Below are positions 1-64,000 of a stretch of DNA of 64,000 nucleotides, piece after piece. The stretch lies in the NCBI GenBank assembly GCA_965249555.1, contig OZ252243.1, forward strand, positions 2,144,001 through 2,208,000. Reading direction: 5' to 3'. A program made the translations under genes and the position numbers. This DNA comes from Nitrosopumilus sp. (GTDB taxonomy: Archaea; Thermoproteota; Nitrososphaeria; Nitrososphaerales; Nitrosopumilaceae). How positions within the stretch are numbered: position 1 is the first letter of the stretch; each line of letters opens with the position of its first letter. The notes beneath the pieces were generated by a model. It saw nothing but the letters and a program-made list of their open reading frames with translations. It was not told the origin of the DNA and ran no database searches.

Positions 1-179
1 ACATCAGTTAGAATCTTTGAGACCTCAATACCCATACTGTCCTGGTTTTGTATGTAAAGCAGTAGATCCTCGCTTGTCTGCTCCAGCTTCCTTCTGATTC
101 TTGCCCGAATCTCCCTTTGGTATTTCTTTGAGAATGTCTGTGGTGATATGATAAATCTCCTCTCCTTTGGACTCAGCAA
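1..179 (-). CDS. Partial small DNA-binding-like protein, paralog of 14948..15226; runs off the window
   Basis: Manual translation from TTG at 179 gives LLSPKERRFIISPQTFSKKYQREIRARIRRKLEQTSEDLLLYIQNQDSMGIEV, which aligns by eye with MPLTEKEKRVIVSPLSFSSKQ...DMQFLIKN...GIDV. Confidence 0.6.
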   Translation of the reverse strand, partial: MLSPKERRFIISPQTFSKKYQREIRARIRRKLEQTSEDLLLYIQNQDSMGIEVSKILTD

Positions 180-432
180 TTCTTTTCAGCCCTCATAAAG
201 TGGCCTTGTGCATTGCTGTATAGCGCATCCCCTGGAATGACAAACTGTAGTCCGGTCTTTTTTAGGGACTGATTGATGGCGCCATTCGGTTCAACCCCCT
301 ATTTCTGAAATAACGTTTCCAGTAGTACAATTCCTGTATGTGAAATTACTTTTTGAACATCTCTTTGAGATATCCTGTTTGTAATTCCTAGGAATAATTT
401 TCATTGAAACCGTTTGTGATTTCAATTATGTC

Positions 433-515
433 ATCTCACACCCATCCGCTGAGTCGGTTCTGAAACTATGTTTCAAAATAAAACGGGTTTGGATGGTATG
501 GCTCAGTCAAAAAAA
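433..515. promoter_or_regulatory. Conserved 83-bp element, copy 1
   Basis: atctcacacccatccgctgagtcggttctgaaactatgtttcaaaataaaacgggtttggatggtatggctcagtcaaaaaaa with internal inverted repeats; regulatory role inferred. Confidence 0.7.
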
Positions 516-527
516 GATGCTGTATGT

Positions 528-1033
528 CTACAGCTTGTCTTCTATTCTCTTTAAGATACTTGTCATATCTTTGAGAGAATTTGATGTCTCTTTCTGAGAT
601 GATGCTGTCTCTTTCTGAGATGATGCTATCTCTTTGAGAGAATTTGATGTCTCTTTCTGAGATGATGCTATCTCTTTGAGAGAATTTGATGTCTCTTTCT
701 GAGATGATGCTATCTCTTTGAGAATTCCAGATGTCTCTATATGGTTTTCTTTGAGAATTTTTGTATGGCTCTCAAGGATTTCATTTTGCTCGTTGAATCG
801 CCTGTACAGCTTGTGTGCCACATCTCTTGTTGCAAGCATCATATAGACACCTACGACGCCGGCAATAATAAAGGCAGCTCCCAAGGCAATCAGCATTTCA
901 TTATATGGGGCGTGATTCCAAGTGCCAGAATACCTGCTCCCAGACACATTATAACAAACAACCAGTGGTTGCCTTTTGTGGTATCTTGTATTTGGGATGA
1001 AATCCTTCTTATCTGGTTTTTGATATCTACCAC
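528..1033 (-). pseudogene. Membrane-anchored heptad-repeat coiled-coil protein, copy 1, frameshifted
   Basis: Same gene as 2351..2878 but G4 instead of G5 at ~907-910 shifts the N-terminus out of frame. Confidence 0.7.
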
Positions 1034-1257
1034 TTGTAATTTTCATCTCCGTTGTCTTTATCCCACATTCTTTGTTTTGAGTTTTTTCCGATATTTTCTA
1101 TTACAAGTTGGATTACACTTGGAATGCCAAGTCCGAACCCCAGTGCTTGCAGCAACTCCGCATGCATAACTGTTCCGCCTACAACGCTTAGTGCCCCACC
1201 TGCAGTAAACACAATCAGAAACACATTCATATCAGTCATGGGGATCATGTGTCTCAT
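1027..1257 (-). CDS. Small two-TM membrane protein, intact only in the first A unit
   Basis: Hydrophobic VFLIVFTAGGALSVVGG and ALGFGLGIPSVI segments; internally deleted in the other units. Confidence 0.55.
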   Translation of the reverse strand: MRHMIPMTDMNVFLIVFTAGGALSVVGGTVMHAELLQALGFGLGIPSVIQLVIENIGKNSKQRMWDKDNGDENYKW

Positions 1258-1278
1258 CTGTATGCTCCTCTTAAAAAA

Positions 1279-1512
1279 CTAAGAGACATGTACAAGCTCT
1301 GATTCTGCAGATAGTTTCTGCAACATTTTTACTGCAATGACATGCGAGCATCCCCCTCGAAACTTGAATCCCATACATTCGCATATCTCATCATTTATGA
1401 TGTATGATCTTCCAGGAGTGGATGCATTTACCTGGTAGGTATCATCATCAATCTGAATGATGCATTTTGTGTCTATGAGATTCTGTGCCTTTTTCTCCGT
1501 GAATTCAGACAT
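1279..1512 (-). CDS. SWIM zinc-finger protein
   Basis: CECMGFKFRGGCSH fits CxCxxF..CxH. Confidence 0.8.
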   Translation of the reverse strand: MSEFTEKKAQNLIDTKCIIQIDDDTYQVNASTPGRSYIINDEICECMGFKFRGGCSHVIAVKMLQKLSAESELVHVS

Positions 1513-1562
1513 TACTCACATTGGATGAAGACGTATCAAGGCGGATTTCTGTCGTATCACTC

Positions 1563-1916
1563 TCATAGAGTTGTACAATCTCCATCACACACTCGGGTTT
1601 CTAATGTTGCTCCTGCAAACCAATTACTTTTAGTTAGTTCTTGCAGCTGCTGTCCTACCTTGTTTTCAGATACTCCAGATGCTGATTTGGCAGACCATGT
1701 GATTCCAAGTTCTCTTTGTGTGTGTCCGCATTTCTCCGGTCCGTTGAATCTGATTTCAGTTGGAGCAATTGTCGGATAGTTCGTACCCATTCTGTCTGCA
1801 AGAACTACTCCAAGATGTCTTAGTGGTGTTACCATCTTTTTGAAATCCGTTGCAACTTTTGAGAATTTTCCCGCATCAAACTCTGGTGATACGTAATAGT
1901 AGTGAGTGTAACCCAT
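1563..1916 (-). CDS. Hypothetical protein with MGYTHY...IRFNG motif, possibly C-terminally truncated
   Basis: ORF conserved in five copies; motif recalls uncharacterised phage/plasmid proteins. Confidence 0.6.
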   Translation of the reverse strand: MGYTHYYYVSPEFDAGKFSKVATDFKKMVTPLRHLGVVLADRMGTNYPTIAPTEIRFNGPEKCGHTQRELGITWSAKSASGVSENKVGQQLQELTKSNWFAGATLETRVCDGDCTTL

Positions 1917-2116
1917 TAGTTGCACTCTACACAGTTACATGACACTGCATGCTGTTCTGGTAATGAGGAATAGTATGCTTCATTTGCAATCTTTTCCTCA
2001 TGACATTGTTGTAGGATTTCAAGTTGTTCTGAACTCCATCCCATGCTAACTATACACTTTGTATGAGAGAGGGGATTTTGTTGTACATTTTTGATACTTG
2101 TATATTGTTGGACCAT
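1916..2116 (-). CDS. Small hypothetical protein with C-terminal CNCVEC
   Basis: ORF conserved in five copies and coupled to the next gene. Confidence 0.45.
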   Translation of the reverse strand: MVQQYTSIKNVQQNPLSHTKCIVSMGWSSEQLEILQQCHEEKIANEAYYSSLPEQHAVSCNCVECN

Positions 2117-2255
2117 TCGGTTCAACCTCCTATTTCTGAAATAACGTTTCCAGTGGTACGATTCCTGTATGTGAAGTTACTTTTTGAGCATCTCTTTGAG
2201 ATGTCATATTTGTAACTTCAAGGAATTTGAAACCGTTTGTGATTTCAATTATACA

Positions 2256-2338
2256 ATCTCACACCCGTCCGCTGAGTCGGTTCTGAAACTATGTTTCAAA
2301 ATAAAACGGGTTTGGATGGTATGGCTCAGTCAAAAAAA
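2256..2338. promoter_or_regulatory. Conserved 83-bp element, copy 2
   Basis: Near-identical to 433..515 (ccgtcc variant). Confidence 0.7.
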
Positions 2339-2350
2339 GATGCTGTATGT

Positions 2351-2878
2351 CTACAGCTTGTCTTCTATTCTCTTTAAGATACCTGTCATATCTTTGAGAG
2401 AATTTGATGTCTCTTTCTGAGATGATGCTGTCTCTTTCTGAGATGATGCTATCTCTTTGAGAGAATTTGATGTCTCTTTCTGAGATGATGCTATCTCTTT
2501 CTGAGATGATGCTATCTCTTTGAGAGAATTTGATGTCTCTTTCTGAGATGATGCTATCTCTTTGAGAATTCCAGATGTCTCTATATGGTTTTCTTTGAGA
2601 ATTTTTGTATGGCTCTCAAGGATTTCATTTTGCTCGTTGAATCGCCTGTACAGCTTGTGTGCCACATCTCTTGTTGCAAGCATCATATAGACACCTACGA
2701 CGCCGGCAATAATAAAGGCAGCTCCCAAGGCAATCAGCATTTCATTATATGGGGGCGTGATTCCAAGTGCCAGAATACCTGCTCCCAGACACATTATAAC
2801 AAACAACCAGTGGTTGCCTTTTGTGGTATCTTGTATTTGGGATGAAATCCTTCTTATCTGGTTTTTGATATCTACCAC
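2351..2878 (-). CDS. Two-TM membrane protein with 8 KEIASSQ/KETSNSL heptads
   Basis: Two hydrophobic helices followed by 21-nt tandem repeats. Confidence 0.8.
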   Translation of the reverse strand: MVDIKNQIRRISSQIQDTTKGNHWLFVIMCLGAGILALGITPPYNEMLIALGAAFIIAGVVGVYMMLATRDVAHKLYRRFNEQNEILESHTKILKENHIETSGILKEIASSQKETSNSLKEIASSQKEIASSQKETSNSLKEIASSQKETASSQKETSNSLKDMTGILKRIEDKL

Positions 2879-2955
2879 TTGTAATTTTCATCTCCGTTGT
2901 CTTTATCCCACATTATCCCAGTCATGTGTCTCATCTGTATGCTCATCTTAAAAAA

Positions 2956-3189
2956 CTAAGAGGTATGTACAAGCTCTGGTTCCTTGGACTGTTTCTGCAA
3001 TATTTTTACTGCAATGACATGCGAGCATTCACCTCGAAACTTGAATCCCATACATTCGCATATCTCATCATTTATGATGTATGATCTTCCAGGAGTGGAT
3101 GCGTTTACCTGGTAGGTATCATCATCAATCTGAATGATGCATTTTGTGTCTATGAGATTCTGTGCCTTTTTCTCCGTGAATTCAGACAT
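2956..3189 (-). CDS. SWIM zinc-finger protein
   Basis: CECMGFKFRGECSH. Confidence 0.8.
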   Translation of the reverse strand: MSEFTEKKAQNLIDTKCIIQIDDDTYQVNASTPGRSYIINDEICECMGFKFRGECSHVIAVKILQKQSKEPELVHTS

Positions 3190-3239
3190 TACTCACATTG
3201 GATGAAGACGTATCAAGGCGGATTTCTGTCGTATCACTC

Positions 3240-3593
3240 TCATAGAGTTGTACAATCTCCATCACACACTCGGGTTTCTAATGTTGCTCCTGCAAACCAA
3301 TTACTTTTAGTTAGTTCTTGCAGCTGTTGTCCTACCTTGTTTTCAGATACTCCAGATGCTGATTTGGCAGGCCATGTGATTCCAAGTTCTCTTTGTGTGT
3401 GTCCGCATTTCTCCGGTCCGTTGAATCTGATTTCAGTTGGAGTAATTGTCGGATAGTTCTCGCCCATTCCGTCTGCAAGAACTACTCCAAGATGTCTTAG
3501 TGGTGTTACCATCTTTTTGAAACCCGTTGCAACTTTTGAGAATTTCCCTGCATCAAACTCTGGTGATACGTAATAGTAGTGAGTGTAACCCAT
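3240..3593 (-). CDS. MGYTHY-motif hypothetical protein
   Basis: Copy of 1563..1916. Confidence 0.6.
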   Translation of the reverse strand: MGYTHYYYVSPEFDAGKFSKVATGFKKMVTPLRHLGVVLADGMGENYPTITPTEIRFNGPEKCGHTQRELGITWPAKSASGVSENKVGQQLQELTKSNWFAGATLETRVCDGDCTTL

Positions 3594-3793
3594 TAGTTGC
3601 ACTCTACACAGTTACATGACACTGCATGCTGTTCTGGTAATGAGGAATAGTATGCTTCATTTGCAATCTTTTCCTCATGACATTGTTGTAGGATTTCAAG
3701 TTGTTCTGAACTCCATCCCATGCTAACTATACACTTTGTATGAGAGAGGGGATTTTGTTGTACATTTTTGATACTTGTATATTGTTGGACCAT
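3593..3793 (-). CDS. Small CNCVEC hypothetical protein
   Basis: Copy of 1916..2116. Confidence 0.45.
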   Translation of the reverse strand: MVQQYTSIKNVQQNPLSHTKCIVSMGWSSEQLEILQQCHEEKIANEAYYSSLPEQHAVSCNCVECN

Positions 3794-3932
3794 TCGGTTC
3801 AACCTCCTATTTCTGAAATAACGTTTCCAGTGGTACGATTCCTGTATGTGAAGTTACTTTTTGAGCATCTCTTTGAGATGTCATATTTGTAACTTCAAGG
3901 AATTTGAAACCGTTTGTGATTTCAATTATACA

Positions 3933-4015
3933 ATCTCACACCCGTCCGCTGAGTCGGTTCTGAAACTATGTTTCAAAATAAAACGGGTTTGGATGGTATG
4001 GCTCAGTCAAAAAAA
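3933..4015. promoter_or_regulatory. Conserved 83-bp element, copy 3
   Basis: Near-identical to 433..515. Confidence 0.7.
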
Positions 4016-4027
4016 GATGCTGTATGT

Positions 4028-4492
4028 CTACAGCTTGTCTTCTATTCTCTTTAAGATACTTGTCATATCTTTGAGAGAATTTGATGTCTCTTTCTGAGAT
4101 GATGCTGTCTCTTTCTGAGATGATGCTATCTCTTTGAGAGAATTTGATGTCTCTTTCTGAGATGATGCTATCTCTTTGAGAATTCCAGATGTCTCTATAT
4201 GGTTTTCTTTGAGAATTTTTGTATGGCTCTCAAGGATTTCATTTTGCTCGTTGAATCGCCTGTACAGCTTGTGTGCCACATCTCTTGTTGCAAGCATCAT
4301 ATAGACACCTACGACGCCGGCAATAATAAAGGCAGCTCCCAAGGCAATCAGCATTTCATTATATGGGGGCGTGATTCCAAGTGCCAGAATACCTGCTCCC
4401 AGACACATTATAACAAACAACCAGTGGTTGCCTTTTGTGGTATCTTGTATTTGGGATGAAATCCTTCTTATCTGGTTTTTGGTATCTACCAC
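4028..4492 (-). CDS. Two-TM membrane protein with 5 heptads
   Basis: Paralog of 2351..2878. Confidence 0.8.
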   Translation of the reverse strand: MVDTKNQIRRISSQIQDTTKGNHWLFVIMCLGAGILALGITPPYNEMLIALGAAFIIAGVVGVYMMLATRDVAHKLYRRFNEQNEILESHTKILKENHIETSGILKEIASSQKETSNSLKEIASSQKETASSQKETSNSLKDMTSILKRIEDKL

Positions 4493-4566
4493 TTGTAATT
4501 TTCATCTCCGTTGTTATCCCACATTATCCCAGTCATGTGTCTCATCTGTATGCTCCTCTTAAAAAA

Positions 4567-4800
4567 CTAAGAGACATGTACAAGCTCTGGTTCCTTGGAC
4601 TGTTTCTGCAACATTTTTACTGCAATGACATGCGAGCATCCCCCTCTAAACTTGAATCCCATACATTCGCATATCTCATCATTTATGATGTATGATCTTC
4701 CAGGAGTGGATGCGTTTACCTGGTAGGTATCATCATCAATCTGAATGATGCATTTTGTGTCTATGAGATTCTGTGCCTTTTTCTCCGTGAATTCAGACAT
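4567..4800 (-). CDS. SWIM zinc-finger protein
   Basis: CxC..CxH motif; start taken at MSEF as in the other copies. Confidence 0.8.
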   Translation of the reverse strand: MSEFTEKKAQNLIDTKCIIQIDDDTYQVNASTPGRSYIINDEICECMGFKFRGGCSHVIAVKMLQKQSKEPELVHVS

Positions 4801-4850
4801 TGCCCACATTGGATGAAGACGTATCAAGGCGGATTTCTGTCGTATCACTC

Positions 4851-5204
4851 TCATAGAGTTGTACAATCTCCATCACACACTCGGGTTTCTAATGTTGCTC
4901 CTGCAAACCAATTACTTTTAGTTAGTTCTTGCAGCTGCTGTCCTACCTTGTTTTCAGATACTCCAGATGCTGATTTGGCAGGCCATGTGATTCCAAGGTC
5001 TCTTTGTGTGTGTCCGCATTTCTCCAGTCCGTTGAATCTGATTTCAGTTGGAGTAATTGTCGGATAGTTCTCACCCATTCTGTCTGCAAGAACTACTCCA
5101 AGATGTCTTAGTGGTGTTACCATCTTTTTGAAACCCGTTGCAACTTTTGAGAATTTTTCCGCATCAAACTCTGGTGATACGTAATAGTAGTGAGTGTAAC
5201 CCAT
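4851..5204 (-). CDS. MGYTHY-motif hypothetical protein
   Basis: Array copy. Confidence 0.6.
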   Translation of the reverse strand: MGYTHYYYVSPEFDAEKFSKVATGFKKMVTPLRHLGVVLADRMGENYPTITPTEIRFNGLEKCGHTQRDLGITWPAKSASGVSENKVGQQLQELTKSNWFAGATLETRVCDGDCTTL

Positions 5205-5404
5205 TAGTTGCACTCTACACAGTTACATGACACTGCATACTGTTCTGGTAATGAGGAATAGTATGCTTCATTTGCAATCTTTTCCTCATGACACTGTTGC
5301 AGGATTTCAAGTTGTTCTGAACTCCACCCCATGCTAACTATACACTTTGTATGAGAGAAGGGATTTTGTTGTACATTTTTGATACTTGTATATTGTTGGA
5401 CCAT
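5204..5404 (-). CDS. Small CNCVEC hypothetical protein
   Basis: Array copy. Confidence 0.45.
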   Translation of the reverse strand: MVQQYTSIKNVQQNPFSHTKCIVSMGWSSEQLEILQQCHEEKIANEAYYSSLPEQYAVSCNCVECN

Positions 5405-5546
5405 TCGGTTCAACCTCCTATTTCTGAAATAACGTTTCCAGTGGTACGATTCCTGTATGTGAAGTTACTTTTTGAGCATCTCTTTGAGATGTCATATTTG
5501 TAACTTCAAGGAATAATGTTGAAAATCTATCTTGATTTTCCAATCC

Positions 5547-5629
5547 ATCTCACATCCATCCGCTGAATCGGTTCTGAAACTATGTTTCAAAATAAAACGG
5601 GTTTGGATGGTATGGCTCAGTCAAAAAAA
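5547..5629. promoter_or_regulatory. Conserved 83-bp element, copy 4
   Basis: gctgaatc variant. Confidence 0.7.
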
Positions 5630-5633
5630 TATT

Positions 5634-5849
5634 TCAGATCTGTTGTAGAAGATCTTCTTTTGAGATTTCAGCTTGCTCCAGGATTAGTTTCAAGGTGGAT
5701 TCTCTGATTGGAGAATGCCTGGGTACTGGAACAATATTGCCATCTTTGTTTTGAAGTATGATGTGGCTTCCTCTTTGTCTATTTACAGAATACCCAAATT
5801 TGCTTAATGCCTTTATGACATCACGCCAATTGTGGTTTCTTAGACTCAA
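5634..5849 (-). CDS. hicA: HicA-family mRNA interferase toxin
   Basis: RQRGSHIIL...VPVPRH...STLKLILEQA; 71 aa. Confidence 0.9.
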   Translation of the reverse strand: MSLRNHNWRDVIKALSKFGYSVNRQRGSHIILQNKDGNIVPVPRHSPIRESTLKLILEQAEISKEDLLQQI

Positions 5850-6064
5850 TTTGGAATCTCTACAATTATTTTCTGATCTGGTTTTGCTTTTTCTTTAATG
5901 GACTCTAGAACCAGAGAAATGACTTCTTTCATGTTTGATTCTAGCTGCTCCATTGTATCTCCTTCACTAATTGCTGCAGGTAATTCAAGGCATCGTCCTG
6001 TGTATCCACCTTCTGATGATTTGATTACCTGGATAGTGAACTTTCTTGTGTCCATGCTTTTCAT
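5846..6064 (-). CDS. hicB: HicB-family antitoxin
   Basis: GGYTGRCLELPAAISEGDTMEQLESNMKEVI; overlaps hicA by 4 nt. Confidence 0.9.
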   Translation of the reverse strand: MKSMDTRKFTIQVIKSSEGGYTGRCLELPAAISEGDTMEQLESNMKEVISLVLESIKEKAKPDQKIIVEIPN

Positions 6065-6094
6065 TTTCTTGCTGTTTTACATCCTAAAAAAAGA

Positions 6095-6298
6095 TTAGGA
6101 ATCAAGAATTTTGTTCAATTCCTGCCTTATCTTTTTGAGCGTCTTTTTGTGCTTTCTCTGCCTGATATGATCCTGTGCAACCCCTAGGCTCTTGCATGCA
6201 TCAGACCATTCTCCTCGCTTTTCACATTCCAGGTTTCTTCCTGTGAATTCCCAATCCTCACAGTTCCAGTCAGAGACTGAGATTGAATATTCTGTCAT
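6095..6298 (-). CDS. Hypothetical protein (67 aa)
   Basis: ORF in the B unit, present twice. Confidence 0.5.
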   Translation of the reverse strand: MTEYSISVSDWNCEDWEFTGRNLECEKRGEWSDACKSLGVAQDHIRQRKHKKTLKKIRQELNKILDS

Positions 6299-6528
6299 TA
6301 GTATTCAACCTCTACTGTACCCTTTGTATGAAAGACGTGATTTTGTCGTACATTTTTGATACTTGTATATTGTTGGACCATTCGGTTCAACCTCCTATTC
6401 CTGAAATAACGTTTCCAGTAGTACGATTCCTGTATGTGAAATTACTTTCAGAACATCTCTTTGAGATATCCTGTTTGTAACTTCAAGGAATAATTTTCAT
6501 TGAAACCGTCTGTGATTTCAATTATGTC

Positions 6529-6611
6529 ATCTCACATCCATCCGCTGAGTCGGTTCTGAAACTATGTTTCAAAATAAAATGGGTTTGGATGGTATGGCTC
6601 AGTCAAAAAAA
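6529..6611. promoter_or_regulatory. Conserved 83-bp element, copy 5
   Basis: Near-identical repeat. Confidence 0.7.
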
Positions 6612-6623
6612 GATGCTGTATGT

Positions 6624-7046
6624 CTACAGCTTGTCTTCTATTCTCTTTAAGATACTTGTCATATCTTTGAGAGAATTTGATGTTTCTTTCTGAGATGATG
6701 CTGTCTCTTTCTGAGATGATGCTATCTCTTTGAGAATTCCAGATATCTCTATATGGTTTTCTTTGAGAATTTTTGTATGGCTCTCAAGGATTTCATTTTG
6801 CTCGTTGAATCGCCTGTACAGCTTGTGTGCCACATCTCTTGTTGCAAGCATCATATAGACACCTACGACGCCGGCAATAATAAAGGCAGCTCCCAAGGCA
6901 ATCAGCATTTCATTATATGGGGGCGTGATTCCAAGTGCCAGAATACCTGCTCCCAGACACATTATAACAAACAACCAGTGGTTGCCTTTTGTGGTATCTT
7001 GTATTTGGAATGAAATCCTTCTTATCTGGTTTTTGATATCTACCAC
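6624..7046 (-). CDS. Two-TM membrane protein with 3 heptads
   Basis: Paralog of 2351..2878. Confidence 0.8.
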   Translation of the reverse strand: MVDIKNQIRRISFQIQDTTKGNHWLFVIMCLGAGILALGITPPYNEMLIALGAAFIIAGVVGVYMMLATRDVAHKLYRRFNEQNEILESHTKILKENHIEISGILKEIASSQKETASSQKETSNSLKDMTSILKRIEDKL

Positions 7047-7123
7047 TTGTAATTTTCATCTCCGTTGTCTTTATCCCACATTATCCCAGTCATGTGTCTC
7101 ATCTGTATGCTCCTCTTAAAAAA

Positions 7124-7357
7124 CTAAGAGACATGTACAAGCTCTGGTTCCTTGGACTGTTTCTGCAACATTTTTACTGCAATGACATGCGAGCATCCCC
7201 CTCTAAACTTGAATCCCATACATTCGCATATCTCATCATTTATGATGTATGATCTTCCAGGAGTGGATGCGTTTACCTGGTAGGTATCATCATCAATCTG
7301 AATGATGCATTTTGTGTCTATGAGATTCTGTGCCTTTTTCTCCGTGAATTCAGACAT
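7124..7357 (-). CDS. SWIM zinc-finger protein
   Basis: CxC..CxH motif. Confidence 0.8.
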   Translation of the reverse strand: MSEFTEKKAQNLIDTKCIIQIDDDTYQVNASTPGRSYIINDEICECMGFKFRGGCSHVIAVKMLQKQSKEPELVHVS

Positions 7358-7407
7358 TGCCCACATTGGATGAAGACGTATCAAGGCGGATTTCTGTCGT
7401 ATCACTC

Positions 7408-7761
7408 TCATAGAGTTGTACAATCTCCATCACACACTCGGGTTTCTAATGTTGCTCCTGCAAACCAATTACTTTTAGTTAGTTCTTGCAGCTGCTGTCC
7501 TACCTTGTTTTCAGATACTCCAGATGCTGATTTGGCAGGCCATGTGATTCCAAGGTCTCTTTGTGTGTGTCCGCATTTCTCCAGTCCGTTGAATCTGATT
7601 TCAGTTGGAGTAATTGTCGGATAGTTCTCACCCATTCTGTCTGCAAGAACTACTCCAAGATGTCTTAGTGGTGTTACCATCTTTTTGAAACCCGTTGCAA
7701 CTTTTGAGAATTTTTCCGCATCAAACTCTGGTGATACGTAATAGTAGTGAGTGTAACCCAT
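7408..7761 (-). CDS. MGYTHY-motif hypothetical protein
   Basis: Array copy. Confidence 0.6.
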   Translation of the reverse strand: MGYTHYYYVSPEFDAEKFSKVATGFKKMVTPLRHLGVVLADRMGENYPTITPTEIRFNGLEKCGHTQRDLGITWPAKSASGVSENKVGQQLQELTKSNWFAGATLETRVCDGDCTTL

Positions 7762-7961
7762 TAGTTGCACTCTACACAGTTACATGACACTGCATACTGT
7801 TCTGGTAATGAGGAATAGTATGCTTCATTTGCAATCTTTTCCTCATGACACTGTTGCAGGATTTCAAGTTGTTCTGAACTCCACCCCATGCTAACTATAC
7901 ACTTTGTATGAGAGAAGGGATTTTGTTGTACATTTTTGATACTTGTATATTGTTGGACCAT
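7761..7961 (-). CDS. Small CNCVEC hypothetical protein
   Basis: Array copy. Confidence 0.45.
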   Translation of the reverse strand: MVQQYTSIKNVQQNPFSHTKCIVSMGWSSEQLEILQQCHEEKIANEAYYSSLPEQYAVSCNCVECN

Positions 7962-8103
7962 TCGGTTCAACCTCCTATTTCTGAAATAACGTTTCCAGTG
8001 GTACGATTCCTGTATGTGAAGTTACTTTTTGAGCATCTCTTTGAGATGTCATATTTGTAACTTCAAGGAATAATGTTGAAAATCTATCTTGATTTTCCAA
8101 TCC

Positions 8104-8186
8104 ATCTCACATCCATCCGCTGAATCGGTTCTGAAACTATGTTTCAAAATAAAACGGGTTTGGATGGTATGGCTCAGTCAAAAAAA
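8104..8186. promoter_or_regulatory. Conserved 83-bp element, copy 6
   Basis: Same variant as copy 4. Confidence 0.7.
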
Positions 8187-8190
8187 TATT

Positions 8191-8406
8191 TCAGATCTGT
8201 TGTAGAAGATCTTCTTTTGAGATTTCAGCTTGCTCCAGGATTAGTTTCAAGGTGGATTCTCTGATTGGAGAATGCCTGGGTACTGGAACAATATTGCCAT
8301 CTTTGTTTTGAAGTATGATGTGGCTTCCTCTTTGTCTATTTACAGAATACCCAAATTTGCTTAATGCCTTTATGACATCACGCCAATTGTGGTTTCTTAG
8401 ACTCAA
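8191..8406 (-). CDS. hicA: HicA toxin, second copy
   Basis: Same protein as 5634..5849. Confidence 0.9.
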   Translation of the reverse strand: MSLRNHNWRDVIKALSKFGYSVNRQRGSHIILQNKDGNIVPVPRHSPIRESTLKLILEQAEISKEDLLQQI

Positions 8407-8621
8407 TTTGGAATCTCTACAATTATTTTCTGATCTGGTTTTGCTTTTTCTTTAATGGACTCTAGAACCAGAGAAATGACTTCTTTCATGTTTGATTCTA
8501 GCTGCTCCATTGTATCTCCTTCACTAATTGCTGCAGGTAATTCAAGGCATCGTCCTGTGTATCCACCTTCTGATGATTTGATTACCTGGATAGTGAACTT
8601 TCTTGTGTCCATGCTTTTCAT
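8403..8621 (-). CDS. hicB: HicB antitoxin, second copy
   Basis: Same protein as 5846..6064. Confidence 0.9.
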   Translation of the reverse strand: MKSMDTRKFTIQVIKSSEGGYTGRCLELPAAISEGDTMEQLESNMKEVISLVLESIKEKAKPDQKIIVEIPN

Positions 8622-8651
8622 TTTCTTGCTGTTTTACATCCTAAAAAAAGA

Positions 8652-8855
8652 TTAGGAATCAAGAATTTTGTTCAATTCCTGCCTTATCTTTTTGAGCGTC
8701 TTTTTGTGCTTTCTCTGCCTGATATGATCCTGTGCAACCCCTAGGCTCTTGCATGCATCAGACCATTCTCCTCGCTTTTCACATTCCAGGTTTCTTCCTG
8801 TGAATTCCCAATCCTCACAGTTCCAGTCAGAGACTGAGATTGAATATTCTGTCAT
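8652..8855 (-). CDS. Hypothetical protein (67 aa)
   Basis: Copy of 6095..6298. Confidence 0.5.
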   Translation of the reverse strand: MTEYSISVSDWNCEDWEFTGRNLECEKRGEWSDACKSLGVAQDHIRQRKHKKTLKKIRQELNKILDS

Positions 8856-9085
8856 TAGTATTCAACCTCTACTGTACCCTTTGTATGAAAGACGTGATTT
8901 TGTCGTACATTTTTGATACTTGTATATTGTTGGACCATTCGGTTCAACCTCCTATTCCTGAAATAACGTTTCCAGTAGTACGATTCCTGTATGTGAAATT
9001 ACTTTCAGAACATCTCTTTGAGATATCCTGTTTGTAACTTCAAGGAATAATTTTCATTGAAACCGTCTGTGATTTCAATTATGTC

Positions 9086-9168
9086 ATCTCACATCCATCC
9101 GCTGAGTCGGTTCTGAAACTATGTTTCAAAATAAAATGGGTTTGGATGGTATGGCTCAGTCAAAAAAA
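9086..9168. promoter_or_regulatory. Conserved 83-bp element, copy 7
   Basis: Same variant as copy 5. Confidence 0.7.
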
Positions 9169-9180
9169 GATGCTGTATGT

Positions 9181-9603
9181 CTACAGCTTGTCTTCTATTC
9201 TCTTTAAGATACTTGTCATATCTTTGAGAGAATTTGATGTTTCTTTCTGAGATGATGCTGTCTCTTTCTGAGATGATGCTATCTCTTTGAGAATTCCAGA
9301 TATCTCTATATGGTTTTCTTTGAGAATTTTTGTATGGCTCTCAAGGATTTCATTTTGCTCGTTGAATCGCCTGTACAGCTTGTGTGCCACATCTCTTGTT
9401 GCAAGCATCATATAGACACCTACGACGCCGGCAATAATAAAGGCAGCTCCCAAGGCAATCAGCATTTCATTATATGGGGGCGTGATTCCAAGTGCCAGAA
9501 TACCTGCTCCCAGACACATTATAACAAACAACCAGTGGTTGCCTTTTGTGGTATCTTGTATTTGGAATGAAATCCTTCTTATCTGGTTTTTGATATCTAC
9601 CAC
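9181..9603 (-). CDS. Two-TM membrane protein with 3 heptads
   Basis: Same protein as 6624..7046. Confidence 0.8.
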   Translation of the reverse strand: MVDIKNQIRRISFQIQDTTKGNHWLFVIMCLGAGILALGITPPYNEMLIALGAAFIIAGVVGVYMMLATRDVAHKLYRRFNEQNEILESHTKILKENHIEISGILKEIASSQKETASSQKETSNSLKDMTSILKRIEDKL

Positions 9604-9680
9604 TTGTAATTTTCATCTCCGTTGTCTTTATCCCACATTATCCCAGTCATGTGTCTCATCTGTATGCTCCTCTTAAAAAA

Positions 9681-9914
9681 CTAAGAGACATGTACAAGCT
9701 CTGGTTCCTTGGACTGTTTCTGCAACATTTTTACTGCAATGACATGCGAGCATCCCCCTCGAAACTTGAATCCCATACATTCGCATATCTCATCATTTAT
9801 GATGTATGATCTTCCAGGAGTGGATGCGTTTACCTGGTAGGTATCATCATCAATCTGAATGATGCATTTTGTGTCTATGAGATTCTGTGCCTTTTTCTCT
9901 GTGAATTCAGACAT
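9681..9914 (-). CDS. SWIM zinc-finger protein
   Basis: CxC..CxH motif. Confidence 0.8.
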   Translation of the reverse strand: MSEFTEKKAQNLIDTKCIIQIDDDTYQVNASTPGRSYIINDEICECMGFKFRGGCSHVIAVKMLQKQSKEPELVHVS

Positions 9915-9964
9915 TGCCCACATTGGATGAAGACGTATCAAGGCGGATTTCTGTCGTATCACTC

Positions 9965-10318
9965 TCATAGAGTTGTACAATCTCCATCACACACTCGGGT
10001 TTCTAATGTTGCTCCTGCAAACCAATTACTTTTAGTTAGTTCTTGCAGCTGCTGTCCTACCTTGTTTTCAGATACTCCAGATGCTGATTTGGCAGGCCAT
10101 GTGATTCCAAGTTCTCTTTGTGTGTGTCCGCATTTCTCCGGTCCGTTGAATCTGATTTCAGTTGGAGTAATTGTCGGATAGTTCTCACCCATTCTGTCTG
10201 CAAGAACTACTCCAAGATGTCTTAGTGGTGTTACCATCTTTTTGAAACCCGTTGCAACTTTTGAGAATTTTTCCGCATCAAACTCTGGTGATACGTAATA
10301 GTAGTGAGTGTAACCCAT
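9965..10318 (-). CDS. MGYTHY-motif hypothetical protein
   Basis: Array copy. Confidence 0.6.
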   Translation of the reverse strand: MGYTHYYYVSPEFDAEKFSKVATGFKKMVTPLRHLGVVLADRMGENYPTITPTEIRFNGPEKCGHTQRELGITWPAKSASGVSENKVGQQLQELTKSNWFAGATLETRVCDGDCTTL

Positions 10319-10518
10319 TAGTTGCACTCTACACAGTTACATGACACTGCATGCTGTTCTGATAATGAGGAACAGTATGCTTCATTTGCAATCTTTTCCT
10401 CATGACACTGTTGCAGGATTTCAAGTTGTTCTGAACTCCACCCCATGCTAACTATACACTTTGTATGAGAGAGGGGATTTTGTTGTACATTTTTGATACT
10501 TGTATATTGTTGGACCAT
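10318..10518 (-). CDS. Small CNCVEC hypothetical protein
   Basis: Array copy. Confidence 0.45.
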   Translation of the reverse strand: MVQQYTSIKNVQQNPLSHTKCIVSMGWSSEQLEILQQCHEEKIANEAYCSSLSEQHAVSCNCVECN

Positions 10519-10657
10519 TCGGTTCAACCTCCTATTGCTGAAATAACGTTTCCAGTGGTACGATTCCTGTATGTGAAGTTACTTTTTGAGCATCTCTTTG
10601 AGATGTCATATTTGTAACTTCAAGGAATTTGAAACCGTTTGTGATTTCAATTATACA

Positions 10658-10739
10658 ATCTCACACCCGTCCGCTGAGTCGGTTCTGAAACTATGTTTCA
10701 AAATAAAACGGGTTTGGATGGTATGGCTCAGTCAAAAAA
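10658..10739. promoter_or_regulatory. Conserved element, copy 8
   Basis: Near-identical repeat ending in A6. Confidence 0.7.
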
Positions 10740-10755
10740 TGTGGTGTTTGAAAAC

Positions 10756-11433
10756 TCAGTCTTTGTTTTGTAGAATGTCTTTTACCTCGTTCAGAGATTT
10801 TGCCATCTCATTTTGAGATTTTGCCATCTCATTTTGAGATTTTGCAATATTGTTTTGTAGAATGTCTTTTACCTCGTTCAGAGATTTTGCCATCTCGTTC
10901 TGAGATTTTGCAATGGATTCCAATGCCGTCAGGTTTTCTTTGCCGACATCATATATTGCCTCTTTGATACTTGTGCCAATATTCATGTTTTCTTTGCCGA
11001 CATCATATATTGCCTCTTTGATACTTGTGCCAATATTCATGTTTTCTTTGCCGACATCATATATTGCCTCTTTGATACTTGTGCCAATATTCATGTTTTC
11101 TTTGCCGACATCATATATTGCCTCTTTGATACTTGTGCCAATATTCATGTTTTCTTTGCCGACATCATATATTGCCTCTTTGATACTTGTGCCAATATCC
11201 ATCGTAGTCCAAGACATTAACATACCTACGAATCCAACTATAATAAAGGCTATGCCTTCACTTAGCAGTCGTTTGTCTGTCAGTTGGCTTGTGATGGTTA
11301 GGAATGACCCAACTACTACCATTGCCACGAATATCATGTTTTGACGTCGTGTAAGACTGATTCTTATTTTCTCTGTTGTTATTTTTTCCATTTTCTTTTT
11401 TGTAATGCTGCAAGCATCATACCTTCTCCACAT
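10756..11433 (-). CDS. Two-TM membrane protein with five 18-aa repeats and AKSQNEM heptads
   Basis: 54-nt tandem repeat encoding NMNIGTSIKEAIYDVGKE; start uncertain. Confidence 0.8.
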   Translation of the reverse strand: MWRRYDACSITKKKMEKITTEKIRISLTRRQNMIFVAMVVVGSFLTITSQLTDKRLLSEGIAFIIVGFVGMLMSWTTMDIGTSIKEAIYDVGKENMNIGTSIKEAIYDVGKENMNIGTSIKEAIYDVGKENMNIGTSIKEAIYDVGKENMNIGTSIKEAIYDVGKENLTALESIAKSQNEMAKSLNEVKDILQNNIAKSQNEMAKSQNEMAKSLNEVKDILQNKD

Positions 11434-11767
11434 CCAATCTGCCTGTCAGGTGCATTTGCACTGATATTGGATTTGAGAGGATTGTCAGGTCAAAGTCAGT
11501 CCTTGTGATATACTGACTTGTGGTCGCATACTCGCATCAAGTCTATTGTATTTTCAGAATATCTTATGTTGTATAGTATTCTGTATTTTCCTACGTTGTA
11601 TGCAAATACTCGCATGTCTGGTTTGTAGACTCCCAAATTTGCAGGATTTTCAGAGTTTTCTAGTTCTTGGATTGCCTAGTTTATTCTTTGTTTGATTTAA
11701 GAATCAAGGTGCTTGTGTTGTTTGAGAAACTTTGCCTTTCTTGTGATATTCCAAGTTTCATTCAAGA

Positions 11768-12046
11768 TTATTCTTTGAGTTCTTTCATGAATTCGTCAAA
11801 TGACAGTGTCTTCTTTCCATCATCACTACTTCTAAACTCTATAATGTCTAATACCTCTTCTGGAATTAGATCATCTTCATGCAGTGATTTTAGGTGTCCC
11901 TCAAAAGTATCTGATCTGTAGTTGCCTTTCTCAAAATCTTTTCTGATTATCTCCAGCTTGTCTTCTGGGAAATGCTCAAAGGGATTTACAGTTCTTGTCT
12001 TAGACATGATTCTTGATTGAATTCTCTTGCTTTTAAGACTGTCCAA
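11768..12046 (-). CDS. Hypothetical protein with antitoxin-like C-terminus (LSFDEFMKEL)
   Basis: Coupled ORF; weak motif only. Confidence 0.5.
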   Translation of the reverse strand: MDSLKSKRIQSRIMSKTRTVNPFEHFPEDKLEIIRKDFEKGNYRSDTFEGHLKSLHEDDLIPEEVLDIIEFRSSDDGKKTLSFDEFMKELKE

Positions 12047-12245
12047 TCTTTTCGAGTTTGTGGATTATTTTTTGTACCTGCTCTTTTATGATACAGTCAA
12101 CTGTGTTTCCAGAACCCAGATTTGATTTCTGTACAAGTTGTGCATATGCATACTTTGTGGCCTTTCTTGCAACTGATTCCACTAGAACCTCAAAAAACGG
12201 TTCGTCCTGGAATTGTTTCAATGCAGATTCTTCAGCAGTCATCAT
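12033..12245 (-). CDS. Hypothetical protein
   Basis: Abuts the 347-aa ORF. Confidence 0.5.
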   Translation of the reverse strand: MMTAEESALKQFQDEPFFEVLVESVARKATKYAYAQLVQKSNLGSGNTVDCIIKEQVQKIIHKLEKIGQS

Positions 12246-13289
12246 CTATACTTTCTGATTCGCTGTTGGGACAGGAAGCGAGCTTGCAAAGGATTGTACC
12301 ATATGCTGGTTCTTTTCTTTGCGGTATTTTTTGGTTGGTAGATGACCATATTTGTAGTCCAGTCTCCTCAGTTCTGTACCATCCCATTTCTTCTCAAGAG
12401 AGTCTGCCTTTCTTCTGTACACTTTGGATTGTCTTTTGGATGTATGATTCCATGAATCAATCATCTCTGCAGATAGGACTGGCATTGTATGGTTGATGAA
12501 TGCTTTTGTCTCTGAGTCAAACTGTCTGTCTTTGGCATCATCTGTTGGCTCTCGATTGTATTTTTTGAGAATCTCTAGTTTGTCAGAGTCTGTCAATGGT
12601 CTGTCTCCTTCACTGATTGCAGCAACAAAAATCAGACTGCATGATAGTATGGGTCTGACCTGAACAGTCTTTACATCATTACCGCTTGGAATCAGCAACA
12701 ATTCCTCTTGGTGTAAATCTACCATACTTGTAGATGACATTCCAGCTAGTTTGCGTGTGATTCCAGTACTGTGGTATCTCCTTGGTCGGTGTGATAGAAT
12801 TCTGTCAGTCTTTATTGCTGCTCTGATGTCTTTTTTTGCAAATTCTGTCTCCAGGAATTGCTCATCCCATGATGGTACGATACCAGTAGTGAATCTCTTT
12901 CTTTGTACAAGGTATCCTCCACAGACACAACGAGTTATGTCTGCTGGTTGTTTCCAGGAATGGCATCTCTTGCAACAAGTTGCCTTTTCAGTTTTTATGG
13001 AATCCATGTCCACTGATTGCACTTCCAATGGATATGCTCCCTTGAATTTCTTCATTGGCATCTCAAATATGCAGAGTTTGCCGTCTTTGAGAACTGCTAC
13101 GGTTCCCTCTTGGACCCTGTATTGTATTAGAGCCTTGTTGGTTTGGTCATATTTGATATGACCTCTGTATCCTACAGATTCCAGTTTCTGCTCAAGGTAG
13201 TTCTTTGCCAAGAGTAGTTTCTGGCTTTGTACATTTTTTACACTTGTACATGTGTTTTGAATTTTTTTGCTTTGTGTTTTTCGCATCAT
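12246..13289 (-). CDS. Basic zinc-ribbon protein, candidate replication or DNA-processing protein
   Basis: CCKRC..CVCGG motif, basic C-terminus, divergent from the par genes; function inferred from context only. Confidence 0.6.
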   Translation of the reverse strand: MMRKTQSKKIQNTCTSVKNVQSQKLLLAKNYLEQKLESVGYRGHIKYDQTNKALIQYRVQEGTVAVLKDGKLCIFEMPMKKFKGAYPLEVQSVDMDSIKTEKATCCKRCHSWKQPADITRCVCGGYLVQRKRFTTGIVPSWDEQFLETEFAKKDIRAAIKTDRILSHRPRRYHSTGITRKLAGMSSTSMVDLHQEELLLIPSGNDVKTVQVRPILSCSLIFVAAISEGDRPLTDSDKLEILKKYNREPTDDAKDRQFDSETKAFINHTMPVLSAEMIDSWNHTSKRQSKVYRRKADSLEKKWDGTELRRLDYKYGHLPTKKYRKEKNQHMVQSFASSLPVPTANQKV

Positions 13290-13652
13290 AGTATTTTACC
13301 TCACCTAAATGGTGGTCTCTTCTCAAATGCTGCACTAATACAGATTGTAACTGATCTGTCCGTAGATAATCGATGTCGTCACCAGAGTATAGCTTGCGCT
13401 AGTATGAAAAAATAATTTCTGGTGTGAATATATTCCTCATCATTCAATGTCGGGAATCTATTCCTGTTGCTTCATCCTTTTTACGATGAAACAAATGATA
13501 CTGCTGTGCGGACTGGTTGTTCTCTTTGATGTTGTTGTATTTGAGAAAATTCTTTATCCCTCATACCTGCTCGCTGAGTCGATTTCTTTGCAGGGTTGGA
13601 GATTATATCTCAGTTTGACAAAACCTTGATCTTTTACCGACACTTAAAATAG

Positions 13653-13753
13653 TACAAAAACAAAATTGTATAGAGGGCTCAGATAGATGGCTGTCATCAC
13701 TAATGATGTCAGATTGCCAGAGACTCATCATAGCCCTCTATTTTGTTTTTGTA
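13653..13753. other. Long imperfect stem-loop (candidate ncRNA or origin)
   Basis: tacaaaaacaaaa..tagagggct pairs with agccctcta.ttttgtttttgta; inner tggc/gcca and catca/tgatg stems. Confidence 0.6.
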
Positions 13754-13799
13754 TGGTTGGAGATTCTATCTCGGTTTTGCAAAGATTTGGCGTATTTGT

Positions 13800-14065
13800 G
13801 GTTGTCTAATTAGACAGCCTTTTTGATATTTTTTGTTAAAATTGTGTTTTTTTGTTGTGTTTGAGAAAACCTAGGGATTTTTTCTTATCTGCTGATTTTA
13901 CAGTCTTTTTTGTTGTGTTGGTTTTTTTACGCTTGATTTTAATTATGTATGGAAATTTTCTATTCAGGACTTTTTTTATCTCCATCATACAGCAAAATGC
14001 ATGGGTCGTCAAATTAGGCAACCATACAAGTGATTTTGTGTTTGAGGTTGTCTATTTAGGCAACC
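13800..14065. promoter_or_regulatory. Three 20-bp imperfect palindromes (parC/operator candidates)
   Basis: ggttgtctaattagacagcc (13800), ggtcgtcaaattaggcaacc (14004), ggttgtctatttaggcaacc (14046). Confidence 0.6.
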
Positions 14066-14106
14066 ACAAAAAGTCGCCTTTTATTGAAAATTTACACCAT
14101 CATACG

Positions 14107-14961
14107 ATGAATGAAAATATAATTGGCTTAGACGTTGGAACTGGTTCAGTCAAAGTTGCAACGGTTCATGGAACGTTTGCATTCCCATCAATAGTTGCAA
14201 GAGGAAAAAGCATGGAGCTTGAATCAAGAGGAATGGTTCTAGTCGGAGAAGATGCAGTAAAGGCAGAACAGGTAAAGTCAGTGGTTCTAAAGACTCCAGT
14301 ATATAGAGGAGCGCCAACATCCATTAATGATTATTTGGAATTGATCAAACATGCATTAGATAAAGCAATAGAGCCACAAAAATATGCGTTATACAAATCC
14401 CAAAAGTATTCCGATTTGGTAATTATTGCAGGAATTCCTTACAATGCAAAAGAGTACAGTCAAAAAATAAAGGACTCAGTTATTGAAAAATTTGCCCCAA
14501 AGTTCTTTGGGTTGATGTATCAGGCAAAGGCAACGCTGGATAATGAAGATATGACTCATGGTATCGTATGTCATATCGGTCATGGTACAACTGAGATAAT
14601 GGTAGTATCGCATGGAAATATTGCACATGCTCAAACAATTAATCACGGGGTTGGAGACATAACAAATGTCATAACATCATCCAAGGCAGACTATTTGAAT
14701 GAGAAGATATTTTCAAAAAATACCGTACAATTAGCAGAGCAGAGAAAAATTCTTGCAGCACACATATCTGATGTATTGGAAAAAGTCATAATTGACTATC
14801 CACAGATTCCTGTGATTTGTGCAGGAGGCGGTGCACTAGTTCCAAAATTGATAGGTGAAATCAAAAATGACATAATTATCCATGTAAGAATTGCAAAGAA
14901 TCCAGTATATTCAAACGCACTTGGAATGCTAAAAAAGGCATCAAAACATGCCTCTGACTGA
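14107..14961 (+). CDS. parM: ParM/StbA-like actin-family ATPase
   Basis: IGLDVGTGSVK, HIGHGTTE, AGGGA and YSNALG actin-fold motifs; start moved to ATG 14107. Confidence 0.85.
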   Translation: MNENIIGLDVGTGSVKVATVHGTFAFPSIVARGKSMELESRGMVLVGEDAVKAEQVKSVVLKTPVYRGAPTSINDYLELIKHALDKAIEPQKYALYKSQKYSDLVIIAGIPYNAKEYSQKIKDSVIEKFAPKFFGLMYQAKATLDNEDMTHGIVCHIGHGTTEIMVVSHGNIAHAQTINHGVGDITNVITSSKADYLNEKIFSKNTVQLAEQRKILAAHISDVLEKVIIDYPQIPVICAGGGALVPKLIGEIKNDIIIHVRIAKNPVYSNALGMLKKASKHASD

Positions 14962-15226
14962 GAAAGAAAAGAGGGTAATTGTATCTCCTTTATCATTTTC
15001 ATCAAAACAAAGAAAGACTACCAAACACAGGACAAAGATAAAAATTCAAGATATATTGCATGATATGCAATTTCTAATTAAAAATCACCGTATAGTACAT
15101 GATGAGTTTGGAATTGATGTACTTGAAAATGCTGCAATGCCTGAGCATTTCTCAGAATCATACACCAAAGAGAATGACGGAGATACATCACATGATAAAC
15201 CATCAAATGATCCAGACCTGCTTTGA
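14948..15226 (+). CDS. Small DNA-binding protein, ParR-like adaptor candidate
   Basis: Overlaps the parM stop; basic N-terminus and acidic tail. Confidence 0.6.
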   Translation: MPLTEKEKRVIVSPLSFSSKQRKTTKHRTKIKIQDILHDMQFLIKNHRIVHDEFGIDVLENAAMPEHFSESYTKENDGDTSHDKPSNDPDLL

Positions 15227-15486
15227 ATTCAAATTAATTTTTCATTACATAGTGAAGAAATCAGAAACATGATGGTGATTTTTATACGACAAACATATTA
15301 TTTGTTTTATTGAAAGTTGAGTTTTTTTATTTTGAAGATATTGCAAAAGACAGCATTCAAAAAGATATCAACAGGTTTGTTGAGAATAAAAAATATAGTT
15401 GATTTAAAAATGACATCTGTCATAAACAATGACAAAATATTTGTGCAAATTTTGGTCATGTATGACGATGAAGAAAAAATATGAAA

Positions 15487-15897
15487 TTAGATTTTTGGTA
15501 AATCCTTGATTTTTTGTAGTTGTTGTATCATGTCTGGAATTTGTGCAGGAATCTCAAGAATGACAACTCTGTCTTTGGGATATTTACATGAATATTTAAG
15601 AGGATCATATTTGTGACAAGATATCCATGTTGGAGGTTCCAAAACAACTTTGTTACCATCAACTGACACCACTTTTAGTACTTCTACATATTCTAGTTTT
15701 TTATTATATACAATCTGAAATCCAAGGATTGTTAAATCATGATGATCGTGTGTAATTTTTGCAATTGTATCTATTGTATATCTAAATGCACTTGTTATTT
15801 CTATTTGTAATCTTTTTTGTTTTTCTGAATCTTTATTCATACACAATACTGTAAATTTTATAAAGTGAGATTTCAATTTTGTGGCAATAAAATCCAA
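15487..15897 (-). CDS. Hypothetical protein
   Basis: ORF only. Confidence 0.45.
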   Translation of the reverse strand: MDFIATKLKSHFIKFTVLCMNKDSEKQKRLQIEITSAFRYTIDTIAKITHDHHDLTILGFQIVYNKKLEYVEVLKVVSVDGNKVVLEPPTWISCHKYDPLKYSCKYPKDRVVILEIPAQIPDMIQQLQKIKDLPKI

Positions 15898-16003
15898 ACA
15901 TCAAAGATATTTTAGGTACAATAATTACAAACCCCAAAAAACACAGAATCAAAATAGCAACCAACCCAAATTAACTAATTCCATTACATTTTTTTCTATG
16001 GGC

Positions 16004-16414
16004 TCATTCCAATAGTACTGTCATGATGTCCACATCATAATTTCCCAACGTATCGTATGCGTCAAATTGTACGATTATCTCATCTCCAGGAGTCATACCT
16101 GTAACTGGTATTACATCCAGATACTCTTTTGATTCTAGTATGTGTATCAACGGAGTTGAATCTGGATTGTGCAGTAATTTTACATGCGAGATAGAATCTA
16201 CAGTAACTGTGACGTTTTGTATGGTGTAATCCCCCATATTGTGTATGGTATAACTCAAAAATACAATATCGTTTACAAGATCTGCCCTTGCAAAGACTTG
16301 TATCTCAAGCTCGTCAAGATTAGTTGCACCTGAATTCAATATTAATGCAAACACAGAGCCTGTAACTGCAGTAACTACTGCGATATGTATCATGGTTTCT
16401 TTTGTTAGCATCAT
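16004..16414 (-). CDS. Exported pilin-like/Ig-like small protein
   Basis: N-terminal hydrophobic helix followed by beta-rich TIHNMG..IQNVTV. Confidence 0.6.
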   Translation of the reverse strand: MMLTKETMIHIAVVTAVTGSVFALILNSGATNLDELEIQVFARADLVNDIVFLSYTIHNMGDYTIQNVTVTVDSISHVKLLHNPDSTPLIHILESKEYLDVIPVTGMTPGDEIIVQFDAYDTLGNYDVDIMTVLLE

Positions 16415-16941
16415 GACATATCACATGTGACGTATTTTTTTATCTCCAGTATTGCAGGGATCATACTATCAATGCTTGATGCTGTGATGACTAGTTTTGT
16501 ATCATATGCCTTTATTGCTACACCATTGGGAAATGACATCTGTATTGCAGGAAAAGACTGAATATCTTTTGTGTAATGGATGGTACCCCTCAAGACATCA
16601 ACATTTATCACACCATGATACTCAACAATTGCTGAAATCATAACTATTTGAGGTTGGGATGTTACAATACATTTCATCCCAATATCATTTAATTCCCTTA
16701 CAAAATCATGCAATGACTGTATTGCCTTTTCCTGAGTAGTTGATTTTGTAGAAGTCATTTTACCTGAATCATACAGATTGATTGTTCTCTGCTTTGTAGT
16801 AATTACAGTAGCTGGAAATCCATTCGGCCTATACTTTACACCATGTATTTTTTTTAAAATTATATCAACATCAAAACCTGAAATTTCTGCGCTTGAGACA
16901 TAGTTTGTTATCTTTATGATTGGCTTTTTGGTATCCGTCAT
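16411..16941 (-). CDS. tbp: Divergent TATA-box-binding protein homolog
   Basis: IKITNYVSS, YRPNGFPA, LYDSGKMTST and a second repeat with SFPAIQM; about 176 aa from MTDTKK. Confidence 0.75.
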   Translation of the reverse strand: MTDTKKPIIKITNYVSSAEISGFDVDIILKKIHGVKYRPNGFPATVITTKQRTINLYDSGKMTSTKSTTQEKAIQSLHDFVRELNDIGMKCIVTSQPQIVMISAIVEYHGVINVDVLRGTIHYTKDIQSFPAIQMSFPNGVAIKAYDTKLVITASSIDSMIPAILEIKKYVTCDMS

Positions 16942-16942
16942 G

Positions 16943-17314
16943 TTATGATATGGATGAATTGTATTTGAGCAGGCTTTTTCGGTGATGTACATTTGAGAGA
17001 ACAGTACAAAAACATGCAACAGTCACAATGTATGTAATTATTAGATCATCATACCACAAAAATACCACACACTGTATCAGAAAAGAAATTACACCAATTA
17101 AAAGAAATGACATTCCATTTGGGAGAAATTTTGAAAAAATATGAAACAGTTGGTTTGTCTCATGTGTTTTGTAGTTTGGAATTGATACGGTAGAGAGGAA
17201 ATCAGATGAGAACGCAACTCCCCATAACACAAATGGTATAATCACTCCATAATCTGCAAGAACTACTTTGAGTGCTATTCCAAATAGAACAGAAAATATG
17301 GCAGTGATAAACAA
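16943..17314 (-). CDS. Multi-TM membrane protein (DUF5658-like)
   Basis: DFLST...ETNQ motif and four hydrophobic helices. Confidence 0.55.
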   Translation of the reverse strand: MFITAIFSVLFGIALKVVLADYGVIIPFVLWGVAFSSDFLSTVSIPNYKTHETNQLFHIFSKFLPNGMSFLLIGVISFLIQCVVFLWYDDLIITYIVTVACFCTVLSNVHHRKSLLKYNSSIS

Positions 17315-17350
17315 GGATAAAAAATAACGTGGTGAGTAAAAAAAGACCCA

Positions 17351-17638
17351 TCACCTTGTTGGTGTTTTGTGTGGGTGGATCTTTAGTTGCAGTGCAACTA
17401 GGAAACCACCTCCAATCACTACCAGTGGAACTATTGCAAACATGTAATACTTTATTTCATATATCAGATCTGCCAAAAATCCGCCAAACAAGATTGGCTC
17501 ATCAGGAGGTGTCAGATTAGCATCCCAGTCATTTGCAAGTGCAATAATTACAGCAAGGACCATTATGCCTGCTCCGAGATAACCGAGTGGACCTTGTATT
17601 GCGTCATTTATGTTCTCACCTTTACTACGTCCTATCAT
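17351..17638 (-). CDS. Small two-TM protein, possible T4SS pilin or accessory
   Basis: 95 aa with two hydrophobic helices, downstream of the virD4-like gene. Confidence 0.5.
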   Translation of the reverse strand: MIGRSKGENINDAIQGPLGYLGAGIMVLAVIIALANDWDANLTPPDEPILFGGFLADLIYEIKYYMFAIVPLVVIGGGFLVALQLKIHPHKTPTR

Positions 17639-17768
17639 GTATGATGATGGTAGAATTGAATATAAACAGAGAATTTATCCAAAGAAATACAAAAACAGTA
17701 CAAAATCAGAAACGACATTAAGATAGAACAGTGAATTAAAGTCTTATAAAAAAACAGAAAAGACGTCA

Positions 17769-17999
17769 ATGAGTGATAGTGTGGATACACCAGTTGAACA
17801 AAAGTCATATCCCAGTAAGATATGGTATGTGGGACATTTCTTTTTATGGATTATAACCGGATTGGTATGTTATCTTATTTGGAAAGACAAAAACAAAGAA
17901 GCTGCAAGAAAACACTTGATTCACAGTATATGGATTGGATTAATTCCAGAAATTTTTGTATGGGTTGTACTTTTCTCCTCTTTTGGATTGTTAATTTAA
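17769..17999 (+). CDS. Small membrane protein
   Basis: WYVGHFFLWIITGLVCY..WKDKN...ARKHL. Confidence 0.6.
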   Translation: MSDSVDTPVEQKSYPSKIWYVGHFFLWIITGLVCYLIWKDKNKEAARKHLIHSIWIGLIPEIFVWVVLFSSFGLLI

Positions 18000-20572
18000 T
18001 TTTTCCTTGTTGGTTTTTTAGATATGTGATATGCTCCATTACGTTGACGAATAACAAATCCCCTTGAATCAATTTCATCAGATATTCTCTCTGCTAATTC
18101 TGGTTTATCATTATCAATGTGTGATTCCCATATGGCTAACAGCATCTGCTCAGTCAGACAACTAAGACTCTCTGAACTTAGTTTGTCATTAATAATAGAT
18201 GTATTTTGTTCAGTAACATCCTTTACAACATCATCAGTCTCAGAGAAAACTGGAGAACTAACTAAATCATCATTTTCAGCATCTATGTGTTCAACATCCA
18301 TCTTCTCTGATGCATTATTGGAATCTTTTGAAATGCTAGTTTCAGATTCTGTATTTGAATTCTGCACCACATCTGTCGCATCGCCCTCCATCTGATCAGA
18401 ATTATTCTCAGCCATTGGAAGGGACCATATTATCTTAGCACCAGGATTTTGTAGATTGGTATCAGGGTTTCCTATTTTGAATAGTTTCTTTTTTGATTGC
18501 AAATCAACTAGTGCATTTATGATGTCTTTTTGCTCATACTGATATGCCTTTTCAAGAATTGTATTTTGTGTGGTTTCTCCTCCCTTCCTGATGATTATCT
18601 CATAGATTACTGACTGTACCTCAGATAACGCACCCAATGTATGGTTTGCAGACTCTAGGGCATTTTTATCAAGAATCTGCAAGGCATAGTTTTTCTTCTC
18701 AATTCCTGCATCACTTAATGCCTTTTGTGTTATGTAACGGTCTTTTTCAGTAAACACCATAAACCACACAGAGTGTCCAAGCTTGATATTTTTCTCCCAG
18801 TTTACGTGGATCTGCTTCACATGTTTGCTTGGTGTGGCCTCAACTTCCAGTGCTATTGTATCCTCAGACCATTCGTGTGGACTGTACAGTTCTTGCTTAT
18901 GTTCACCCTTTACTATTTTTGGTGAAAAGATTGTCAGATCAGCCTTGCTTGCAGATTTTTTCCCCAAGTCAGGTATGCAGTATCGTCCTAAATTCATCTG
19001 TATGTTCATTACAAAAAAGATTGCAGCCAAATGCAAGTCCCCCCCACTTCTCCTACCTACTGCGGCTTCTGAAAATATTCTCTTGATTGCAGCATTTGTG
19101 ATTACATATCTTGATTCGAATTTGTCATCACCATCATGGGTGGTGACATTTTTTTTTGAAACAAAGTTGTTTGTGGCCATCAATGTGTCCAATAAGGCTG
19201 ATGCAATCTGACGTGGTGATGCATGGTATCTTCTTTTTATGGATGTGATAATCTCGTCTTTTGTCATGTCTCTGTTTTGCAATCTTAGTAGGTTCAGTAT
19301 TCCAAACTCCAATGGAGTAAGTAACACATCTGCATTCTCCCCAGCTTTGGTGTAATATTTGTCAAGTGACACATACTCTCCAAAATGATTCACACTGTAC
19401 TGTGCTGCTGTCTCATGTCTTGGTGGAATGGATAGATGTCTGGTTTTAGCAACTGCATGTGCTGGTTTATCCCCTGCCGAGTAAAATGAAAAATAGTGAA
19501 ACGATAACTGTTGTTGCTTTTCAGGAGATATTGGCAGTACTGCTTTTAGATGCAGTGCAGTCTTGCTATCACATCTAAAGCAGGCAATGGAACGGCATAG
19601 TGTCATGATTTCATCTGCCAAGTCTCGGTCAAGTGCAGAGACTGATTGGGTAGCAATAGTTGCCTTTATTCCATATTTCCGTACCGTATTTAGTAACGTG
19701 CGAACCATCTGCGGTGAGAACATTTGTACCTCATCTAGATACAGATTAAACGGAGAAAACGTACCATCAGGATTTCTCTCTCTTTTTCTATACCTCACAT
19801 AGAACAAATGCATAAACACATTTCCCAGGAACTGGACCATATCATCAGGTAGACCGCCACCAAGATCAATTATCACATACTTTCCATCATTAATCATATC
19901 CTTAAAATCCACTGATGATTTTTTGACATTAAACATTGCATCAAGTTCTGGAATGGTAAGCATCTTGTTTAGCTTGTTAAATATTACACCACCGGCTTCT
20001 TTTGGATACTGGTTATCGTACACATTACTGAAAAAATCCTTTGATTGTTTGTTTTGAATTTGCGGAATGAATGTCTCTCTAAAGCCCTTGTCAGTTAGTA
20101 GGTTTAGCATTGCACCTAGTGTGTCAGAGTTTGTTCCAATGACTCCCAATGCGCCGTTTCTTGCACATGTCTCAACTCTTGCTCCCCAAGAATTAGCAAA
20201 TGCCTTTGCCAGACATTCAGTAAAGTTTAGTGCAACCATTCCTGCATCATGAGGATCATCATTTTCTAATGGATTGAATCGTAATGTTTTTTCCCATTTT
20301 TTAATTGAGGATAAATTGATGTAGACTATTTTGTGATATTCTTCAGGCGGTATCATTGATAGTACTTCAAGGGATAACTCAGAGTGATTCTCAATTAGTA
20401 TGAAACCACGCTTTGCCAGAATATCTTGTAGCATTAACAATCTCAAGATTGATGACTTGCCTGAACCGATCTCACCTAATGCAAGTATGTTCTGTCGCAT
20501 CTTGTATGGTATTGATATTACCTTACCGCTGTCCAGATATCCAATTAGGGAATTCTCTTCTGCAAATGTCAT
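17996..20572 (-). CDS. virD4: VirD4/TrwB-like coupling ATPase with C-terminal extension
   Basis: Walker A GEIGSGKS, RFNPLE, Walker B LYLDEVQ, RKYG..ATQS. Confidence 0.85.
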   Translation of the reverse strand: MTFAEENSLIGYLDSGKVISIPYKMRQNILALGEIGSGKSSILRLLMLQDILAKRGFILIENHSELSLEVLSMIPPEEYHKIVYINLSSIKKWEKTLRFNPLENDDPHDAGMVALNFTECLAKAFANSWGARVETCARNGALGVIGTNSDTLGAMLNLLTDKGFRETFIPQIQNKQSKDFFSNVYDNQYPKEAGGVIFNKLNKMLTIPELDAMFNVKKSSVDFKDMINDGKYVIIDLGGGLPDDMVQFLGNVFMHLFYVRYRKRERNPDGTFSPFNLYLDEVQMFSPQMVRTLLNTVRKYGIKATIATQSVSALDRDLADEIMTLCRSIACFRCDSKTALHLKAVLPISPEKQQQLSFHYFSFYSAGDKPAHAVAKTRHLSIPPRHETAAQYSVNHFGEYVSLDKYYTKAGENADVLLTPLEFGILNLLRLQNRDMTKDEIITSIKRRYHASPRQIASALLDTLMATNNFVSKKNVTTHDGDDKFESRYVITNAAIKRIFSEAAVGRRSGGDLHLAAIFFVMNIQMNLGRYCIPDLGKKSASKADLTIFSPKIVKGEHKQELYSPHEWSEDTIALEVEATPSKHVKQIHVNWEKNIKLGHSVWFMVFTEKDRYITQKALSDAGIEKKNYALQILDKNALESANHTLGALSEVQSVIYEIIIRKGGETTQNTILEKAYQYEQKDIINALVDLQSKKKLFKIGNPDTNLQNPGAKIIWSLPMAENNSDQMEGDATDVVQNSNTESETSISKDSNNASEKMDVEHIDAENDDLVSSPVFSETDDVVKDVTEQNTSIINDKLSSESLSCLTEQMLLAIWESHIDNDKPELAERISDEIDSRGFVIRQRNGAYHISKKPTRKN

Positions 20573-20589
20573 TGTATTTACTATTATTG

Positions 20590-22446
20590 TTACGATAATT
20601 TGGGACGGAATAGTTTTAGTTGCTCCTCATCAGGCAAGATATTCACAGGTACCACATGGTCGCCATATGTAACTAGGGCCTGACCAATGTTAAATCTCAT
20701 CAAATCATTTAATGCTGTCTTTGATAGGCTAAAGTTCTCACTTACCGCACCTATTGTAACCTTGTTTTGTTTCAAGAAAATTACAGTATCACTGTTCACT
20801 ACTACAGTCTTTGCGGAATCGTTTTTCACCAAATCCTCCATGTTTTGAGTGGCTAACATCATGTACATGTTGTATTTTCTGCCCCTCCTTGACATGTTCT
20901 CAATGTATCCTGCTAGAGATTCGTGCTTGAATAGCATCCACACTTCATCAAGCATTACTAGTTTTGGAATTATTTTGGGCATGCCAATGGTACGACCCAG
21001 TGCATAGCTTAGTGATATCTGAGTGATTAAACGGTGCACCATACCTCCTGCACTGCCGATATTTTTGAGTGATATTATCATCTTGTCAGTCTTTGGTGGT
21101 TCTCCTTCAAAGAAATTCCTAAATGGTGCTTTTGTTAATGGTCTGAAATATCTTATTACAGTTTCATCAGGACATAATTTTTCTAAAATATCATAGAATT
21201 TGAAAAAACTTCTCTTGGATAATTGGGTAGTTGTCATTTGTGACGCTGCTTCTTGCGCATATTCCCTGTCTAGTTCTGGAATGTTTAATGCCTGACACAG
21301 AGTTTCTGTCGCATTGTACACATCAGGTATCATCTTGAATATGTCAAGGCCTATCTTTACATCAGGGGTGTAATCCACATAGGAGAATCCCATGTTGTCT
21401 CCAAGTGCTCTGTATTCCCCTTCAGGGTCTATTCCAAAGATGAATGATTTGGGATACATCTTCTCAAAGCAGTGAATGATTAGCATTGCAGTAGTGGTTT
21501 TTCCTGAACCACTGGGGGCAACAAGTACCATGTTTTTGTTCATACGATTTTGTGGATTCCACTGGAACGGATAACCTGTATACATGTTGATTCCTAAAAG
21601 AAATCCCCCCTCTTCGTACAGCTCTGATGTGTAAAATGGAACGAATGCTGCAAGTGAACTTCGAATTACTAAAAATGGCGAACCAGTTTCTCCATGTAAC
21701 ATTGATTTTTGTATGTGTTTTGCAGTGTGGAGAATTAATCTGGAACTGGTTTTTTGCTCAAATATCTCTTGTTGTTTTTTTAGATTATCAAGAGAATCTG
21801 CAAGTATTGATACGTTAATCTTTATCATGAACAGCCCCTCATTGGTATTCTCTTTGAGAACCAACTCCCTTATTGCCAAAATATCATCAGTGTTTACCAG
21901 ATCAGTGCTTGATGCTTCTGATAGTTTTGATGATTTATGATTGTTAATTACTGATTTTTGTTTGTCTTTATTGATTGGCTTTATGTGCATTTTTACTACA
22001 TCTGCCATTGCATATACAGAATAAATCCATCCGGGGCTTAGTTCACCTGGAATTACTGAAAGGGCATATGTCTTGCAGTATAATCCTTCTTCAGTTATAC
22101 AATAATCAGGATACTCTTTTTGGATATCCCATTTTCTGGTGTCAGTTTTGCTATATTCTATGTCATGCTGTTCCAGTATTGGTTTGATGTCTTCAGCTGT
22201 GTTTAGAATTACTCTGTCAAACTTGCAGGACCGTATGGTTTTGTGAAACAGCAGATCCTCATAGTCTCTGACCATCTCAATGGTACATGGCTCTTGTAGT
22301 CCGTTTATGCAATCAATGAAATTGCCAATGATCAGGTCCTTTTCTGATATATCTGATACTGACTTTTCATCAGAAGAGTATAGTAGATTTTTAGGAGATA
22401 ACAAATAAGAGTTGATCTCTTGCTGCTGCTTTTGCTTTTTCATCAA
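20590..22446 (-). CDS. virB4: VirB4-like T4SS ATPase
   Basis: APSGSGKT, IDPEGEY, LDEVW, RRGRKY..ATQ. Confidence 0.85.
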   Translation of the reverse strand: MMKKQKQQQEINSYLLSPKNLLYSSDEKSVSDISEKDLIIGNFIDCINGLQEPCTIEMVRDYEDLLFHKTIRSCKFDRVILNTAEDIKPILEQHDIEYSKTDTRKWDIQKEYPDYCITEEGLYCKTYALSVIPGELSPGWIYSVYAMADVVKMHIKPINKDKQKSVINNHKSSKLSEASSTDLVNTDDILAIRELVLKENTNEGLFMIKINVSILADSLDNLKKQQEIFEQKTSSRLILHTAKHIQKSMLHGETGSPFLVIRSSLAAFVPFYTSELYEEGGFLLGINMYTGYPFQWNPQNRMNKNMVLVAPSGSGKTTTAMLIIHCFEKMYPKSFIFGIDPEGEYRALGDNMGFSYVDYTPDVKIGLDIFKMIPDVYNATETLCQALNIPELDREYAQEAASQMTTTQLSKRSFFKFYDILEKLCPDETVIRYFRPLTKAPFRNFFEGEPPKTDKMIISLKNIGSAGGMVHRLITQISLSYALGRTIGMPKIIPKLVMLDEVWMLFKHESLAGYIENMSRRGRKYNMYMMLATQNMEDLVKNDSAKTVVVNSDTVIFLKQNKVTIGAVSENFSLSKTALNDLMRFNIGQALVTYGDHVVPVNILPDEEQLKLFRPKLS

Positions 22447-22815
22447 AAGGAATGGAAAATTTTGAATAAAAAGGGAGATTAACTTGGAATGATTTTTCGA
22501 GAATCATGTCAGGGGATTATTACAAAATTGTAAGATCAGACATCAGATTCATTTATCATAACTTTCAAGTTTTCAGATGACAAATTCATTATTTTTTTCA
22601 ATGAAAACAGCCATGGGGTTGATTTTATTGTGTTTTGTTTCCGTCTTTTTCCAACATCTTACATAGTTCTTTGTCCTGCTTTGCCTTATCTTTGATTGAA
22701 TCAAGATATTTTGTTTTTAATCAAGCCCAACACGTTATACTCTCTTCTTCACATTCTGCATCAGATAATTTTAATCCCAAATCATGATTCCAAAATATAA
22801 CAGCATTGTTTGTTG

Positions 22816-22875
22816 GGGATTGGTAACTTAACGGGAGCTGTTTTCTCGTGGAAAGTGTCGGGAACTGACGTTTTG
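22816..22875. repeat. 60-bp dispersed repeat, copy 1
   Basis: Matches 27238..27297 with one mismatch. Confidence 0.85.
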
Positions 22876-22913
22876 TATGGCTTTAACATTATCGAGAGAT
22901 AATATGGATCTTC

Positions 22914-23255
22914 TCTCCCATACGAAATCATCTCCAATTACTGCAGACACAGTGTACTTTGTACAATCAGGATATCTTTGATCTGTTTCTTTTACTTGTG
23001 TCAGTTCATGATTTTGTGTATAATACACTTTCAGAGTTAGCATGTGCCCGGATTGTTGCAAGCATCCGGTCTTGCAGCTGCCACCTTTGTTTTCTTCTCT
23101 TTGCAATTCTGAAATAGAATGATTCCATTCTTTCATCAAATCGTACCATAGTATTTGCAGAGGATTTCGTATGGGGCATATATGAGATGTCCTGATTCAG
23201 CAAAGCACGCTAGGAAGTGTCCTCAGTAGGGTTGGAGACGATTTCGTATGGGAGA
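22914..23255 (-). mobile_element. Internally deleted IS/MITE with 24-bp terminal inverted repeats, probably IS1595-derived
   Basis: tctcccatacgaaatcatctccaa and ttggagacgatttcgtatgggaga; remnant IRAHANSESVLYT. Confidence 0.6.
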
Positions 23256-23386
23256 ACCGATAATCACTATACTTTTAAAATAGTATTAGATCTGGACTCT
23301 TAATGATAAATAACAAAGGAATAATGACTTCAATAGTAGTATTGTTGTTGATACCATTTATGGCAACAACAACATAGCAGACGAAC

Positions 23387-24148
23387 TTGGACTTCGCTAA
23401 AACATCAACAGTATCCCTTTTCTTTTTTTTATTACTTTTTGTACCTTATGAAGCAGACGCAGAAAATTGTGAGAATATAGTTTTACATAAATTATCTGTA
23501 CCAAAAACAGTATGTGTAAGTAAAACTACCGCAGAAAAACTAGTCGATAGAGGTTGGGGCGTAACTGATTTAGAATTTAATATGCGTATTATTGATGTTG
23601 TTGATAAGATAAACAGTTGTACCATACTTTTTGGACTTTATGACGGCTATATGAAATTGAGTGGCTGGTATACATTAAAAGAAATGAAAGATTGTCTCGG
23701 AATTGACATTCCAATAAAGTATGAGCAAATCCAAGATGAATTCATAACTATTACTAGTATAGGTTTTGCATATGATCCTGGTTTTAGTCTTTTACTGGTA
23801 TTTGATAAAAATTGTACACCAGATGTATTCTCCACAAATGTAACTGCGCTTAGTTTAAACTCTACTGAAACAATCTGTTATGATTCGGCTGTTGATTATG
23901 GAAGTAACAGATCATCAGGTTGGGTGGCATCTTATAATATTGAAAAACCTATAATGGATTACATTGCAAAGTCAGAAAATAAATGTGATTTTCTAGATCT
24001 TCCAATCTTTGAATTATTTGATGGCAAGTATGATGACTTGTTATTAGCAATATGGGATAATGATACTCCACAACGATATGTTTTTCTTGAGTGTATTGGA
24101 GATAAACTTGATACCAATATATTTTCTGATATGTACAACACGTCCTAA
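23387..24148 (+). CDS. Secreted hypothetical protein
   Basis: Signal peptide; VCVSKTTAEKLVDRGW thaumarchaeal-type motif. Confidence 0.65.
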   Translation: MDFAKTSTVSLFFFLLLFVPYEADAENCENIVLHKLSVPKTVCVSKTTAEKLVDRGWGVTDLEFNMRIIDVVDKINSCTILFGLYDGYMKLSGWYTLKEMKDCLGIDIPIKYEQIQDEFITITSIGFAYDPGFSLLLVFDKNCTPDVFSTNVTALSLNSTETICYDSAVDYGSNRSSGWVASYNIEKPIMDYIAKSENKCDFLDLPIFELFDGKYDDLLLAIWDNDTPQRYVFLECIGDKLDTNIFSDMYNTS

Positions 24149-25004
24149 AACTGATCATTTTGCGGATATCTGATGATAATATGAAACCAACAATAACAAC
24201 CCAGACATGTATTCATGATTCACAAAGAAATATCAGACGCTCAATGGAGCACAGTTGCATCACATCTGCCAAAACCGGCAAGAACCGAAATACTAAGGAA
24301 CAATGACAGGACAGTAATCAACGGAATATTATATGTGTTGACTACTGGTTGCAGGTGGGCAGACATACCAAAGAGATACTGCTCAAAATCCACCGCGCAT
24401 CTGCGATTCCAGGAATTTCAAAAGAGAGGCATTTGGAAAAAGATCCTATCCAAGCTAGCCAAATCCGCACACAGACAAGGAAAGATCAAGCTGCAAAAGA
24501 TTTCAATTGACTCGTTATCAATTGCTGCAAAAAAAGCGATTTAGTGGAATATGACGGATTCAAAAGGATTTTAGGCACAAAATTGCATGTCGCAGTGGAG
24601 AAGACAGGACTGCCGGTTTCAATTCTGTGCAGTCCTGCAAATGTCCATGACAGTACCAAGTTCATCGATGTGCTAGAAAACATCTCAGATTTTCTTGATG
24701 ATGATGCACTCGCAAAGACCGTATCGGCATATGCAGACAAGGGCTATGATGCTGCATACATCAGGGATTATCTCAAGTGCCATGGAATTGGCTGCAGCAT
24801 TCCCTACAAAAAAATTCTAAATCCATCACCCCGAAAAATCGTAAAAACAATTACAACAAGACAAGGTATGTCGTGGAGAGGTTCTTTGCATGGCTCAAGT
24901 GCGGGTTTAGAAGAACTACAATCAGATACGAAAGGAATTGCGAGAACTATCTCGGACTCGTGTATCTGGCATCAATTATTATGTATTGGAGGGTTATAGG
25001 ATGA
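24141..25004 (+). mobile_element. IS5-family element with a frameshifted transposase
   Basis: NGILYVLTTGCRWADIP, KLHVAV..G.P..NVHD, ADKGYD, VERFFAW..RR..RYER; A7 slippery run at ~24529; ends cgtcctaaaac and gttataggatg. Confidence 0.85.
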
Positions 25005-25304
25005 GTTGTGGATATTATGATGTTGCAAAACACATGTTCATATCTGACCCTATGGATAAATTTGGAAATAAAATCAAAGATGTTCTAACGGTTCAATCAA
25101 AAGAGGTTTTGCAGGATTTGGTTGTTTGATTATTTTAAAATAGGTTCTAAATCTTCTTTAGTTGTTTCGTAATCTTTATCAACAAAATCAACAGAACCTT
25201 TAGGTTCAATCATATATGCCAAAGGATTTTCATCACAATCATAAATATCCTTAATACTATCTTCAGTCATATCAACATTATGAGATCTTTTATTGTTTAA
25301 ATTT

Positions 25305-25750
25305 GGTGATTAGGTACCTACTGCCCCTAACATATTTCTCAACAATAAATCAAACAAATTGCAATCCCTATTATTGTATCTCCATTCCATCTCCTTGAGG
25401 TACAGTAAAAATTTGCCTGGACTCACCCATGATGCTTTGCCATGTTCTCTTTGGCAAAACTCCAAAAGCCTTCAATTCCATTAATGTAAACATCCCCTTT
25501 GCCAAACATCTTGTTGTGATCTACTGAGAGATGCTTGTATCCATTGAACACAAGCGAGTCATATCCCTTCCACTTGTCAGTGTACATGATGCTTCCTTTT
25601 TTCACTTTTCTAATTGTACTTTTCAGAAGGGTTTTAGCTTTTACATTATTTACTATCTCAACGTGAACCCTTCCATTTCTCTCTAAAATGCCAAACACAA
25701 TGGTCTCTGATGCAGTCTTGGCAGATACGGATAGCTCAAAGAGCTTGATC
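25305..25750 (-). mobile_element. IS1595-family remnant (C-terminal part and one end)
   Basis: YTDKWKGY and NGIEGFWS; end matches 41293. Confidence 0.85.
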
Positions 25751-27233
25751 AGTGAGTTGCAGTATGAATTCTTCCCTCCATATCATAAAGACAAATTTCT
25801 ACACCACTTAGCCAATCAATATTGCCATCTATATCTTCATATTTCAAATTACCAAAAATAAGGGAATCCCCACCAGTCCCATAGGCTAGTGAAAGAGACC
25901 AGTATAGCGGTGGAAAAAACGATTGAGTTCTCAATCTGTCCTCAAATTTATCCAGAAATTTCTGAATGAATTCATCATCCAGTCCCATATCTCTCATGGA
26001 TACTTCTACGCTTTGATCAGGGTAGCTTGACTGAAGAAATTCCAAAAGATCTTCCCATTGTCTATCTGAAATATAGTCTGAGTCTTGGTATGGCTCTTCT
26101 ACTATGAGATATGAATGCTGCTCAAAGAATCCTTCCTTGTATGGAGATGTTCCAGCAAATCCAGGATATGCTTCAAAGAATCCTGTTATATAATCCTCAT
26201 CAAGGATAGATTGTCTACTTAACCATCCTTCATAATTATCAGGTACCTCAGGATATGAATCTATAAGATATTTTGCAAGAGCATCATATGTCGGAGGACT
26301 GTAAGAATCTTCATTATGTACAATCATTAATTCATGATATTGCCCAAGTTGGCTTGGACCTTCACCAATCATGTATACTGGATCTTCACTAAGATGTACT
26401 ATATTATCAGGTGCAATATAGTAGTAAATTCTTTCATCAGATGATGGTATATAGGTAACATATATCTCACCATAATTGTAATCAACATTTGGTTGATTAA
26501 TTACAAATGAGAATATTTCTTGTTGTGGAGAAGTGTTATCATACATTGGTTGAACACTTCCTGTTTCAAATGTTCTAGGGAAATGAGTCGTATCAGTACC
26601 TACGCCATCAGATATGTAATCAGGTCTGTTTAAAAGTTTTACATACGTAGGATGATGAATGAAAATACTATATTCACCACATCTCTCTACTGGACATTCA
26701 AATTCTGAATCTTCATAATCTTCAAAATCTACACCAAATTCATCATCACCATCTGATGGTACAATAAAACTATAATCTAAGACAACATTAAAAGACTCTC
26801 CTACTCTCACTTCTTCTGGAAAAGTCAAAGTATATTGTGGCCAAAAAGGTTCATATGATCCAAGTTCACCTGTACCGATTTCTTTTCCAATATTAGTCAT
26901 AGATATTTTTTTGTCACTTGATGAGATTTCTGAATTTACTATTTTAGATGGAGTCAATTGAAAATCTGATTGAATAATTTCCCAACCATAAGATTCTAAT
27001 TTCTTTGCTGTATTTTCATTTACACAAGCTGGAGTATTTCGTGGCGATTCCATTAAAATTTTCGAACCATTACATTGAATTTCATTAATTGGTATTCTCG
27101 AACTGAATTGTTGTAGTGGTGATAAAGTTTCTGATTCTGCAAGTGCAGGCATTGCACTTAATCCGATAGCAATGACTGCAAGCAGTATTGATGTTGTTAT
27201 ATTATTCAATAATTTATAATAGTATAGAAGCAT
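25749..27233 (-). CDS. Secreted protein, probably truncated by IS1595
   Basis: Signal peptide and LSPLQQF..IQC..TPACV domain shared with 51796..52872; stop abuts the IS remnant. Confidence 0.7.
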   Translation of the reverse strand: MLLYYYKLLNNITTSILLAVIAIGLSAMPALAESETLSPLQQFSSRIPINEIQCNGSKILMESPRNTPACVNENTAKKLESYGWEIIQSDFQLTPSKIVNSEISSSDKKISMTNIGKEIGTGELGSYEPFWPQYTLTFPEEVRVGESFNVVLDYSFIVPSDGDDEFGVDFEDYEDSEFECPVERCGEYSIFIHHPTYVKLLNRPDYISDGVGTDTTHFPRTFETGSVQPMYDNTSPQQEIFSFVINQPNVDYNYGEIYVTYIPSSDERIYYYIAPDNIVHLSEDPVYMIGEGPSQLGQYHELMIVHNEDSYSPPTYDALAKYLIDSYPEVPDNYEGWLSRQSILDEDYITGFFEAYPGFAGTSPYKEGFFEQHSYLIVEEPYQDSDYISDRQWEDLLEFLQSSYPDQSVEVSMRDMGLDDEFIQKFLDKFEDRLRTQSFFPPLYWSLSLAYGTGGDSLIFGNLKYEDIDGNIDWLSGVEICLYDMEGRIHTATH

Positions 27234-27237
27234 ATTA

Positions 27238-27297
27238 GGGATTGGTAACTTAACGGGAGCTGTTTTCTCGTGGAAAGTGTCGGGAGCTGACGTTTTG
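27238..27297. repeat. 60-bp dispersed repeat, copy 2
   Basis: Matches 22816..22875. Confidence 0.85.
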
Positions 27298-27653
27298 AAT
27301 CAGGGGTCTATTATAGTGACATAGACATGAAATCACAATCTTATTCAGATTCAAAAATTAAAATGGAATAAAAAGAATCAAAAGACGGTTCAGAGCAAAG
27401 CCTAATCATCACGATTGGCTTCAGACTAACGCTTTCTTTATTCCGGGATGGGAAAATAGGCTAATCTATCATGTCCCGAATCAAACACTTTTGGAAAATA
27501 CCCATAATATCGAAATTGGGATTTTCCATGTCCCTAATCAAACAGCAGGTGGAAGTGTCCCAAAGTTTGAACAGTACCATATTCTACCACTCGCAGATTA
27601 CACAGACGTTATACGAAATCTTTTTCATATCTTGTGATGTATACCTACTGTTG

Positions 27654-27770
27654 GGCCTGAGAGTTGAATGAATACTGCCATGTACAAGGACGTTACACAG
27701 ACTAACTCAAAGTGAGCGGAAAACAAAATACCACATAGATGGCAAATGGGAGCATTCCGCTAGATCAGGC
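27654..27770 (+). ncRNA. IS110 bridge-RNA-like structured region
   Basis: gcctga/tcaggc closes two stem-internal-loop-stem arms (gagtt/aactc; agcggaa/ttccgct) upstream of an IS110 ORF. Confidence 0.6.
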
Positions 27771-27797
27771 AATTTGATCAAAAAGGAGGTGATGGTA

Positions 27798-28087
27798 TGA
27801 TCAGCATAGGAATTGATGTTCACAAAATAAAATGTGTTGCAACAAAATAGGAATCCAGAAAGAAGCTAGAGCAGACAAGCTTTGATAATACCACAAATGG
27901 AATAATGGGTTTTATCAAACATATCAAAAAGACATATGGCAATGACATACAGGCAGTGTGCGAATCAACTGCAAACTATTGGATCAGACTACATGACACA
28001 CTAGAGGACCATGGAATTGATACAATTCTTGCACATCCTGCAAAGACCAAGATAATTGCACAGGCAAAGCTAAAAAACATACCATAA
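27798..28087 (+). pseudogene. IS110-family recombinase N-terminal fragment with in-frame TAG
   Basis: IGIDVHK and VCESTANYW; truncated before KxDxxD. Confidence 0.85.
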
Positions 28088-28095
28088 ATGGAAAA

Positions 28096-28314
28096 CTAGC
28101 GTGACTGAATTTCAGGTTTTGATTTTATTATTGCATTTATTGCTTCCTCTGGCATTGACTGAGAAAACAATACCTCAAATCCAACTGCTCTGCCATTTTC
28201 ATCTATATCCAAAAACCTGTCTTTACCAAGAGGGATAGTCTTTGATACTTTGGAATCCTCAGATATGCAAAAATAGGCTACTTTTGTCTGATTATCATAT
28301 CTTACTAAAGCCAA
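28096..28314 (-). CDS. DUF2283-family putative antitoxin
   Basis: YDNQTKVAYF...LDIDENGRAVGFEV. Confidence 0.8.
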   Translation of the reverse strand: MALVRYDNQTKVAYFCISEDSKVSKTIPLGKDRFLDIDENGRAVGFEVLFSQSMPEEAINAIIKSKPEIQSR

Positions 28315-28570
28315 TTGCTCTCAAGCCTCCTTTGTCAGTGTACATGGAAGTAATAACTACCATCTTTGTATTAAACTTGTTATATATCACAACCAAATAT
28401 GCCTGTCCATTAACTACTGGCTCATCTACGTTTGCAAAACTCTTGTAGTTTTGCCTATCTGAATCATAAATGGTTTCAGTGGGGCTGTTTATGATTTTTT
28501 GAATCAAATCCTTTGTGATGCCTCTTTCAATCATCCGTTTTAATGCATGATCACTAAATATAATTCTCAA
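28295..28570 (-). CDS. DUF4258-family putative RNase toxin
   Basis: FSDHALKRMIERGIT...VVITSM; paired with DUF2283. Confidence 0.8.
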   Translation of the reverse strand: MRIIFSDHALKRMIERGITKDLIQKIINSPTETIYDSDRQNYKSFANVDEPVVNGQAYLVVIYNKFNTKMVVITSMYTDKGGLRAIGFSKI

Positions 28571-28731
28571 TGATTATTCTTAATTCTAGTTGCAAATAAA
28601 ACTTGAGACAATCCTAGATACCATATGTTTTTTGTTTCCAAAATATAGCACCTGATGTGACTTTCATGATGGTTTACCAATAATAAATCTAAGATTGGAC
28701 TTTCAATTATTTTCTTTCCAAGTTACCAACA

Positions 28732-29576
28732 ACCTACTGCCCCTAACATATACTTTAACAATAAATCAAACAAATTACCATCCCTGTTGTATCTCCATTC
28801 CATCTCTCTTGAGGTATGGTAAAAATTTGCCTGGACTCACTCCATGATGCTTGGGCATGTTCTCTTTGGCAAAACTCCAAAAGCCTTCAATTCCGTTAAT
28901 GTACACATCCCCTTTGCCAAACATCCTGCTGTGATCTATTGAGGATGTTTGTATCCATTGAACACAAGCGAGTCATATCCCTTCCATTTCTCAGTGTACA
29001 CAATGCTTCCTTTTCTGACCTTCTTGATGGTACTTGCAAGTAATGTTTTTGCTTTGACGTTATTTACAATCTCAACGTAAACCCTGCCGTTTCTCTCAAA
29101 TTCCAAACACAATGGTCTTGTTTTTGGCACCACGTCCACGATTTTCCTTTTCCTCCAGAATATGCCTAGTCAGTATTAATCTGGCCACGTAGGAACCTTG
29201 TTGGTATCTGCCACTTCTCAAGTATGGAATATCTGGCTGTATCAAGAGATGTATTGTGATTTGTGCATCTGTTCTGCAGTCTTTGCATGCACGGACTAGT
29301 GATTAGTGGGAACCATTTGGAATTCCAATTAATGGGAATTCGGATCTGGAATATGGTTTGAGATCTTTCTGGCATTTTGTGCATCTTTGTTCCTGCCTTT
29401 GGTACAGAAAGTTTTATTTTTGCAAAAAGTACGAAAAGGATTCTTGACGTATCTTGATTCCAGGAATTGTATTAATAATTCATCAGGGATTGTTTTTGCA
29501 AATGATGCAAAGTCAGTCCATTGTTTTTGTGAAATATTCCATAATAATCTTAGGGGTAGTAGATACCCAATCACCT
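28732..29576 (-). mobile_element. Degenerate IS1595-family element
   Basis: Fragmented homolog of 41293..42198 with end ttaggggtagtagatacccaatcacc. Confidence 0.8.
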
Positions 29577-29609
29577 AATTACATATGATTCTCAAATATG
29601 TGACGGAAC

Positions 29610-32600
29610 CTAGTCATTCCAGCTAAGATCAGAGTCATCATATATCATACAGTCACACAGCATCTCCTGGGCCAGCATCTCCTGTATGGATAGTGATTCC
29701 AGCAATGCAGGATCTGATACCCTGTCCAGCCTTAATGGCATATCATATGAGAATGATTCATCCAAGGTTCCCTGAATTGCCTTACTATCAAAGATTAGGG
29801 TTGCCCTGTCCTGCTCATCAATTACCAGATTTGCAAAGTTTGAATGAATTCTAGTCATTACGCTTGTTGGCAGATCATCTCTTTGTTGCATATCAGGTCT
29901 TGTAATCTGCAACCAGGTGCCATAGTCATTTTGTGACCATATGTATCCATATTGGTCCTCCCAGACCTGGTAACGTCTGTCTTGCTGGGTCAGTGATATG
30001 GTCTCAAACGGATTCTGGTTGCCATGCTTTTGTTTTAACTCATGAGTTGCTGCTGCAAGTAATGCTTCACCTGTAAACTCTACACCTTCGTTGATATATG
30101 TGGTAGTAGAGTAACGTTGTTTGTCAACTGCATTAATTGCCAATACTTCATGGGATAATGGTGCCATTATTACAAATGATATGGTAACATCAAAGCACCT
30201 CTCTGCAGTATCTGATGATATGCATTTGACTTTGTCAATGGATGCACCAGTCATCTTCTCATTTACCAGTCCCTCTTTTTGCTCATGGACTATATCTGCA
30301 ATGTCATAGCCTGCAGGACTGGTATAGTTGCTATTTACATTTACTATAATGTGGGACTCTGCATTAGTTTTCAGGCCAATTTCTGGAACTCCAAGGGATA
30401 GGGATACCGACTTTAGGCCATTTGTTGCATAGCCTTTGATGTGGACTGTATTGTCATCACCAATAATGCTGCTAGTCAGATCAAAGTCAGTGTGCCAGTT
30501 GTTTGTAATGGTTAATGGCATGCCATTAAAGACAAAGCCGTCATCAACTAGCTGTACTGCCTGATTATTCCAATGTTTGCCAAAGGTTGGCTTTGTTTTC
30601 CATTCATTAGAATCTCCACCTTTTTTCTTTGGTGTGTCAGAAGGTATACTAGCGATGTCACCAGCTCCACTATCGTTGTCATCAGGATTTTGAGCAGTTA
30701 CTGTAACTGTTCTAGTTACTGTAACTGCAGAGTTTCCAGCCGCATCATCTACATCAAAGGTAACAGTGTAAGTATTAGCTACATTGGGATCAACTGTATC
30801 TACAACAACTACACCACTTGTGATATCCCCATCAGTGTTATCAGTTGCAGCAAAGGTGAATGCTGTGTATGTTTCTCCAAGTTCAATGGAGAATGATTCC
30901 TCATTGACTGTGATAGATGGTGCTGTGGTATCAAATGCTTCAGGTACAGGTTCACATATTTTATTATCTACACCAACACCCTTTACACAAACTTCATTAG
31001 CATCGTTTAGATCGATGATATTAGTATCAGTGATATGAAATTCATTTGATACTACAGTTGGAGTGAAAGTATCAGAATCACTACTACCGTCACTAATAGT
31101 AATAACATATTCATTGGAGATATTAGTTTCTATATTACTCCAGGATACTGTAACGGAATTATCAGCATTTCTTACAGCATCTACAGTTGGTGTTGCAGCT
31201 GTAGTTGCAGTAACCTCGTTAGAAGAAGCACTTGGTCCAACGGAATTTGTAGCTATAATGGTATACTTGTACTCTGTGTCTGCAGTCAGACCAGTATCAG
31301 TGGCAGCCAGTTCGGTGGTTTCTGATAGCACCGTTTCAGCAGGATTGTTTCCAAGGGTTCTGCTCAGGGTGTAGCTGTCGGCATTATCCACTGCAACCCA
31401 TGAAAGTGATATAGTTGTATCAGTGGTAGAGTCTACGACAAGTGCAGGAGTTGCAGGAGCTACTGGGGTATCAAGTGTAATGACTACAGGTAATGATGCA
31501 GTAGATATGTTTGGTCCATCAGATGCTCTTACAGTGAATGAGTTGGGACCTTCAGACAGTGCAACTGCTGCAAATGAGAAAGCACCTGTTCCATCGGCAG
31601 TTGTCGTACCAGCTGGTGTTGCTCCATTGAATAGTGTTATAGTTGTCCCGGCCTCAGCCGTACCATCAATTGTGATTGATGATGTATTGACAGTTGCAGA
31701 TGGCGTGGTAATTGTAGGAACTGGTGGTGGTGTGGTATCAACAGGTGGTACTTCTTCAGACGTTATATTATTATTATCTACAGCACCACCAACGGGATTA
31801 CCCTCAGAAAAACCAAATACACCAATTTCCTCAGCACTATTTGCTTTGTTAAAAAATGAATCATCTTTGGTAATATCATGTGGACTAGTGACAAGGTCAT
31901 CAATTAACTCAGGATCCTCACCTTCGTTAATTGCATAAATATTATAATCGGTACCAGGTATATTGCCCCAAGTTACTGTGATGGTATCAGTATCAGGTCT
32001 TGTAACTGTTACAAATGGTTCAGTTGGTGCAGCAGGTGGAGTTGGTGCTGCAAGTGTAGTTACAGACACGACATTAGAGGCGGCACTGTCTCCAGCTATA
32101 GACACTGCCCTTATGGAATAAGTATAAGTTGTTTCAGGTTCCAAGGTATCATCAGTGTATGATATCCCAGTCCCAGCGACGGGTATCTCAGTTGGTCCTG
32201 TGCCACCTGTTCTGCTCAGCGTATAACCAGTTGCACTAGTCTGCGCATCCCATGAGAGAACTACACTGTTATGAGTAGGGATTGCTGCAGTAAGTGCTGG
32301 GGTGCCAGGTACAGTCGATATGGATTCCCTTGCATATTCATGTCCACCAAATGAGATGACAACATCACCAATAAAGCCATGACCAGTTAGTAGTGCAATA
32401 AATGGGGTGAGACTACCTACCTCATTAGTAATAATAAGCCAGTCCACGCTCGGAGCACCTACTGCTTGAATCACAAATGTGCCTGCTCTTAATGGTACAA
32501 AGGATACAGTTACATCTCCATCATCACGTGCAGTAGCGATAAATGTGCCTGCCTTGATTGCCAGAGTCCTTGCAGACTGGCTTGCAACATCCTTACTGTC

Positions 32601-34512
32601 AAATGAGAGGGTTACATCACCATCAAATTCAAAGCCGACTGTTATTGTTTCCTCTTTTTCTACTGAATCTGATACATCCTCAGCTGAGACAACAACTGTA
32701 TCACTTGACTCACTAGATGTAATCGTGAATGTGCCTTCCTTTAAGGCTGTAAATTTCACAAGTAATGTGTCTGCAGCTGCCGGATTAGTAATCACGAAAG
32801 AGTCTGCCTTGATTGCCGGCGTTTCAACTGGTGCTGCAGTTGTAGATGCTGCAAACTCTGCAGAAGGAGTACTTGTCCCGGCAGCATTTGTTGCCACAAT
32901 GACATACTTGTAATTAGTTGAAGGAGTCAGGTTCCTATCTGTGGCAGACAATATATCGCCTGATTCCACCACTACATTAGCACCGCCATCAACAATTCTG
33001 GTTAAAGTGTAAGTTTCGGCATTCTCCACTGCACCCCATGCGAGCTCTATGGTATTATGAGTATTAGATGCAATACCAAGTGCGGGAGTAGCAGGTGGAG
33101 GTGGTGCAGGTCCAGTCGTTACATGTGCCCTTGCAACTTCAACTATATCAGATACTCTTTCTCTAAAGGAAATGATGACATTTTCATCAAAACCATAACC
33201 TATCGTTATTGTGGGTACAGATTTACGTGCATCTGTCTCACTACCACTAACAGATACAGTTACAGTTGCAATACGGGGATTATCATAATCAATAAAATAT
33301 GTACCGGCTTTTAGCGGTACAAAAGATATATCTATTTGATCGTCTCTGGAAGCATTCTTTTCAATAATAATAGTGGTGGCAAGGATTGCCGTCTGACTAC
33401 CTGTATAAGTTGGTGTTGCGGCACTAAAAGAGGCCGGTGCAGATGTGGTAGATACTTTAAAAAAAGCAGAGTCTGCTGTCTGGCCTACACTATTGCGTGC
33501 TATGACACGAAAAGTGTACTCTGTATCAGGAGTTAAACCATAATCAAGGAATGATGTATCAGCAGTAGTTCCTCGGTTCAAGCCGTCTCTATACACTGTG
33601 TATGATGAGGCACCATCCACCACACCCCATGTAATCTCAATGTTTGTCGAAAAGATCTCTCCTTGTACAATTATAGGAGGTTGAAGTTCAGTAGATATAT
33701 CCAGCGTATTAGACGGACCACTTTCCTGGCTATCAGAATTAAGTGATGTGACATGATAAGTGTAGGTTCCTGGAGTCAGAGCAGTTTCAGTGTATGATGT
33801 ATCGCTGGTAGTTGTTATGAGGGCATCACCTCTATACAGCCTGTATTGCTCGGCACCGTCTTCACGAGTCCATGTAACCTCAATGCTTGTTTCAGTGGTG
33901 CTTCCTTTGCTAATTGTAGGCGGTTCAGGTGCAGTTCTTACGGTTTTAGTGTCAAGTCTACTATCACCAAAAGAGAGTGTGACTGCACCATCATAATAAT
34001 ACCCGATTGATACTATAGTACTTGAGACACTTGTATCGCCAGGTGCAATGGTGACAGTTTTCTCACCTCCAATATAACCGATTATAAAATCGCCGGATAC
34101 CAGTGGCTTGAATGTTACAGTCACTGTATCAAGATTAGGTATGACATCAAAAGAGCCTGCCTCAATTGGAGCGGCTCCGGTTGTAGATACATCAATACTA
34201 TCAGACATCTGAGTGCCAAGAAGAAAGTGATGTCTTGTGACATGATATGTGTAATCTGTTCCAGAAGGCAGTCCATCATCAGTGTATGTGGTATCAGAAG
34301 TAGTGCCTATGCTAATATCATCTCGATAAACATTATAATCACTACTACCAAGTAATTCATCCCATTCAATCGTAATGGATGTTGCAGTGGGTTCCCCTAC
34401 TATTCTAATGTCACTGGGACTGGCACTTTGAGCCTCTGCACTTGCAAGAAGTGATATGGCAAACAGGACAACCCCCCCCCCCCACTAACGCATTAAATAA
34501 CATTTTATTCAT
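29610..34512 (-). CDS. Large fibronectin type III/Ig-like surface protein; signal peptide out of frame at a G12 tract
   Basis: Multiple FN3 repeats (W..Y..L.P.T.Y), a DUF5011-like domain; the frame extends upstream of 34208 to the poly-G, and ATG 34512 is 1 nt out of frame. Confidence 0.85.
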
Positions 34513-34899
34513 ATTGTATCAGAAATAATTTGTGGTTATAAAAGGTTTACAGGTTGATTTTTTAAGCTTGTAATTTGACAATCGTGAGTAATTTGGGCAT
34601 ATGCTCAGATATGGAGATGTGTAAAGTTTTGTAAAATGAGATTCAGGGGATCTCATTTTGATCGTATTTTTCACAGTGGAATGCCAATGCCTAAAAATGG
34701 TGATTGGGCATCATACCCCCATACACTTGCAATGGATCAAACGAATTAGTTTCTGTATTCCACCTTCGGCGTATGGTAAAAATTTGCCCGGGCTCACTCC
34801 ATGATGCTTGGGCCTGGCAACTTTAGTTGAATCTCCCCATGCAACTAGATTCCATAATCTGCACAAAAATTCTTACAAACTTCTAATTTCTTTAGTACA

Positions 34900-35260
34900 C
34901 TAATTGATAGGTGATTTAGATAATCTTACCTGCACACAAATTTTTGGATCATCAAGACCTAGTGGACCAGAACCTGCCAAGATATCCGCACCCCCATCAG
35001 GCGGAGCTTGTATTCAATGCAGACAGAGAGATTGGGAAGGACCAGAACCTGCCAAGATATCCGCACCCCCATCAGGCGGAGCTTGTATTCAATGCAGACA
35101 GAGAGATTGGGAAGGACCAGAACCTGCCAAGATATCCGCACCCCCATCAGGTCCAGGAGAGGAAATTTTAGTAGCATATCCTTGAACTTTTAAAATCTTA
35201 TCAATTAATCGAGATAAATCATGTACAAGGAAATTTATTTCCAAATGTTTCATAGTTTGA
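34900..35260 (-). pseudogene. Mrr-like restriction endonuclease fragment interrupted by repeats
   Basis: ILKVQGYATKISSPGPDGGADILAGSGP..LGLDDPKICVQV. Confidence 0.7.
34964..35151. repeat. 75-bp tandem repeat: 38-bp unit x3 separated by a 37-bp insert x2
   Basis: Exact repeats at 34964, 35039 and 35114. Confidence 0.95.
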
Positions 35261-35668
35261 TCTTTTGAAAAAGCAGTGATACATTTGACAATTGATGAGA
35301 TGGAAGAATCTCTCAAGTAATTATCAACAAAAAAATAAGGAGACAGATGAGAAAGATACAAAAAGAGACAGCCAGAGAAATAGCATCAAACATCATAAAC
35401 AATCCATCTTCAAAAGAAATTGAAACATTGGTCAAAAAAAAGAATTAACTAATTAAGAATACCACTTGCAGAATAAATTAAAGAATTTGCTCTTCTAATT
35501 TTTGAACTGATTTTTTAATCACGTCAGAACATTTTTTTGCATAGGCGATAATATTGGAGAATTATCACGATACAATAGTGCAACAAAATACTTTGGCTAA
35601 AGCCTCAATTTTTGGTTCAATGGTAATCTGAAATAAACGATCACCATGAAGAGGGTCATTTTTACTGA

Positions 35669-36127
35669 CTAAATCCAGCCCCCTTTTGGAATCAATTCAT
35701 GTCCGGTGACAGTTTCAAAATTAGGAATCATATCAAAATTAGAATGCCTGTTTTTTATAACATCATGAGCGTTTTTTTCACTGTAATAATTAGACACATA
35801 TTCAAGTTCATAAAATCTCACATGTTCGGATAAGTTAGTTTGGTATTCTCCATCAGACAATGAAAAAAAATCTTTTTGAGAGGTAATTATTTTTTCAAAA
35901 GTCCTAAAAGCCAAACACTAATCGAGAACTATCGATATAGTATTGTCCGATCTACCAGCATTGATTTGCAGAGTACTGATATGTTCAATATCTCTGTAAC
36001 CCAATTTTTTTAACATTCCATATATAGTGTTAAAATAAAGCGGTAAGAATAATCGTTTTAATCTTATCCAAAGTCTAACTTTTATCACTTTTTCATTTTC
36101 AAAATTTGGTGTTTTGATTTTTGCCAT
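35669..36127 (-). other. Two short hypothetical ORFs, possibly one split gene
   Basis: 35918..36127 and 35669..35914 are in the same frame, separated by a stop. Confidence 0.35.
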
Positions 36128-36135
36128 TTAATTCA

Positions 36136-36603
36136 CTAGGTAGCTTCAACTTTTTGGGATTTAAATTTATTAGAATTTAATGTGGTCTTGTGATAATCTA
36201 CATTATGAGCTAAGGTTACAGAATTTTTGAGCGATTCATCGGTACTAGATTCAGTGTATTTACTATTAGAATTGTTGAAACTAATATCCAATATAGCATG
36301 TAATAGAGATTCAGCAATGCCAGTGACATCATAATATGAGGATACCCGATTATTGTTTTTTTCATAAAAATTCTGGATCAAATTACCTTCTTGTAAAATT
36401 GATAAATGATTAGACAAGCTACTAGAATTCATCTCAAATTTAGTTTTCATTTCTGTAAATGTCATTTTACCTTGATCGAGCATAGCAGCGACAAGACCCA
36501 ATCTACCATCATCATCAGGTCCACGTAATGTGGCCCTTACTTCAATCGGAATTCGTTTCGCATATGATTCCAAAACATAATGGTTCAAAATTATGTACCT
36601 CAA
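36136..36603 (-). CDS. ArsR-like winged-helix regulator
   Basis: MTFTEMK..MNSSSLSNHLSILQEGNLI..YYDVT. Confidence 0.75.
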   Translation of the reverse strand: MRYIILNHYVLESYAKRIPIEVRATLRGPDDDGRLGLVAAMLDQGKMTFTEMKTKFEMNSSSLSNHLSILQEGNLIQNFYEKNNNRVSSYYDVTGIAESLLHAILDISFNNSNSKYTESSTDESLKNSVTLAHNVDYHKTTLNSNKFKSQKVEAT

Positions 36604-36951
36604 TTCAATAATCTGTACCTCTAATATACATTATTTTGTGATGAAATATGGGAATGGGAAGCAGATGGGAACAGTTCAACAATCGAATTAATGATGAATT
36701 TGAAGAATTAAAGAAACGCATTACAATTACGATATATGGATCATATCAGCCAGCAGAAGAAAAAGAAGTATTGTTAGCCTTAAAAAAAATATTTGGTAGA
36801 GCAAGGACTTTTTGACAGATAATCCAGATGTTAGACTGATTTGGCTACCAAAAGGACCCACCATATCTAAACATGATAGAGCAGTGTTGGAAAATAAGCA
36901 TGTGTTGTTGGTATCAGAATATTATGCAATGTTTACAATGATGAATAATGC

Positions 36952-37153
36952 AGTGTCACAATACTTTGGAACAAAAAAATTCAAACTTGATGTTGTTAAT
37001 TATATTTTTAGAAATACTGCAAAGATGTTCACGAACTTTTGATCGTCGCTATAGTGTCACAATACTTTGGAACAAAAAAATTCAAACTTGATGTTGTTAA
37101 TTATATTTTTAGAAATACTGCAAAGATGTTCACGAACTTTTGATCGTCGCTAT
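36952..37153. repeat. 101-bp tandem duplication
   Basis: 36952-37052 is repeated at 37053-37153. Confidence 0.9.
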
Positions 37154-37520
37154 ACATCACCGAGACTGTATTCCTGCTTATCTGTAGTGATATACACCAA
37201 TTCATTTTTGTCTTGCTGTGGTATTGGTTTTACTGTCGCAGGTTGTGATTTTTTAGATTCTAACAACTCTATTTTCTCTCTTAACTCTAAATTTTTATTT
37301 TCTAACTCTGAAACTCTAGGTTCATTAACTTGAATGATGTTGGATTAGATCAGAAACTCTAACGCTTCAATAAACTCTTGGTCGGTTATCTTATCCTCTG
37401 CCCAAAATCAAGCTATACCTTTGATCCATGATGGGATCGTATCGTTTTGAGAGTATGCAAAACTAATGCTAGAGAAAATTATTGTTAATACCAATAATGG
37501 AAAAATAAATTTTTTATTCA
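37150..37520 (-). pseudogene. Remnant of a secreted protein with thaumarchaeal IPxWIK domain
   Basis: IPSWIKGIA..WAEDKITDQEFIEALEFLI with a broken frame. Confidence 0.55.
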
Positions 37521-38326
37521 ATTTTCAGATTTGTCTTACATCATAAAGGTCAAATGTAATATCTTTGGTTCCTAAAACAGCTTGAAACACAATATTATCA
37601 TCAATGGCTATTTGCATTACACTATCTGTTAGAAAACCACCGCCTAATTCTTTTACTTCTAAATTAATTTGTCTAAAATGAGCAATCATATTGTTTATGT
37701 TGGCTTGTATAACTGGATGTAAAGAGAAAAGAGAGCATTGTATCTTTCCGTAAATCTGTCAACCATGCTTTAAGTTTTTCTTGTTAACTATATATTTTTT
37801 CCAAATATTCTTTATAGGTTGAAAATTCTACAGTTTTGATACTGCCATCTGCTAACCCATTTAACAAATTGTCTTTTGCTTTGGTTAATTGCTCAGTGGT
37901 CATTTAATTAGTAAAATTAAAAGTGTGTTAAATAGATTACTATGGTTAGATTTGATAAACAGTATTTTTTTTATTAAGTGTATATTTTAAGCGATCATCA
38001 ATCCCATATCTATGACTAATTTCTTCCTTGAACCACAAATTTTATCTTTTCAGGAATGCTAAAAGAGAGGAGAGAATTTGTACAGAATTACAGTTAGGAC
38101 TGCAAGTCGCGTTTTGTATGTTGAGGGACAGGCCTCGGTTGATAACTGCGGATAGGTTCTAACGAAGGGATGAAGATAGCATTGAGGAAGAAGCCTCGTA
38201 TGGATACATGTCCGTCATCTTTTGATTGAAAGCATTCCCTAGCGAAGGCTATGCCTCGGGATGCAAAAAAGTAGGAAATGTTTAAAAACAATTCACATGG
38301 ATACATACAATAAATAATGTTAATAC

Positions 38327-38740
38327 ATGGAAGATGGAAAAATAGCTATTACAAACAAGATTGAAGATATACAAATAAACCTTAAAAGTGCCAATTATTC
38401 TGTATGTAGTAAAATTTCTCACAATTTAGTGAATTTTGCATGTAATCTAGAATTAGAAGAAGAGACATTCATAAGTGAAATTTTAGAAAATGTATTTAGT
38501 AATTTGATAGACTTGTATAATTATGAAATTCCAAAAGAAGTCAAAGAAAAAATAAATTTAGACATATCTGAAAAAATTCGATTTATAGCAGAGGCATACA
38601 ATGCAAAAGATCCTAATCAACTATATGAACGTCTAAAACAATTGCGTTATATTACAACACAGCATCAATTGAATGTGTGGCAAAATTATGATGTTTCATC
38701 AAAACTTCCACGACATATGATGAAATGGAAGGAGGAATAA
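38327..38740 (+). CDS. Hypothetical helical protein
   Basis: ORF in an operon with the next gene. Confidence 0.6.
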   Translation: MEDGKIAITNKIEDIQINLKSANYSVCSKISHNLVNFACNLELEEETFISEILENVFSNLIDLYNYEIPKEVKEKINLDISEKIRFIAEAYNAKDPNQLYERLKQLRYITTQHQLNVWQNYDVSSKLPRHMMKWKEE

Positions 38741-38743
38741 AAC

Positions 38744-39151
38744 ATGAAACGAATATCTACTGATAAAACTGAAATAGTACTTGAACAGAATACGTATACA
38801 TTGGAATACATAAAAAAAGCATTTCAAAATACTCCACATGTTGATTCAGATTACTTTAGATATCTAGGAATTGAATTATGTGGTTTGATGGAAAGAGTAT
38901 TAAAAGATAATGATAAAAAACAGCAAATGTTAGAAAGTTATGGTCTAGTTCAAATACAAGAAATTACAGATGAGAACAATTTTGATTTGGATAAAGAAAG
39001 TGTTAGGAAAATAATATTAAAAGAAATTAGTATGGGTCAAATTTTTTATCCAAGTGATATATGTAACAAGCATAATTTAGACTTGGAAATGGTAATGATT
39101 GTAATTAACGAATTAAGAGAAAGCGGACAAATTATTAATAAACCCAAATAG
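38744..39151 (+). CDS. Hypothetical protein with C-terminal winged helix
   Basis: FYPSDICNKHNLDLEMVMIVINELRESGQI. Confidence 0.65.
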   Translation: MKRISTDKTEIVLEQNTYTLEYIKKAFQNTPHVDSDYFRYLGIELCGLMERVLKDNDKKQQMLESYGLVQIQEITDENNFDLDKESVRKIILKEISMGQIFYPSDICNKHNLDLEMVMIVINELRESGQIINKPK

Positions 39152-39154
39152 TAG

Positions 39155-40617
39155 GTATGTATTAAGCACTTAGATGTATTTTGCCATCTCAGAGAACATG
39201 TTCAATTCCCTTATTCTCCATGTCTCAAAGCATGTGAGAAAGACTGAGATCATCCTCATGCCCTGATCACTCTTCATCTGCCCGCGAACATTCCTCTGCA
39301 TCACGCACTTTCGAATGGAATTCTCTGCATCATTGTTAGTTGACGGGACATCGCCATCCATGACAAACGTAAACATGCTGTTCCTTGCAGTCTTTAGCTT
39401 CTTGCCAAACTGAACCATCTCCGTATCGCCTTTCAAATATCGTGCAATGATACGGTCCAGCTGTTTTAGTAAATCATTCCTGTACGTTTCCCGCCGTTTT
39501 GTATGACGATTACCTACACTCCAAACCCTGGCATGACCTAGCATATCTGAGAGTTTCTCATATAGGATCCGGGCCTTTTTGTCCTGTGATTTTATTGCCA
39601 GATATTTGGCATCGCGCTGCAGGTGTGCGGTGCATCTCTGCTTTGTGTTATCACAAAATACTGTCCTGTACGGAGCATATCCGTCAGACACTAGGGTTCC
39701 TTTGAATTTCTTCCAGTACTTTTTTAGAACATTGGCACCTCTGCTGTACTCCAAGGCATACTGTGCACTAGTCTTGCTTCTTGCAACCCACATCCATCCA
39801 TTATTTCCATCAATTGAAAATCCTGTCTCATCGATTCCGAGAATCTTTTCAGTCACGATTTCGCTGTGGATTGTATTGTAAAATGACTCTAACATCACAC
39901 TACCGTTGCGAAGAATGGATTGTACGGTTGTATTGCTGATTTCTAATCCATATCTTTCATAGAGTGTGGTTCTGATGGTATCGTATGGCATTCTCTTTGA
40001 GAACAGTGAGACTACCTCACGTATCACTGAACCATCAAAACATCCATGCTGTGGAAGGTTTCCTGTGGTTTGAAAATTATCAGAACAGTTCATGCAGATG
40101 TATTGATTCAAAACATGCTCAGTTATACCGTAGGGTGTTGGTGGAGGAATCTCAACCATTGTCCTTTTGCAGGTTTTGGTTTGATGAATATTTTCACTGC
40201 CGCATTTAGGACATGCATCTGATTTGTGGTGTTTGGTGCTAGTTGGTCTGAATTTCTGTGTATTGCCCTTGTGTCCTGCTATTCCACCACGTCTTAGTTC
40301 ACCTGACTGTCTGTGTTGTCTTTTTTGCTTTCTCCATTCAAGGGAATTCTTTGATGGCGGAGAGTGCGCATTCTCATAATATGACAGCTTTTTTTGCAGT
40401 TCCTTGTTTGATTCTATGAGATTCTCTATGATTAGTTTTTGTTGTTTTGACTCTTCTTGTAGTTGTTTTATCTCTTCTTGCTGTTGTTTCATCCCTTCTT
40501 GTAATTGTATGATGATTTTCTCATGATCACAATCTGGCATGTGTTGTGTGATGATTTAGTTGATCTTAGATCTTTTTGTGTAATGATATTGATTTGTGCG
40601 TGAAGGTTGATACATAC
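39155..40617 (-). mobile_element. IS66-family element, single ORF (transposase 39170..40540)
   Basis: NAHSPPS, CPKC zinc finger, IDETG, LVSDGY, QRCTAHL.R, TNNDAE..R; ends gtatgtattaa and ttgatacatac; no target duplication. Confidence 0.95.
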
Positions 40618-40643
40618 GAAAAAGCAAAGGATCTCATCATGTT

Positions 40644-41010
40644 TTGTTCATTGGAATGATTACAAAACAAATAAAAATCCCTAGCAAGATTCTATGTGAG
40701 TCATTTCTTGTTGGTGTTTTGTATCTGGCTGGAACACTATATCTGTATGAGAATGCAGTGAGACGGGGATTACCATATGTCCATTCAGCTGTTCTGATGG
40801 TTCAGTTATTCATCATAAAGTCATGGATGAGAATTCCAAGTGACAGCACACTGCATTATTTTCTCTCAATCAAATGTACCAATGACAAATTACTCAAGGT
40901 TTGCAGGTTAAATCCCTGACAGAAGGACAATTGACAGAAGATTTCAATGCTTGCCAATCAATGAAATTATTAGCACTGTAGGATGTTTGTTTGTCCCAGA
41001 AGGATGCCAG
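40644..41010 (+). pseudogene. Transposase N-terminal remnant (IS4/IS5-like)
   Basis: RRGLPYVHS...PDRRTIDRRF across a frameshift. Confidence 0.5.
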
Positions 41011-41020
41011 ATTAATAGTG

Positions 41021-41091
41021 TGGACTGACGGGGAATCGAACCCCGACCTACCTTATCTTACGAGGCAATTCTACCTTTAAACTATCAGCCC
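41021..41091 (-). ncRNA. tRNA-like gene 1 (aberrant anticodon arm, nominal AAG)
   Basis: GGGCTGA/TCAGTCC acceptor, TAGTTTAAAGGTAGAAT D-arm, CGGGG-TTCGATT-CCCCG T-arm, 4-bp anticodon stem with a 9-nt loop. Confidence 0.85.
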
Positions 41092-41124
41092 ACAAAGATT
41101 TTATAGTAATCCAAAATAAGAATA

Positions 41125-41170
41125 TTATCTTACGAGGCTAAAGGCTATCATTAAACTAGCCTATTTTTTT
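41125..41170 (+). ncRNA. Putative small antisense RNA 1
   Basis: TTTTATA ~25 nt upstream; 14 nt complementary to the tRNA-like anticodon arm; AGGCTA/TAGCCT hairpin followed by T7. Confidence 0.55.
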
Positions 41171-41292
41171 ATTTCAAATGTATCATGCTTTTATACAAAT
41201 TTTGTAATAAGGATATGCAAATCTCAGATAACTTTATATACTTTTTAGAACCATACACAAAATATATTTAAAGATCTAAGCCAATAATTTTA

Positions 41293-42198
41293 GGCGATTA
41301 GGTACCTACTACCCCTAACATATTTCTCAGCAATAAATCAAACAGATTACAATCCCTGTTATTGTATCTCCATTCCATCTCCTTGAGGTACAGTAAAAAT
41401 TTGCCTGGACTCACCCCGTGATGCTTTGCCATGTTTTCTTTGGCAAAGCTCCAAAAGCCTTCAATGCCGTTAATGTAAACATCCCCTTTGCCAAACATCT
41501 TGTTGTGATCTACTGAGAGATGTCTGTATCCATGAAACACCAGTGAGTCATATCCCTTCCACTTGTCAGTGTACACAATGCTTCCTTTTTTCACTTTTCT
41601 AATTGTACTTTTCAGAAGGGTTTTAGCTTTTACATTATTTACTATCTCAACGTGAATTCTGCCTTTTCTCTCTAAAATTCCAAACACAATGGTCTTGTTT
41701 TTGGCACCACGTCCACGATTTCCCATTCCTTTTTCCTCCAAAATACGCCTCGTCAGCCTCAATCTGGCCCTTTAGGACCTTGTCAGTATCTGCCAATTCC
41801 TCAAGTATGGAGTATCTGATTGCATCAAATGCCCTCAGAGCTTGTCTTGCAACTTTTGCATCTGCTCTGATGCAGTCTTGGCAGATACGGATAGCTCAAA
41901 GAGCTTGATCAGCGAGAGCCATTTGGAATATGGAATTCTAATCAATGAGAATTTGGAGCTGGAAAAGGGTTTGAAGTCTTTCTGGCATTTTGTGCATCTC
42001 ATATTGTTTCTGCTTTTCATGATATAGAGATCTTTGTTTTTGCAGAAAATGCAGGAAAGATCCTCAGTGCACCTTGATTCCAGGAATTGCACCAACAATG
42101 ATTCATCAGAGATTGTTTTTGCAAATGATACAAAATCCATCCATTGTTTTTGTGAAATATTCCATGATAATCTTAGGGGTAGTAGGTACCCAATCACC
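41293..42198 (-). mobile_element. IS1595-family element with ~26-bp inverted repeats and a disrupted transposase
   Basis: C-terminal ORF 41298..41762 (GRGA, YTDKWKGY, NGIEGFWS, EWRYN) and zinc-ribbon N-terminal ORF 41835..42200. Confidence 0.9.
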
Positions 42199-42400
42199 AA
42201 AAATTAACAAACAAAAGACCAATAAATTTCCTAATCTTTTTTGGTTTTGAAATCCAAAATATAGTAACCAATGGTGATAAAAATAAACATGCACACAAAC
42301 AAGCATCTCTACTCATTGGTTCTTCACTATTCAATATCTTATTCCTGAAAGTATAACCTAGTTTTACTCAATTTAAGTCATACTTGGTTATACTTTACTC

Positions 42401-42541
42401 ATGAAGGTCAAAATTGCAATATCTGTTGATCTTGATTTGTTAAAATGGATTGAATTAGAAGTGAAAAACAATAGATTTACAAATAAAAGTCATGGCTTTA
42501 ATTATTGTGTTAAAATTGTAAAAGAAAGAAAATTACTATGA
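42401..42541 (+). CDS. Ribbon-helix-helix protein (46 aa)
   Basis: Manual translation MKVKIAISVDLDLLKWIELEVKNNRFTNKSHGFNYCV. Confidence 0.7.
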   Translation: MKVKIAISVDLDLLKWIELEVKNNRFTNKSHGFNYCVKIVKERKLL

Positions 42542-42602
42542 ATAAACAAATTGAGAAAAATTTTGAAAAAATGTGGAAAGAACAAAAATTAGAAAAATAA
42601 AA

Positions 42603-43031
42603 TCATTGAATAAACCACAGTTGTTTATTTTCTTCTTCAAATTTAATTTTGTATTTCTTGAAAATCGTATCACGACCTAAAATAACATAAGGCAATTCAG
42701 CTTTTACAGGTACACGAATGAGAGGATTTGATATTTCGTTTAAAACAGTATTGCCTTTCATCAAAATTATTCGATTCATATTACAAGCATACACTTCAAA
42801 AGAACCACTCACACCACCAGCTTTATCTATTTTCTTAGTTTGTTTTATTCCCAATACATCTGCCATTATTTTTGGAATGAGTGTGATCTGTGCACCTGAA
42901 TCCACCAAAGCTAATGTTGGAAAATATAGATCATTATGACATAAAATAATATGAACTAAAGGCAAGTGATTAGCTTTTTCACGAAAATATTTTATTCTAA
43001 TTTTTTTCTTAGATGTGTTTCTATAATTCAT
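42603..43031 (-). CDS. Retropepsin-like aspartyl protease
   Basis: ALVDSGA and ILGRD motifs. Confidence 0.85.
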   Translation of the reverse strand: MNYRNTSKKKIRIKYFREKANHLPLVHIILCHNDLYFPTLALVDSGAQITLIPKIMADVLGIKQTKKIDKAGGVSGSFEVYACNMNRIILMKGNTVLNEISNPLIRVPVKAELPYVILGRDTIFKKYKIKFEEENKQLWFIQ

Positions 43032-43034
43032 ATC

Positions 43035-43262
43035 TTACAACAATAAAGGTGATTCAACAACTTTCATAATGAAAGGTATTCTATTAGGAAATTTGATTTG
43101 AAAAGAAGCCCATACTTTTTTCAAATCTACATCACTTTCAACGACAGATTCATCTAAAACAGCGATCCATTTACCGTCATATTTGCTTAGTTCCTTGCCG
43201 TTATTATAGACAAATTCGTATTCTTTTTCAGTATCAAATTCCATAGTATTTTTTTCAGCCAT
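43035..43262 (-). CDS. DUF5678-family protein, partner of the aspartyl protease
   Basis: LSKYDGKWIAV..VV.S motif; adjacent to the protease. Confidence 0.75.
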   Translation of the reverse strand: MAEKNTMEFDTEKEYEFVYNNGKELSKYDGKWIAVLDESVVESDVDLKKVWASFQIKFPNRIPFIMKVVESPLLL

Positions 43263-43332
43263 TTTACCTATTTATGAATTTTGCCTAAAAGATCGGCAGA
43301 TAGAAATTTTTAACTAACCAGGCTCTTAAAGA

Positions 43333-43770
43333 TTGCAACAACGGTGGCAGGCATTCCAAAAAGGGTTCACTACTGACTGCTACCCAGCATATCAAAAGGC
43401 AGTGAAGAAATGGAAAAAATCAATGCCATTGGATAATATATCTCACATACAAAATAGGGCAAAAGACCAATCAACATTAAACATATCTGCTGAAAAAACG
43501 GCAGATGGTAATCCAAGGCACAACAACGTCATAGAGAGCACATGGTCTAAATTAAAGTGAAATATGGCTGTACTTGGATCATATGATAACAAGTACGAAA
43601 ATGTATAGGGTAATAACATACTGCGTTATAATTTCATCAGACCGCATAGCGGACTGGTGGAAATATCAGTGGAAAGGCACGGAAACACAAACAAAATACA
43701 CATAACGCCTGCAATGGCAGGAGGATATCCGGTATGGTTTGCCAATTTCTCAGAACTGTTCAAAGCATAG
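43333..43770 (+). pseudogene. IS6-like DDE transposase C-terminal remnant
   Basis: TTDCYPAY, NNVIES, YNFIRPHSGL, TPAMAGG. Confidence 0.7.
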
Positions 43771-44434
43771 AAATATGACAAGTCATTTGTCTTCAAGGTT
43801 GATTCCTTGTTGAGTGAGCTAAAGGTGGGAGTCAGGAAAAAAGAAGTGATAATATTTGTAAAACCAAATGTTTCAAAGAGTGTAATCAAAAAGATTGACA
43901 GCATATCGCAAGTAAAGTGTGGATTTGTAAAGGATTCTGGAAAAGAGCAATGGAGACGCAGGATTGATTCGATTATGAATATGAATCGTAGACGTACTGC
44001 AAAGTTAGGTCTGGTGCCAGAACAGACATTTGAGGTATGCAATAGATGTGGGATTCAGGCAGTTACATCACAGGAAGTGTAAGAGATTATCGGATACAGG
44101 AGGGTTGGCAAGAAAATAATCACCCAGCCAAATTGTCATAAATGCCGATCTGAAATTTCTAAAAATCCCAAAAAACCTACTGGTAAAAACAAAAAGCCTA
44201 TCAAGAAAGGTCAGAAACGTTTGTTTTAGGATTCTGACAGTCCGGATCACCAAAATTGTACAGGTCATATTTTTAGAAATTCTGATAGTATTCAAGAATT
44301 TTTTATATCACTTTTGATCAAGGGTTTTTTCAGGGGAGTCGGGCAATCTTGAGAAAATCCACATTTGTCACTTTTGACCATTATCTATGCTAGATCATCA
44401 GAACTGACCAGAGCCGAAAAAACATTTCTAGAAA

Positions 44435-44737
44435 TCACTGATCAGAATTAATTGTAGTCAAGCTTAGTGTCGCTTTAGCTAAATCACCATCATATTTTTC
44501 AAGTGCCTCCTTTACAGTTTCTTCATCGCGTCCTGTTTGTAACATTACTAATTTTATATCTTCTTTATCAAAGTAAGGTTGCTTGATATAATCTGTTCTT
44601 GCCATGACACTTAATATTGTTCTAGCTAAATCAATATTATTTTTTTCAAGTTCTTCTATGGCAGTCTCTTTACTGTATCTTGTTTCAGACATTATATGAT
44701 CTATGTCTTCTGGTGTTATTTTTTCATCTGATTCCAT
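44435..44737 (-). CDS. Tandem NAC/HYPK-type UBA-domain protein
   Basis: Two EDI.L(V/I)M.(Q/E)T...A.E.LE...GDLA.A repeats; start taken at MESDEK. Confidence 0.75.
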   Translation of the reverse strand: MESDEKITPEDIDHIMSETRYSKETAIEELEKNNIDLARTILSVMARTDYIKQPYFDKEDIKLVMLQTGRDEETVKEALEKYDGDLAKATLSLTTINSDQ

Positions 44738-45417
44738 AAGCAAAAAAATGATTTGTTTCGATTCTATAGAAACAATTGAAACTGTGCAAGCAATTGTAGG
44801 TCCTGAATACACATTGTCTTGTGTTGCATATTCAACCCTATCAAAATAATCTAGGTTCAAATGCATCTACACTCTCAATTGCTGAGAATGTAAAAACTGA
44901 TGCAATAGCTTCCAAAAGGAAGATAGATGTCTTTCCGATCATTGGTTACCAAAAGGTAATTAATTATACAAACATGATCGTGGCTATTTGACTATGGAAG
45001 AACCGATATGACAAAAACCACATGATGGTAATTTCATCCAACAACTATCCAGCACAGATAACAGAACTCAATCTAAAATAATTTTGGTTTGTTTTTTAAT
45101 AGATATAGTTTGTCATTTTTAATCTCATAGAAGAATATGGTATTATCAGAATCACGTGTTGCTTTGATTATTGTTTTATTGTTAAAAAAATTCAATTTTA
45201 CAAGAGAGTCAAGTTCTTGTTCCAACTTTATTCTTATTTCCCATTCATTCATAAGCTTACTTCTGCTAGTTTGTCTTTAAAGTTAACGTTGGAATATTCA
45301 AAAAAAATATTTCATGTCAGTTGTAGCATGTGTGTATGGCATGTCATATAATGAGAAACTCAGTAACACAACAAAAATAATTTGTGTTGAGACAAGAAAT
45401 TAATTTAATATGCAATG

Positions 45418-47430
45418 CTAGGTAATTAATTTTACATCATTAATATCAATTATACTTTTTGCGTCAAACCATCCTCCAGTCTTTGAGACAAAGAAAGCTC
45501 GTCTTACTTTCTCATTTATTGGGATTTCTGCAAGGTTATGTTTTTTTATCCAGAATTTGTACATTTGAGGAGTCATCCAATTTCTTCCACCACTTGACTC
45601 TATAGAATATAACAAAGCTTCTGTCTGTAATGAGAAAGAGCCAAACTTATCTATTAGTTCTGATGTGATGTCTTTTTCTTTTAGAATTGGGATAATAAAG
45701 TGGCGCATTTCTTTTTGCAAAAATTCAATTCTTTTTCCTGTATCTCTGCTGACTGTAACTGGCTCCAAAATATCTTCTTCCACAGCACTGCCCTTTAACA
45801 CGATTGATGGAAATCCATCAAACATCACCACTTGATCTTCTGAGAATCCCCAGACTCTTCGTCCTATCATTCCTTGGGAATGATCAGGATCCGAGATTGT
45901 CTGATTCTGCAGTCTTTCAGATAGATTGTCATCATACACATACCATATTTTTTTTGCTTTGTCATGCCAACAATTATTGTAAATGTCTTCTGCTGGAATA
46001 TTTTCAGGAGATACAAATGATGAAAGTGTAACTACATTTCTGTCTCGAATCTTCATCTCATCTTTTAATTCATCAAAAGTTAATGAACTGCCAAAGGTTG
46101 CAATTTTTCCATGTTCGCAATTTAATTTCTCTAACAGATAGTTCATCCAAGAATCATCATATTCATCTGTACAGTCAATTAGTGGAATATTTTGAATCCA
46201 TTTTTTGTAAGTTAAGAGACTTTTTGCATCAGATGCTCTTAGTGCCCTTGCGTTGTGAATTGCTTTTTTATCCTCAAAGTCATTTATTGTATCAAGTGAT
46301 GGAATATCTGGATTACTCTCAAGTGAATCAATTGCTTGAGATATCTCTTTGTATTTTTTGGTCTTTTGAAGTTCCACAAAAGAATCCTTGTCGTCACATT
46401 GAGACTCCATTTCTACTTTGATATCATAGAGTTCCTTGTGTTTTTTATTAAATTCAGTTAGTTTAGTGAAAAAATCTAAAGATTCTTTTCTATACATTGC
46501 CTCTTCCTCTGGAATATTCTTGATTGTATCCAGATTAATTCCTGCAAGCTTGCAGGATATGATTTTTCTATAATCATAGTCAGCAAAAGTAGGTGCAGAA
46601 TATCCAAAGGTGTGTCTAACATGAAGTTTTAGATAATTTGAAAATTCTGGATTTCGTGTTTTGATCAAATTAAACATTTCATCATATGAAAGTTTACTAT
46701 ACTTTTTTTCTAGCTCAATGAATTCATGTCTAAATTTTTTTCGGTATGATGCAAATGCATCATTAATCTGAGTTCTAACCACATTGCTGTCTGTCTTTCC
46801 ATTCATTTGAAAATCAAAGTAGAAATTGTTTTGAGAGTTCCATGGCTCCCTCCACAAGATTCTAACTTTCTTTTTGTGGTTTGTAACTAACAGTACATGC
46901 TCATATGGTACATCAAATACAATTCCTTCATCAGTTTCCAGTGCAAGTCCTGCATTTGTAACATAAAACAATCCTGTCCCCTTGTTTGTTTTAATGTCAT
47001 GGTATACTGAAACAATATGCTCCCAACCGTGTACCATCAAAAATCCATACTGGTTAGTAGTTCTAGTGTTTAGTCGTTCATGTTCTTTTTGGATTTTTCT
47101 ACATATATGATTAGCAGAGTATTCATTTTTATCTAATTTGTAGTCTGAATATTTTCTCTTGTGAATTGTAACACCGTTTGATAATACCTTTGGTTCATAA
47201 AACTGAATTCGAATCTTGTCTTTTTTGAGTGGAGATATTGAACGAACGTTACTCATCGGAATAGACATTATGATTTTTTTAGAATTATGTACAGATAGTT
47301 TGATATTTGTGATCTCCAAAGTCTGCGTTTTCTTTAGAGGGATAGTTGCAATTTCTATCTCGTGTTCTTGTCTTGCTAACATACTATCATATGATTCCTC
47401 TTCTTTTAAAGAAATAATCGTTTTAGGCAT
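45418..47430 (-). CDS. Large hypothetical protein with possible PH-like domains, in the tra operon
   Basis: GTGLFYVTN..L motif; directly downstream of the VirB6-like gene. Confidence 0.7.
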   Translation of the reverse strand: MPKTIISLKEEESYDSMLARQEHEIEIATIPLKKTQTLEITNIKLSVHNSKKIIMSIPMSNVRSISPLKKDKIRIQFYEPKVLSNGVTIHKRKYSDYKLDKNEYSANHICRKIQKEHERLNTRTTNQYGFLMVHGWEHIVSVYHDIKTNKGTGLFYVTNAGLALETDEGIVFDVPYEHVLLVTNHKKKVRILWREPWNSQNNFYFDFQMNGKTDSNVVRTQINDAFASYRKKFRHEFIELEKKYSKLSYDEMFNLIKTRNPEFSNYLKLHVRHTFGYSAPTFADYDYRKIISCKLAGINLDTIKNIPEEEAMYRKESLDFFTKLTEFNKKHKELYDIKVEMESQCDDKDSFVELQKTKKYKEISQAIDSLESNPDIPSLDTINDFEDKKAIHNARALRASDAKSLLTYKKWIQNIPLIDCTDEYDDSWMNYLLEKLNCEHGKIATFGSSLTFDELKDEMKIRDRNVVTLSSFVSPENIPAEDIYNNCWHDKAKKIWYVYDDNLSERLQNQTISDPDHSQGMIGRRVWGFSEDQVVMFDGFPSIVLKGSAVEEDILEPVTVSRDTGKRIEFLQKEMRHFIIPILKEKDITSELIDKFGSFSLQTEALLYSIESSGGRNWMTPQMYKFWIKKHNLAEIPINEKVRRAFFVSKTGGWFDAKSIIDINDVKLIT

Positions 47431-47432
47431 GA

Positions 47433-49166
47433 TTATTTACTTGATCCTGTTTTTGTCTCATTACTAGAACTTCCCTGAGATTGTCCACCCTTTGCTCCAG
47501 CATATTGATCCATAGTCATCTGCTTAGATCCAGTACCAACACCTCCAGTATATCCGCCTCCAGATTTAACATCTGCATTAATGTCATCAACTATATCTTG
47601 CTGCTTCAAGTCCTCCACTGTACCCTGAGACTCTTTCTCAAATGCATTATGGAATGAATCACTTCCTGTGGAATCACCGCCTCCACCACTAAATGCTCTG
47701 CCCAGTCCTCCACCTCCAGGAATAATTCTACCTGCAGATCCTACATCATTTGAAAACGCAGCACCCATTGCACCCCTAGCACCTGTTGCTGCCCCTCCCA
47801 TTACAGATGCCATCGCGCCAGGATGCCTGAACATATTTCCTATTGCCCCAAGCGTACTGTGTCCTCCTCCAGCCTTCATTCCTGAAAATCCAGCCATTGC
47901 ACCACCAGCTGTACCTTTCACCATTCCGGCAGTGCCCATGATACCACTCATGATTCCAGTCATCGTCATTTTTGCCATCATAGATGATACTGACCCGAGC
48001 ATCGGCACGAACATCACTGGTGACATTATCACTAGTGTCAATGTAGCCATCGCATGCAGAGAGAAAAGAAACCTGTCAGGAACTATCGATACAATCTCAT
48101 CAGGTGAAGTTATGGTGATGATTCGCTCTTCTTGGGTTACCAGGTCAGTTGCCCCTGCAAGCATTATCAATGCCGCAAGTATTGGTGCAAAAAGCAGCGG
48201 AATAAACACGGTGGTTAGTGTATCAGATAGTTTGTCAATTCCCAAAAATGGAATGCAACGCAGCACCAACAACAAGGGAAGGGACATGGCAATTACATCT
48301 ACTAGTAAAAATCTCATGTCTGCAAGAAATACAGCCATTGATGTCAAAAAGAACAGCATACTAGTTTTAGTCAGGCCCACAAACAAAACTGACATTACAC
48401 TGTCCGAGAAGACAGCCAGTTGCGCCTCTATCTTGGTCCCTATATCCCACCACTCGATATTTGATTCATCTGTAAATTCAAGTGCCTGGTCTGCCCCAAA
48501 GAGTGCCTTTGCAAACAGATAGTTTGGCAGCAAGTCTGGTCTGCACACAGAATTGGGATCCACATCCAACCCTAATGCTTTGGAGTGGTCTGCAACGTTT
48601 GTCATGTGTTGGTAAAATAATACATCTCTGGTACTTGTTACGGCAGGACATGGATTATCCTCATCAAATGTGTATAACGGATTCATTAAAGATAATGCAG
48701 ACTTCTCAGCAGTGTCAGATATTGGATCCCAAATGTATGGGAATATCAATAAAATAAGAACCCCAATCACTGCACCTTGCAGCATCTTTTTCATCACCTC
48801 ATTTGATGCAAGCTGTGCTTGTTTGAGAATTAACAGCATTCCAAAGAGGAAAAATACAAAGACAAACAACTGAAATGCCACATCGCGTAGAATCGAGAAG
48901 ACCAAAAATGATGGATTGCCTGTCTCCTCTCCATTAATAATTTGAAACTCAAAGTTTGGAACCCGGGTTGTAAGGTATGTAAAGTCTGCTGCCATGAAAT
49001 TAATCAGCAAAGACATGGCACCAACGTATGCCAGAGTGGTTGCAACAGTAGTTAGAATTAAAATTGCAGCATCCCCACCTGGAAATGCTGAGAGGTCTCG
49101 GTTTAGGAATCGTACTATCTTATTCTCACATGTGAGTTTTGACTGTATCATCATATTTGCTGTCAT
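47433..49166 (-). CDS. VirB6/TrbL-like polytopic membrane protein
   Basis: Multiple TM helices, PLLL motif and a Gly/Ala-rich C-terminal tail. Confidence 0.75.
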   Translation of the reverse strand: MTANMMIQSKLTCENKIVRFLNRDLSAFPGGDAAILILTTVATTLAYVGAMSLLINFMAADFTYLTTRVPNFEFQIINGEETGNPSFLVFSILRDVAFQLFVFVFFLFGMLLILKQAQLASNEVMKKMLQGAVIGVLILLIFPYIWDPISDTAEKSALSLMNPLYTFDEDNPCPAVTSTRDVLFYQHMTNVADHSKALGLDVDPNSVCRPDLLPNYLFAKALFGADQALEFTDESNIEWWDIGTKIEAQLAVFSDSVMSVLFVGLTKTSMLFFLTSMAVFLADMRFLLVDVIAMSLPLLLVLRCIPFLGIDKLSDTLTTVFIPLLFAPILAALIMLAGATDLVTQEERIITITSPDEIVSIVPDRFLFSLHAMATLTLVIMSPVMFVPMLGSVSSMMAKMTMTGIMSGIMGTAGMVKGTAGGAMAGFSGMKAGGGHSTLGAIGNMFRHPGAMASVMGGAATGARGAMGAAFSNDVGSAGRIIPGGGGLGRAFSGGGGDSTGSDSFHNAFEKESQGTVEDLKQQDIVDDINADVKSGGGYTGGVGTGSKQMTMDQYAGAKGGQSQGSSSNETKTGSSK

Positions 49167-49774
49167 GGCACAAACTCTACCACATTATCATACAGAATGT
49201 TCTCACCCTCATCTTTTGCAAGAAATCGCTTTACACCATAGGTATCAATCAATATAGTACATGAGATGTCCCCCTTTCTGTCAGTGATGCCATTAGACAC
49301 TAGTATGTCATCCACATGTATAGACACTGGCAAGAATCGTTCTCTGGTGTTTGTCTTGAGAGTTATTGTATATGGCTCCTCAAGATTTGAAATAGTGACA
49401 ACTTCAGGTCCTAGATCTTTTGGAACCTCATCATTATTGATAATTTCTGGCACAAATGCATCACCGCATCCCAAAAGAGATGAAGGTTCTTTTTTTGCCT
49501 TTTTTGATGTAGAATTGTTTGATAAATGAAAACGCAGAAAATTAATCAACTGTATCTCAAATGGTAAAAACTTGTATGTGACATATCCAAATATGAAGAC
49601 CATTGCCCCCAACAATCCAAAGATTTGAGATATGGTTCCCTGGATGGCAGATGCAAACATCCAAGCCCCAATTAATGAGTAAAACAATTCCCTTGGCGAG
49701 AATGTCCTTATCTTAAAATCCAAGAAATTCACAAAAAAGAGGTTTTTGCTCTCTACTGAATAAATTCGCATCAA
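49163..49774 (-). CDS. PrgI/VirB3-like two-TM protein
   Basis: FSPREL, two TM helices, then LPFE..LINFLRF. Confidence 0.6.
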   Translation of the reverse strand: MMRIYSVESKNLFFVNFLDFKIRTFSPRELFYSLIGAWMFASAIQGTISQIFGLLGAMVFIFGYVTYKFLPFEIQLINFLRFHLSNNSTSKKAKKEPSSLLGCGDAFVPEIINNDEVPKDLGPEVVTISNLEEPYTITLKTNTRERFLPVSIHVDDILVSNGITDRKGDISCTILIDTYGVKRFLAKDEGENILYDNVVEFVP

Positions 49775-50028
49775 ATGTATAAGAATGGTTTCTATTAAAG
49801 GCAGAAATTGCTGTTACATGAAATATTTATTTGCAAATTTTTTAAAATAATTTAGAATCTATATGAACATGAAAGGAAGAGACATTAGTGGAATCAACCA
49901 TGCCAAGTCAATTAGTGTCAAAACAATTCCTATAACCCATAATGTGGCACCAACACTTTCCAAGCAGAATTTTCTACCGCAGAGTTACCAGTTCCATACA
50001 AACGAAATATTTTAAAGATATGTTGTTT

Positions 50029-50265
50029 CTAAAATTTTGAGAGTGTCACGTTTTTGTATCCTAATTCATCTGTAAGAAATCTATACGTGCCATACCAGAC
50101 TGATGATGATTCCATGACCATATTGGCATGAATCGGTATGTCTGTAAAATGTTTCCTGATTGATTCATGAGTGTTCTCAACTTTTATGTTTTGTAATATC
50201 TTTCCGTCATTATCCATTGTTGCTACTTGAAGAAATTTCTTGTGCAAGTCAATGCCAACATACAT
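50029..50265 (-). pseudogene. IS110-family recombinase N-terminal fragment
   Basis: YVGIDLHKK..VMESSSVW; truncated. Confidence 0.85.
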
Positions 50266-50380
50266 GCTCTTGTCTTTTTTTGCCCTAATCTGTTTCTTTG
50301 AGGACGATGGATTACGAGCCCCGGACTTGGGTTAATTTTTTATGCTATCTGAATTCCTTCTTTTTGTATTCACATATAGC

Positions 50381-50411
50381 TATTGATTTGTGCGTGAAGG
50401 TTGATACATAC
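50381..50411. mobile_element. Solo IS66 end
   Basis: tattgatttgtgcgtgaaggttgatacatac is identical to the IS66 terminus. Confidence 0.85.
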
Positions 50412-50432
50412 CGAAATTTTATCTAATATTTG

Positions 50433-50503
50433 TGGACTGGCAGGGAATCGAACCCTGACCTACTAGGTTTCACGTAGTGATTCTGCCATTAAACTACCAG
50501 CCC
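50433..50503 (-). ncRNA. tRNA-like gene 2 (aberrant anticodon arm, nominal GAA)
   Basis: GGGCTGG/CCAGTCC acceptor and CAGGG-TTCGATT-CCCTG T-arm; same 71-nt layout as 41021..41091 with compensatory changes. Confidence 0.85.
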
Positions 50504-50537
50504 ACAAAGTTTTTAATCTGATGAATACTAATAATGT

Positions 50538-50582
50538 TAGGTTTCACGTAGTAAGGCTACCAATAAACTAGCCTATTTTTTT
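50538..50582 (+). ncRNA. Putative small antisense RNA 2
   Basis: TTTTTAA ~25 nt upstream; 15 nt complementary to the anticodon arm of gene 2; AGGCTA/TAGCCT hairpin followed by T7. Confidence 0.55.
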
Positions 50583-51045
50583 ATCTCAAATAGTATATTT
50601 TTATACAGATTTTGTAAATAAGGATATACAAATCTCAGATATTGAAAAATGGTTATGATATAAAAAAACACATGCAAGAGAGATTAGATAGTGGAGATGT
50701 TAAAGTATTCAAATATTTAATGCCTTAACTATAGATATCCAAAGGTGAAAGTATTTTACATGATTCATTTGAGTCATTTGTTATAGCACAACCATTCTTA
50801 CCTGTTACATAATTACCAAGATGTACAAAAAAACACATAACCAATGGTTCCCAACAGTCATTAAAACTCAATTCTTCACTAGTATGGAAACAAATTAAAA
50901 TAATGTTATAAAATTGTTCTTTTTGTAAAACACCCTTGTATTCTCTACCATCATCAACAAATTCTACAGGTGAGGCCACATTCAAAACTGTAATTTGTGG
51001 CTTATCATTTACATTATCAACTGTTAATTTTACATTTGTTATTAA

Positions 51046-51252
51046 TTACAAGGATACTTTGATATGCTCGCAATCAGCATTTCTTGTTGTGTGATCTTTG
51101 CATTGACAAATCAATCCATTGTCTGTTGTTGATACAATGTAGGATTTTGACAAGTCAGTCTGTGATCTGATTTTGATTTTATTATTTCCAATAAACTTGG
51201 CAAAGTTTGGTTTTTCCATCATCTGTTTGGCTCTTTGTGTTAGTGGGTTCAT
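51046..51252 (-). pseudogene. SWIM-domain N-terminal fragment, probably of a transposase
   Basis: RSQT...SY.V...CQCKDH....CEH; truncated. Confidence 0.55.
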
Positions 51253-51289
51253 GCAGACACCTCAAAAATTAATACAGAACAAAAAGAAG

Positions 51290-51439
51290 CGATGAGTGTG
51301 GGAATTGAACCCACGATGTCCTTCTCAGAGACAATCGCCTCATCAAGGCGACATCTTACCATGGGATTTGAACCCACGATCCGGAGGTTAACCAAGTGGT
51401 TTTTTCAGAACCACGCATACCTAACTTGGCGACCCTGAC
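51290..51439 (-). pseudogene. Two fused pseudo-tRNA fragments with long variable arms (GAA and GAT anticodons)
   Basis: Two GTGGG-TTCAANT-CCCAY T-arms; anticodon arms TGGTT-CTGAAAA-AACCA and TCGCC-TTGATGA-GGCGA; neither has a complete acceptor stem. Confidence 0.7.
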
Positions 51440-51795
51440 GAGTTTCTATCATATAATTTGATCATTAAATTTTGAGTGCCAAAGTATAGAATGTAAAACG
51501 GATTATAATTGAGGATGAAAGGGTTTGTATAGTTTGGGTTTGTTATTTACTCCAAAAATAATACATGTATAAAGAAACAATCTAAACAAAATCCTCTAAT
51601 GTTGTAACATGTGAAGAGAGTATGGCAAGAGTCCCCCTGAATACATTCATTTGTTATTACCTCTAATCTTCCAATTATGTGATTTGATATTTTCAAATAT
51701 TTTGTTAAGATTGCAGGAATTATTTTAAGAGTGTTTAAAAATTTTGAAGATAAATTTAAAGATTACTAATATACATCCCATACTATTATGAATTA

Positions 51796-52872
51796 TTGAA
51801 TAATACAACAACATCAATACTGCTTGCAGTCTTAGCTCTAGGATTAAGTGCAATACCTGCACTTGCAGAGACAGAGATCTTATCACCATTCAAACAATAC
51901 AGTTCGGGAATACCAATAGATGAAATCCAATGTAATGGTTCTAAAATTTTAATGGAATCGCCACGAAACACTCCAGCTTGTGTAACTGAAAACTCGGTAG
52001 ATAGATTGTTGCAAAGGGGATTTAATGTTTTAGTAATTACTGTAATTGCTTCACCTATTGAAGAATTGGATGAAATTACAAGTAATCATACTGCTGAGAC
52101 TTTCATAAAAACACCTATTCTTAATCCTACTAACATTGATGACTTGATACCACAAGATTTTATACTTGATTATACATTAAAAATTCCTGTAGATAATCCT
52201 GATGACTTTGTACAAAAACTGGCAACCTTGCATGATGATGAAATAACAAATAAATTTGTTCATTCTAGTGGTGCAAGATATGATACACAAAGAGGAACAA
52301 TTACGATATATGATGACTATGTTCATGATTTTAAAATTAAATACACTTTCTTTGGAAAAGATAGAATACATCCTGACAAAGCAGAAGAAACAACTATGAA
52401 TTTGCTTAGAGAATTAGGAATTGTACTTGATGGCACAGAAATGTTCAAGTATGAACCAGCACAAACATCCTCATTTACTTATTGGATAGTACAACAAAAA
52501 GATGGTTTCATAATAGACACAAATCAGATTAAAACAACTTTTGATGCAGGATATACGTTTTTTCATATCGGTAATTGGAATACTAATGTTTTAGATTTTG
52601 ACATGTATGATTTTAATAAATCAAAAGAAAATGCTATAAAATATCTTTCTACAATTGACGAACTTGTTGGTGAAAATTGTAATGTAAAATATAAAAAAAG
52701 TTTAGATGATAGTTATAAAAGCATATCAATATTAAATGGGTATCCTGTATACAAGATTTATTCTGGCACTTGTCAAGTTGAATTGTGGGATGGTCATTAT
52801 TATTCATATTATACAGTTATTGATGGACTTTCAGGAGAACCGTTATTTGCTAGAAGTGGGATGATGTTATAA
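51796..52872 (+). CDS. Secreted protein, possible PepSY-like C-terminus
   Basis: Signal peptide, SPFKQ..IQC..TPACV domain, ends VIDGLSGE. Confidence 0.75.
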   Translation: MNNTTTSILLAVLALGLSAIPALAETEILSPFKQYSSGIPIDEIQCNGSKILMESPRNTPACVTENSVDRLLQRGFNVLVITVIASPIEELDEITSNHTAETFIKTPILNPTNIDDLIPQDFILDYTLKIPVDNPDDFVQKLATLHDDEITNKFVHSSGARYDTQRGTITIYDDYVHDFKIKYTFFGKDRIHPDKAEETTMNLLRELGIVLDGTEMFKYEPAQTSSFTYWIVQQKDGFIIDTNQIKTTFDAGYTFFHIGNWNTNVLDFDMYDFNKSKENAIKYLSTIDELVGENCNVKYKKSLDDSYKSISILNGYPVYKIYSGTCQVELWDGHYYSYYTVIDGLSGEPLFARSGMML

Positions 52873-53391
52873 ATGAAAACCATATTATTCTCTTTATTAT
52901 TTTTATTTACTCTATCTGTTGTAACAAGTGAAATTTATGCACAACAAATACCAGGCGAAGATGAATTTACAGACTTTGGACCAGTAGGTACTGCAAATGA
53001 GTTAGATGAAACATGGGACAAAATGGTAATGATTATGGATGGGTTGGATAGTTCTGATGTAGAATTGAATAAGGTTTTTGATGGAATACCAATTACACAA
53101 ATGTATATTGGTAATGAAAAAACCGGACTACATATTGGAATCACAGACGAGTTAGAAGATGAAGAATATTATGACCTCTTATCAAATCTGAAAACAGTTT
53201 TTCCTGACATTACATATACAGTTACTCGTGATGGTTACTTTACTTTTGCCCAATCATCTACAACAGTAATAACAAAAACAACGAGTCCAAATTTACCAAT
53301 TCCTGATAACGGAAGACAACAAAATGCAATTAGTACAAGCCATGATACAATCATCACCACCTCTTGCTCTGATATAATCATCACCATTTAA
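52873..53391 (+). CDS. Secreted hypothetical protein, possibly truncated
   Basis: Signal peptide; coupled to the upstream gene. Confidence 0.6.
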   Translation: MKTILFSLLFLFTLSVVTSEIYAQQIPGEDEFTDFGPVGTANELDETWDKMVMIMDGLDSSDVELNKVFDGIPITQMYIGNEKTGLHIGITDELEDEEYYDLLSNLKTVFPDITYTVTRDGYFTFAQSSTTVITKTTSPNLPIPDNGRQQNAISTSHDTIITTSCSDIIITI

Positions 53392-53393
53392 TG

Positions 53394-56183
53394 CTAAAAT
53401 GAGATCATCGTTTTTAGTGCTCTATATGACACATACAAAATTCCCAATACAAACAATATCCAAAATACTCTTTCAGGTAGCAATTCAGTCCAAAGGGACT
53501 CATCGTATGGAACTAGCTCAATTGCAGTTAGATTATGATTGGTGATTTTTCCACCCCATTGGTTTTGAGCTGTAATGTCTATGGGATTCTCATTTGGCAA
53601 GATTATCATGCATCCGTCATTACAAGATATGTTTTTTGCAGGAGCGTCATTAATTGTTACATTAGTTATTTTTCCAAAATGCAGGTAATATGGAATTGAT
53701 ACTGCAGTAGTTGCACGCTTTATGTCAAGATAGTTATCAGTATGCATGTTCACAGAGTATTCCAGTGGATGTTTCATGTACAGGCCATCAAATGGAATTG
53801 TATTTGTTTTTTGTTTGTCATTTCTGGTTGCAGATATTTCTGCACTGACATAGTATGGCCCTTCAGGAAATACTCTTGGAGATTGGTTGATAAGGTATTG
53901 CACAGGACTATCCAATGATGTGTCATTCCCATACAGATAATTCTCAAACAAATAATCCTGCATCGCCCCATCATAGTAGATGGCAGTCTTGTTGAGCAAA
54001 AACTCACCAGTGTGTGACTGGATGTTTTGCGGCACATTCATCTCATACAGATCAGACAAATGCATGTATGCAAATTCCTCGTCATCATCTTTGTGGTAAT
54101 TCAGATAAAAATCAACCAGACTAATCAAAGTATTTGTGGAATCAGCAAAGTTCACCATACCTATTACCACATCTTCATCTACAAGTGCGACACTAATAGC
54201 ATCATCACAGAATTCCTTCTCACAAGGAATGTTCTCTGAGACATACTTGTATGCAGTCACATTAAATGGTGTGCTAAAAAATCCCCAAGGATACTCGTAT
54301 GTGCCATATGCCAAATAGACTGCATCTTTTCCTCCAAAGTTGGTGCTTCCAAAAGTGTTGTATGAAGTTACGTTGATGAAATTTTTCTCCAAGTAACTAT
54401 CATTAATAGATACATCCAAGAGTAATTGTGAAAATCCGGCAGAATCAATCTGCACATCCTGTATGGTATGATTCATGCTTAGTGTTGGACCTGCAAAGGA
54501 ATCTGCAAGGGTGTGATTTGTAATCATATTTCTTACAGAATCCAAGATACTCATATCTGCAATGCTGGAACCATCTGAGAGAAAAACATCAGGATTGGTG
54601 ACATTAATTATTTTTCCAAAGTTATCGCTTTGAACAAATACACTGTAAATGTCAGTTATCTTTACACGTCTGTCAGGGTATAATCCTGCAGGATCGTCTG
54701 CACATCCGCCAACAGAGCCATCATACTTTATTGCCGCACTGTAACGATTATCAAATGAACTATTACCAGCATCTGCCAAGTATGACCAGAATTGTATTTT
54801 AGAAATTATAGGATCATAGCATACAACAAGTGGAGTTGCAATGGACTGGTATAGTCCTATGTATCTATTCAGATTGTACATTTCAGATTCATGATGTATT
54901 GATGCCAATCCCAACATATCATATGAATAATGAGTAGATATCATATCTCCATTAGTGGTATGATGCGTGCTTGGAGATATCATGCTATCTGACAATTTTA
55001 CATCGCATGAATAGTCATCACATGATGTATGATATATCTCATTTATCGTATTTTGTGTAATGACATTATCAAAGGTAAGTGTACCTGCACGGTTCTCTTT
55101 GAATGGAGCGTCAGGTATACTGTGAATGCCAATCACATCATCCAAATAATATGTACCGTCATTGTTTCTAAAATAAAATCCGTCTGAATCATAGAGTTGC
55201 AAATATTTGAACAAAATATCTCCATATGGGGATAAAATGTTTGGTGAAATGGAATCAGTATCAGTTTTAGTGTAGGATTTGCATTTATCACCATCACAGT
55301 CAAGCCCAGTTCCCCTTACACTGATGCTTATTTTATCTTCAGAGTCTTTTGAGATGCATTGATCAGTTTCAATTGATTCATCGTAATTTATTCCAAGTTT
55401 ATCTAGTTCCTCAAAAAGACATATTTGTTTTGAGTTATCCACATCAGTATTAATTTCAATGTGCCCAAACACACATCCGCTATGTTTGGACAAGTCTGAG
55501 CAATTACTTTTCACAATACTGATGAATTTATCCACAGAATTTCTATCCTCCAAGACATGCTCATCTACTCCTATGCTGTATTGTATCTCATCTTGTACCA
55601 GATGCCATGATTGTGTTACAATTCTGTGCAACGGTTTACAAAAGTAACACGTACTATCAGGTCGAGTCAGTTTGCTCTGTTGTTTAGTAGGAGGTACATC
55701 CTCACGTATTGATATTATGGGGCTTTCTGCCAATATTGGAGTGGATGTATTTTTGCAGTTAGAGCCTGCCCCAATGTAGCACCCCCTCACATCGTGTCCC
55801 AACACCTCATAATAGTGGAACGTCTTTAGATATTTTGGAGTCCATTTGTACAAAATTATAGCATGTGATTTTGGATGTGGGTTATTATCTGAAATTACAA
55901 GGGCAGACTCAAAAGTAAGATTCTCAGAACCGACAAGAGGTTTTAGTGAAAATGATGTGCATGTATCTGTGCCAGAATATTTGAACAGAAAATGAATCGC
56001 ATCTCCAGGGTATACAGAACCGTTTGGATTATTTCTCATATTACCATCATAGAATGTTGGCGAAATGTTATTGATATTATGGATATTTACAGAACATGGC
56101 TTGTCATATACGGCATATGCCATCCCACCAAACATGACACAAAATACACAAAACATTGCAATTCCAAAAACAATTATCTTCAT
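53394..56183 (-). CDS. Large exported, C-terminally anchored Cys-containing protein
   Basis: Signal peptide and C-terminal TM; 929 aa; same strand as the tra genes. Confidence 0.8.
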   Translation of the reverse strand: MKIIVFGIAMFCVFCVMFGGMAYAVYDKPCSVNIHNINNISPTFYDGNMRNNPNGSVYPGDAIHFLFKYSGTDTCTSFSLKPLVGSENLTFESALVISDNNPHPKSHAIILYKWTPKYLKTFHYYEVLGHDVRGCYIGAGSNCKNTSTPILAESPIISIREDVPPTKQQSKLTRPDSTCYFCKPLHRIVTQSWHLVQDEIQYSIGVDEHVLEDRNSVDKFISIVKSNCSDLSKHSGCVFGHIEINTDVDNSKQICLFEELDKLGINYDESIETDQCISKDSEDKISISVRGTGLDCDGDKCKSYTKTDTDSISPNILSPYGDILFKYLQLYDSDGFYFRNNDGTYYLDDVIGIHSIPDAPFKENRAGTLTFDNVITQNTINEIYHTSCDDYSCDVKLSDSMISPSTHHTTNGDMISTHYSYDMLGLASIHHESEMYNLNRYIGLYQSIATPLVVCYDPIISKIQFWSYLADAGNSSFDNRYSAAIKYDGSVGGCADDPAGLYPDRRVKITDIYSVFVQSDNFGKIINVTNPDVFLSDGSSIADMSILDSVRNMITNHTLADSFAGPTLSMNHTIQDVQIDSAGFSQLLLDVSINDSYLEKNFINVTSYNTFGSTNFGGKDAVYLAYGTYEYPWGFFSTPFNVTAYKYVSENIPCEKEFCDDAISVALVDEDVVIGMVNFADSTNTLISLVDFYLNYHKDDDEEFAYMHLSDLYEMNVPQNIQSHTGEFLLNKTAIYYDGAMQDYLFENYLYGNDTSLDSPVQYLINQSPRVFPEGPYYVSAEISATRNDKQKTNTIPFDGLYMKHPLEYSVNMHTDNYLDIKRATTAVSIPYYLHFGKITNVTINDAPAKNISCNDGCMIILPNENPIDITAQNQWGGKITNHNLTAIELVPYDESLWTELLPERVFWILFVLGILYVSYRALKTMISF

Positions 56184-58915
56184 TTCGGTGTGCGGTATGT
56201 TTTGATTATTGAGAGAATTCTGTCTCTTTTGATAAATACAAACATCAACAGTACAATACCTACAACACTTAACACAAGGCCTGAATAGTCTGGTCTGTAT
56301 ACAGCACCAGTTGAAAAGCTCTCAGTTGCAGTAATGATTACAATATCAGAGTATACGTCATATCCTGAAGGCAAATACTCCCAATAGTCAAACACATCAC
56401 GTATCAAAAATCCTACAACATCTCGCGGCGGTGCAGAAATAGTTACAGTTTCGCCATAATCATACACACCGCCACCGTTTGCATTGCCAGTTACAATGTT
56501 GATTACTCTGCCATATGTTACAGAAATATCTGCAGGCACCAAAAGAGAGATATCAATTACTGGGAAATCATACTGTATTCCAGATATGGTAACATGATCA
56601 AAAGAGTATCCAGTAGAGTCAATAATTAGTGATGACTTAAATTCAAAATGCATATCACCGCGAGGAATATCTACATCTCCCGGAGCAGACACCATAACAG
56701 TTTGACCTTTATGTGAAATAGATACAGATGATGGGATTGATACGCCATCAGTTGTAACAGACTGTATGGTTAATGCAATTCCGTCATTGATGTAATAAGA
56801 TGTGTTGGCGTGGTGTGTCTCAAATCCGGGCTTTGAGACTAGAAATGAAACGTCATAATTGCCTAAATAATCAGGGAGTAGTGTTATGTAATCATCATTA
56901 ATGATGTGAGGAATTGACGTTACAACATTAATGGTTGCACCAGATGGAATTGTATAGGGGATGACAAATTCAGAACCAATGCCAATAGAGTCATTTCCTA
57001 ATTCAAAAGATATATCATCATACTCGAATTGATTATTGAAGACAGGTAGTGTCTTTGCTGCAAACCCTATTGCATTCTCAAACAGTATGAATTTCGAATC
57101 AATCTCACATGAAAACAATCCATCCTCATCATCGCATTTGCTTTGAAGATGTTCCCGTATGTCGGATATTGGCTGTCCATCAGAATCAGTCAAAAATGCA
57201 TATGCAGGAAATTTCTCTCCACTGTGAACTGTTTTTGGCATTTGAATATCTATATCAAAACTAGATGTTGGTTTGTAGGAATTGGAAGTTATGATGTCCC
57301 TATCATTTGCAAGTATTGTGATTGTTGGGTATGATATTGCAGACTTTCCCTTGATGATGTTTATTGCCTTATCCAAGTATATTGATTTTTTTGCAAACTG
57401 TATATCATCAGATAGTAACGTAACTTGCAAATCCCCAAATGTAACATGTGGATTGATGACATATCCTGCAGAATCCAACACAGACACTGCAAAGAGCGGC
57501 CTATCCTGTATAGTATCAATGGAAGGGAGAGATTGTATGGACATGTCATATTTTGCAGGAGATGTAATTTGCAGTTCTGTAGTTGCTGTATCTAAAGTGA
57601 CAGTTGAAGATATTGATATTGTGTGATTTCCAAGAACACTGCCGTATATTGGAATTATCTGAGATTGAGTCTGTCTCTGATCATTTTCAAAGTGTATTAG
57701 GTTATCATGAATTAAATTCTGAGATGTTATGAAAAAATCAGTTCCAACATCACCATACGTTGGAAATAGTTTAGAGTTTACGTCCTTGTATAAAGACCAC
57801 ACAAGATATGCAGAATCAGAAGTTATTGTGGGAAAGATATTGGCAACTATGGTGTCAGGCGTATTAACAATCCTCAAGTTTCGAATGTATTGTTCACGTG
57901 ATGTAGGGTGAGAATCACCTACATCACAGCCTGTGTATCCTGCACCAATCAAGTCAATATCACATCCATTCAATAGGGCTTGCTCACTGATGCTTTGTTC
58001 TGAATCAGGCAAGTTACTCACAGATATTGTCTTTGATGCAGTTCCATATCCTGGAACATTTATGGTAATTGATGATTCTCCAGGATCATTTGTGGTTATT
58101 TTTTTCATTAAAAATCCTTCACGCAGATACACTGTATTGGAGGAACCTGAGAATCCATCAATGCCTATTATGTCACCATCAGATACGTGAAGAGTTGATT
58201 TTATTGGAAGTACTGGCTCTAGTGGAACTCCATTCTCAGTAAGCCATACAAACAGATATGCAAATGAATAGGGGGCAATTACATATGGTGCAATGCCAAT
58301 GTGCACCTCTTTTTGTGCCATGGAATAATCAATGTAAACTGTATCAGACGTTGATGAGTCAGTATATGCAGTTATTGTACCATCACCTGCAATGTTTGCA
58401 GAAAAAAATGCATGAGAATTACCTGCAGTAATTTGTAGTTGTTTTGGAACATCAATGTTTTGTGTTGCAAACTTTACAAAAACGTCTTGTTCAGGATATA
58501 TGGGATTAAAAAAATCATCCACCAAAAATACCATTCCCTGCACATCTGATGTTGATGTCTTTTCTGGAAGTAGCAAAAATATGTTGTAATCTTTTTTCTG
58601 GTCTGTTACAATTGATGTTGTGGCATTGTAATAAATATCATCATCATGCGCAATTACTGTGGCATCACCGAATCCATGTAATAGTATATCGAAGATTGCA
58701 TGATTCTGATCAGGTGCCATATACAAAGAATCAGGAACATCAATAATGTCTGAATCAGATACAAGTGTTATGATTTGTGGTTCTTTAGAGTCATCACGGA
58801 TAAACACTCCTCTATAATTTTCAGAGATTAGCATGTCTGATGGAATAAACAGCTCATTAGCATATGCTAATGGTGTAATGGTAAAAAGAAAGAAAAATAG
58901 AACTAGCCTATACAT
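56180..58915 (-). CDS. Large exported beta-rich protein with C-terminal TM anchor
   Basis: Signal peptide from MYRLV; GGGVYDYGETVTISAP..FDYW repeat-like domain; TM helix and basic tail. Confidence 0.8.
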   Translation of the reverse strand: MYRLVLFFFLFTITPLAYANELFIPSDMLISENYRGVFIRDDSKEPQIITLVSDSDIIDVPDSLYMAPDQNHAIFDILLHGFGDATVIAHDDDIYYNATTSIVTDQKKDYNIFLLLPEKTSTSDVQGMVFLVDDFFNPIYPEQDVFVKFATQNIDVPKQLQITAGNSHAFFSANIAGDGTITAYTDSSTSDTVYIDYSMAQKEVHIGIAPYVIAPYSFAYLFVWLTENGVPLEPVLPIKSTLHVSDGDIIGIDGFSGSSNTVYLREGFLMKKITTNDPGESSITINVPGYGTASKTISVSNLPDSEQSISEQALLNGCDIDLIGAGYTGCDVGDSHPTSREQYIRNLRIVNTPDTIVANIFPTITSDSAYLVWSLYKDVNSKLFPTYGDVGTDFFITSQNLIHDNLIHFENDQRQTQSQIIPIYGSVLGNHTISISSTVTLDTATTELQITSPAKYDMSIQSLPSIDTIQDRPLFAVSVLDSAGYVINPHVTFGDLQVTLLSDDIQFAKKSIYLDKAINIIKGKSAISYPTITILANDRDIITSNSYKPTSSFDIDIQMPKTVHSGEKFPAYAFLTDSDGQPISDIREHLQSKCDDEDGLFSCEIDSKFILFENAIGFAAKTLPVFNNQFEYDDISFELGNDSIGIGSEFVIPYTIPSGATINVVTSIPHIINDDYITLLPDYLGNYDVSFLVSKPGFETHHANTSYYINDGIALTIQSVTTDGVSIPSSVSISHKGQTVMVSAPGDVDIPRGDMHFEFKSSLIIDSTGYSFDHVTISGIQYDFPVIDISLLVPADISVTYGRVINIVTGNANGGGVYDYGETVTISAPPRDVVGFLIRDVFDYWEYLPSGYDVYSDIVIITATESFSTGAVYRPDYSGLVLSVVGIVLLMFVFIKRDRILSIIKTYRTPK

Positions 58916-58954
58916 AACAACATAAATTAAAATTGAATTTAAAGAACATAAAAC

Positions 58955-60396
58955 GTATGAATCAAGCACTTAGATGTATTTTGCCATCTCAGAAAACATG
59001 TTCAATTCCCTTATTCTCCATGTCTCAAAGCATGTGAGAAAGACTGAGATCATCCTCATGCCCTGATCACTCTTCATCTGCCCGCGAACATTCCTCTGCA
59101 TCACGCACTTTCGAATGGAATTCTCTGCATCATTGTTAGTTGACGGGACATCGCCATCCATGACAAACGTAAACATGCTGTTCCTTGCAGTCTTTAGCTT
59201 CTTGCCAAACTGAACCATCTCCATATCACCTTTCAAATATCGTGCAATGATACGGTCTAGCTGTTTTAGTAAATCATCCCTGTACGTTTCCCGCCGTTTT
59301 GTATGACGATTACCTACACTCCAAACCCTGGCATGACCTAGCATATCTGAGAGTTTCTCGTATAGAATCCTTGCCTTTTTGTCCTGTGATTTTATTGCCA
59401 GATATTTGGCATCGCGCTGCAGGTGTGCAGTGCATCTCTGCTTTGTGTTATCACAAAATACTGTCCTGTACGGAGCATATCCGTCAGACACTAGGGTTCC
59501 TTTGAATTTCTTCCAGTACTTTTTTAGAACATTGGCACCTCTGCTGTACTCCAAGGCATACTGTGCACTAGTCTTGCTTCTTGCAACCCACATCCATCCA
59601 GTATTTCCATCAATTGAAAATCCTGTCTCATCGATTCCGAGAATATTTTCAGTCACGATTTCGCTGTGGATTGTATTGTAAAATGACTCTAACATCACAC
59701 TACCGTTGCGAAGAATGGATTGTACGGTTGTATTGCTGATTTCTAATCCATATCTTTCATAGAGTGTGGTTCTGATAGCATCGTATGTCAATCTCTTTGA
59801 GAACAGTGAGACGACCTCACGTATCACTGAACCATCAAAACATCCATGTAGTGGAAGGTTTCCCGTGGTTTGAAAATTATCAGAACAGTCCATGCAGATG
59901 TATTGATTCAAAACATGCTCAGTTATACCGTAGGGTGTTGGTGGAGGAATCTCAACCATTATCCTTTTGCAGGTTTTGGTTTGATGAATATTTTCACTAC
60001 CGCATTTGGGACATGCATCTGATCTGTGGTGTTTGGTGCTAGTTGGTCTGAATTTCTGTGTCTTGCCAACGTGTCCTGCTATTCCACCACGTCTTGATTT
60101 GCCTGGCTGTCTGTGTTGTCTTTTTTGCTTTCTCCATTCAAGGGAATTCTTTGATGGCGGAGAGTGTGCATTCTCATAATATGACAGCTTTTTTTGCAGT
60201 TCCTTGTTTGATTCTATGAGATTTTCTATGATTAGCGGTAGTTGTTTTAACTTTTCTTGCAGTTGTTTTATCTCTGCTTGTAGCTGTATGATGATTTTCT
60301 CATGACCACAACCTGACATGTTTTGTATGATGATTTAGTTGATCTTAGATCTTTTTGTGTAATGATATTGATTTGTGCGTGAAGGTTGATACATAC
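58955..60396 (-). mobile_element. IS66-family element, tandem copy 1 (transposase 58970..60319)
   Basis: IS66 motifs, terminal inverted repeats, flanked by cataaaac. Confidence 0.95.
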
Positions 60397-60404
60397 CATA
60401 AAAC

Positions 60405-61846
60405 GTATGAATCAAGCACTTAGATGTATTTTGCCATCTCAGAAAACATGTTCAATTCCCTTATTCTCCATGTCTCAAAGCATGTGAGAAAGACTGAGAT
60501 CATCCTCATGCCCTGATCACTCTTCATCTGCCCGCGAACATTCCTCTGCATCACGCACTTTCGAATGGAATTCTCTGCATCATTGTTAGTTGACGGGACA
60601 TCGCCATCCATGACAAACGTAAACATGCTGTTCCTTGCAGTCTTTAGCTTCTTGCCAAACTGAACCATCTCCATATCACCTTTCAAATATCGTGCAATGA
60701 TACGGTCTAGCTGTTTTAGTAAATCATCCCTGTACGTTTCCCGCCGTTTTGTATGACGATTACCTACACTCCAAACCCTGGCATGACCTAGCATATCTGA
60801 GAGTTTCTCGTATAGAATCCTTGCCTTTTTGTCCTGTGATTTTATTGCCAGATATTTGGCATCGCGCTGCAGGTGTGCAGTGCATCTCTGCTTTGTGTTA
60901 TCACAAAATACTGTCCTGTACGGAGCATATCCGTCAGACACTAGGGTTCCTTTGAATTTCTTCCAGTACTTTTTTAGAACATTGGCACCTCTGCTGTACT
61001 CCAAGGCATACTGTGCACTAGTCTTGCTTCTTGCAACCCACATCCATCCAGTATTTCCATCAATTGAAAATCCTGTCTCATCGATTCCGAGAATATTTTC
61101 AGTCACGATTTCGCTGTGGATTGTATTGTAAAATGACTCTAACATCACACTACCGTTGCGAAGAATGGATTGTACGGTTGTATTGCTGATTTCTAATCCA
61201 TATCTTTCATAGAGTGTGGTTCTGATAGCATCGTATGTCAATCTCTTTGAGAACAGTGAGACGACCTCACGTATCACTGAACCATCAAAACATCCATGTA
61301 GTGGAAGGTTTCCCGTGGTTTGAAAATTATCAGAACAGTCCATGCAGATGTATTGATTCAAAACATGCTCAGTTATACCGTAGGGTGTTGGTGGAGGAAT
61401 CTCAACCATTATCCTTTTGCAGGTTTTGGTTTGATGAATATTTTCACTACCGCATTTGGGACATGCATCTGATCTGTGGTGTTTGGTGCTAGTTGGTCTG
61501 AATTTCTGTGTCTTGCCAACGTGTCCTGCTATTCCACCACGTCTTGATTTGCCTGGCTGTCTGTGTTGTCTTTTTTGCTTTCTCCATTCAAGGGAATTCT
61601 TTGATGGCGGAGAGTGTGCATTCTCATAATATGACAGCTTTTTTTGCAGTTCCTTGTTTGATTCTATGAGATTTTCTATGATTAGCGGTAGTTGTTTTAA
61701 CTTTTCTTGCAGTTGTTTTATCTCTGCTTGTAGCTGTATGATGATTTTCTCATGACCACAACCTGACATGTTTTGTATGATGATTTAGTTGATCTTAGAT
61801 CTTTTTGTGTAATGATATTGATTTGTGCGTGAAGGTTGATACATAC
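60405..61846 (-). mobile_element. IS66-family element, tandem copy 2 (transposase 60420..61769)
   Basis: Same protein; 1450-bp period. Confidence 0.95.
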
Positions 61847-61854
61847 CATAAAAC

Positions 61855-63296
61855 GTATGAATCAAGCACTTAGATGTATTTTGCCATCTCAGAAAACATG
61901 TTCAATTCCCTTATTCTCCATGTCTCAAAGCATGTGAGAAAGACTGAGATCATCCTCATGCCCTGATCACTCTTCATCTGCCCGCGAACATTCCTCTGCA
62001 TCACGCACTTTCGAATGGAATTCTCTGCATCATTGTTAGTTGACGGGACATCGCCATCCATGACAAACGTAAACATGCTGTTCCTTGCAGTCTTTAGCTT
62101 CTTGCCAAACTGAACCATCTCCATATCACCTTTCAAATATCGTGCAATGATACGGTCTAGCTGTTTTAGTAAATCATCCCTGTACGTTTCCCGCCGTTTT
62201 GTATGACGATTACCTACACTCCAAACCCTGGCATGACCTAGCATATCTGAGAGTTTCTCGTATAGAATCCTTGCCTTTTTGTCCTGTGATTTTATTGCCA
62301 GATATTTGGCATCGCGCTGCAGGTGTGCAGTGCATCTCTGCTTTGTGTTATCACAAAATACTGTCCTGTACGGAGCATATCCGTCAGACACTAGGGTTCC
62401 TTTGAATTTCTTCCAGTACTTTTTTAGAACATTGGCACCTCTGCTGTACTCCAAGGCATACTGTGCACTAGTCTTGCTTCTTGCAACCCACATCCATCCA
62501 GTATTTCCATCAATTGAAAATCCTGTCTCATCGATTCCGAGAATATTTTCAGTCACGATTTCGCTGTGGATTGTATTGTAAAATGACTCTAACATCACAC
62601 TACCGTTGCGAAGAATGGATTGTACGGTTGTATTGCTGATTTCTAATCCATATCTTTCATAGAGTGTGGTTCTGATAGCATCGTATGTCAATCTCTTTGA
62701 GAACAGTGAGACGACCTCACGTATCACTGAACCATCAAAACATCCATGTAGTGGAAGGTTTCCCGTGGTTTGAAAATTATCAGAACAGTCCATGCAGATG
62801 TATTGATTCAAAACATGCTCAGTTATACCGTAGGGTGTTGGTGGAGGAATCTCAACCATTATCCTTTTGCAGGTTTTGGTTTGATGAATATTTTCACTAC
62901 CGCATTTGGGACATGCATCTGATCTGTGGTGTTTGGTGCTAGTTGGTCTGAATTTCTGTGTCTTGCCAACGTGTCCTGCTATTCCACCACGTCTTGATTT
63001 GCCTGGCTGTCTGTGTTGTCTTTTTTGCTTTCTCCATTCAAGGGAATTCTTTGATGGCGGAGAGTGTGCATTCTCATAATATGACAGCTTTTTTTGCAGT
63101 TCCTTGTTTGATTCTATGAGATTTTCTATGATTAGCGGTAGTTGTTTTAACTTTTCTTGCAGTTGTTTTATCTCTGCTTGTAGCTGTATGATGATTTTCT
63201 CATGACCACAACCTGACATGTTTTGTATGATGATTTAGTTGATCTTAGATCTTTTTGTGTAATAGTGTTGATTTGTGCGTGAAGGTTGATACATAC
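61855..63296 (-). mobile_element. IS66-family element, tandem copy 3 (transposase 61870..63219)
   Basis: Same protein; slightly different subterminal sequence (aatagtgttg). Confidence 0.95.
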
Positions 63297-63304
63297 CATA
63301 AAAC

Positions 63305-63330
63305 GTATGTATCAAGCACTTTGGATGTAT
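63305..63330. mobile_element. Fourth IS66-type end
   Basis: gtatgtatcaagcactt follows the last cataaaac. Confidence 0.7.
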
Positions 63331-63518
63331 ATCATGGCTCTGGTCAATCTAGGTGATCTGACATAATATAGGGATGCGGATCTCTCTGAATTGAATTTCA
63401 TGCTGAACTTTCCCCATACAGATCACCAAAACTATACAGTACATATTTTGGGAAATTCCGACTTGATAGACGTTATACGAAATCTTTTTCCCATCTTGTG
63501 ATGTATACCTACTGTTGG

Positions 63519-63635
63519 GCCTGAGAGTTGAATGAATACTGCCATGTACAAGGGCGTTTGATAGACTAACTCAAAGTGAGCGGAAAACAAAATACCACAT
63601 AGATGGTGAATGGGAGCATTCCGCTAGATCAGGCA
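63519..63635 (+). ncRNA. IS110 bridge-RNA-like structured region, copy 2
   Basis: Homologous to 27654..27770 with a different loop sequence. Confidence 0.6.
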
Positions 63636-63660
63636 ATTTGATCAAAAAGGAGGTGATAAT

Positions 63661-64000
63661 ATGATCAGCATAGGAATTGATGTTCACAAGAAGAAATGTG
63701 TTGCAACAAAATAGGAATCCAGAAAGAAGCTAGAGCAGACAAGCTTTGATAATACCACAAATGGAATAATGGGTTTTATCAAACATATCAAAAAGACATA
63801 TGGCAATGACATACAGGCAGTGTGCGAATCAACTGCAAACTATTGGATCAGACTACATGACACACTAGAGGACCATGGAATTGATACAATTCTTGCACAT
63901 CCTGCAAAGACCAAGATAATTGCACAGGCAAAGCTCAAAAACGACAAACTTGATTCAGACGTATTGGCAGACTTGCTAAGAGCAGACATGGTGTATGAAT
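63661..64000 (+). pseudogene. IS110-family recombinase with in-frame TAG at codon 18; runs off the window
   Basis: IGIDVHK, CEST and KNDKLD DEDD motifs. Confidence 0.85.

Follow-up and report, generated by a model that had tools for sequence, protein, structure and literature searches.

A structured header repeated before the small-gene cassettes of a conjugative element in Nitrosopumilus sp.

An array of co-oriented small-gene cassettes, each preceded by the same conserved element (here called the header), lies in a 64,000-nucleotide stretch of DNA from Nitrosopumilus sp., an ammonia-oxidising archaeon; this stretch is referred to below as the window. What the header does, and whether it does so as DNA or as RNA, is the question raised by this locus. 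The original prediction offered two answers, an archaeal equivalent of the repeated headers found on bacterial conjugative plasmids, or an integron-like cassette array that expands and shuffles through the header.

Header copies, cassettes and genomic context

Eight co-oriented copies of the element had been predicted, and they are present where they were placed: direct repeats of two families, one 184 nt and the other 111 nt in length, occur in the window as 8 co-oriented minus-strand copies apiece (tops at 10739, 9167, 8185, 6610, 5628, 4014, 2337, and 514), as the alignment confirms. The number proved to be an undercount, as the genome search returned 11 strong copies and a covariance model added two diverged ones, at 13549-13623 of the window and 3.5 kb to its left. 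The window thus holds 8 strong headers and 1 diverged header and the genome 13 in total, all on the minus strand within a single 21.5-kb stretch (Table 1). To the left of the window the array goes on for 8 kb with four more headers, one of which precedes a 98/109-aa gene and an ArdC-like 268-aa gene. Pairwise identity among the copies is 89-100% over 234-295 nt, which rules out chance similarity. When the 8 copies are aligned, conservation sets in abruptly at the T-run and extends for ~240 nt to GGAGGTTGAACCGAATGG. From 5' to 3', the header is composed of an oligo-T run (at least 5 T in 71 of 84 distinct copies), a core of ~85 nt, and one of two modules, a short Shine-Dalgarno (SD) hairpin in the short form or a second structured module of ~140 nt in the long form. 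In header 0, a 259-nt spacer separates the core from the ATG of the 347-aa gene and no ORF ends upstream; in both arrays of genome G274, the homologous gene follows the same head element.

Table 1. Headers, cassettes and neighbouring genes, in array order (window positions)
Feature	Position	Strand	Contents or evidence
VirB4-like gene	20590-22446	-	conjugation ATPase, upstream of and co-oriented with array
VirD4/TraG-like gene	17996-20572	-	conjugation ATPase, upstream of and co-oriented with array
TBP paralogue	16411-17019	-	PF00352, E 3.6e-8; between T4SS ATPase genes and array
Header 0 (array's first)	13290-13623	-	diverged core 13549-13623, without variable hairpin; covariance model 37.5 bits, E 1e-4
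Cassette after header 0	10756-13289	-	347-aa (12246-13289), 70-aa, 92-aa and 225-aa genes
Header copy 8	10519-10741	-	T-run, core 10649-10741, 130-nt leader to ATG at 10518; 103.2 bits
Type A cassette	9181-10518	-	66/69-aa, 120-aa 'MGYTHY', 99-aa and 140-aa genes
Header copy 7	8856-9169	-	core 9077-9169 and leader; 98.2 bits
Type B cassette	8191-8855	-	67-aa gene, HicB-like antitoxin (8403-8621), HicA toxin (8191-8406)
Header copy 6	7962-8187	-	core 8095-8187; 96.3 bits
Type A cassette	6624-7961	-	ORFs, family map
Header copy 5	6299-6612	-	core 6520-6612; upstream-ORF remnant as in copy 7
Type B cassette	5634-6298	-	100% identical to type B at 8191-8855
Header copy 4	5405-5630	-	core 5538-5630; alignment and covariance model
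Type A cassette	4028-5404	-	ORFs, family map
Header copy 3	3794-4016	-	core 3924-4016; 104.1 bits
Type A cassette	2351-3793	-	ORFs, family map
Header copy 2	2117-2339	-	core 2247-2339; 104.1 bits
Type A cassette	528-2116	-	one additional 76-aa ORF
Header copy 1	272-516	-	core 424-516; leader divergent past SD; contains 44-codon ORF 291-425
Cassette start after copy 1	1-179	-	88-aa ORF running past window edge

The two main cassette types were correctly recognized from the sequence. Type A occurs five times in the window and six times in the genome, and type B, consisting of a 67-aa gene, HicB, and HicA, occurs twice. The HicA assignment is firm (PF07927, E 3.2e-18), and the HicB_lk match (E 8e-4) falls under the Pfam cut-off. 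In type A, the 99-aa gene has a weak SWIM match and the 140-aa coiled-coil membrane gene ends in a hairpin followed by a T-run, a terminator-like arrangement that closes five of these cassettes. The 225-aa coiled-coil membrane protein of the header-0 cassette (10756-11433) contains 21/54-nt repeats, and no solid Pfam family was found among the genes of that cassette. The predicted type C with a regulator-like gene did not hold up, the ORFs after copy 1 matching no Pfam family. The ~44-codon leader ORF predicted at 425->291 exists in copy 1 but is confined to it; since copies 4 and 6 carry other ORFs of 41 codons and the remaining copies none, it is probably not a gene. In copy 7, 27 codons left over from the first gene of type A form an upstream ORF before the 67-aa gene.

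Three unrelated genes had been said to end just before the T-run. Their 3' ends do differ in sequence, but two of the three belong to the same BLAST family of coiled-coil membrane proteins; a fourth such gene, of 237 aa and left of the window, is unrelated. The conclusion drawn from them, that the boundary is sharp and the element not just part of one duplicated block, is borne out on wider ground, as the core heads ~29 clusters of first ORFs at 105 places in 20 genomes. Of 151 genomes of the genus, 20 contain the core in arrays, and it was also found in contigs of marine metagenomes and in two sister genera, with up to 13-18 copies per genome and with tandem amplification. The cargo genes include ArdC-like, DUF932, SNase, orphan C5 methylase, and HicAB genes, which upholds the proposed likeness to bacterial establishment and anti-defence islands.

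The conjugative context was confirmed by the TraG/VirD4-like and VirB4-like ATPase genes at 17996-22446. The array lies 7 kb downstream of these genes, and such a position, downstream of T4SS ATPase genes and in their orientation, is seen in 7 of the 11 genomes examined. The best homologue of the TBP paralogue occupies the same position in 5/5 other genomes examined (6/6 with this one); it is a possible partner in array transcription and could alter promoter recognition on the element. A published survey of thaumarchaeal conjugative elements reports no relaxases, and single-stranded transfer of the element, which would start from an oriT nicked by a relaxase, is for that reason unproven.

Most copies in this genome belong to tandemly amplified units that are 83-99.7% identical, and one double unit of 2557 nt is present as two copies with 99.73% identity. 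The latter makes the predicted expansion of cassettes through the header plausible, but crossing-over anywhere in the repeated units explains it equally well. Paralogous arrays differ in cassette content by whole blocks, with one breakpoint at most 11 nt from the 5' edge of a header. The 5' limit of homology is sharp at the T-run and the 3' limit is variable (it may follow the core directly, fall past codon 4, or lie within the first gene), that between types A and B lying inside the first gene.

Fold of the core and translation start of the header-led genes

The core folds into a long bulged helix of 13 bp that closes a three-way junction, the arms of which are a variable hairpin and a 3-bp hairpin, and the conserved loop of the latter forms a pseudoknot with the invariant 5' GACUGAG. 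Covariation is strong. When 21 copies drawn from 11 genomes were aligned with MAFFT, with no fitting to the model, 93.3% of cells are paired versus 28-41% in slid controls, and double changes occur at 11 pairs versus 1-6. Among 83 distinct model-aligned copies, 92.8% of cells are paired (26-52% in slid controls) with double changes in 18 of 21 pairs, and for 35 further distinct copies, taken independently from metagenome contigs, the value is 93.7% (29-49%), both of these alignments being fitted to the model and hence biased towards its fold. The pseudoknot itself covaries, as three versions exist (CUGAG:CUCAG, CCUG:CAGG, and CUGGG:CCCAG), each of them complementary. The variable hairpin tolerates inserts, with core lengths up to 148 nt. 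A single header folds much better than its shuffles (z = -4.76), none of 200 being equally good. No Rfam 15 family was matched at E up to 1 on either strand of window positions 1-12000, and over 12000-64000 two tRNAs alone reach the gathering score; the header core has no match among the curated RNA families of Rfam 15, be they riboswitches, ribozymes or leaders.

Downstream of the core, the long leader also covaries (75% paired versus 33-49%; double changes at 22 pairs versus 10-16) and is continuous with the SD and the AUG. Its last part is GGAGG followed by a hairpin around the AUG and codons 2-4, and this accounts for the MVQQ start of unrelated proteins. In the short form, a UCCUU..AAGGAGG hairpin stands immediately 3' of the core. 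Of 68 distinct header-led genes, 39 have an SD at a distance of 4-17 nt from the ATG, in comparison with 114 of 1034 host ORFs of at least 200 aa. A TATA hexamer of the host type, placed as for a leaderless promoter, is found in 3/68 and 227/1034, respectively. This richness in SD and poverty in TATA suggests that the header-led genes, unlike most host genes, are translated from leadered mRNA.

The strand on which the fold is kept can be read from the wobble pairs. Counted on the gene-sense strand, G.U pairs outnumber A.C pairs by 72:30 and 22:4, and this bias places the fold on the gene-sense strand and not on the template strand. In minimum folding energy there is no significant difference between the sense strand and the antisense strand, the sense value being the lower one in 49/83 and 20/35. 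G.T wobble pairs form in single-stranded DNA too, so that strand bias alone is no proof of RNA.

Promoter signals were sought in and around the header. No TATA-like box was found inside any of its stems, no conserved promoter upstream of the T-run, and no host-type TATA conserved at a workable spacing. The sole AT-rich stretch conserved in the core lies unpaired where the long helix meets the variable hairpin; because it is not TATA-like in the G+C-richer copies, a promoter within the core is unlikely. The T-run would be expected to terminate archaeal RNA polymerase right before the core, which weighs against the core being part of a leader RNA.

Function of the header and competing explanations

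We propose, with a probability of roughly 55%, that the header is a transcribed, cis-acting, structured mRNA leader that gates each cassette, and that its repetition also drives amplification. Each cassette would have its modular header transcribed as the 5' leader of its own mRNA, and the T-run, preceded by a hairpin at the ends of type A cassettes, would close the cassette before it. Transcription is inferred to enter the fold from upstream, either by read-through of the T-run or from promoters so far unrecognized. The fold would act as RNA rather than as single-stranded DNA and would control translation or stability: the short-form hairpin may occlude the SD, and a fold in this position could gate ribosome access or the fate of the mRNA for all cassettes at once, in response to one shared signal, which could be a ligand, a protein, or a small RNA from either the element or its recipient. 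The direct repeats of the header, in turn, would supply homology for unequal crossing-over, by which cassettes may be amplified and reshuffled.

A related explanation would make the core a self-cleaving ribozyme or a signal for RNA processing, with long read-through transcripts of the array cut at or near the U-run/GAC boundary, so that every cassette yields a separate mRNA whose 5' end is defined and structured. On the 5' side, conservation stops exactly at T-run/GAC, which fits such a cut, as do the compact pseudoknotted junction with its invariant unpaired nucleotides, the recurrence of the repeat between co-oriented genes of a mobile element, and the first copy of the array, which without an ORF upstream could mark the start of the primary transcript. 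Since the SD-occluding hairpins suggest translational control over cutting, and no Rfam ribozyme family was matched at E up to 1, we regard this explanation as unlikely.

It appears decidedly unlikely that the fold works as single-stranded DNA during conjugative transfer, whether as an archaeal counterpart of Frpo/ssi that gives the entering strand a promoter or a priming site, or as an attC-like recombination site. The cargo does recall a bacterial leading region, with an ArdC-like protein (a ssDNA-binding anti-restriction family), a methylase, nucleases, and a toxin-antitoxin pair, all copies have a single orientation, and the whole-block differences between paralogous arrays, including the breakpoint close to a header, would suit recombination. 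However, the wobble bias is that of the gene-sense strand, whereas the Frpo promoter folds in the template strand (PMC11541004); the stems lack a TATA/BRE-like box, a pseudoknot and conserved loops are unusual in ssDNA sites, no tyrosine recombinase is present within ~260 kb, the 3' homology limits vary, even falling inside the first gene between types A and B, and the leader runs on into the SD and AUG. The lack of relaxases in the published survey counts against it as well.

The header could also be a promoter-terminator at the DNA level, in which the T-run would both end the previous cassette and serve as an unusual TATA element for the element's own TBP, with a start ~25 nt downstream at the invariant CCAAAC box and the RNA fold secondary. 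The TBP paralogue between the T4SS genes and the array in 6/6 genomes examined, the spacing of ~26 nt from the T-run centre to CCAAAC, the terminator-like ends of five type A cassettes, and the parallel with PeSL cassettes of T4-type phages (PMC2839356) agree with this idea. Yet if transcription began at CCAAAC, the RNA would lack the 5' strands of the pseudoknot and the outer helix, although each shows strong covariation with its 3' partner; in host genes, T-runs show no enrichment at the TATA position. We consider it quite improbable. That the header is functionless, having spread by segmental duplication as the intergenic stretch of a single cassette, as the tandem units holding most copies here might suggest, is already contradicted by the ~29 first-ORF clusters that the core heads in 20 genomes, two other genera, and metagenome contigs, and by the preservation of the fold through compensatory changes.

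Comparison with known systems

Chromosomal integrons of Vibrio contain long co-oriented arrays of small genes with toxin-antitoxin pairs and duplicated cassettes, in which the attC site, a structured repeat nearly identical within one array, separates the genes; attC is a single imperfect hairpin with extrahelical bases, formed by the pairing of its two ends (R''/R'). The present array is similar in its co-orientation, its small and mostly unknown genes with toxin-antitoxin pairs, its structured repeat, and its duplicated cassettes. Unlike attC, the header stands 5' of the genes and is continuous with their SD, and its variable 3' limits give no sign of one fixed crossover point. No tyrosine recombinase IntI was found beside the array, the nearest of the 5 PF00589 matches in the genome lying ~260 kb (across the contig start) and ~650 kb away, and the header is not an attC hairpin but a three-way junction, the first ~20 nt of which lie outside the main helix and form the pseudoknot with an internal loop. 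The integron-like alternative is not supported: no integrase is nearby, the fold is not that of attC, and the 3' limit of homology varies.

The CUP repeats of the IncN plasmid pKM101 are a repeated upstream sequence before anti-restriction and establishment genes and are described as promoter/operator DNA; no covarying fold is known in them. They resemble the header as a repeated upstream sequence on a conjugative plasmid, sequence comparison consisting solely of a blastn search of 72,556 plasmid records (E up to 1e-3), in which the header had no match and no similarity to EGeRS1.

PeSL cassettes of T4-type phages combine a sigma-70-like promoter with a terminator stem-loop (PMC2839356). They are, like the header, small repeated regulatory cassettes that flank non-essential small genes without a known function; the terminator part adjoins the expression signal of the next gene, and recombination between copies shuffles genes (PMC2839356). 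The header, unlike PeSL, is mainly a conserved RNA-like fold followed by an SD, with no promoter identified.

Frpo/ssi elements of F-like plasmids share with the header a structured, repeated nature, a single orientation, and a position before anti-defence and establishment genes, and Frpo folds in the transferred template strand, where its hairpin mimics a double-stranded -35/-10 promoter (PMC11541004). The header differs in its sense-strand wobble bias, in stems without a promoter box, and in its junction and pseudoknot. A Frpo-type ssDNA promoter is not supported, given the gene-sense G.U:A.C counts (72:30 and 22:4) and the lack of a TATA-like box in the stems.

The closest analogue appears to be EGeRS1 of the Bacillus plasmid pLS20. 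EGeRS1 is 420-750 bp long and G+C-rich, and its copies share >60% identity in the pLS20 family (PMC8708921). As with the header, several conserved copies are clustered in one part of the conjugative element, each lies directly upstream of an RBS and heads an establishment operon, including ardC, the sequence is rich in inverted repeats and predicted to fold in ssDNA or RNA, and a strong promoter cannot be recognized (PMC8708921). The same placement just upstream of the RBS of establishment operons was found here, with 13 copies, an SD in 39 of 68 cases, and ArdC-like cargo. Unlike EGeRS1, the header is ~100-240 nt long, starts with an oligo-T, belongs to an archaeal host, reaches 13-18 copies per genome, with tandem amplification, and has a fold that is backed by covariation including a pseudoknot. 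The proposed analogy with bacterial headers is close for pLS20 EGeRS (PMC8708921).

Header copies and the gene map of the array

Repeat analysis of window positions 1-14000 detected direct-repeat families of 184 nt and 111 nt with eight copies each, which bear out the eight headers that the original prediction had placed at this spacing. In an alignment of the eight minus-strand regions, conservation sets in abruptly at a run of six to seven T, after three differing upstream sequences, and extends ~240 nt from the T-run up to GGAGGTTGAACCGAATGG, which comprises the SD box and the start codon. A 44-codon ORF noted earlier in header copy 1 is present there but lacks conservation in the remaining copies. 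The window covers positions 2,144,001-2,208,000 of a closed 2.23-Mb contig, and a whole-genome search found 11 header copies, on the minus strand throughout and within 2,136,101-2,154,745. Two further diverged copies were recovered with a covariance model, one at the head of the whole array and the other 3.5 kb left of the window. The features are collected in the table.

Features of the array and its surroundings (window positions unless L012, the stretch left of the window, is named)
Feature	Position	Strand	Description
Type A cassettes			six in gene map; genes of 69, 120 and ~99 aa, coiled-coil membrane protein of 140-175 aa
Type B cassettes			two in gene map; 67 aa, HicB, HicA
Other cassettes			at least four in gene map
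Diverged header	13549-13623		head of whole array
Coiled-coil membrane genes	528-1046, 2351-2878, 4028-4492, 6624-7046, 9181-9603, 10756-11433	-	
Upstream-ORF remnants	8926-9050, 6369-6493	-	in type B headers
C/D box sRNA-like sequence	13671-13740	-	
Header-like fragment	13751-13778		resembles 5' part of first header
Actin/MreB-like gene	13852-14961	+	369 aa; PF06723, E 1.5e-10
TBP paralogue	16411-17019	-	202 aa; PF00352, E 3.6e-8
DDE_Tnp_1 fragment	24544-24999		
fn3/Ig-repeat giant surface protein	29610-34208	-	1532 aa
IS66-family transposase ORF (fourth)	39170-40540	-	456 aa
IS1595-like fragment	41298-41762		
Large ORFs	53394-58969	-	two adjacent of 929 aa; no Pfam match, likewise for further large ORFs of 670, 577 and 494 aa
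IS66-family transposase ORFs	58970-63219	-	three in tandem, 449 aa, 1450-nt spacing
fn3/Ig-repeat giant surface protein	L012 1257-6971	-	1904 aa
Tandem 234-nt unit	L012 16807-17653		0.35-1.2 kb left of window; ~3.6 copies, 85-98% alike
ArdC-like protein	left of window		268 aa; PHROG 'anti-restriction protein' E 2.3e-11; ArdcN 20.7 bits, just below cut-off

Logan contigs of four runs over window 1-14000 were fragmented by the repeats, with no piece across the array, and their few joints derive from low-depth contigs of other organisms; copy number is neither confirmed nor collapsed by them. Because these contigs are too fragmented, the closed assembly is the sole source for the exact copy number. 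That such arrays are no artefact is shown by their presence in other genomes, and the array is real and belongs to a widespread architecture.

Several neighbouring features were also recorded. Just upstream of the first header lies what appears by eye to be a canonical archaeal C/D box sRNA, in the order AUGAUGA, 12-nt guide, CUGA, UGAUGA, 11-nt guide, CUGA, with a terminal stem AGAGGGC/GCCCUCU; no Rfam family reached gathering score at this position, and the header-like fragment precedes it. The actin/MreB-like gene is divergent from the array head, the 234-nt tandem unit separates two of the cassette genes that follow header copy 1, and giant surface proteins stand on both flanks.

A covarying core and its probable place in the transcript

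BLAST recovered the initial ~85 nt of the header, in many cases with nothing of what follows, from further genomes of the genus and from a single genome of a second one. When 21 copies from 11 genomes were aligned with MAFFT, a variable hairpin emerged whose arms change together, with invariant blocks on either side. The core structure consists of four elements: a 13-bp bulged helix, this variable hairpin, a hairpin of 3 bp whose loop reads ACUCAG, and a pseudoknot in which the 5' GACUGAG pairs with that loop. In this alignment, which was not fitted to a model, 93.3% of cells are paired, a share that falls to 28-41% once the 3' partners are shifted by 1-3 columns, and both sides change in 11 pairs (1-6 in the shifted controls). 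The covariance model built from it found the element in 20 of the 151 genomes of the genus, G000 (the genome of the window) counted. An exact-pattern scan of metagenome contigs added 48 contigs, with 54 places confirmed by the model. In two alignments that were fitted to the model, with a bias in its favour, the paired share was 92.8% against 26-52% for 83 distinct copies from 35 sources, with double changes in 18 of 21 pairs, and 93.7% against 29-49% for 35 distinct metagenome sequences, none of which was used in model building. Of the distinct copies, 40 from genomes and every one of the 35 from metagenomes have the pseudoknot as CUGAG:CUCAG; CCUG:CAGG (~12 copies) and CUGGG:CCCAG (3 copies) are its alternatives, and some copies carry one mismatch at the second position. 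The header is thus a new structured element supported by covariation. Rfam 15, searched at E up to 1, gave no match to the core. In a comparison by eye, none of the K-turn, bulge-helix-bulge, hammerhead and HDV-like topologies fitted.

Over the 19 inner pairs, G.U exceeds A.C by 72:30 in the genome set and 22:4 in the metagenome set, which assigns the fold to the gene-sense strand. Minimum folding energies of sense and antisense did not differ significantly, so the strand was assigned from the wobble counts and from the context, which is strong. Long-form headers carry a second module of ~140 nt after the core, 75% paired against 33-49% and with double changes in 22 pairs against 10-16, counts that favour the structure used, which was taken from the first sequence of the alignment. 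RNAalifold returned only 4 pairs on the long leader because of poor alignment. The 3' end of this module carries GGAGG and a hairpin enclosing the AUG and codons 2-4, and unrelated proteins therefore start with MVQQ. In the short form the ATG lies 9-24 nt past the core, and a UCCUU..AAGGAGG hairpin extends across the SD.

The T-run is part of the element, with at least 5 T in 71 of 84 distinct copies, and in 89 of 105 places the stop of an upstream ORF falls somewhere from 10 nt inside the element to 26 nt ahead of it. Five type A cassettes close with a hairpin before the T-run, a terminator-like layout. Transcription starting ~25 nt past the T-run would land on the invariant CCAAAC; with such a start, however, neither the 5' strand of the pseudoknot nor that of the outer helix would be transcribed, though both covary. 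A promoter within the core is unlikely from its sequence: the AU-rich core junction reads UUUUAU in G000, while G+C-richer copies have CAUCAU or CAACAU, and an internal promoter at this junction was rejected, as many copies are non-TATA there. Since neither start suits the fold, polymerase would have to read through the T-run, or start within the variable 3' portions of the genes ahead, for the full fold to exist in RNA. At the head of the array, a header copy with no ORF ahead and a T4 run only fits a primary transcript beginning there. Nothing usable on thaumarchaeal transcription starts was found in the literature.

Host genes mostly have leaderless mRNAs, with TATA-type hexamers peaking 26-30 nt before the ATG. 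Such a hexamer stands at the leaderless position in only 3 of 68 distinct header-led cases against 227 of 1034 long host ORFs, and a promoter in the long leader at the host distance was rejected on this count. By comparison, GGAG/GAGG precedes 39 of the 68 header-led first ORFs and 114 of the 1034 host ORFs. Judged from these signals, the header looks like a transcribed, structured 5' leader, and it most likely serves as an mRNA leader acting in cis.

Spread, cargo and amplification of the arrays

Core copies in the genus are mostly clustered and co-oriented, with 18 copies in two arrays in genome G274, 14 in G177, 8 in G291 and 6 at ~500-nt spacing in G452. In a sample of the class, model matches were confined to the family of the window, with 6 of 80 genomes matched in addition to G000, and the model had no match in 70 genomes of 11 other families. 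The header had no match in viral contigs (exact pattern), plasmids or phages. TraG/VirD4-like and VirB4-like ATPases lie 7 kb upstream of the array in the same orientation. In G000 and in six of the ten other genomes examined, a VirB4 homologue occurs 7-34 kb upstream of an array and in the same orientation; in the remaining four it is not near any copy. The TBP paralogue of the element is ~30% identical to the three TBP-like genes of the host, and a divergent TBP paralogue lies between VirB4 and the array in all six genomes examined (G000 and five others; best homologue in 5/5), a conserved association of the array with an element-encoded TBP. No TFIIB homologue was found in the window. A 2019 survey of thaumarchaeal mobile elements reported TFIIB homologues and no relaxases for the conjugative ones, and the passages found in its main text mention neither TBP, ArdC nor repeats of this type.

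The 101 callable first ORFs fall into 29 clusters, of which some singletons may be spurious ORFs; together with the presence of the core in 20/151 genomes, this agrees with the expectation that many unrelated cargos would follow the element. The cargo includes DUF932, SNase (two genomes), a cyclophilin-like protein, C5 DNA methylase, an Mrr_N protein and HicAB. The ArdC-like protein matches the ArdC structure 6sna weakly over its full length, and a metagenome homologue scores 23.4 bits, above the cut-off. Most cassette proteins match nothing: PHROGs and NCBIfam searches of ten gave only the ArdC-like match, and the 120-aa MGYTHY protein had only sub-threshold matches (0.83 or lower) in the ESM Atlas. 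The coiled-coil membrane proteins closing most cassettes (140-225 aa) contain varying numbers of 21-nt (heptad) or 54-nt repeats, and in G452 and G368, another genome with the core, whole arrays consist of a header plus a gene of this type.

One unit of 2557 nt, made up of a header, a B cassette, a second header and an A cassette, occurs twice with 99.73% identity between the copies; there is no difference between the B cassettes, and similarity among the other A units is 83-96%. The eight aligned copies show a mosaic of header variants, and between the two G274 arrays whole blocks differ, with one breakpoint at most 11 nt from a header's 5' edge. These patterns fit unequal crossing-over and gene conversion between repeated units and do not imply crossovers specific to the header. 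In type B headers, what is left of the first gene of type A is a short upstream ORF of its initial 27 codons, which ends over the SD/ATG of the 67-aa gene; this remnant is a scar of header acquisition by the B cassette.

Significance and relation to known systems

The boldest reading, which we consider unlikely, is that the core would be a new catalytic or ligand-sensing RNA class, peculiar to the conjugative elements that ammonia-oxidising archaea carry. Its role would be to punctuate a long establishment/anti-defence transcript, either by self-cutting at the U-run/GAC boundary or by switching of the SD hairpin on a signal that a new host has been entered, and would form a self-contained array expression system with the TBP paralogue. 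If the core were a ribozyme or riboswitch, it would be among very few in archaea. The headers also point to small genes, most of them unannotated and spread over dozens of families, as candidates for establishment or counter-defence roles in abundant marine archaea. To our knowledge, the transfer biology of archaeal conjugative elements is almost unexplored.

Repeated structured headers before establishment and anti-defence genes are known in bacterial plasmids, including Frpo, EGeRS and CUP, and this architecture is now also found in archaeal conjugative elements. Beyond the bacterial cases, the compact core with clear covariation and a pseudoknot provides a defined, testable RNA motif of ~85 nt. 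A reading of the Frpo type, proposed originally, is opposed by the G.U bias, which puts the fold on the gene-sense strand, whereas in Frpo ssDNA promoters the other strand folds and the promoter boxes lie in a stem (PMC11541004). Integrons have the array logic in common with the archaeal array, but their integrase and attC shape are without counterpart here, and the integron-like reading is not supported. PeSL cassettes and the archaeal header have in common a terminator-plus-expression-signal logic, with a terminator that is putative in the header, and shuffling (PMC2839356). The nearest analogue is EGeRS1 of pLS20, although a plasmid search found no sequence similarity between the two. According to its description (PMC8708921), EGeRS1 contains no strong promoter, its mechanism is still unexplained, and its five copies of 420-750 bp, rich in inverted repeats, each head an establishment operon from a position directly ahead of the RBS; in one of these operons ardC comes first.

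Follow-up and report, generated by a model that had tools for sequence, protein, structure and literature searches.

The IS110 family is a known RNA-guided family of insertion sequences. In the RNA of IS621, the 5′ strand of each loop carries the left half in the sense orientation, and complementarity to the right half resides in the 3′ strand (PMC11208160; PMC11208158). RNAs of the IS1111 type are described as carrying the top-strand complement first, the IS110 type showing the reverse order, and IS1111 elements as possessing subterminal repeats of 7–17 bp and a non-coding region located downstream, an upstream position being a rare exception (ISMtsp17, for example; PMC11187229). That such guides are retargeted in nature has been published before: it has been reported between ISEc11 and ISXne4, the transposases of which are 72% identical (Siddiquee et al., 2024; PMC11187229), and natural guides have been binned against target motifs (Durrant et al., 2024; PMC11208160). 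A match between loop and flank is an expected property of this family and no new mechanism is reported here; what is new is a well-resolved archaeal member. Among the matches listed, no paper dealt with IS110 elements or bridge RNAs in ammonia-oxidising archaea; the supplementary tables of the 2024 papers may list the family.

The window, by which we mean the whole stretch of 64,000 nucleotides of Nitrosopumilus sp. DNA that was analysed, belongs to a genome (G000) of 2.23 Mb and 34.4% G+C in a single contig, which an archaeal SSU rRNA model matches over its full length (1455.8 bits). It carries two copies of an archaeal IS110-family insertion sequence of approximately 1.32 kb with a DEDD transposase, the named relatives of which come from Nitrosotenuis, Nitrosotalea and Nitrosopumilaceae. 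The copies in G000 are broken but align to open relatives in sister genomes, L043 (G152) and L035 (G097), in both of which the PF01548 and PF02371 domains are found (E = 3.6e-19 and 1.8e-28, respectively, in L043). Both relatives also exceed the cut-off of 140 bits for NF033542, ‘IS110 family RNA-guided transposase’ (241.5 bits for L043 and 222.9 bits for L035), and the C-terminal part of L043 matches the IS621 transposase chain 8wt6 (E = 1.5e-18).

Judged from its sequence, the element looks like an IS1111-type insertion sequence with an upstream RNA, a reading adopted because of its guide order and its subterminal repeats of 8–10 bp, despite the position of the RNA. It shares with the described members of the IS1111 group and their seekRNAs (ISEc11, ISKpn4 and ISPa11) a DEDD transposase, targets that lie in other repeats and subterminal repeats that fall between 7 and 17 bp (10 bp in the present element, 8 bp in that of genome G002). 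As in that group, the top-strand complement (GAATACT, leader positions 67–73) lies 5′ of the top-strand match (TTGATAG, positions 91–97), the two overlapping at the insertion point; leader positions are counted throughout from the A of the core dinucleotide AG. The IS1111 motif GL-P----S(T)G reads GLAPKHRNSG in L043 and GLAPSHRDSA in the G000 pseudogenes, and a plasmid tblastn search for subgroup naming returned generic ‘IS110 family’ names only. In contrast to the IS1111 elements as described, the RNA and a long non-coding region lie upstream of the transposase gene and the right end following the gene is short. The element also differs in residing in an archaeal host and in that the retargeting concerns copies that are approximately 95% identical within one genome.

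The accounts of IS621 (PMC11208160; PMC11208158) offer a second comparison. As in IS621, the RNA is encoded upstream and has two internal-loop arms, target first and donor second; the strands would pair through a 2 bp core that reads CT on one strand, and the target loop is variable while the donor loop is conserved. In the target loop, the two post-core bases on the 3′ side agree with the donor, as in the handshake guide (PMC11208158). However, the strand order is inverted in both arms, and the IS621 layout is recovered only by reading target and donor on the strand that does not encode the RNA and transposase, on which the core is CT. The 8–10 bp subterminal repeats also differ from those of 2–3 bp given for IS621, and the 5′ guide of arm 2 stops short of the core. 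ISPpu9 of Pseudomonas putida (PMC12288879) is likewise an IS110-family element with an RNA module that also occurs without a transposase; compared with the separately mobile small-RNA modules described there, the transposase-less forms found here are 489 bp internal-deletion derivatives in genome G149, outside the window. The ISPpu9 paper was the only literature match found for guide-carrying miniature elements.

The family offers a natural record of bridge/seek guide evolution on a short time scale, with many near-identical copies bearing different loops within one genus, and a clean one in that empty sites are kept and both target halves change together. Naturally intact relatives exist (L065 in G149, L043 in G152 and L035 in G097). 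The inverted guide order combined with an upstream RNA is useful for the determinants of strand order, and the co-resident variants for cis versus trans guide action. For annotation, the element accounts for a large set of repeats and pseudogenes in genomes of the ammonia-oxidiser type.

The two copies and the fold of their leader

The preliminary description had singled out two near-identical copies in each of which a stretch of flank recurs in a loop of the leader. Both identities hold. The sequence TTACACAGAC occurs exactly twice in the window, at 27598–27607 and 27693–27702 (0.25 occurrences expected by chance), and TTGATAGAC occurs at 63463–63471 and 63558–63566 (0.79 expected), with one further, unrelated site at 38504. 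The copies are 97% identical over their common 475 bp and their leaders 95% identical. Homology between them begins at AGACGTTATACG (27604 in copy 1 and 63468 in copy 2), so that each match ends in four bases (AGAC) that belong to core and element, the genuine flank within the matches being only TTACAC in copy 1 and TTGAT in copy 2. The features of the two copies, all on the + strand, are as follows.

27598–27605: copy 1, left target half TTACAC and core AG
27604–28078: copy 1, truncated 5′ fragment (element positions 1–475) with core AG, left end, leader and the first 94 or so transposase codons
27611–27620: copy 1, left subterminal inverted repeat ATACGAAATC, matched in full copies by GATTTCGTAT at a distance of 5 bp from the right end
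27655–27770: copy 1, predicted guide RNA core, closing stem GCCUGA/UCAGGC around two stem/internal-loop arms (centroid fold and pair counts)
27670–27676: copy 1, arm 1 5′ guide GAATACT, reverse complement of AG+TATTC
27693–27702: copy 1, arm 1 3′ guide TTACAC+AG+AC (left half, core and the first two bases of the element)
27720–27724: copy 1, arm 2 5′ donor guide AAAAC, pairing with GTTAT at left-end positions +3 to +7 (covariation in three lineages)
27746–27752: copy 1, arm 2 3′ donor guide ATGGGAG (the five terminal bases at the right end, then the core)
27797–28078: copy 1, transposase remnant with in-frame TAG at 27848–27850
63463–63469: copy 2, left target half TTGAT and core AG; three unoccupied sites read gacttgatAGtattcaag
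63468–64000: copy 2, first 533 bp of a 1320 bp full-length copy
63519–63634: copy 2, predicted guide RNA core (fold, pair counts and covariance model R1)
63534–63540: copy 2, arm 1 5′ guide GAATACT, exact reverse complement of core and right flank AGTATTC
63558–63566: copy 2, arm 1 3′ guide TTGAT+AG+AC
63584–63588: copy 2, arm 2 5′ donor guide AAAAC
63610–63616: copy 2, arm 2 3′ donor guide ATGGGAG
63661–64000: copy 2, transposase pseudogene with in-frame TAG at 63712–63714, its frame also disturbed near the C-terminus past the window

Copy 1 shows 97% identity to query positions 68–542 of the full-length copy (blastn), homology stopping at 28078, and as a truncated copy it has no right flank of its own. 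Because its flank and element (with 100 bp of flank) are duplicated at genome position 2092217, copy 1 is not an independent insertion. Copy 2 continues for 787 bp beyond the window end, where its right flank reads AG-tattcaag. Two further pieces of the family were located in the window by blastn.

22915–23160, − strand: solo fragment from the right end of a divergent copy (81% identical)
23175–23254, + strand: solo 80 bp right-end fragment with right flank AG-aacc

Directly past the truncation of copy 1, a pair of small genes on the − strand (28099–28570) encodes DUF2283 (E = 7.4e-8) and DUF4258 (E = 6.2e-8) proteins and resembles a toxin–antitoxin pair. Fragments of an IS1595 (ISXO2-like) transposase (PF12762, E = 1e-8) lie in several short frames at 28778–29139 (−), followed at 29610–34208 (−) by the gene for a 1532-residue protein with many repeated Ser/Thr-rich modules of approximately 90 residues, which by its sequence looks like a surface or adhesin-type protein.

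The leader is approximately 190 nt long and lies upstream of the transposase gene. Its centroid fold, together with an alignment to a 73%-identical sister element from genome G002, gives a closing stem and two stem/internal-loop arms. In 13 sequences 84.5% of the cells can pair, compared with at most 47.7% when the partners are slid, and three helices show compensatory changes, although this covariation is drawn from no more than about three lineages. In single-sequence folding the leader reached a minimum free energy no better than that of shuffled sequences (z = −0.78), and the centroid structure and the covariation were relied upon instead. A scan of the leader against Rfam gave four matches at chance level (snoRNA and lncRNA families), all far below the cut-offs. 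The covariance model R1 scores 160.9 bits on the guide RNA core of copy 1 and 167.7 bits on that of copy 2. Both structural statements made earlier from the letters alone, that the leader folds into two internal-loop arms and that the match lies on the 3′ side of a loop, here the first, are borne out by the centroid fold and pair counts. These observations support the assignment of the leader as a putative two-arm bridge/seek RNA of an IS110-family element.

Guides, element ends and insertion sites

The left end of the element reads AG followed by ACGTTATACGAAATC and the right end GATTTCGTATGGG followed by AG, with the 10 bp subterminal inverted repeat ATACGAAATC/GATTTCGTAT; the corresponding repeat in the G002 lineage is 8 bp long (CATGTGTT/AACACATG). 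Copies mostly sit in other repeated elements. Copy 2 lies inside such a host element, three unoccupied copies of which read gacttgatAGtattcaag, and its target comprises 12 bp, both arm 1 strands matching exactly (5+2+5 bp). Empty sites are also available for flank families D (ttacacA[A/G]ttataat), E (attgacAGattcaatgactc) and H. An occupied site differs from its empty form by nothing but the element, a single AG being shared; the element is therefore inserted at the shared AG without other duplication.

Whether the loop–flank match represents a target or a donor guide had been left open in the preliminary description, in which the other three guides were not found. The match is the target guide for the left target half, and the arm 1 5′, arm 2 5′ and arm 2 3′ guides are now located. 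The 3′ strand of arm 1 (positions 90–99) carries the left flank, AG and AC, and the two bases following the core are identical to those that open the element in 40/46 junctions, including AT/AT in G081. The 5′ strand of arm 1 (positions 67–73), GAATACT, is the reverse complement of AG+TATTC, the core and right flank of copy 2. The 3′ strand of arm 2 (positions 143–149), ATGGGAG, equals the right end and core and is invariant in nearly all lineages. The 5′ strand of arm 2 (positions 117–121) reads AAAAC here, AAAGC in G149, G097 and G081 and ATGGT in G002 and G152, and left-end positions +3 to +7 read GTTAT, GCTAT and GCCAT, respectively, in the matching lineages; across these three lineages two positions covary and one forms a G–U pair. 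This guide does not pair with the core and has one A–A mismatch in the G000 lineage. A 5′ strand complementary to AG and the start of the left end (approximately AACGTCT) was sought and no such sequence is present; the arm 2 5′ guide is recognised through covariation across lineages only.

Contiguous pairing of another 5′ guide, GGTTACT, with the common right flank AG-AACC fails by one base. In G155 and G154, GGGTT-A-CT faces AG-AACCC, and 5/5 elements match at four or more of five positions. In this sub-lineage, therefore, the A would remain unpaired unless the flank starts with T, a model that applies to the GGGTTACT guide against the AG-AACCC flank.

A loop segment that reads exactly as an insertion junction (flank, AG, AC) could also be a fossil junction, consisting of left flank and element start, left by an old nested insertion and devoid of guide function; indeed, one copy in G149 (L044) did insert in another leader right after the 3′-guide segment. 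The segment, however, occupies a fixed position within a conserved, covarying structure in 12/12 genomes, is accompanied by a second strand complementary to the right flank and has its analogue in arm 2, which matches the element's own ends. A fossil origin therefore retains almost no probability, and we continue with the reading as a guide.

Guide variation and matching to the flanks

With copy 2 as query, blastn detected eight full-length copies of approximately 1.28–1.32 kb in G000 together with dozens of fragments. All eight carry stops or frameshifts, and a genome-wide search of G000 found no stop-free frame of at least 250 residues with a GIDVHK-type motif. Since every copy is a pseudogene, the element family is dead in G000; the least decayed is copy 2, which has a TAG at codon 18 and a disrupted C-terminus. 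This in-frame TAG allele (ATK*ESR for ATIKRESR) occurs in the window at 27848–27850 and 63712–63714 and in copies 851547, 860913 and 2215210. Pyrrolysine insertion or read-through at the TAG was considered and is out, as other copies read ATIKRESR there and all have further frameshifts. The same allele is common to copies from flank families A, B and D, which are unrelated to one another; the stop must therefore have preceded the dispersal of these copies, whether that took place through mobilisation in trans, gene conversion or duplication.

Variability of the guides was measured in 13 full leaders from G000, the duplicate copy 860913 having been dropped. The two arm 1 guide segments show nucleotide diversities of 0.20 and 0.22, compared with 0.0245 in the other 177 leader columns. 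Variability is thus eight to nine times higher in the guide columns than elsewhere in the leader, and only 10 of 20,000 random window pairs reach such diversity. At least five classes of 3′ guide (TACAC, TTGAT, TTGAC, CCAAC and TTAAC/TTCAC) and four or five classes of 5′ guide are present in G000.

For guide–flank comparisons, junctions sharing both the flank (two or fewer differences in 12 nt) and the guide were merged; across all genomes, 57 junctions thereby became 45 events. Within G000, the left flank matched the 3′ guide at 53 of 75 positions against 50.7 in permutations (p = 0.31; 15 independent events), four events matching at 5/5, four at 4/5, three at 3/5 and four at 2/5 positions; the right flank matched the 5′ guide no better than chance (p = 0.39; seven events). 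Two copies are reciprocally swapped, 2215210 carrying guide TTGAT in a TTACAC site and 540538 guide TACAC in a TTGAT site, and in several full-length copies the two flanks derive from different sites. To judge from the flank tables, all eight full-length copies show a reasonable match to one half-site or more.

Model R1 was searched against 151 genomes of the genus and found the guide RNA in 12 of them; the loci inspected numbered 26, to which 17 further regions of G149 were added. Left guides matched to their own flanks occur in three variants in G002 (GCGAA, GCAAA and TCAAA), two in G152 (GCATA and TAGTT) and at least four in G149 (TTTAT, CTTAT, TCAGT and CAAAC, with L066 a clear exception), and the single G081 copy examined has an 11-base match to its left flank (GGGCAACAGAT). 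On the right side, CACGAACT faces AG-TTCGTG in G002, TGCAA-CT faces AG-TTGCA in L043 of G152, and ATGAT-CT and GGAA-CT face AG-ATCAT and AG-TTCC, respectively, in G149. Both halves differ between L043 and L031 of G152 (TAGTT and TGCAA versus GCATA and ACGAA), and the guides of L043 match its own flanks; as far as sequences can tell, this pair is a complete retargeting. The permutation tests treat deduplicated junctions as independent, and since copies are related the significance in the following comparisons is somewhat inflated. Over 42 deduplicated junctions from seven genomes, the left flank and 3′ guide matched at 173 positions against 141.4 expected from within-genome permutations (p = 5e-5), with 55 against 34.1 in G149 alone (p = 0.0006; 13 events) and p = 0.029 when five further genomes were pooled (14 events). 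For the right flank and 5′ guide, 23 junctions gave 80 matched positions against 71.1 expected (p = 0.012), and G149 alone gave p = 0.024.

The preliminary description had proposed natural guide reprogramming between very close relatives, to be checked by guide–flank covariation across copies. The observation from which it started is confirmed, and the proposal is supported in the sister genomes G002, G152 and G149 and in the pooled set, but not from G000 alone (p = 0.31): the covariation is significant in G149 and over the seven genomes and at chance level in G000. The result for G000 is what would be seen if the protein itself set a site preference (approximately TTNAC-AG) and the loops differed by neutral decay, with flank matches arising by chance. 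Most G000 left flanks do fit a loose consensus TT(A/G/T)(A/C)AC, matching is at the permuted level on both sides, and all G000 copies are pseudogenes and so free to drift. Decay, however, would not pile up eight- to ninefold in two short loop strands, and the sister targets differ from this consensus and from each other with both strands matching (GCGAA-AG-TTCGTG, TAGTT-AG-TTGCA, TCAGT-AG-TTCC and GGGCAAC-AG). With the permutation results for G149 and overall added, a purely protein-set preference appears extremely improbable.

The window copies themselves might owe their loop–flank identity to the copying of composite repeats and to rearrangement between copies, with little or no retargeted transposition of their own. 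Copy 1 and 100 bp of its flank are indeed duplicated at 2092217, flank families A and D are repeats that occur with and without the insertion sequence, copies 1239170, 2215210, 1915801 and 540538 have right flanks foreign to their left flanks, and the TAG allele is common to families A, B and D. Against this, copy 2 and copy 851547 lie at sites with known empty forms and fit their own guides on both halves (12/12 for copy 2; 7/8 and 8/8 for copy 851547). Moreover, at least five guide classes are spread over 12 or more unrelated flanks, a distribution that duplication alone would not produce and that calls for transposition. Composite copying is accordingly a very unlikely account of the window copies, and retargeting through arm 1 is preferred.

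Proposed mechanism and related observations

The observations are very probably best explained by copies of an IS110-family element that carry a bridge/seek RNA and are retargeted by mutations in arm 1. In the proposed scheme, arm 1 would read the target: its 3′ strand, the left half and AG in the sense orientation, would pair with the bottom strand, its two bases after the core, which are those of the element start, may act in the manner of a handshake guide, and its 5′ strand would pair with AG and the right target half, to which it is complementary. Arm 2 would read the joined ends of the element, the 3′ strand corresponding to the right end and AG and the 5′ strand being complementary to left-end positions +3 to +7. 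The RNA would thereby bring the target and the joined element ends together, and recombination at AG (CT on the opposite strand) would give insertion without duplication beyond the shared core. Mutations in both arm 1 strands would redirect the element, for which reason copies approximately 95% identical would be found with different guides in different sites. Production of the RNA, its binding by the transposase and the geometry of the pairing are presumed in this scheme. Mismatched copies may reflect guidance in trans by the RNAs of co-resident copies, half-site insertion, which a 2026 preprint describes for IS621 (10.64898/2026.08.31.748434), or later rearrangement or recombination between copies.

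A further suggestion, which we regard as rather doubtful, is that the element represents a distinct architectural subclass in which IS1111-type order, long repeats and a 5′-encoded RNA are combined with a cis-preferring guide RNA and, in some lineages, a frame that starts at the ATG of the donor guide. Cis-preference would explain why co-resident guide classes sit mostly in their own targets. If this were true, guide-carrying miniature elements such as the 489 bp forms of G149 would program their own destinations and borrow the enzyme.

In several relatives (L043, L035 of G097 and L040 and L028 of G155), the transposase frame is open back to an ATG inside the arm 2 3′ guide (AATGGGAG), giving a protein that begins MG(V/A)FR. 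In L043 of G152 (426–1541, − strand) the usual start reads ACG, and no standard start (ATG, GTG or TTG) was seen in the frame apart from the one inside the guide. A 372-residue form starting at the guide ATG is present in public annotation (P0001). In G000, a TAG closes the upstream extension to the guide ATG.

Genome G149 contains 1338 bp copies with an open frame of 376 residues (L065) as well as the 489 bp internal-deletion derivatives (L058, L034, L055, L060 and L062), in which the left 383 bp is joined to the right 112 bp. The derivatives keep the guide RNA and have guide classes YTTAT and CAAAC, compared with TCAGT in most long copies. At the right junction of L044 a short copy is inserted in the leader of another copy, directly after the 3′-guide DNA; by its sequence, this junction makes the guide-coding DNA itself a half target.

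A second IS110-family element, with a protein approximately 29% identical, has many copies in G000 (193317–194303, 709467–710453, 282326–283312 and others, all outside the window), and flank family E (attgacAGattcaatgactc) is a target site inside it. In G155, the left flank of L040 (143–1579, − strand) lies at the end of a 478-residue frame with CxxC pairs, which from its sequence looks like a protein of the IS605 OrfB/TnpB type.
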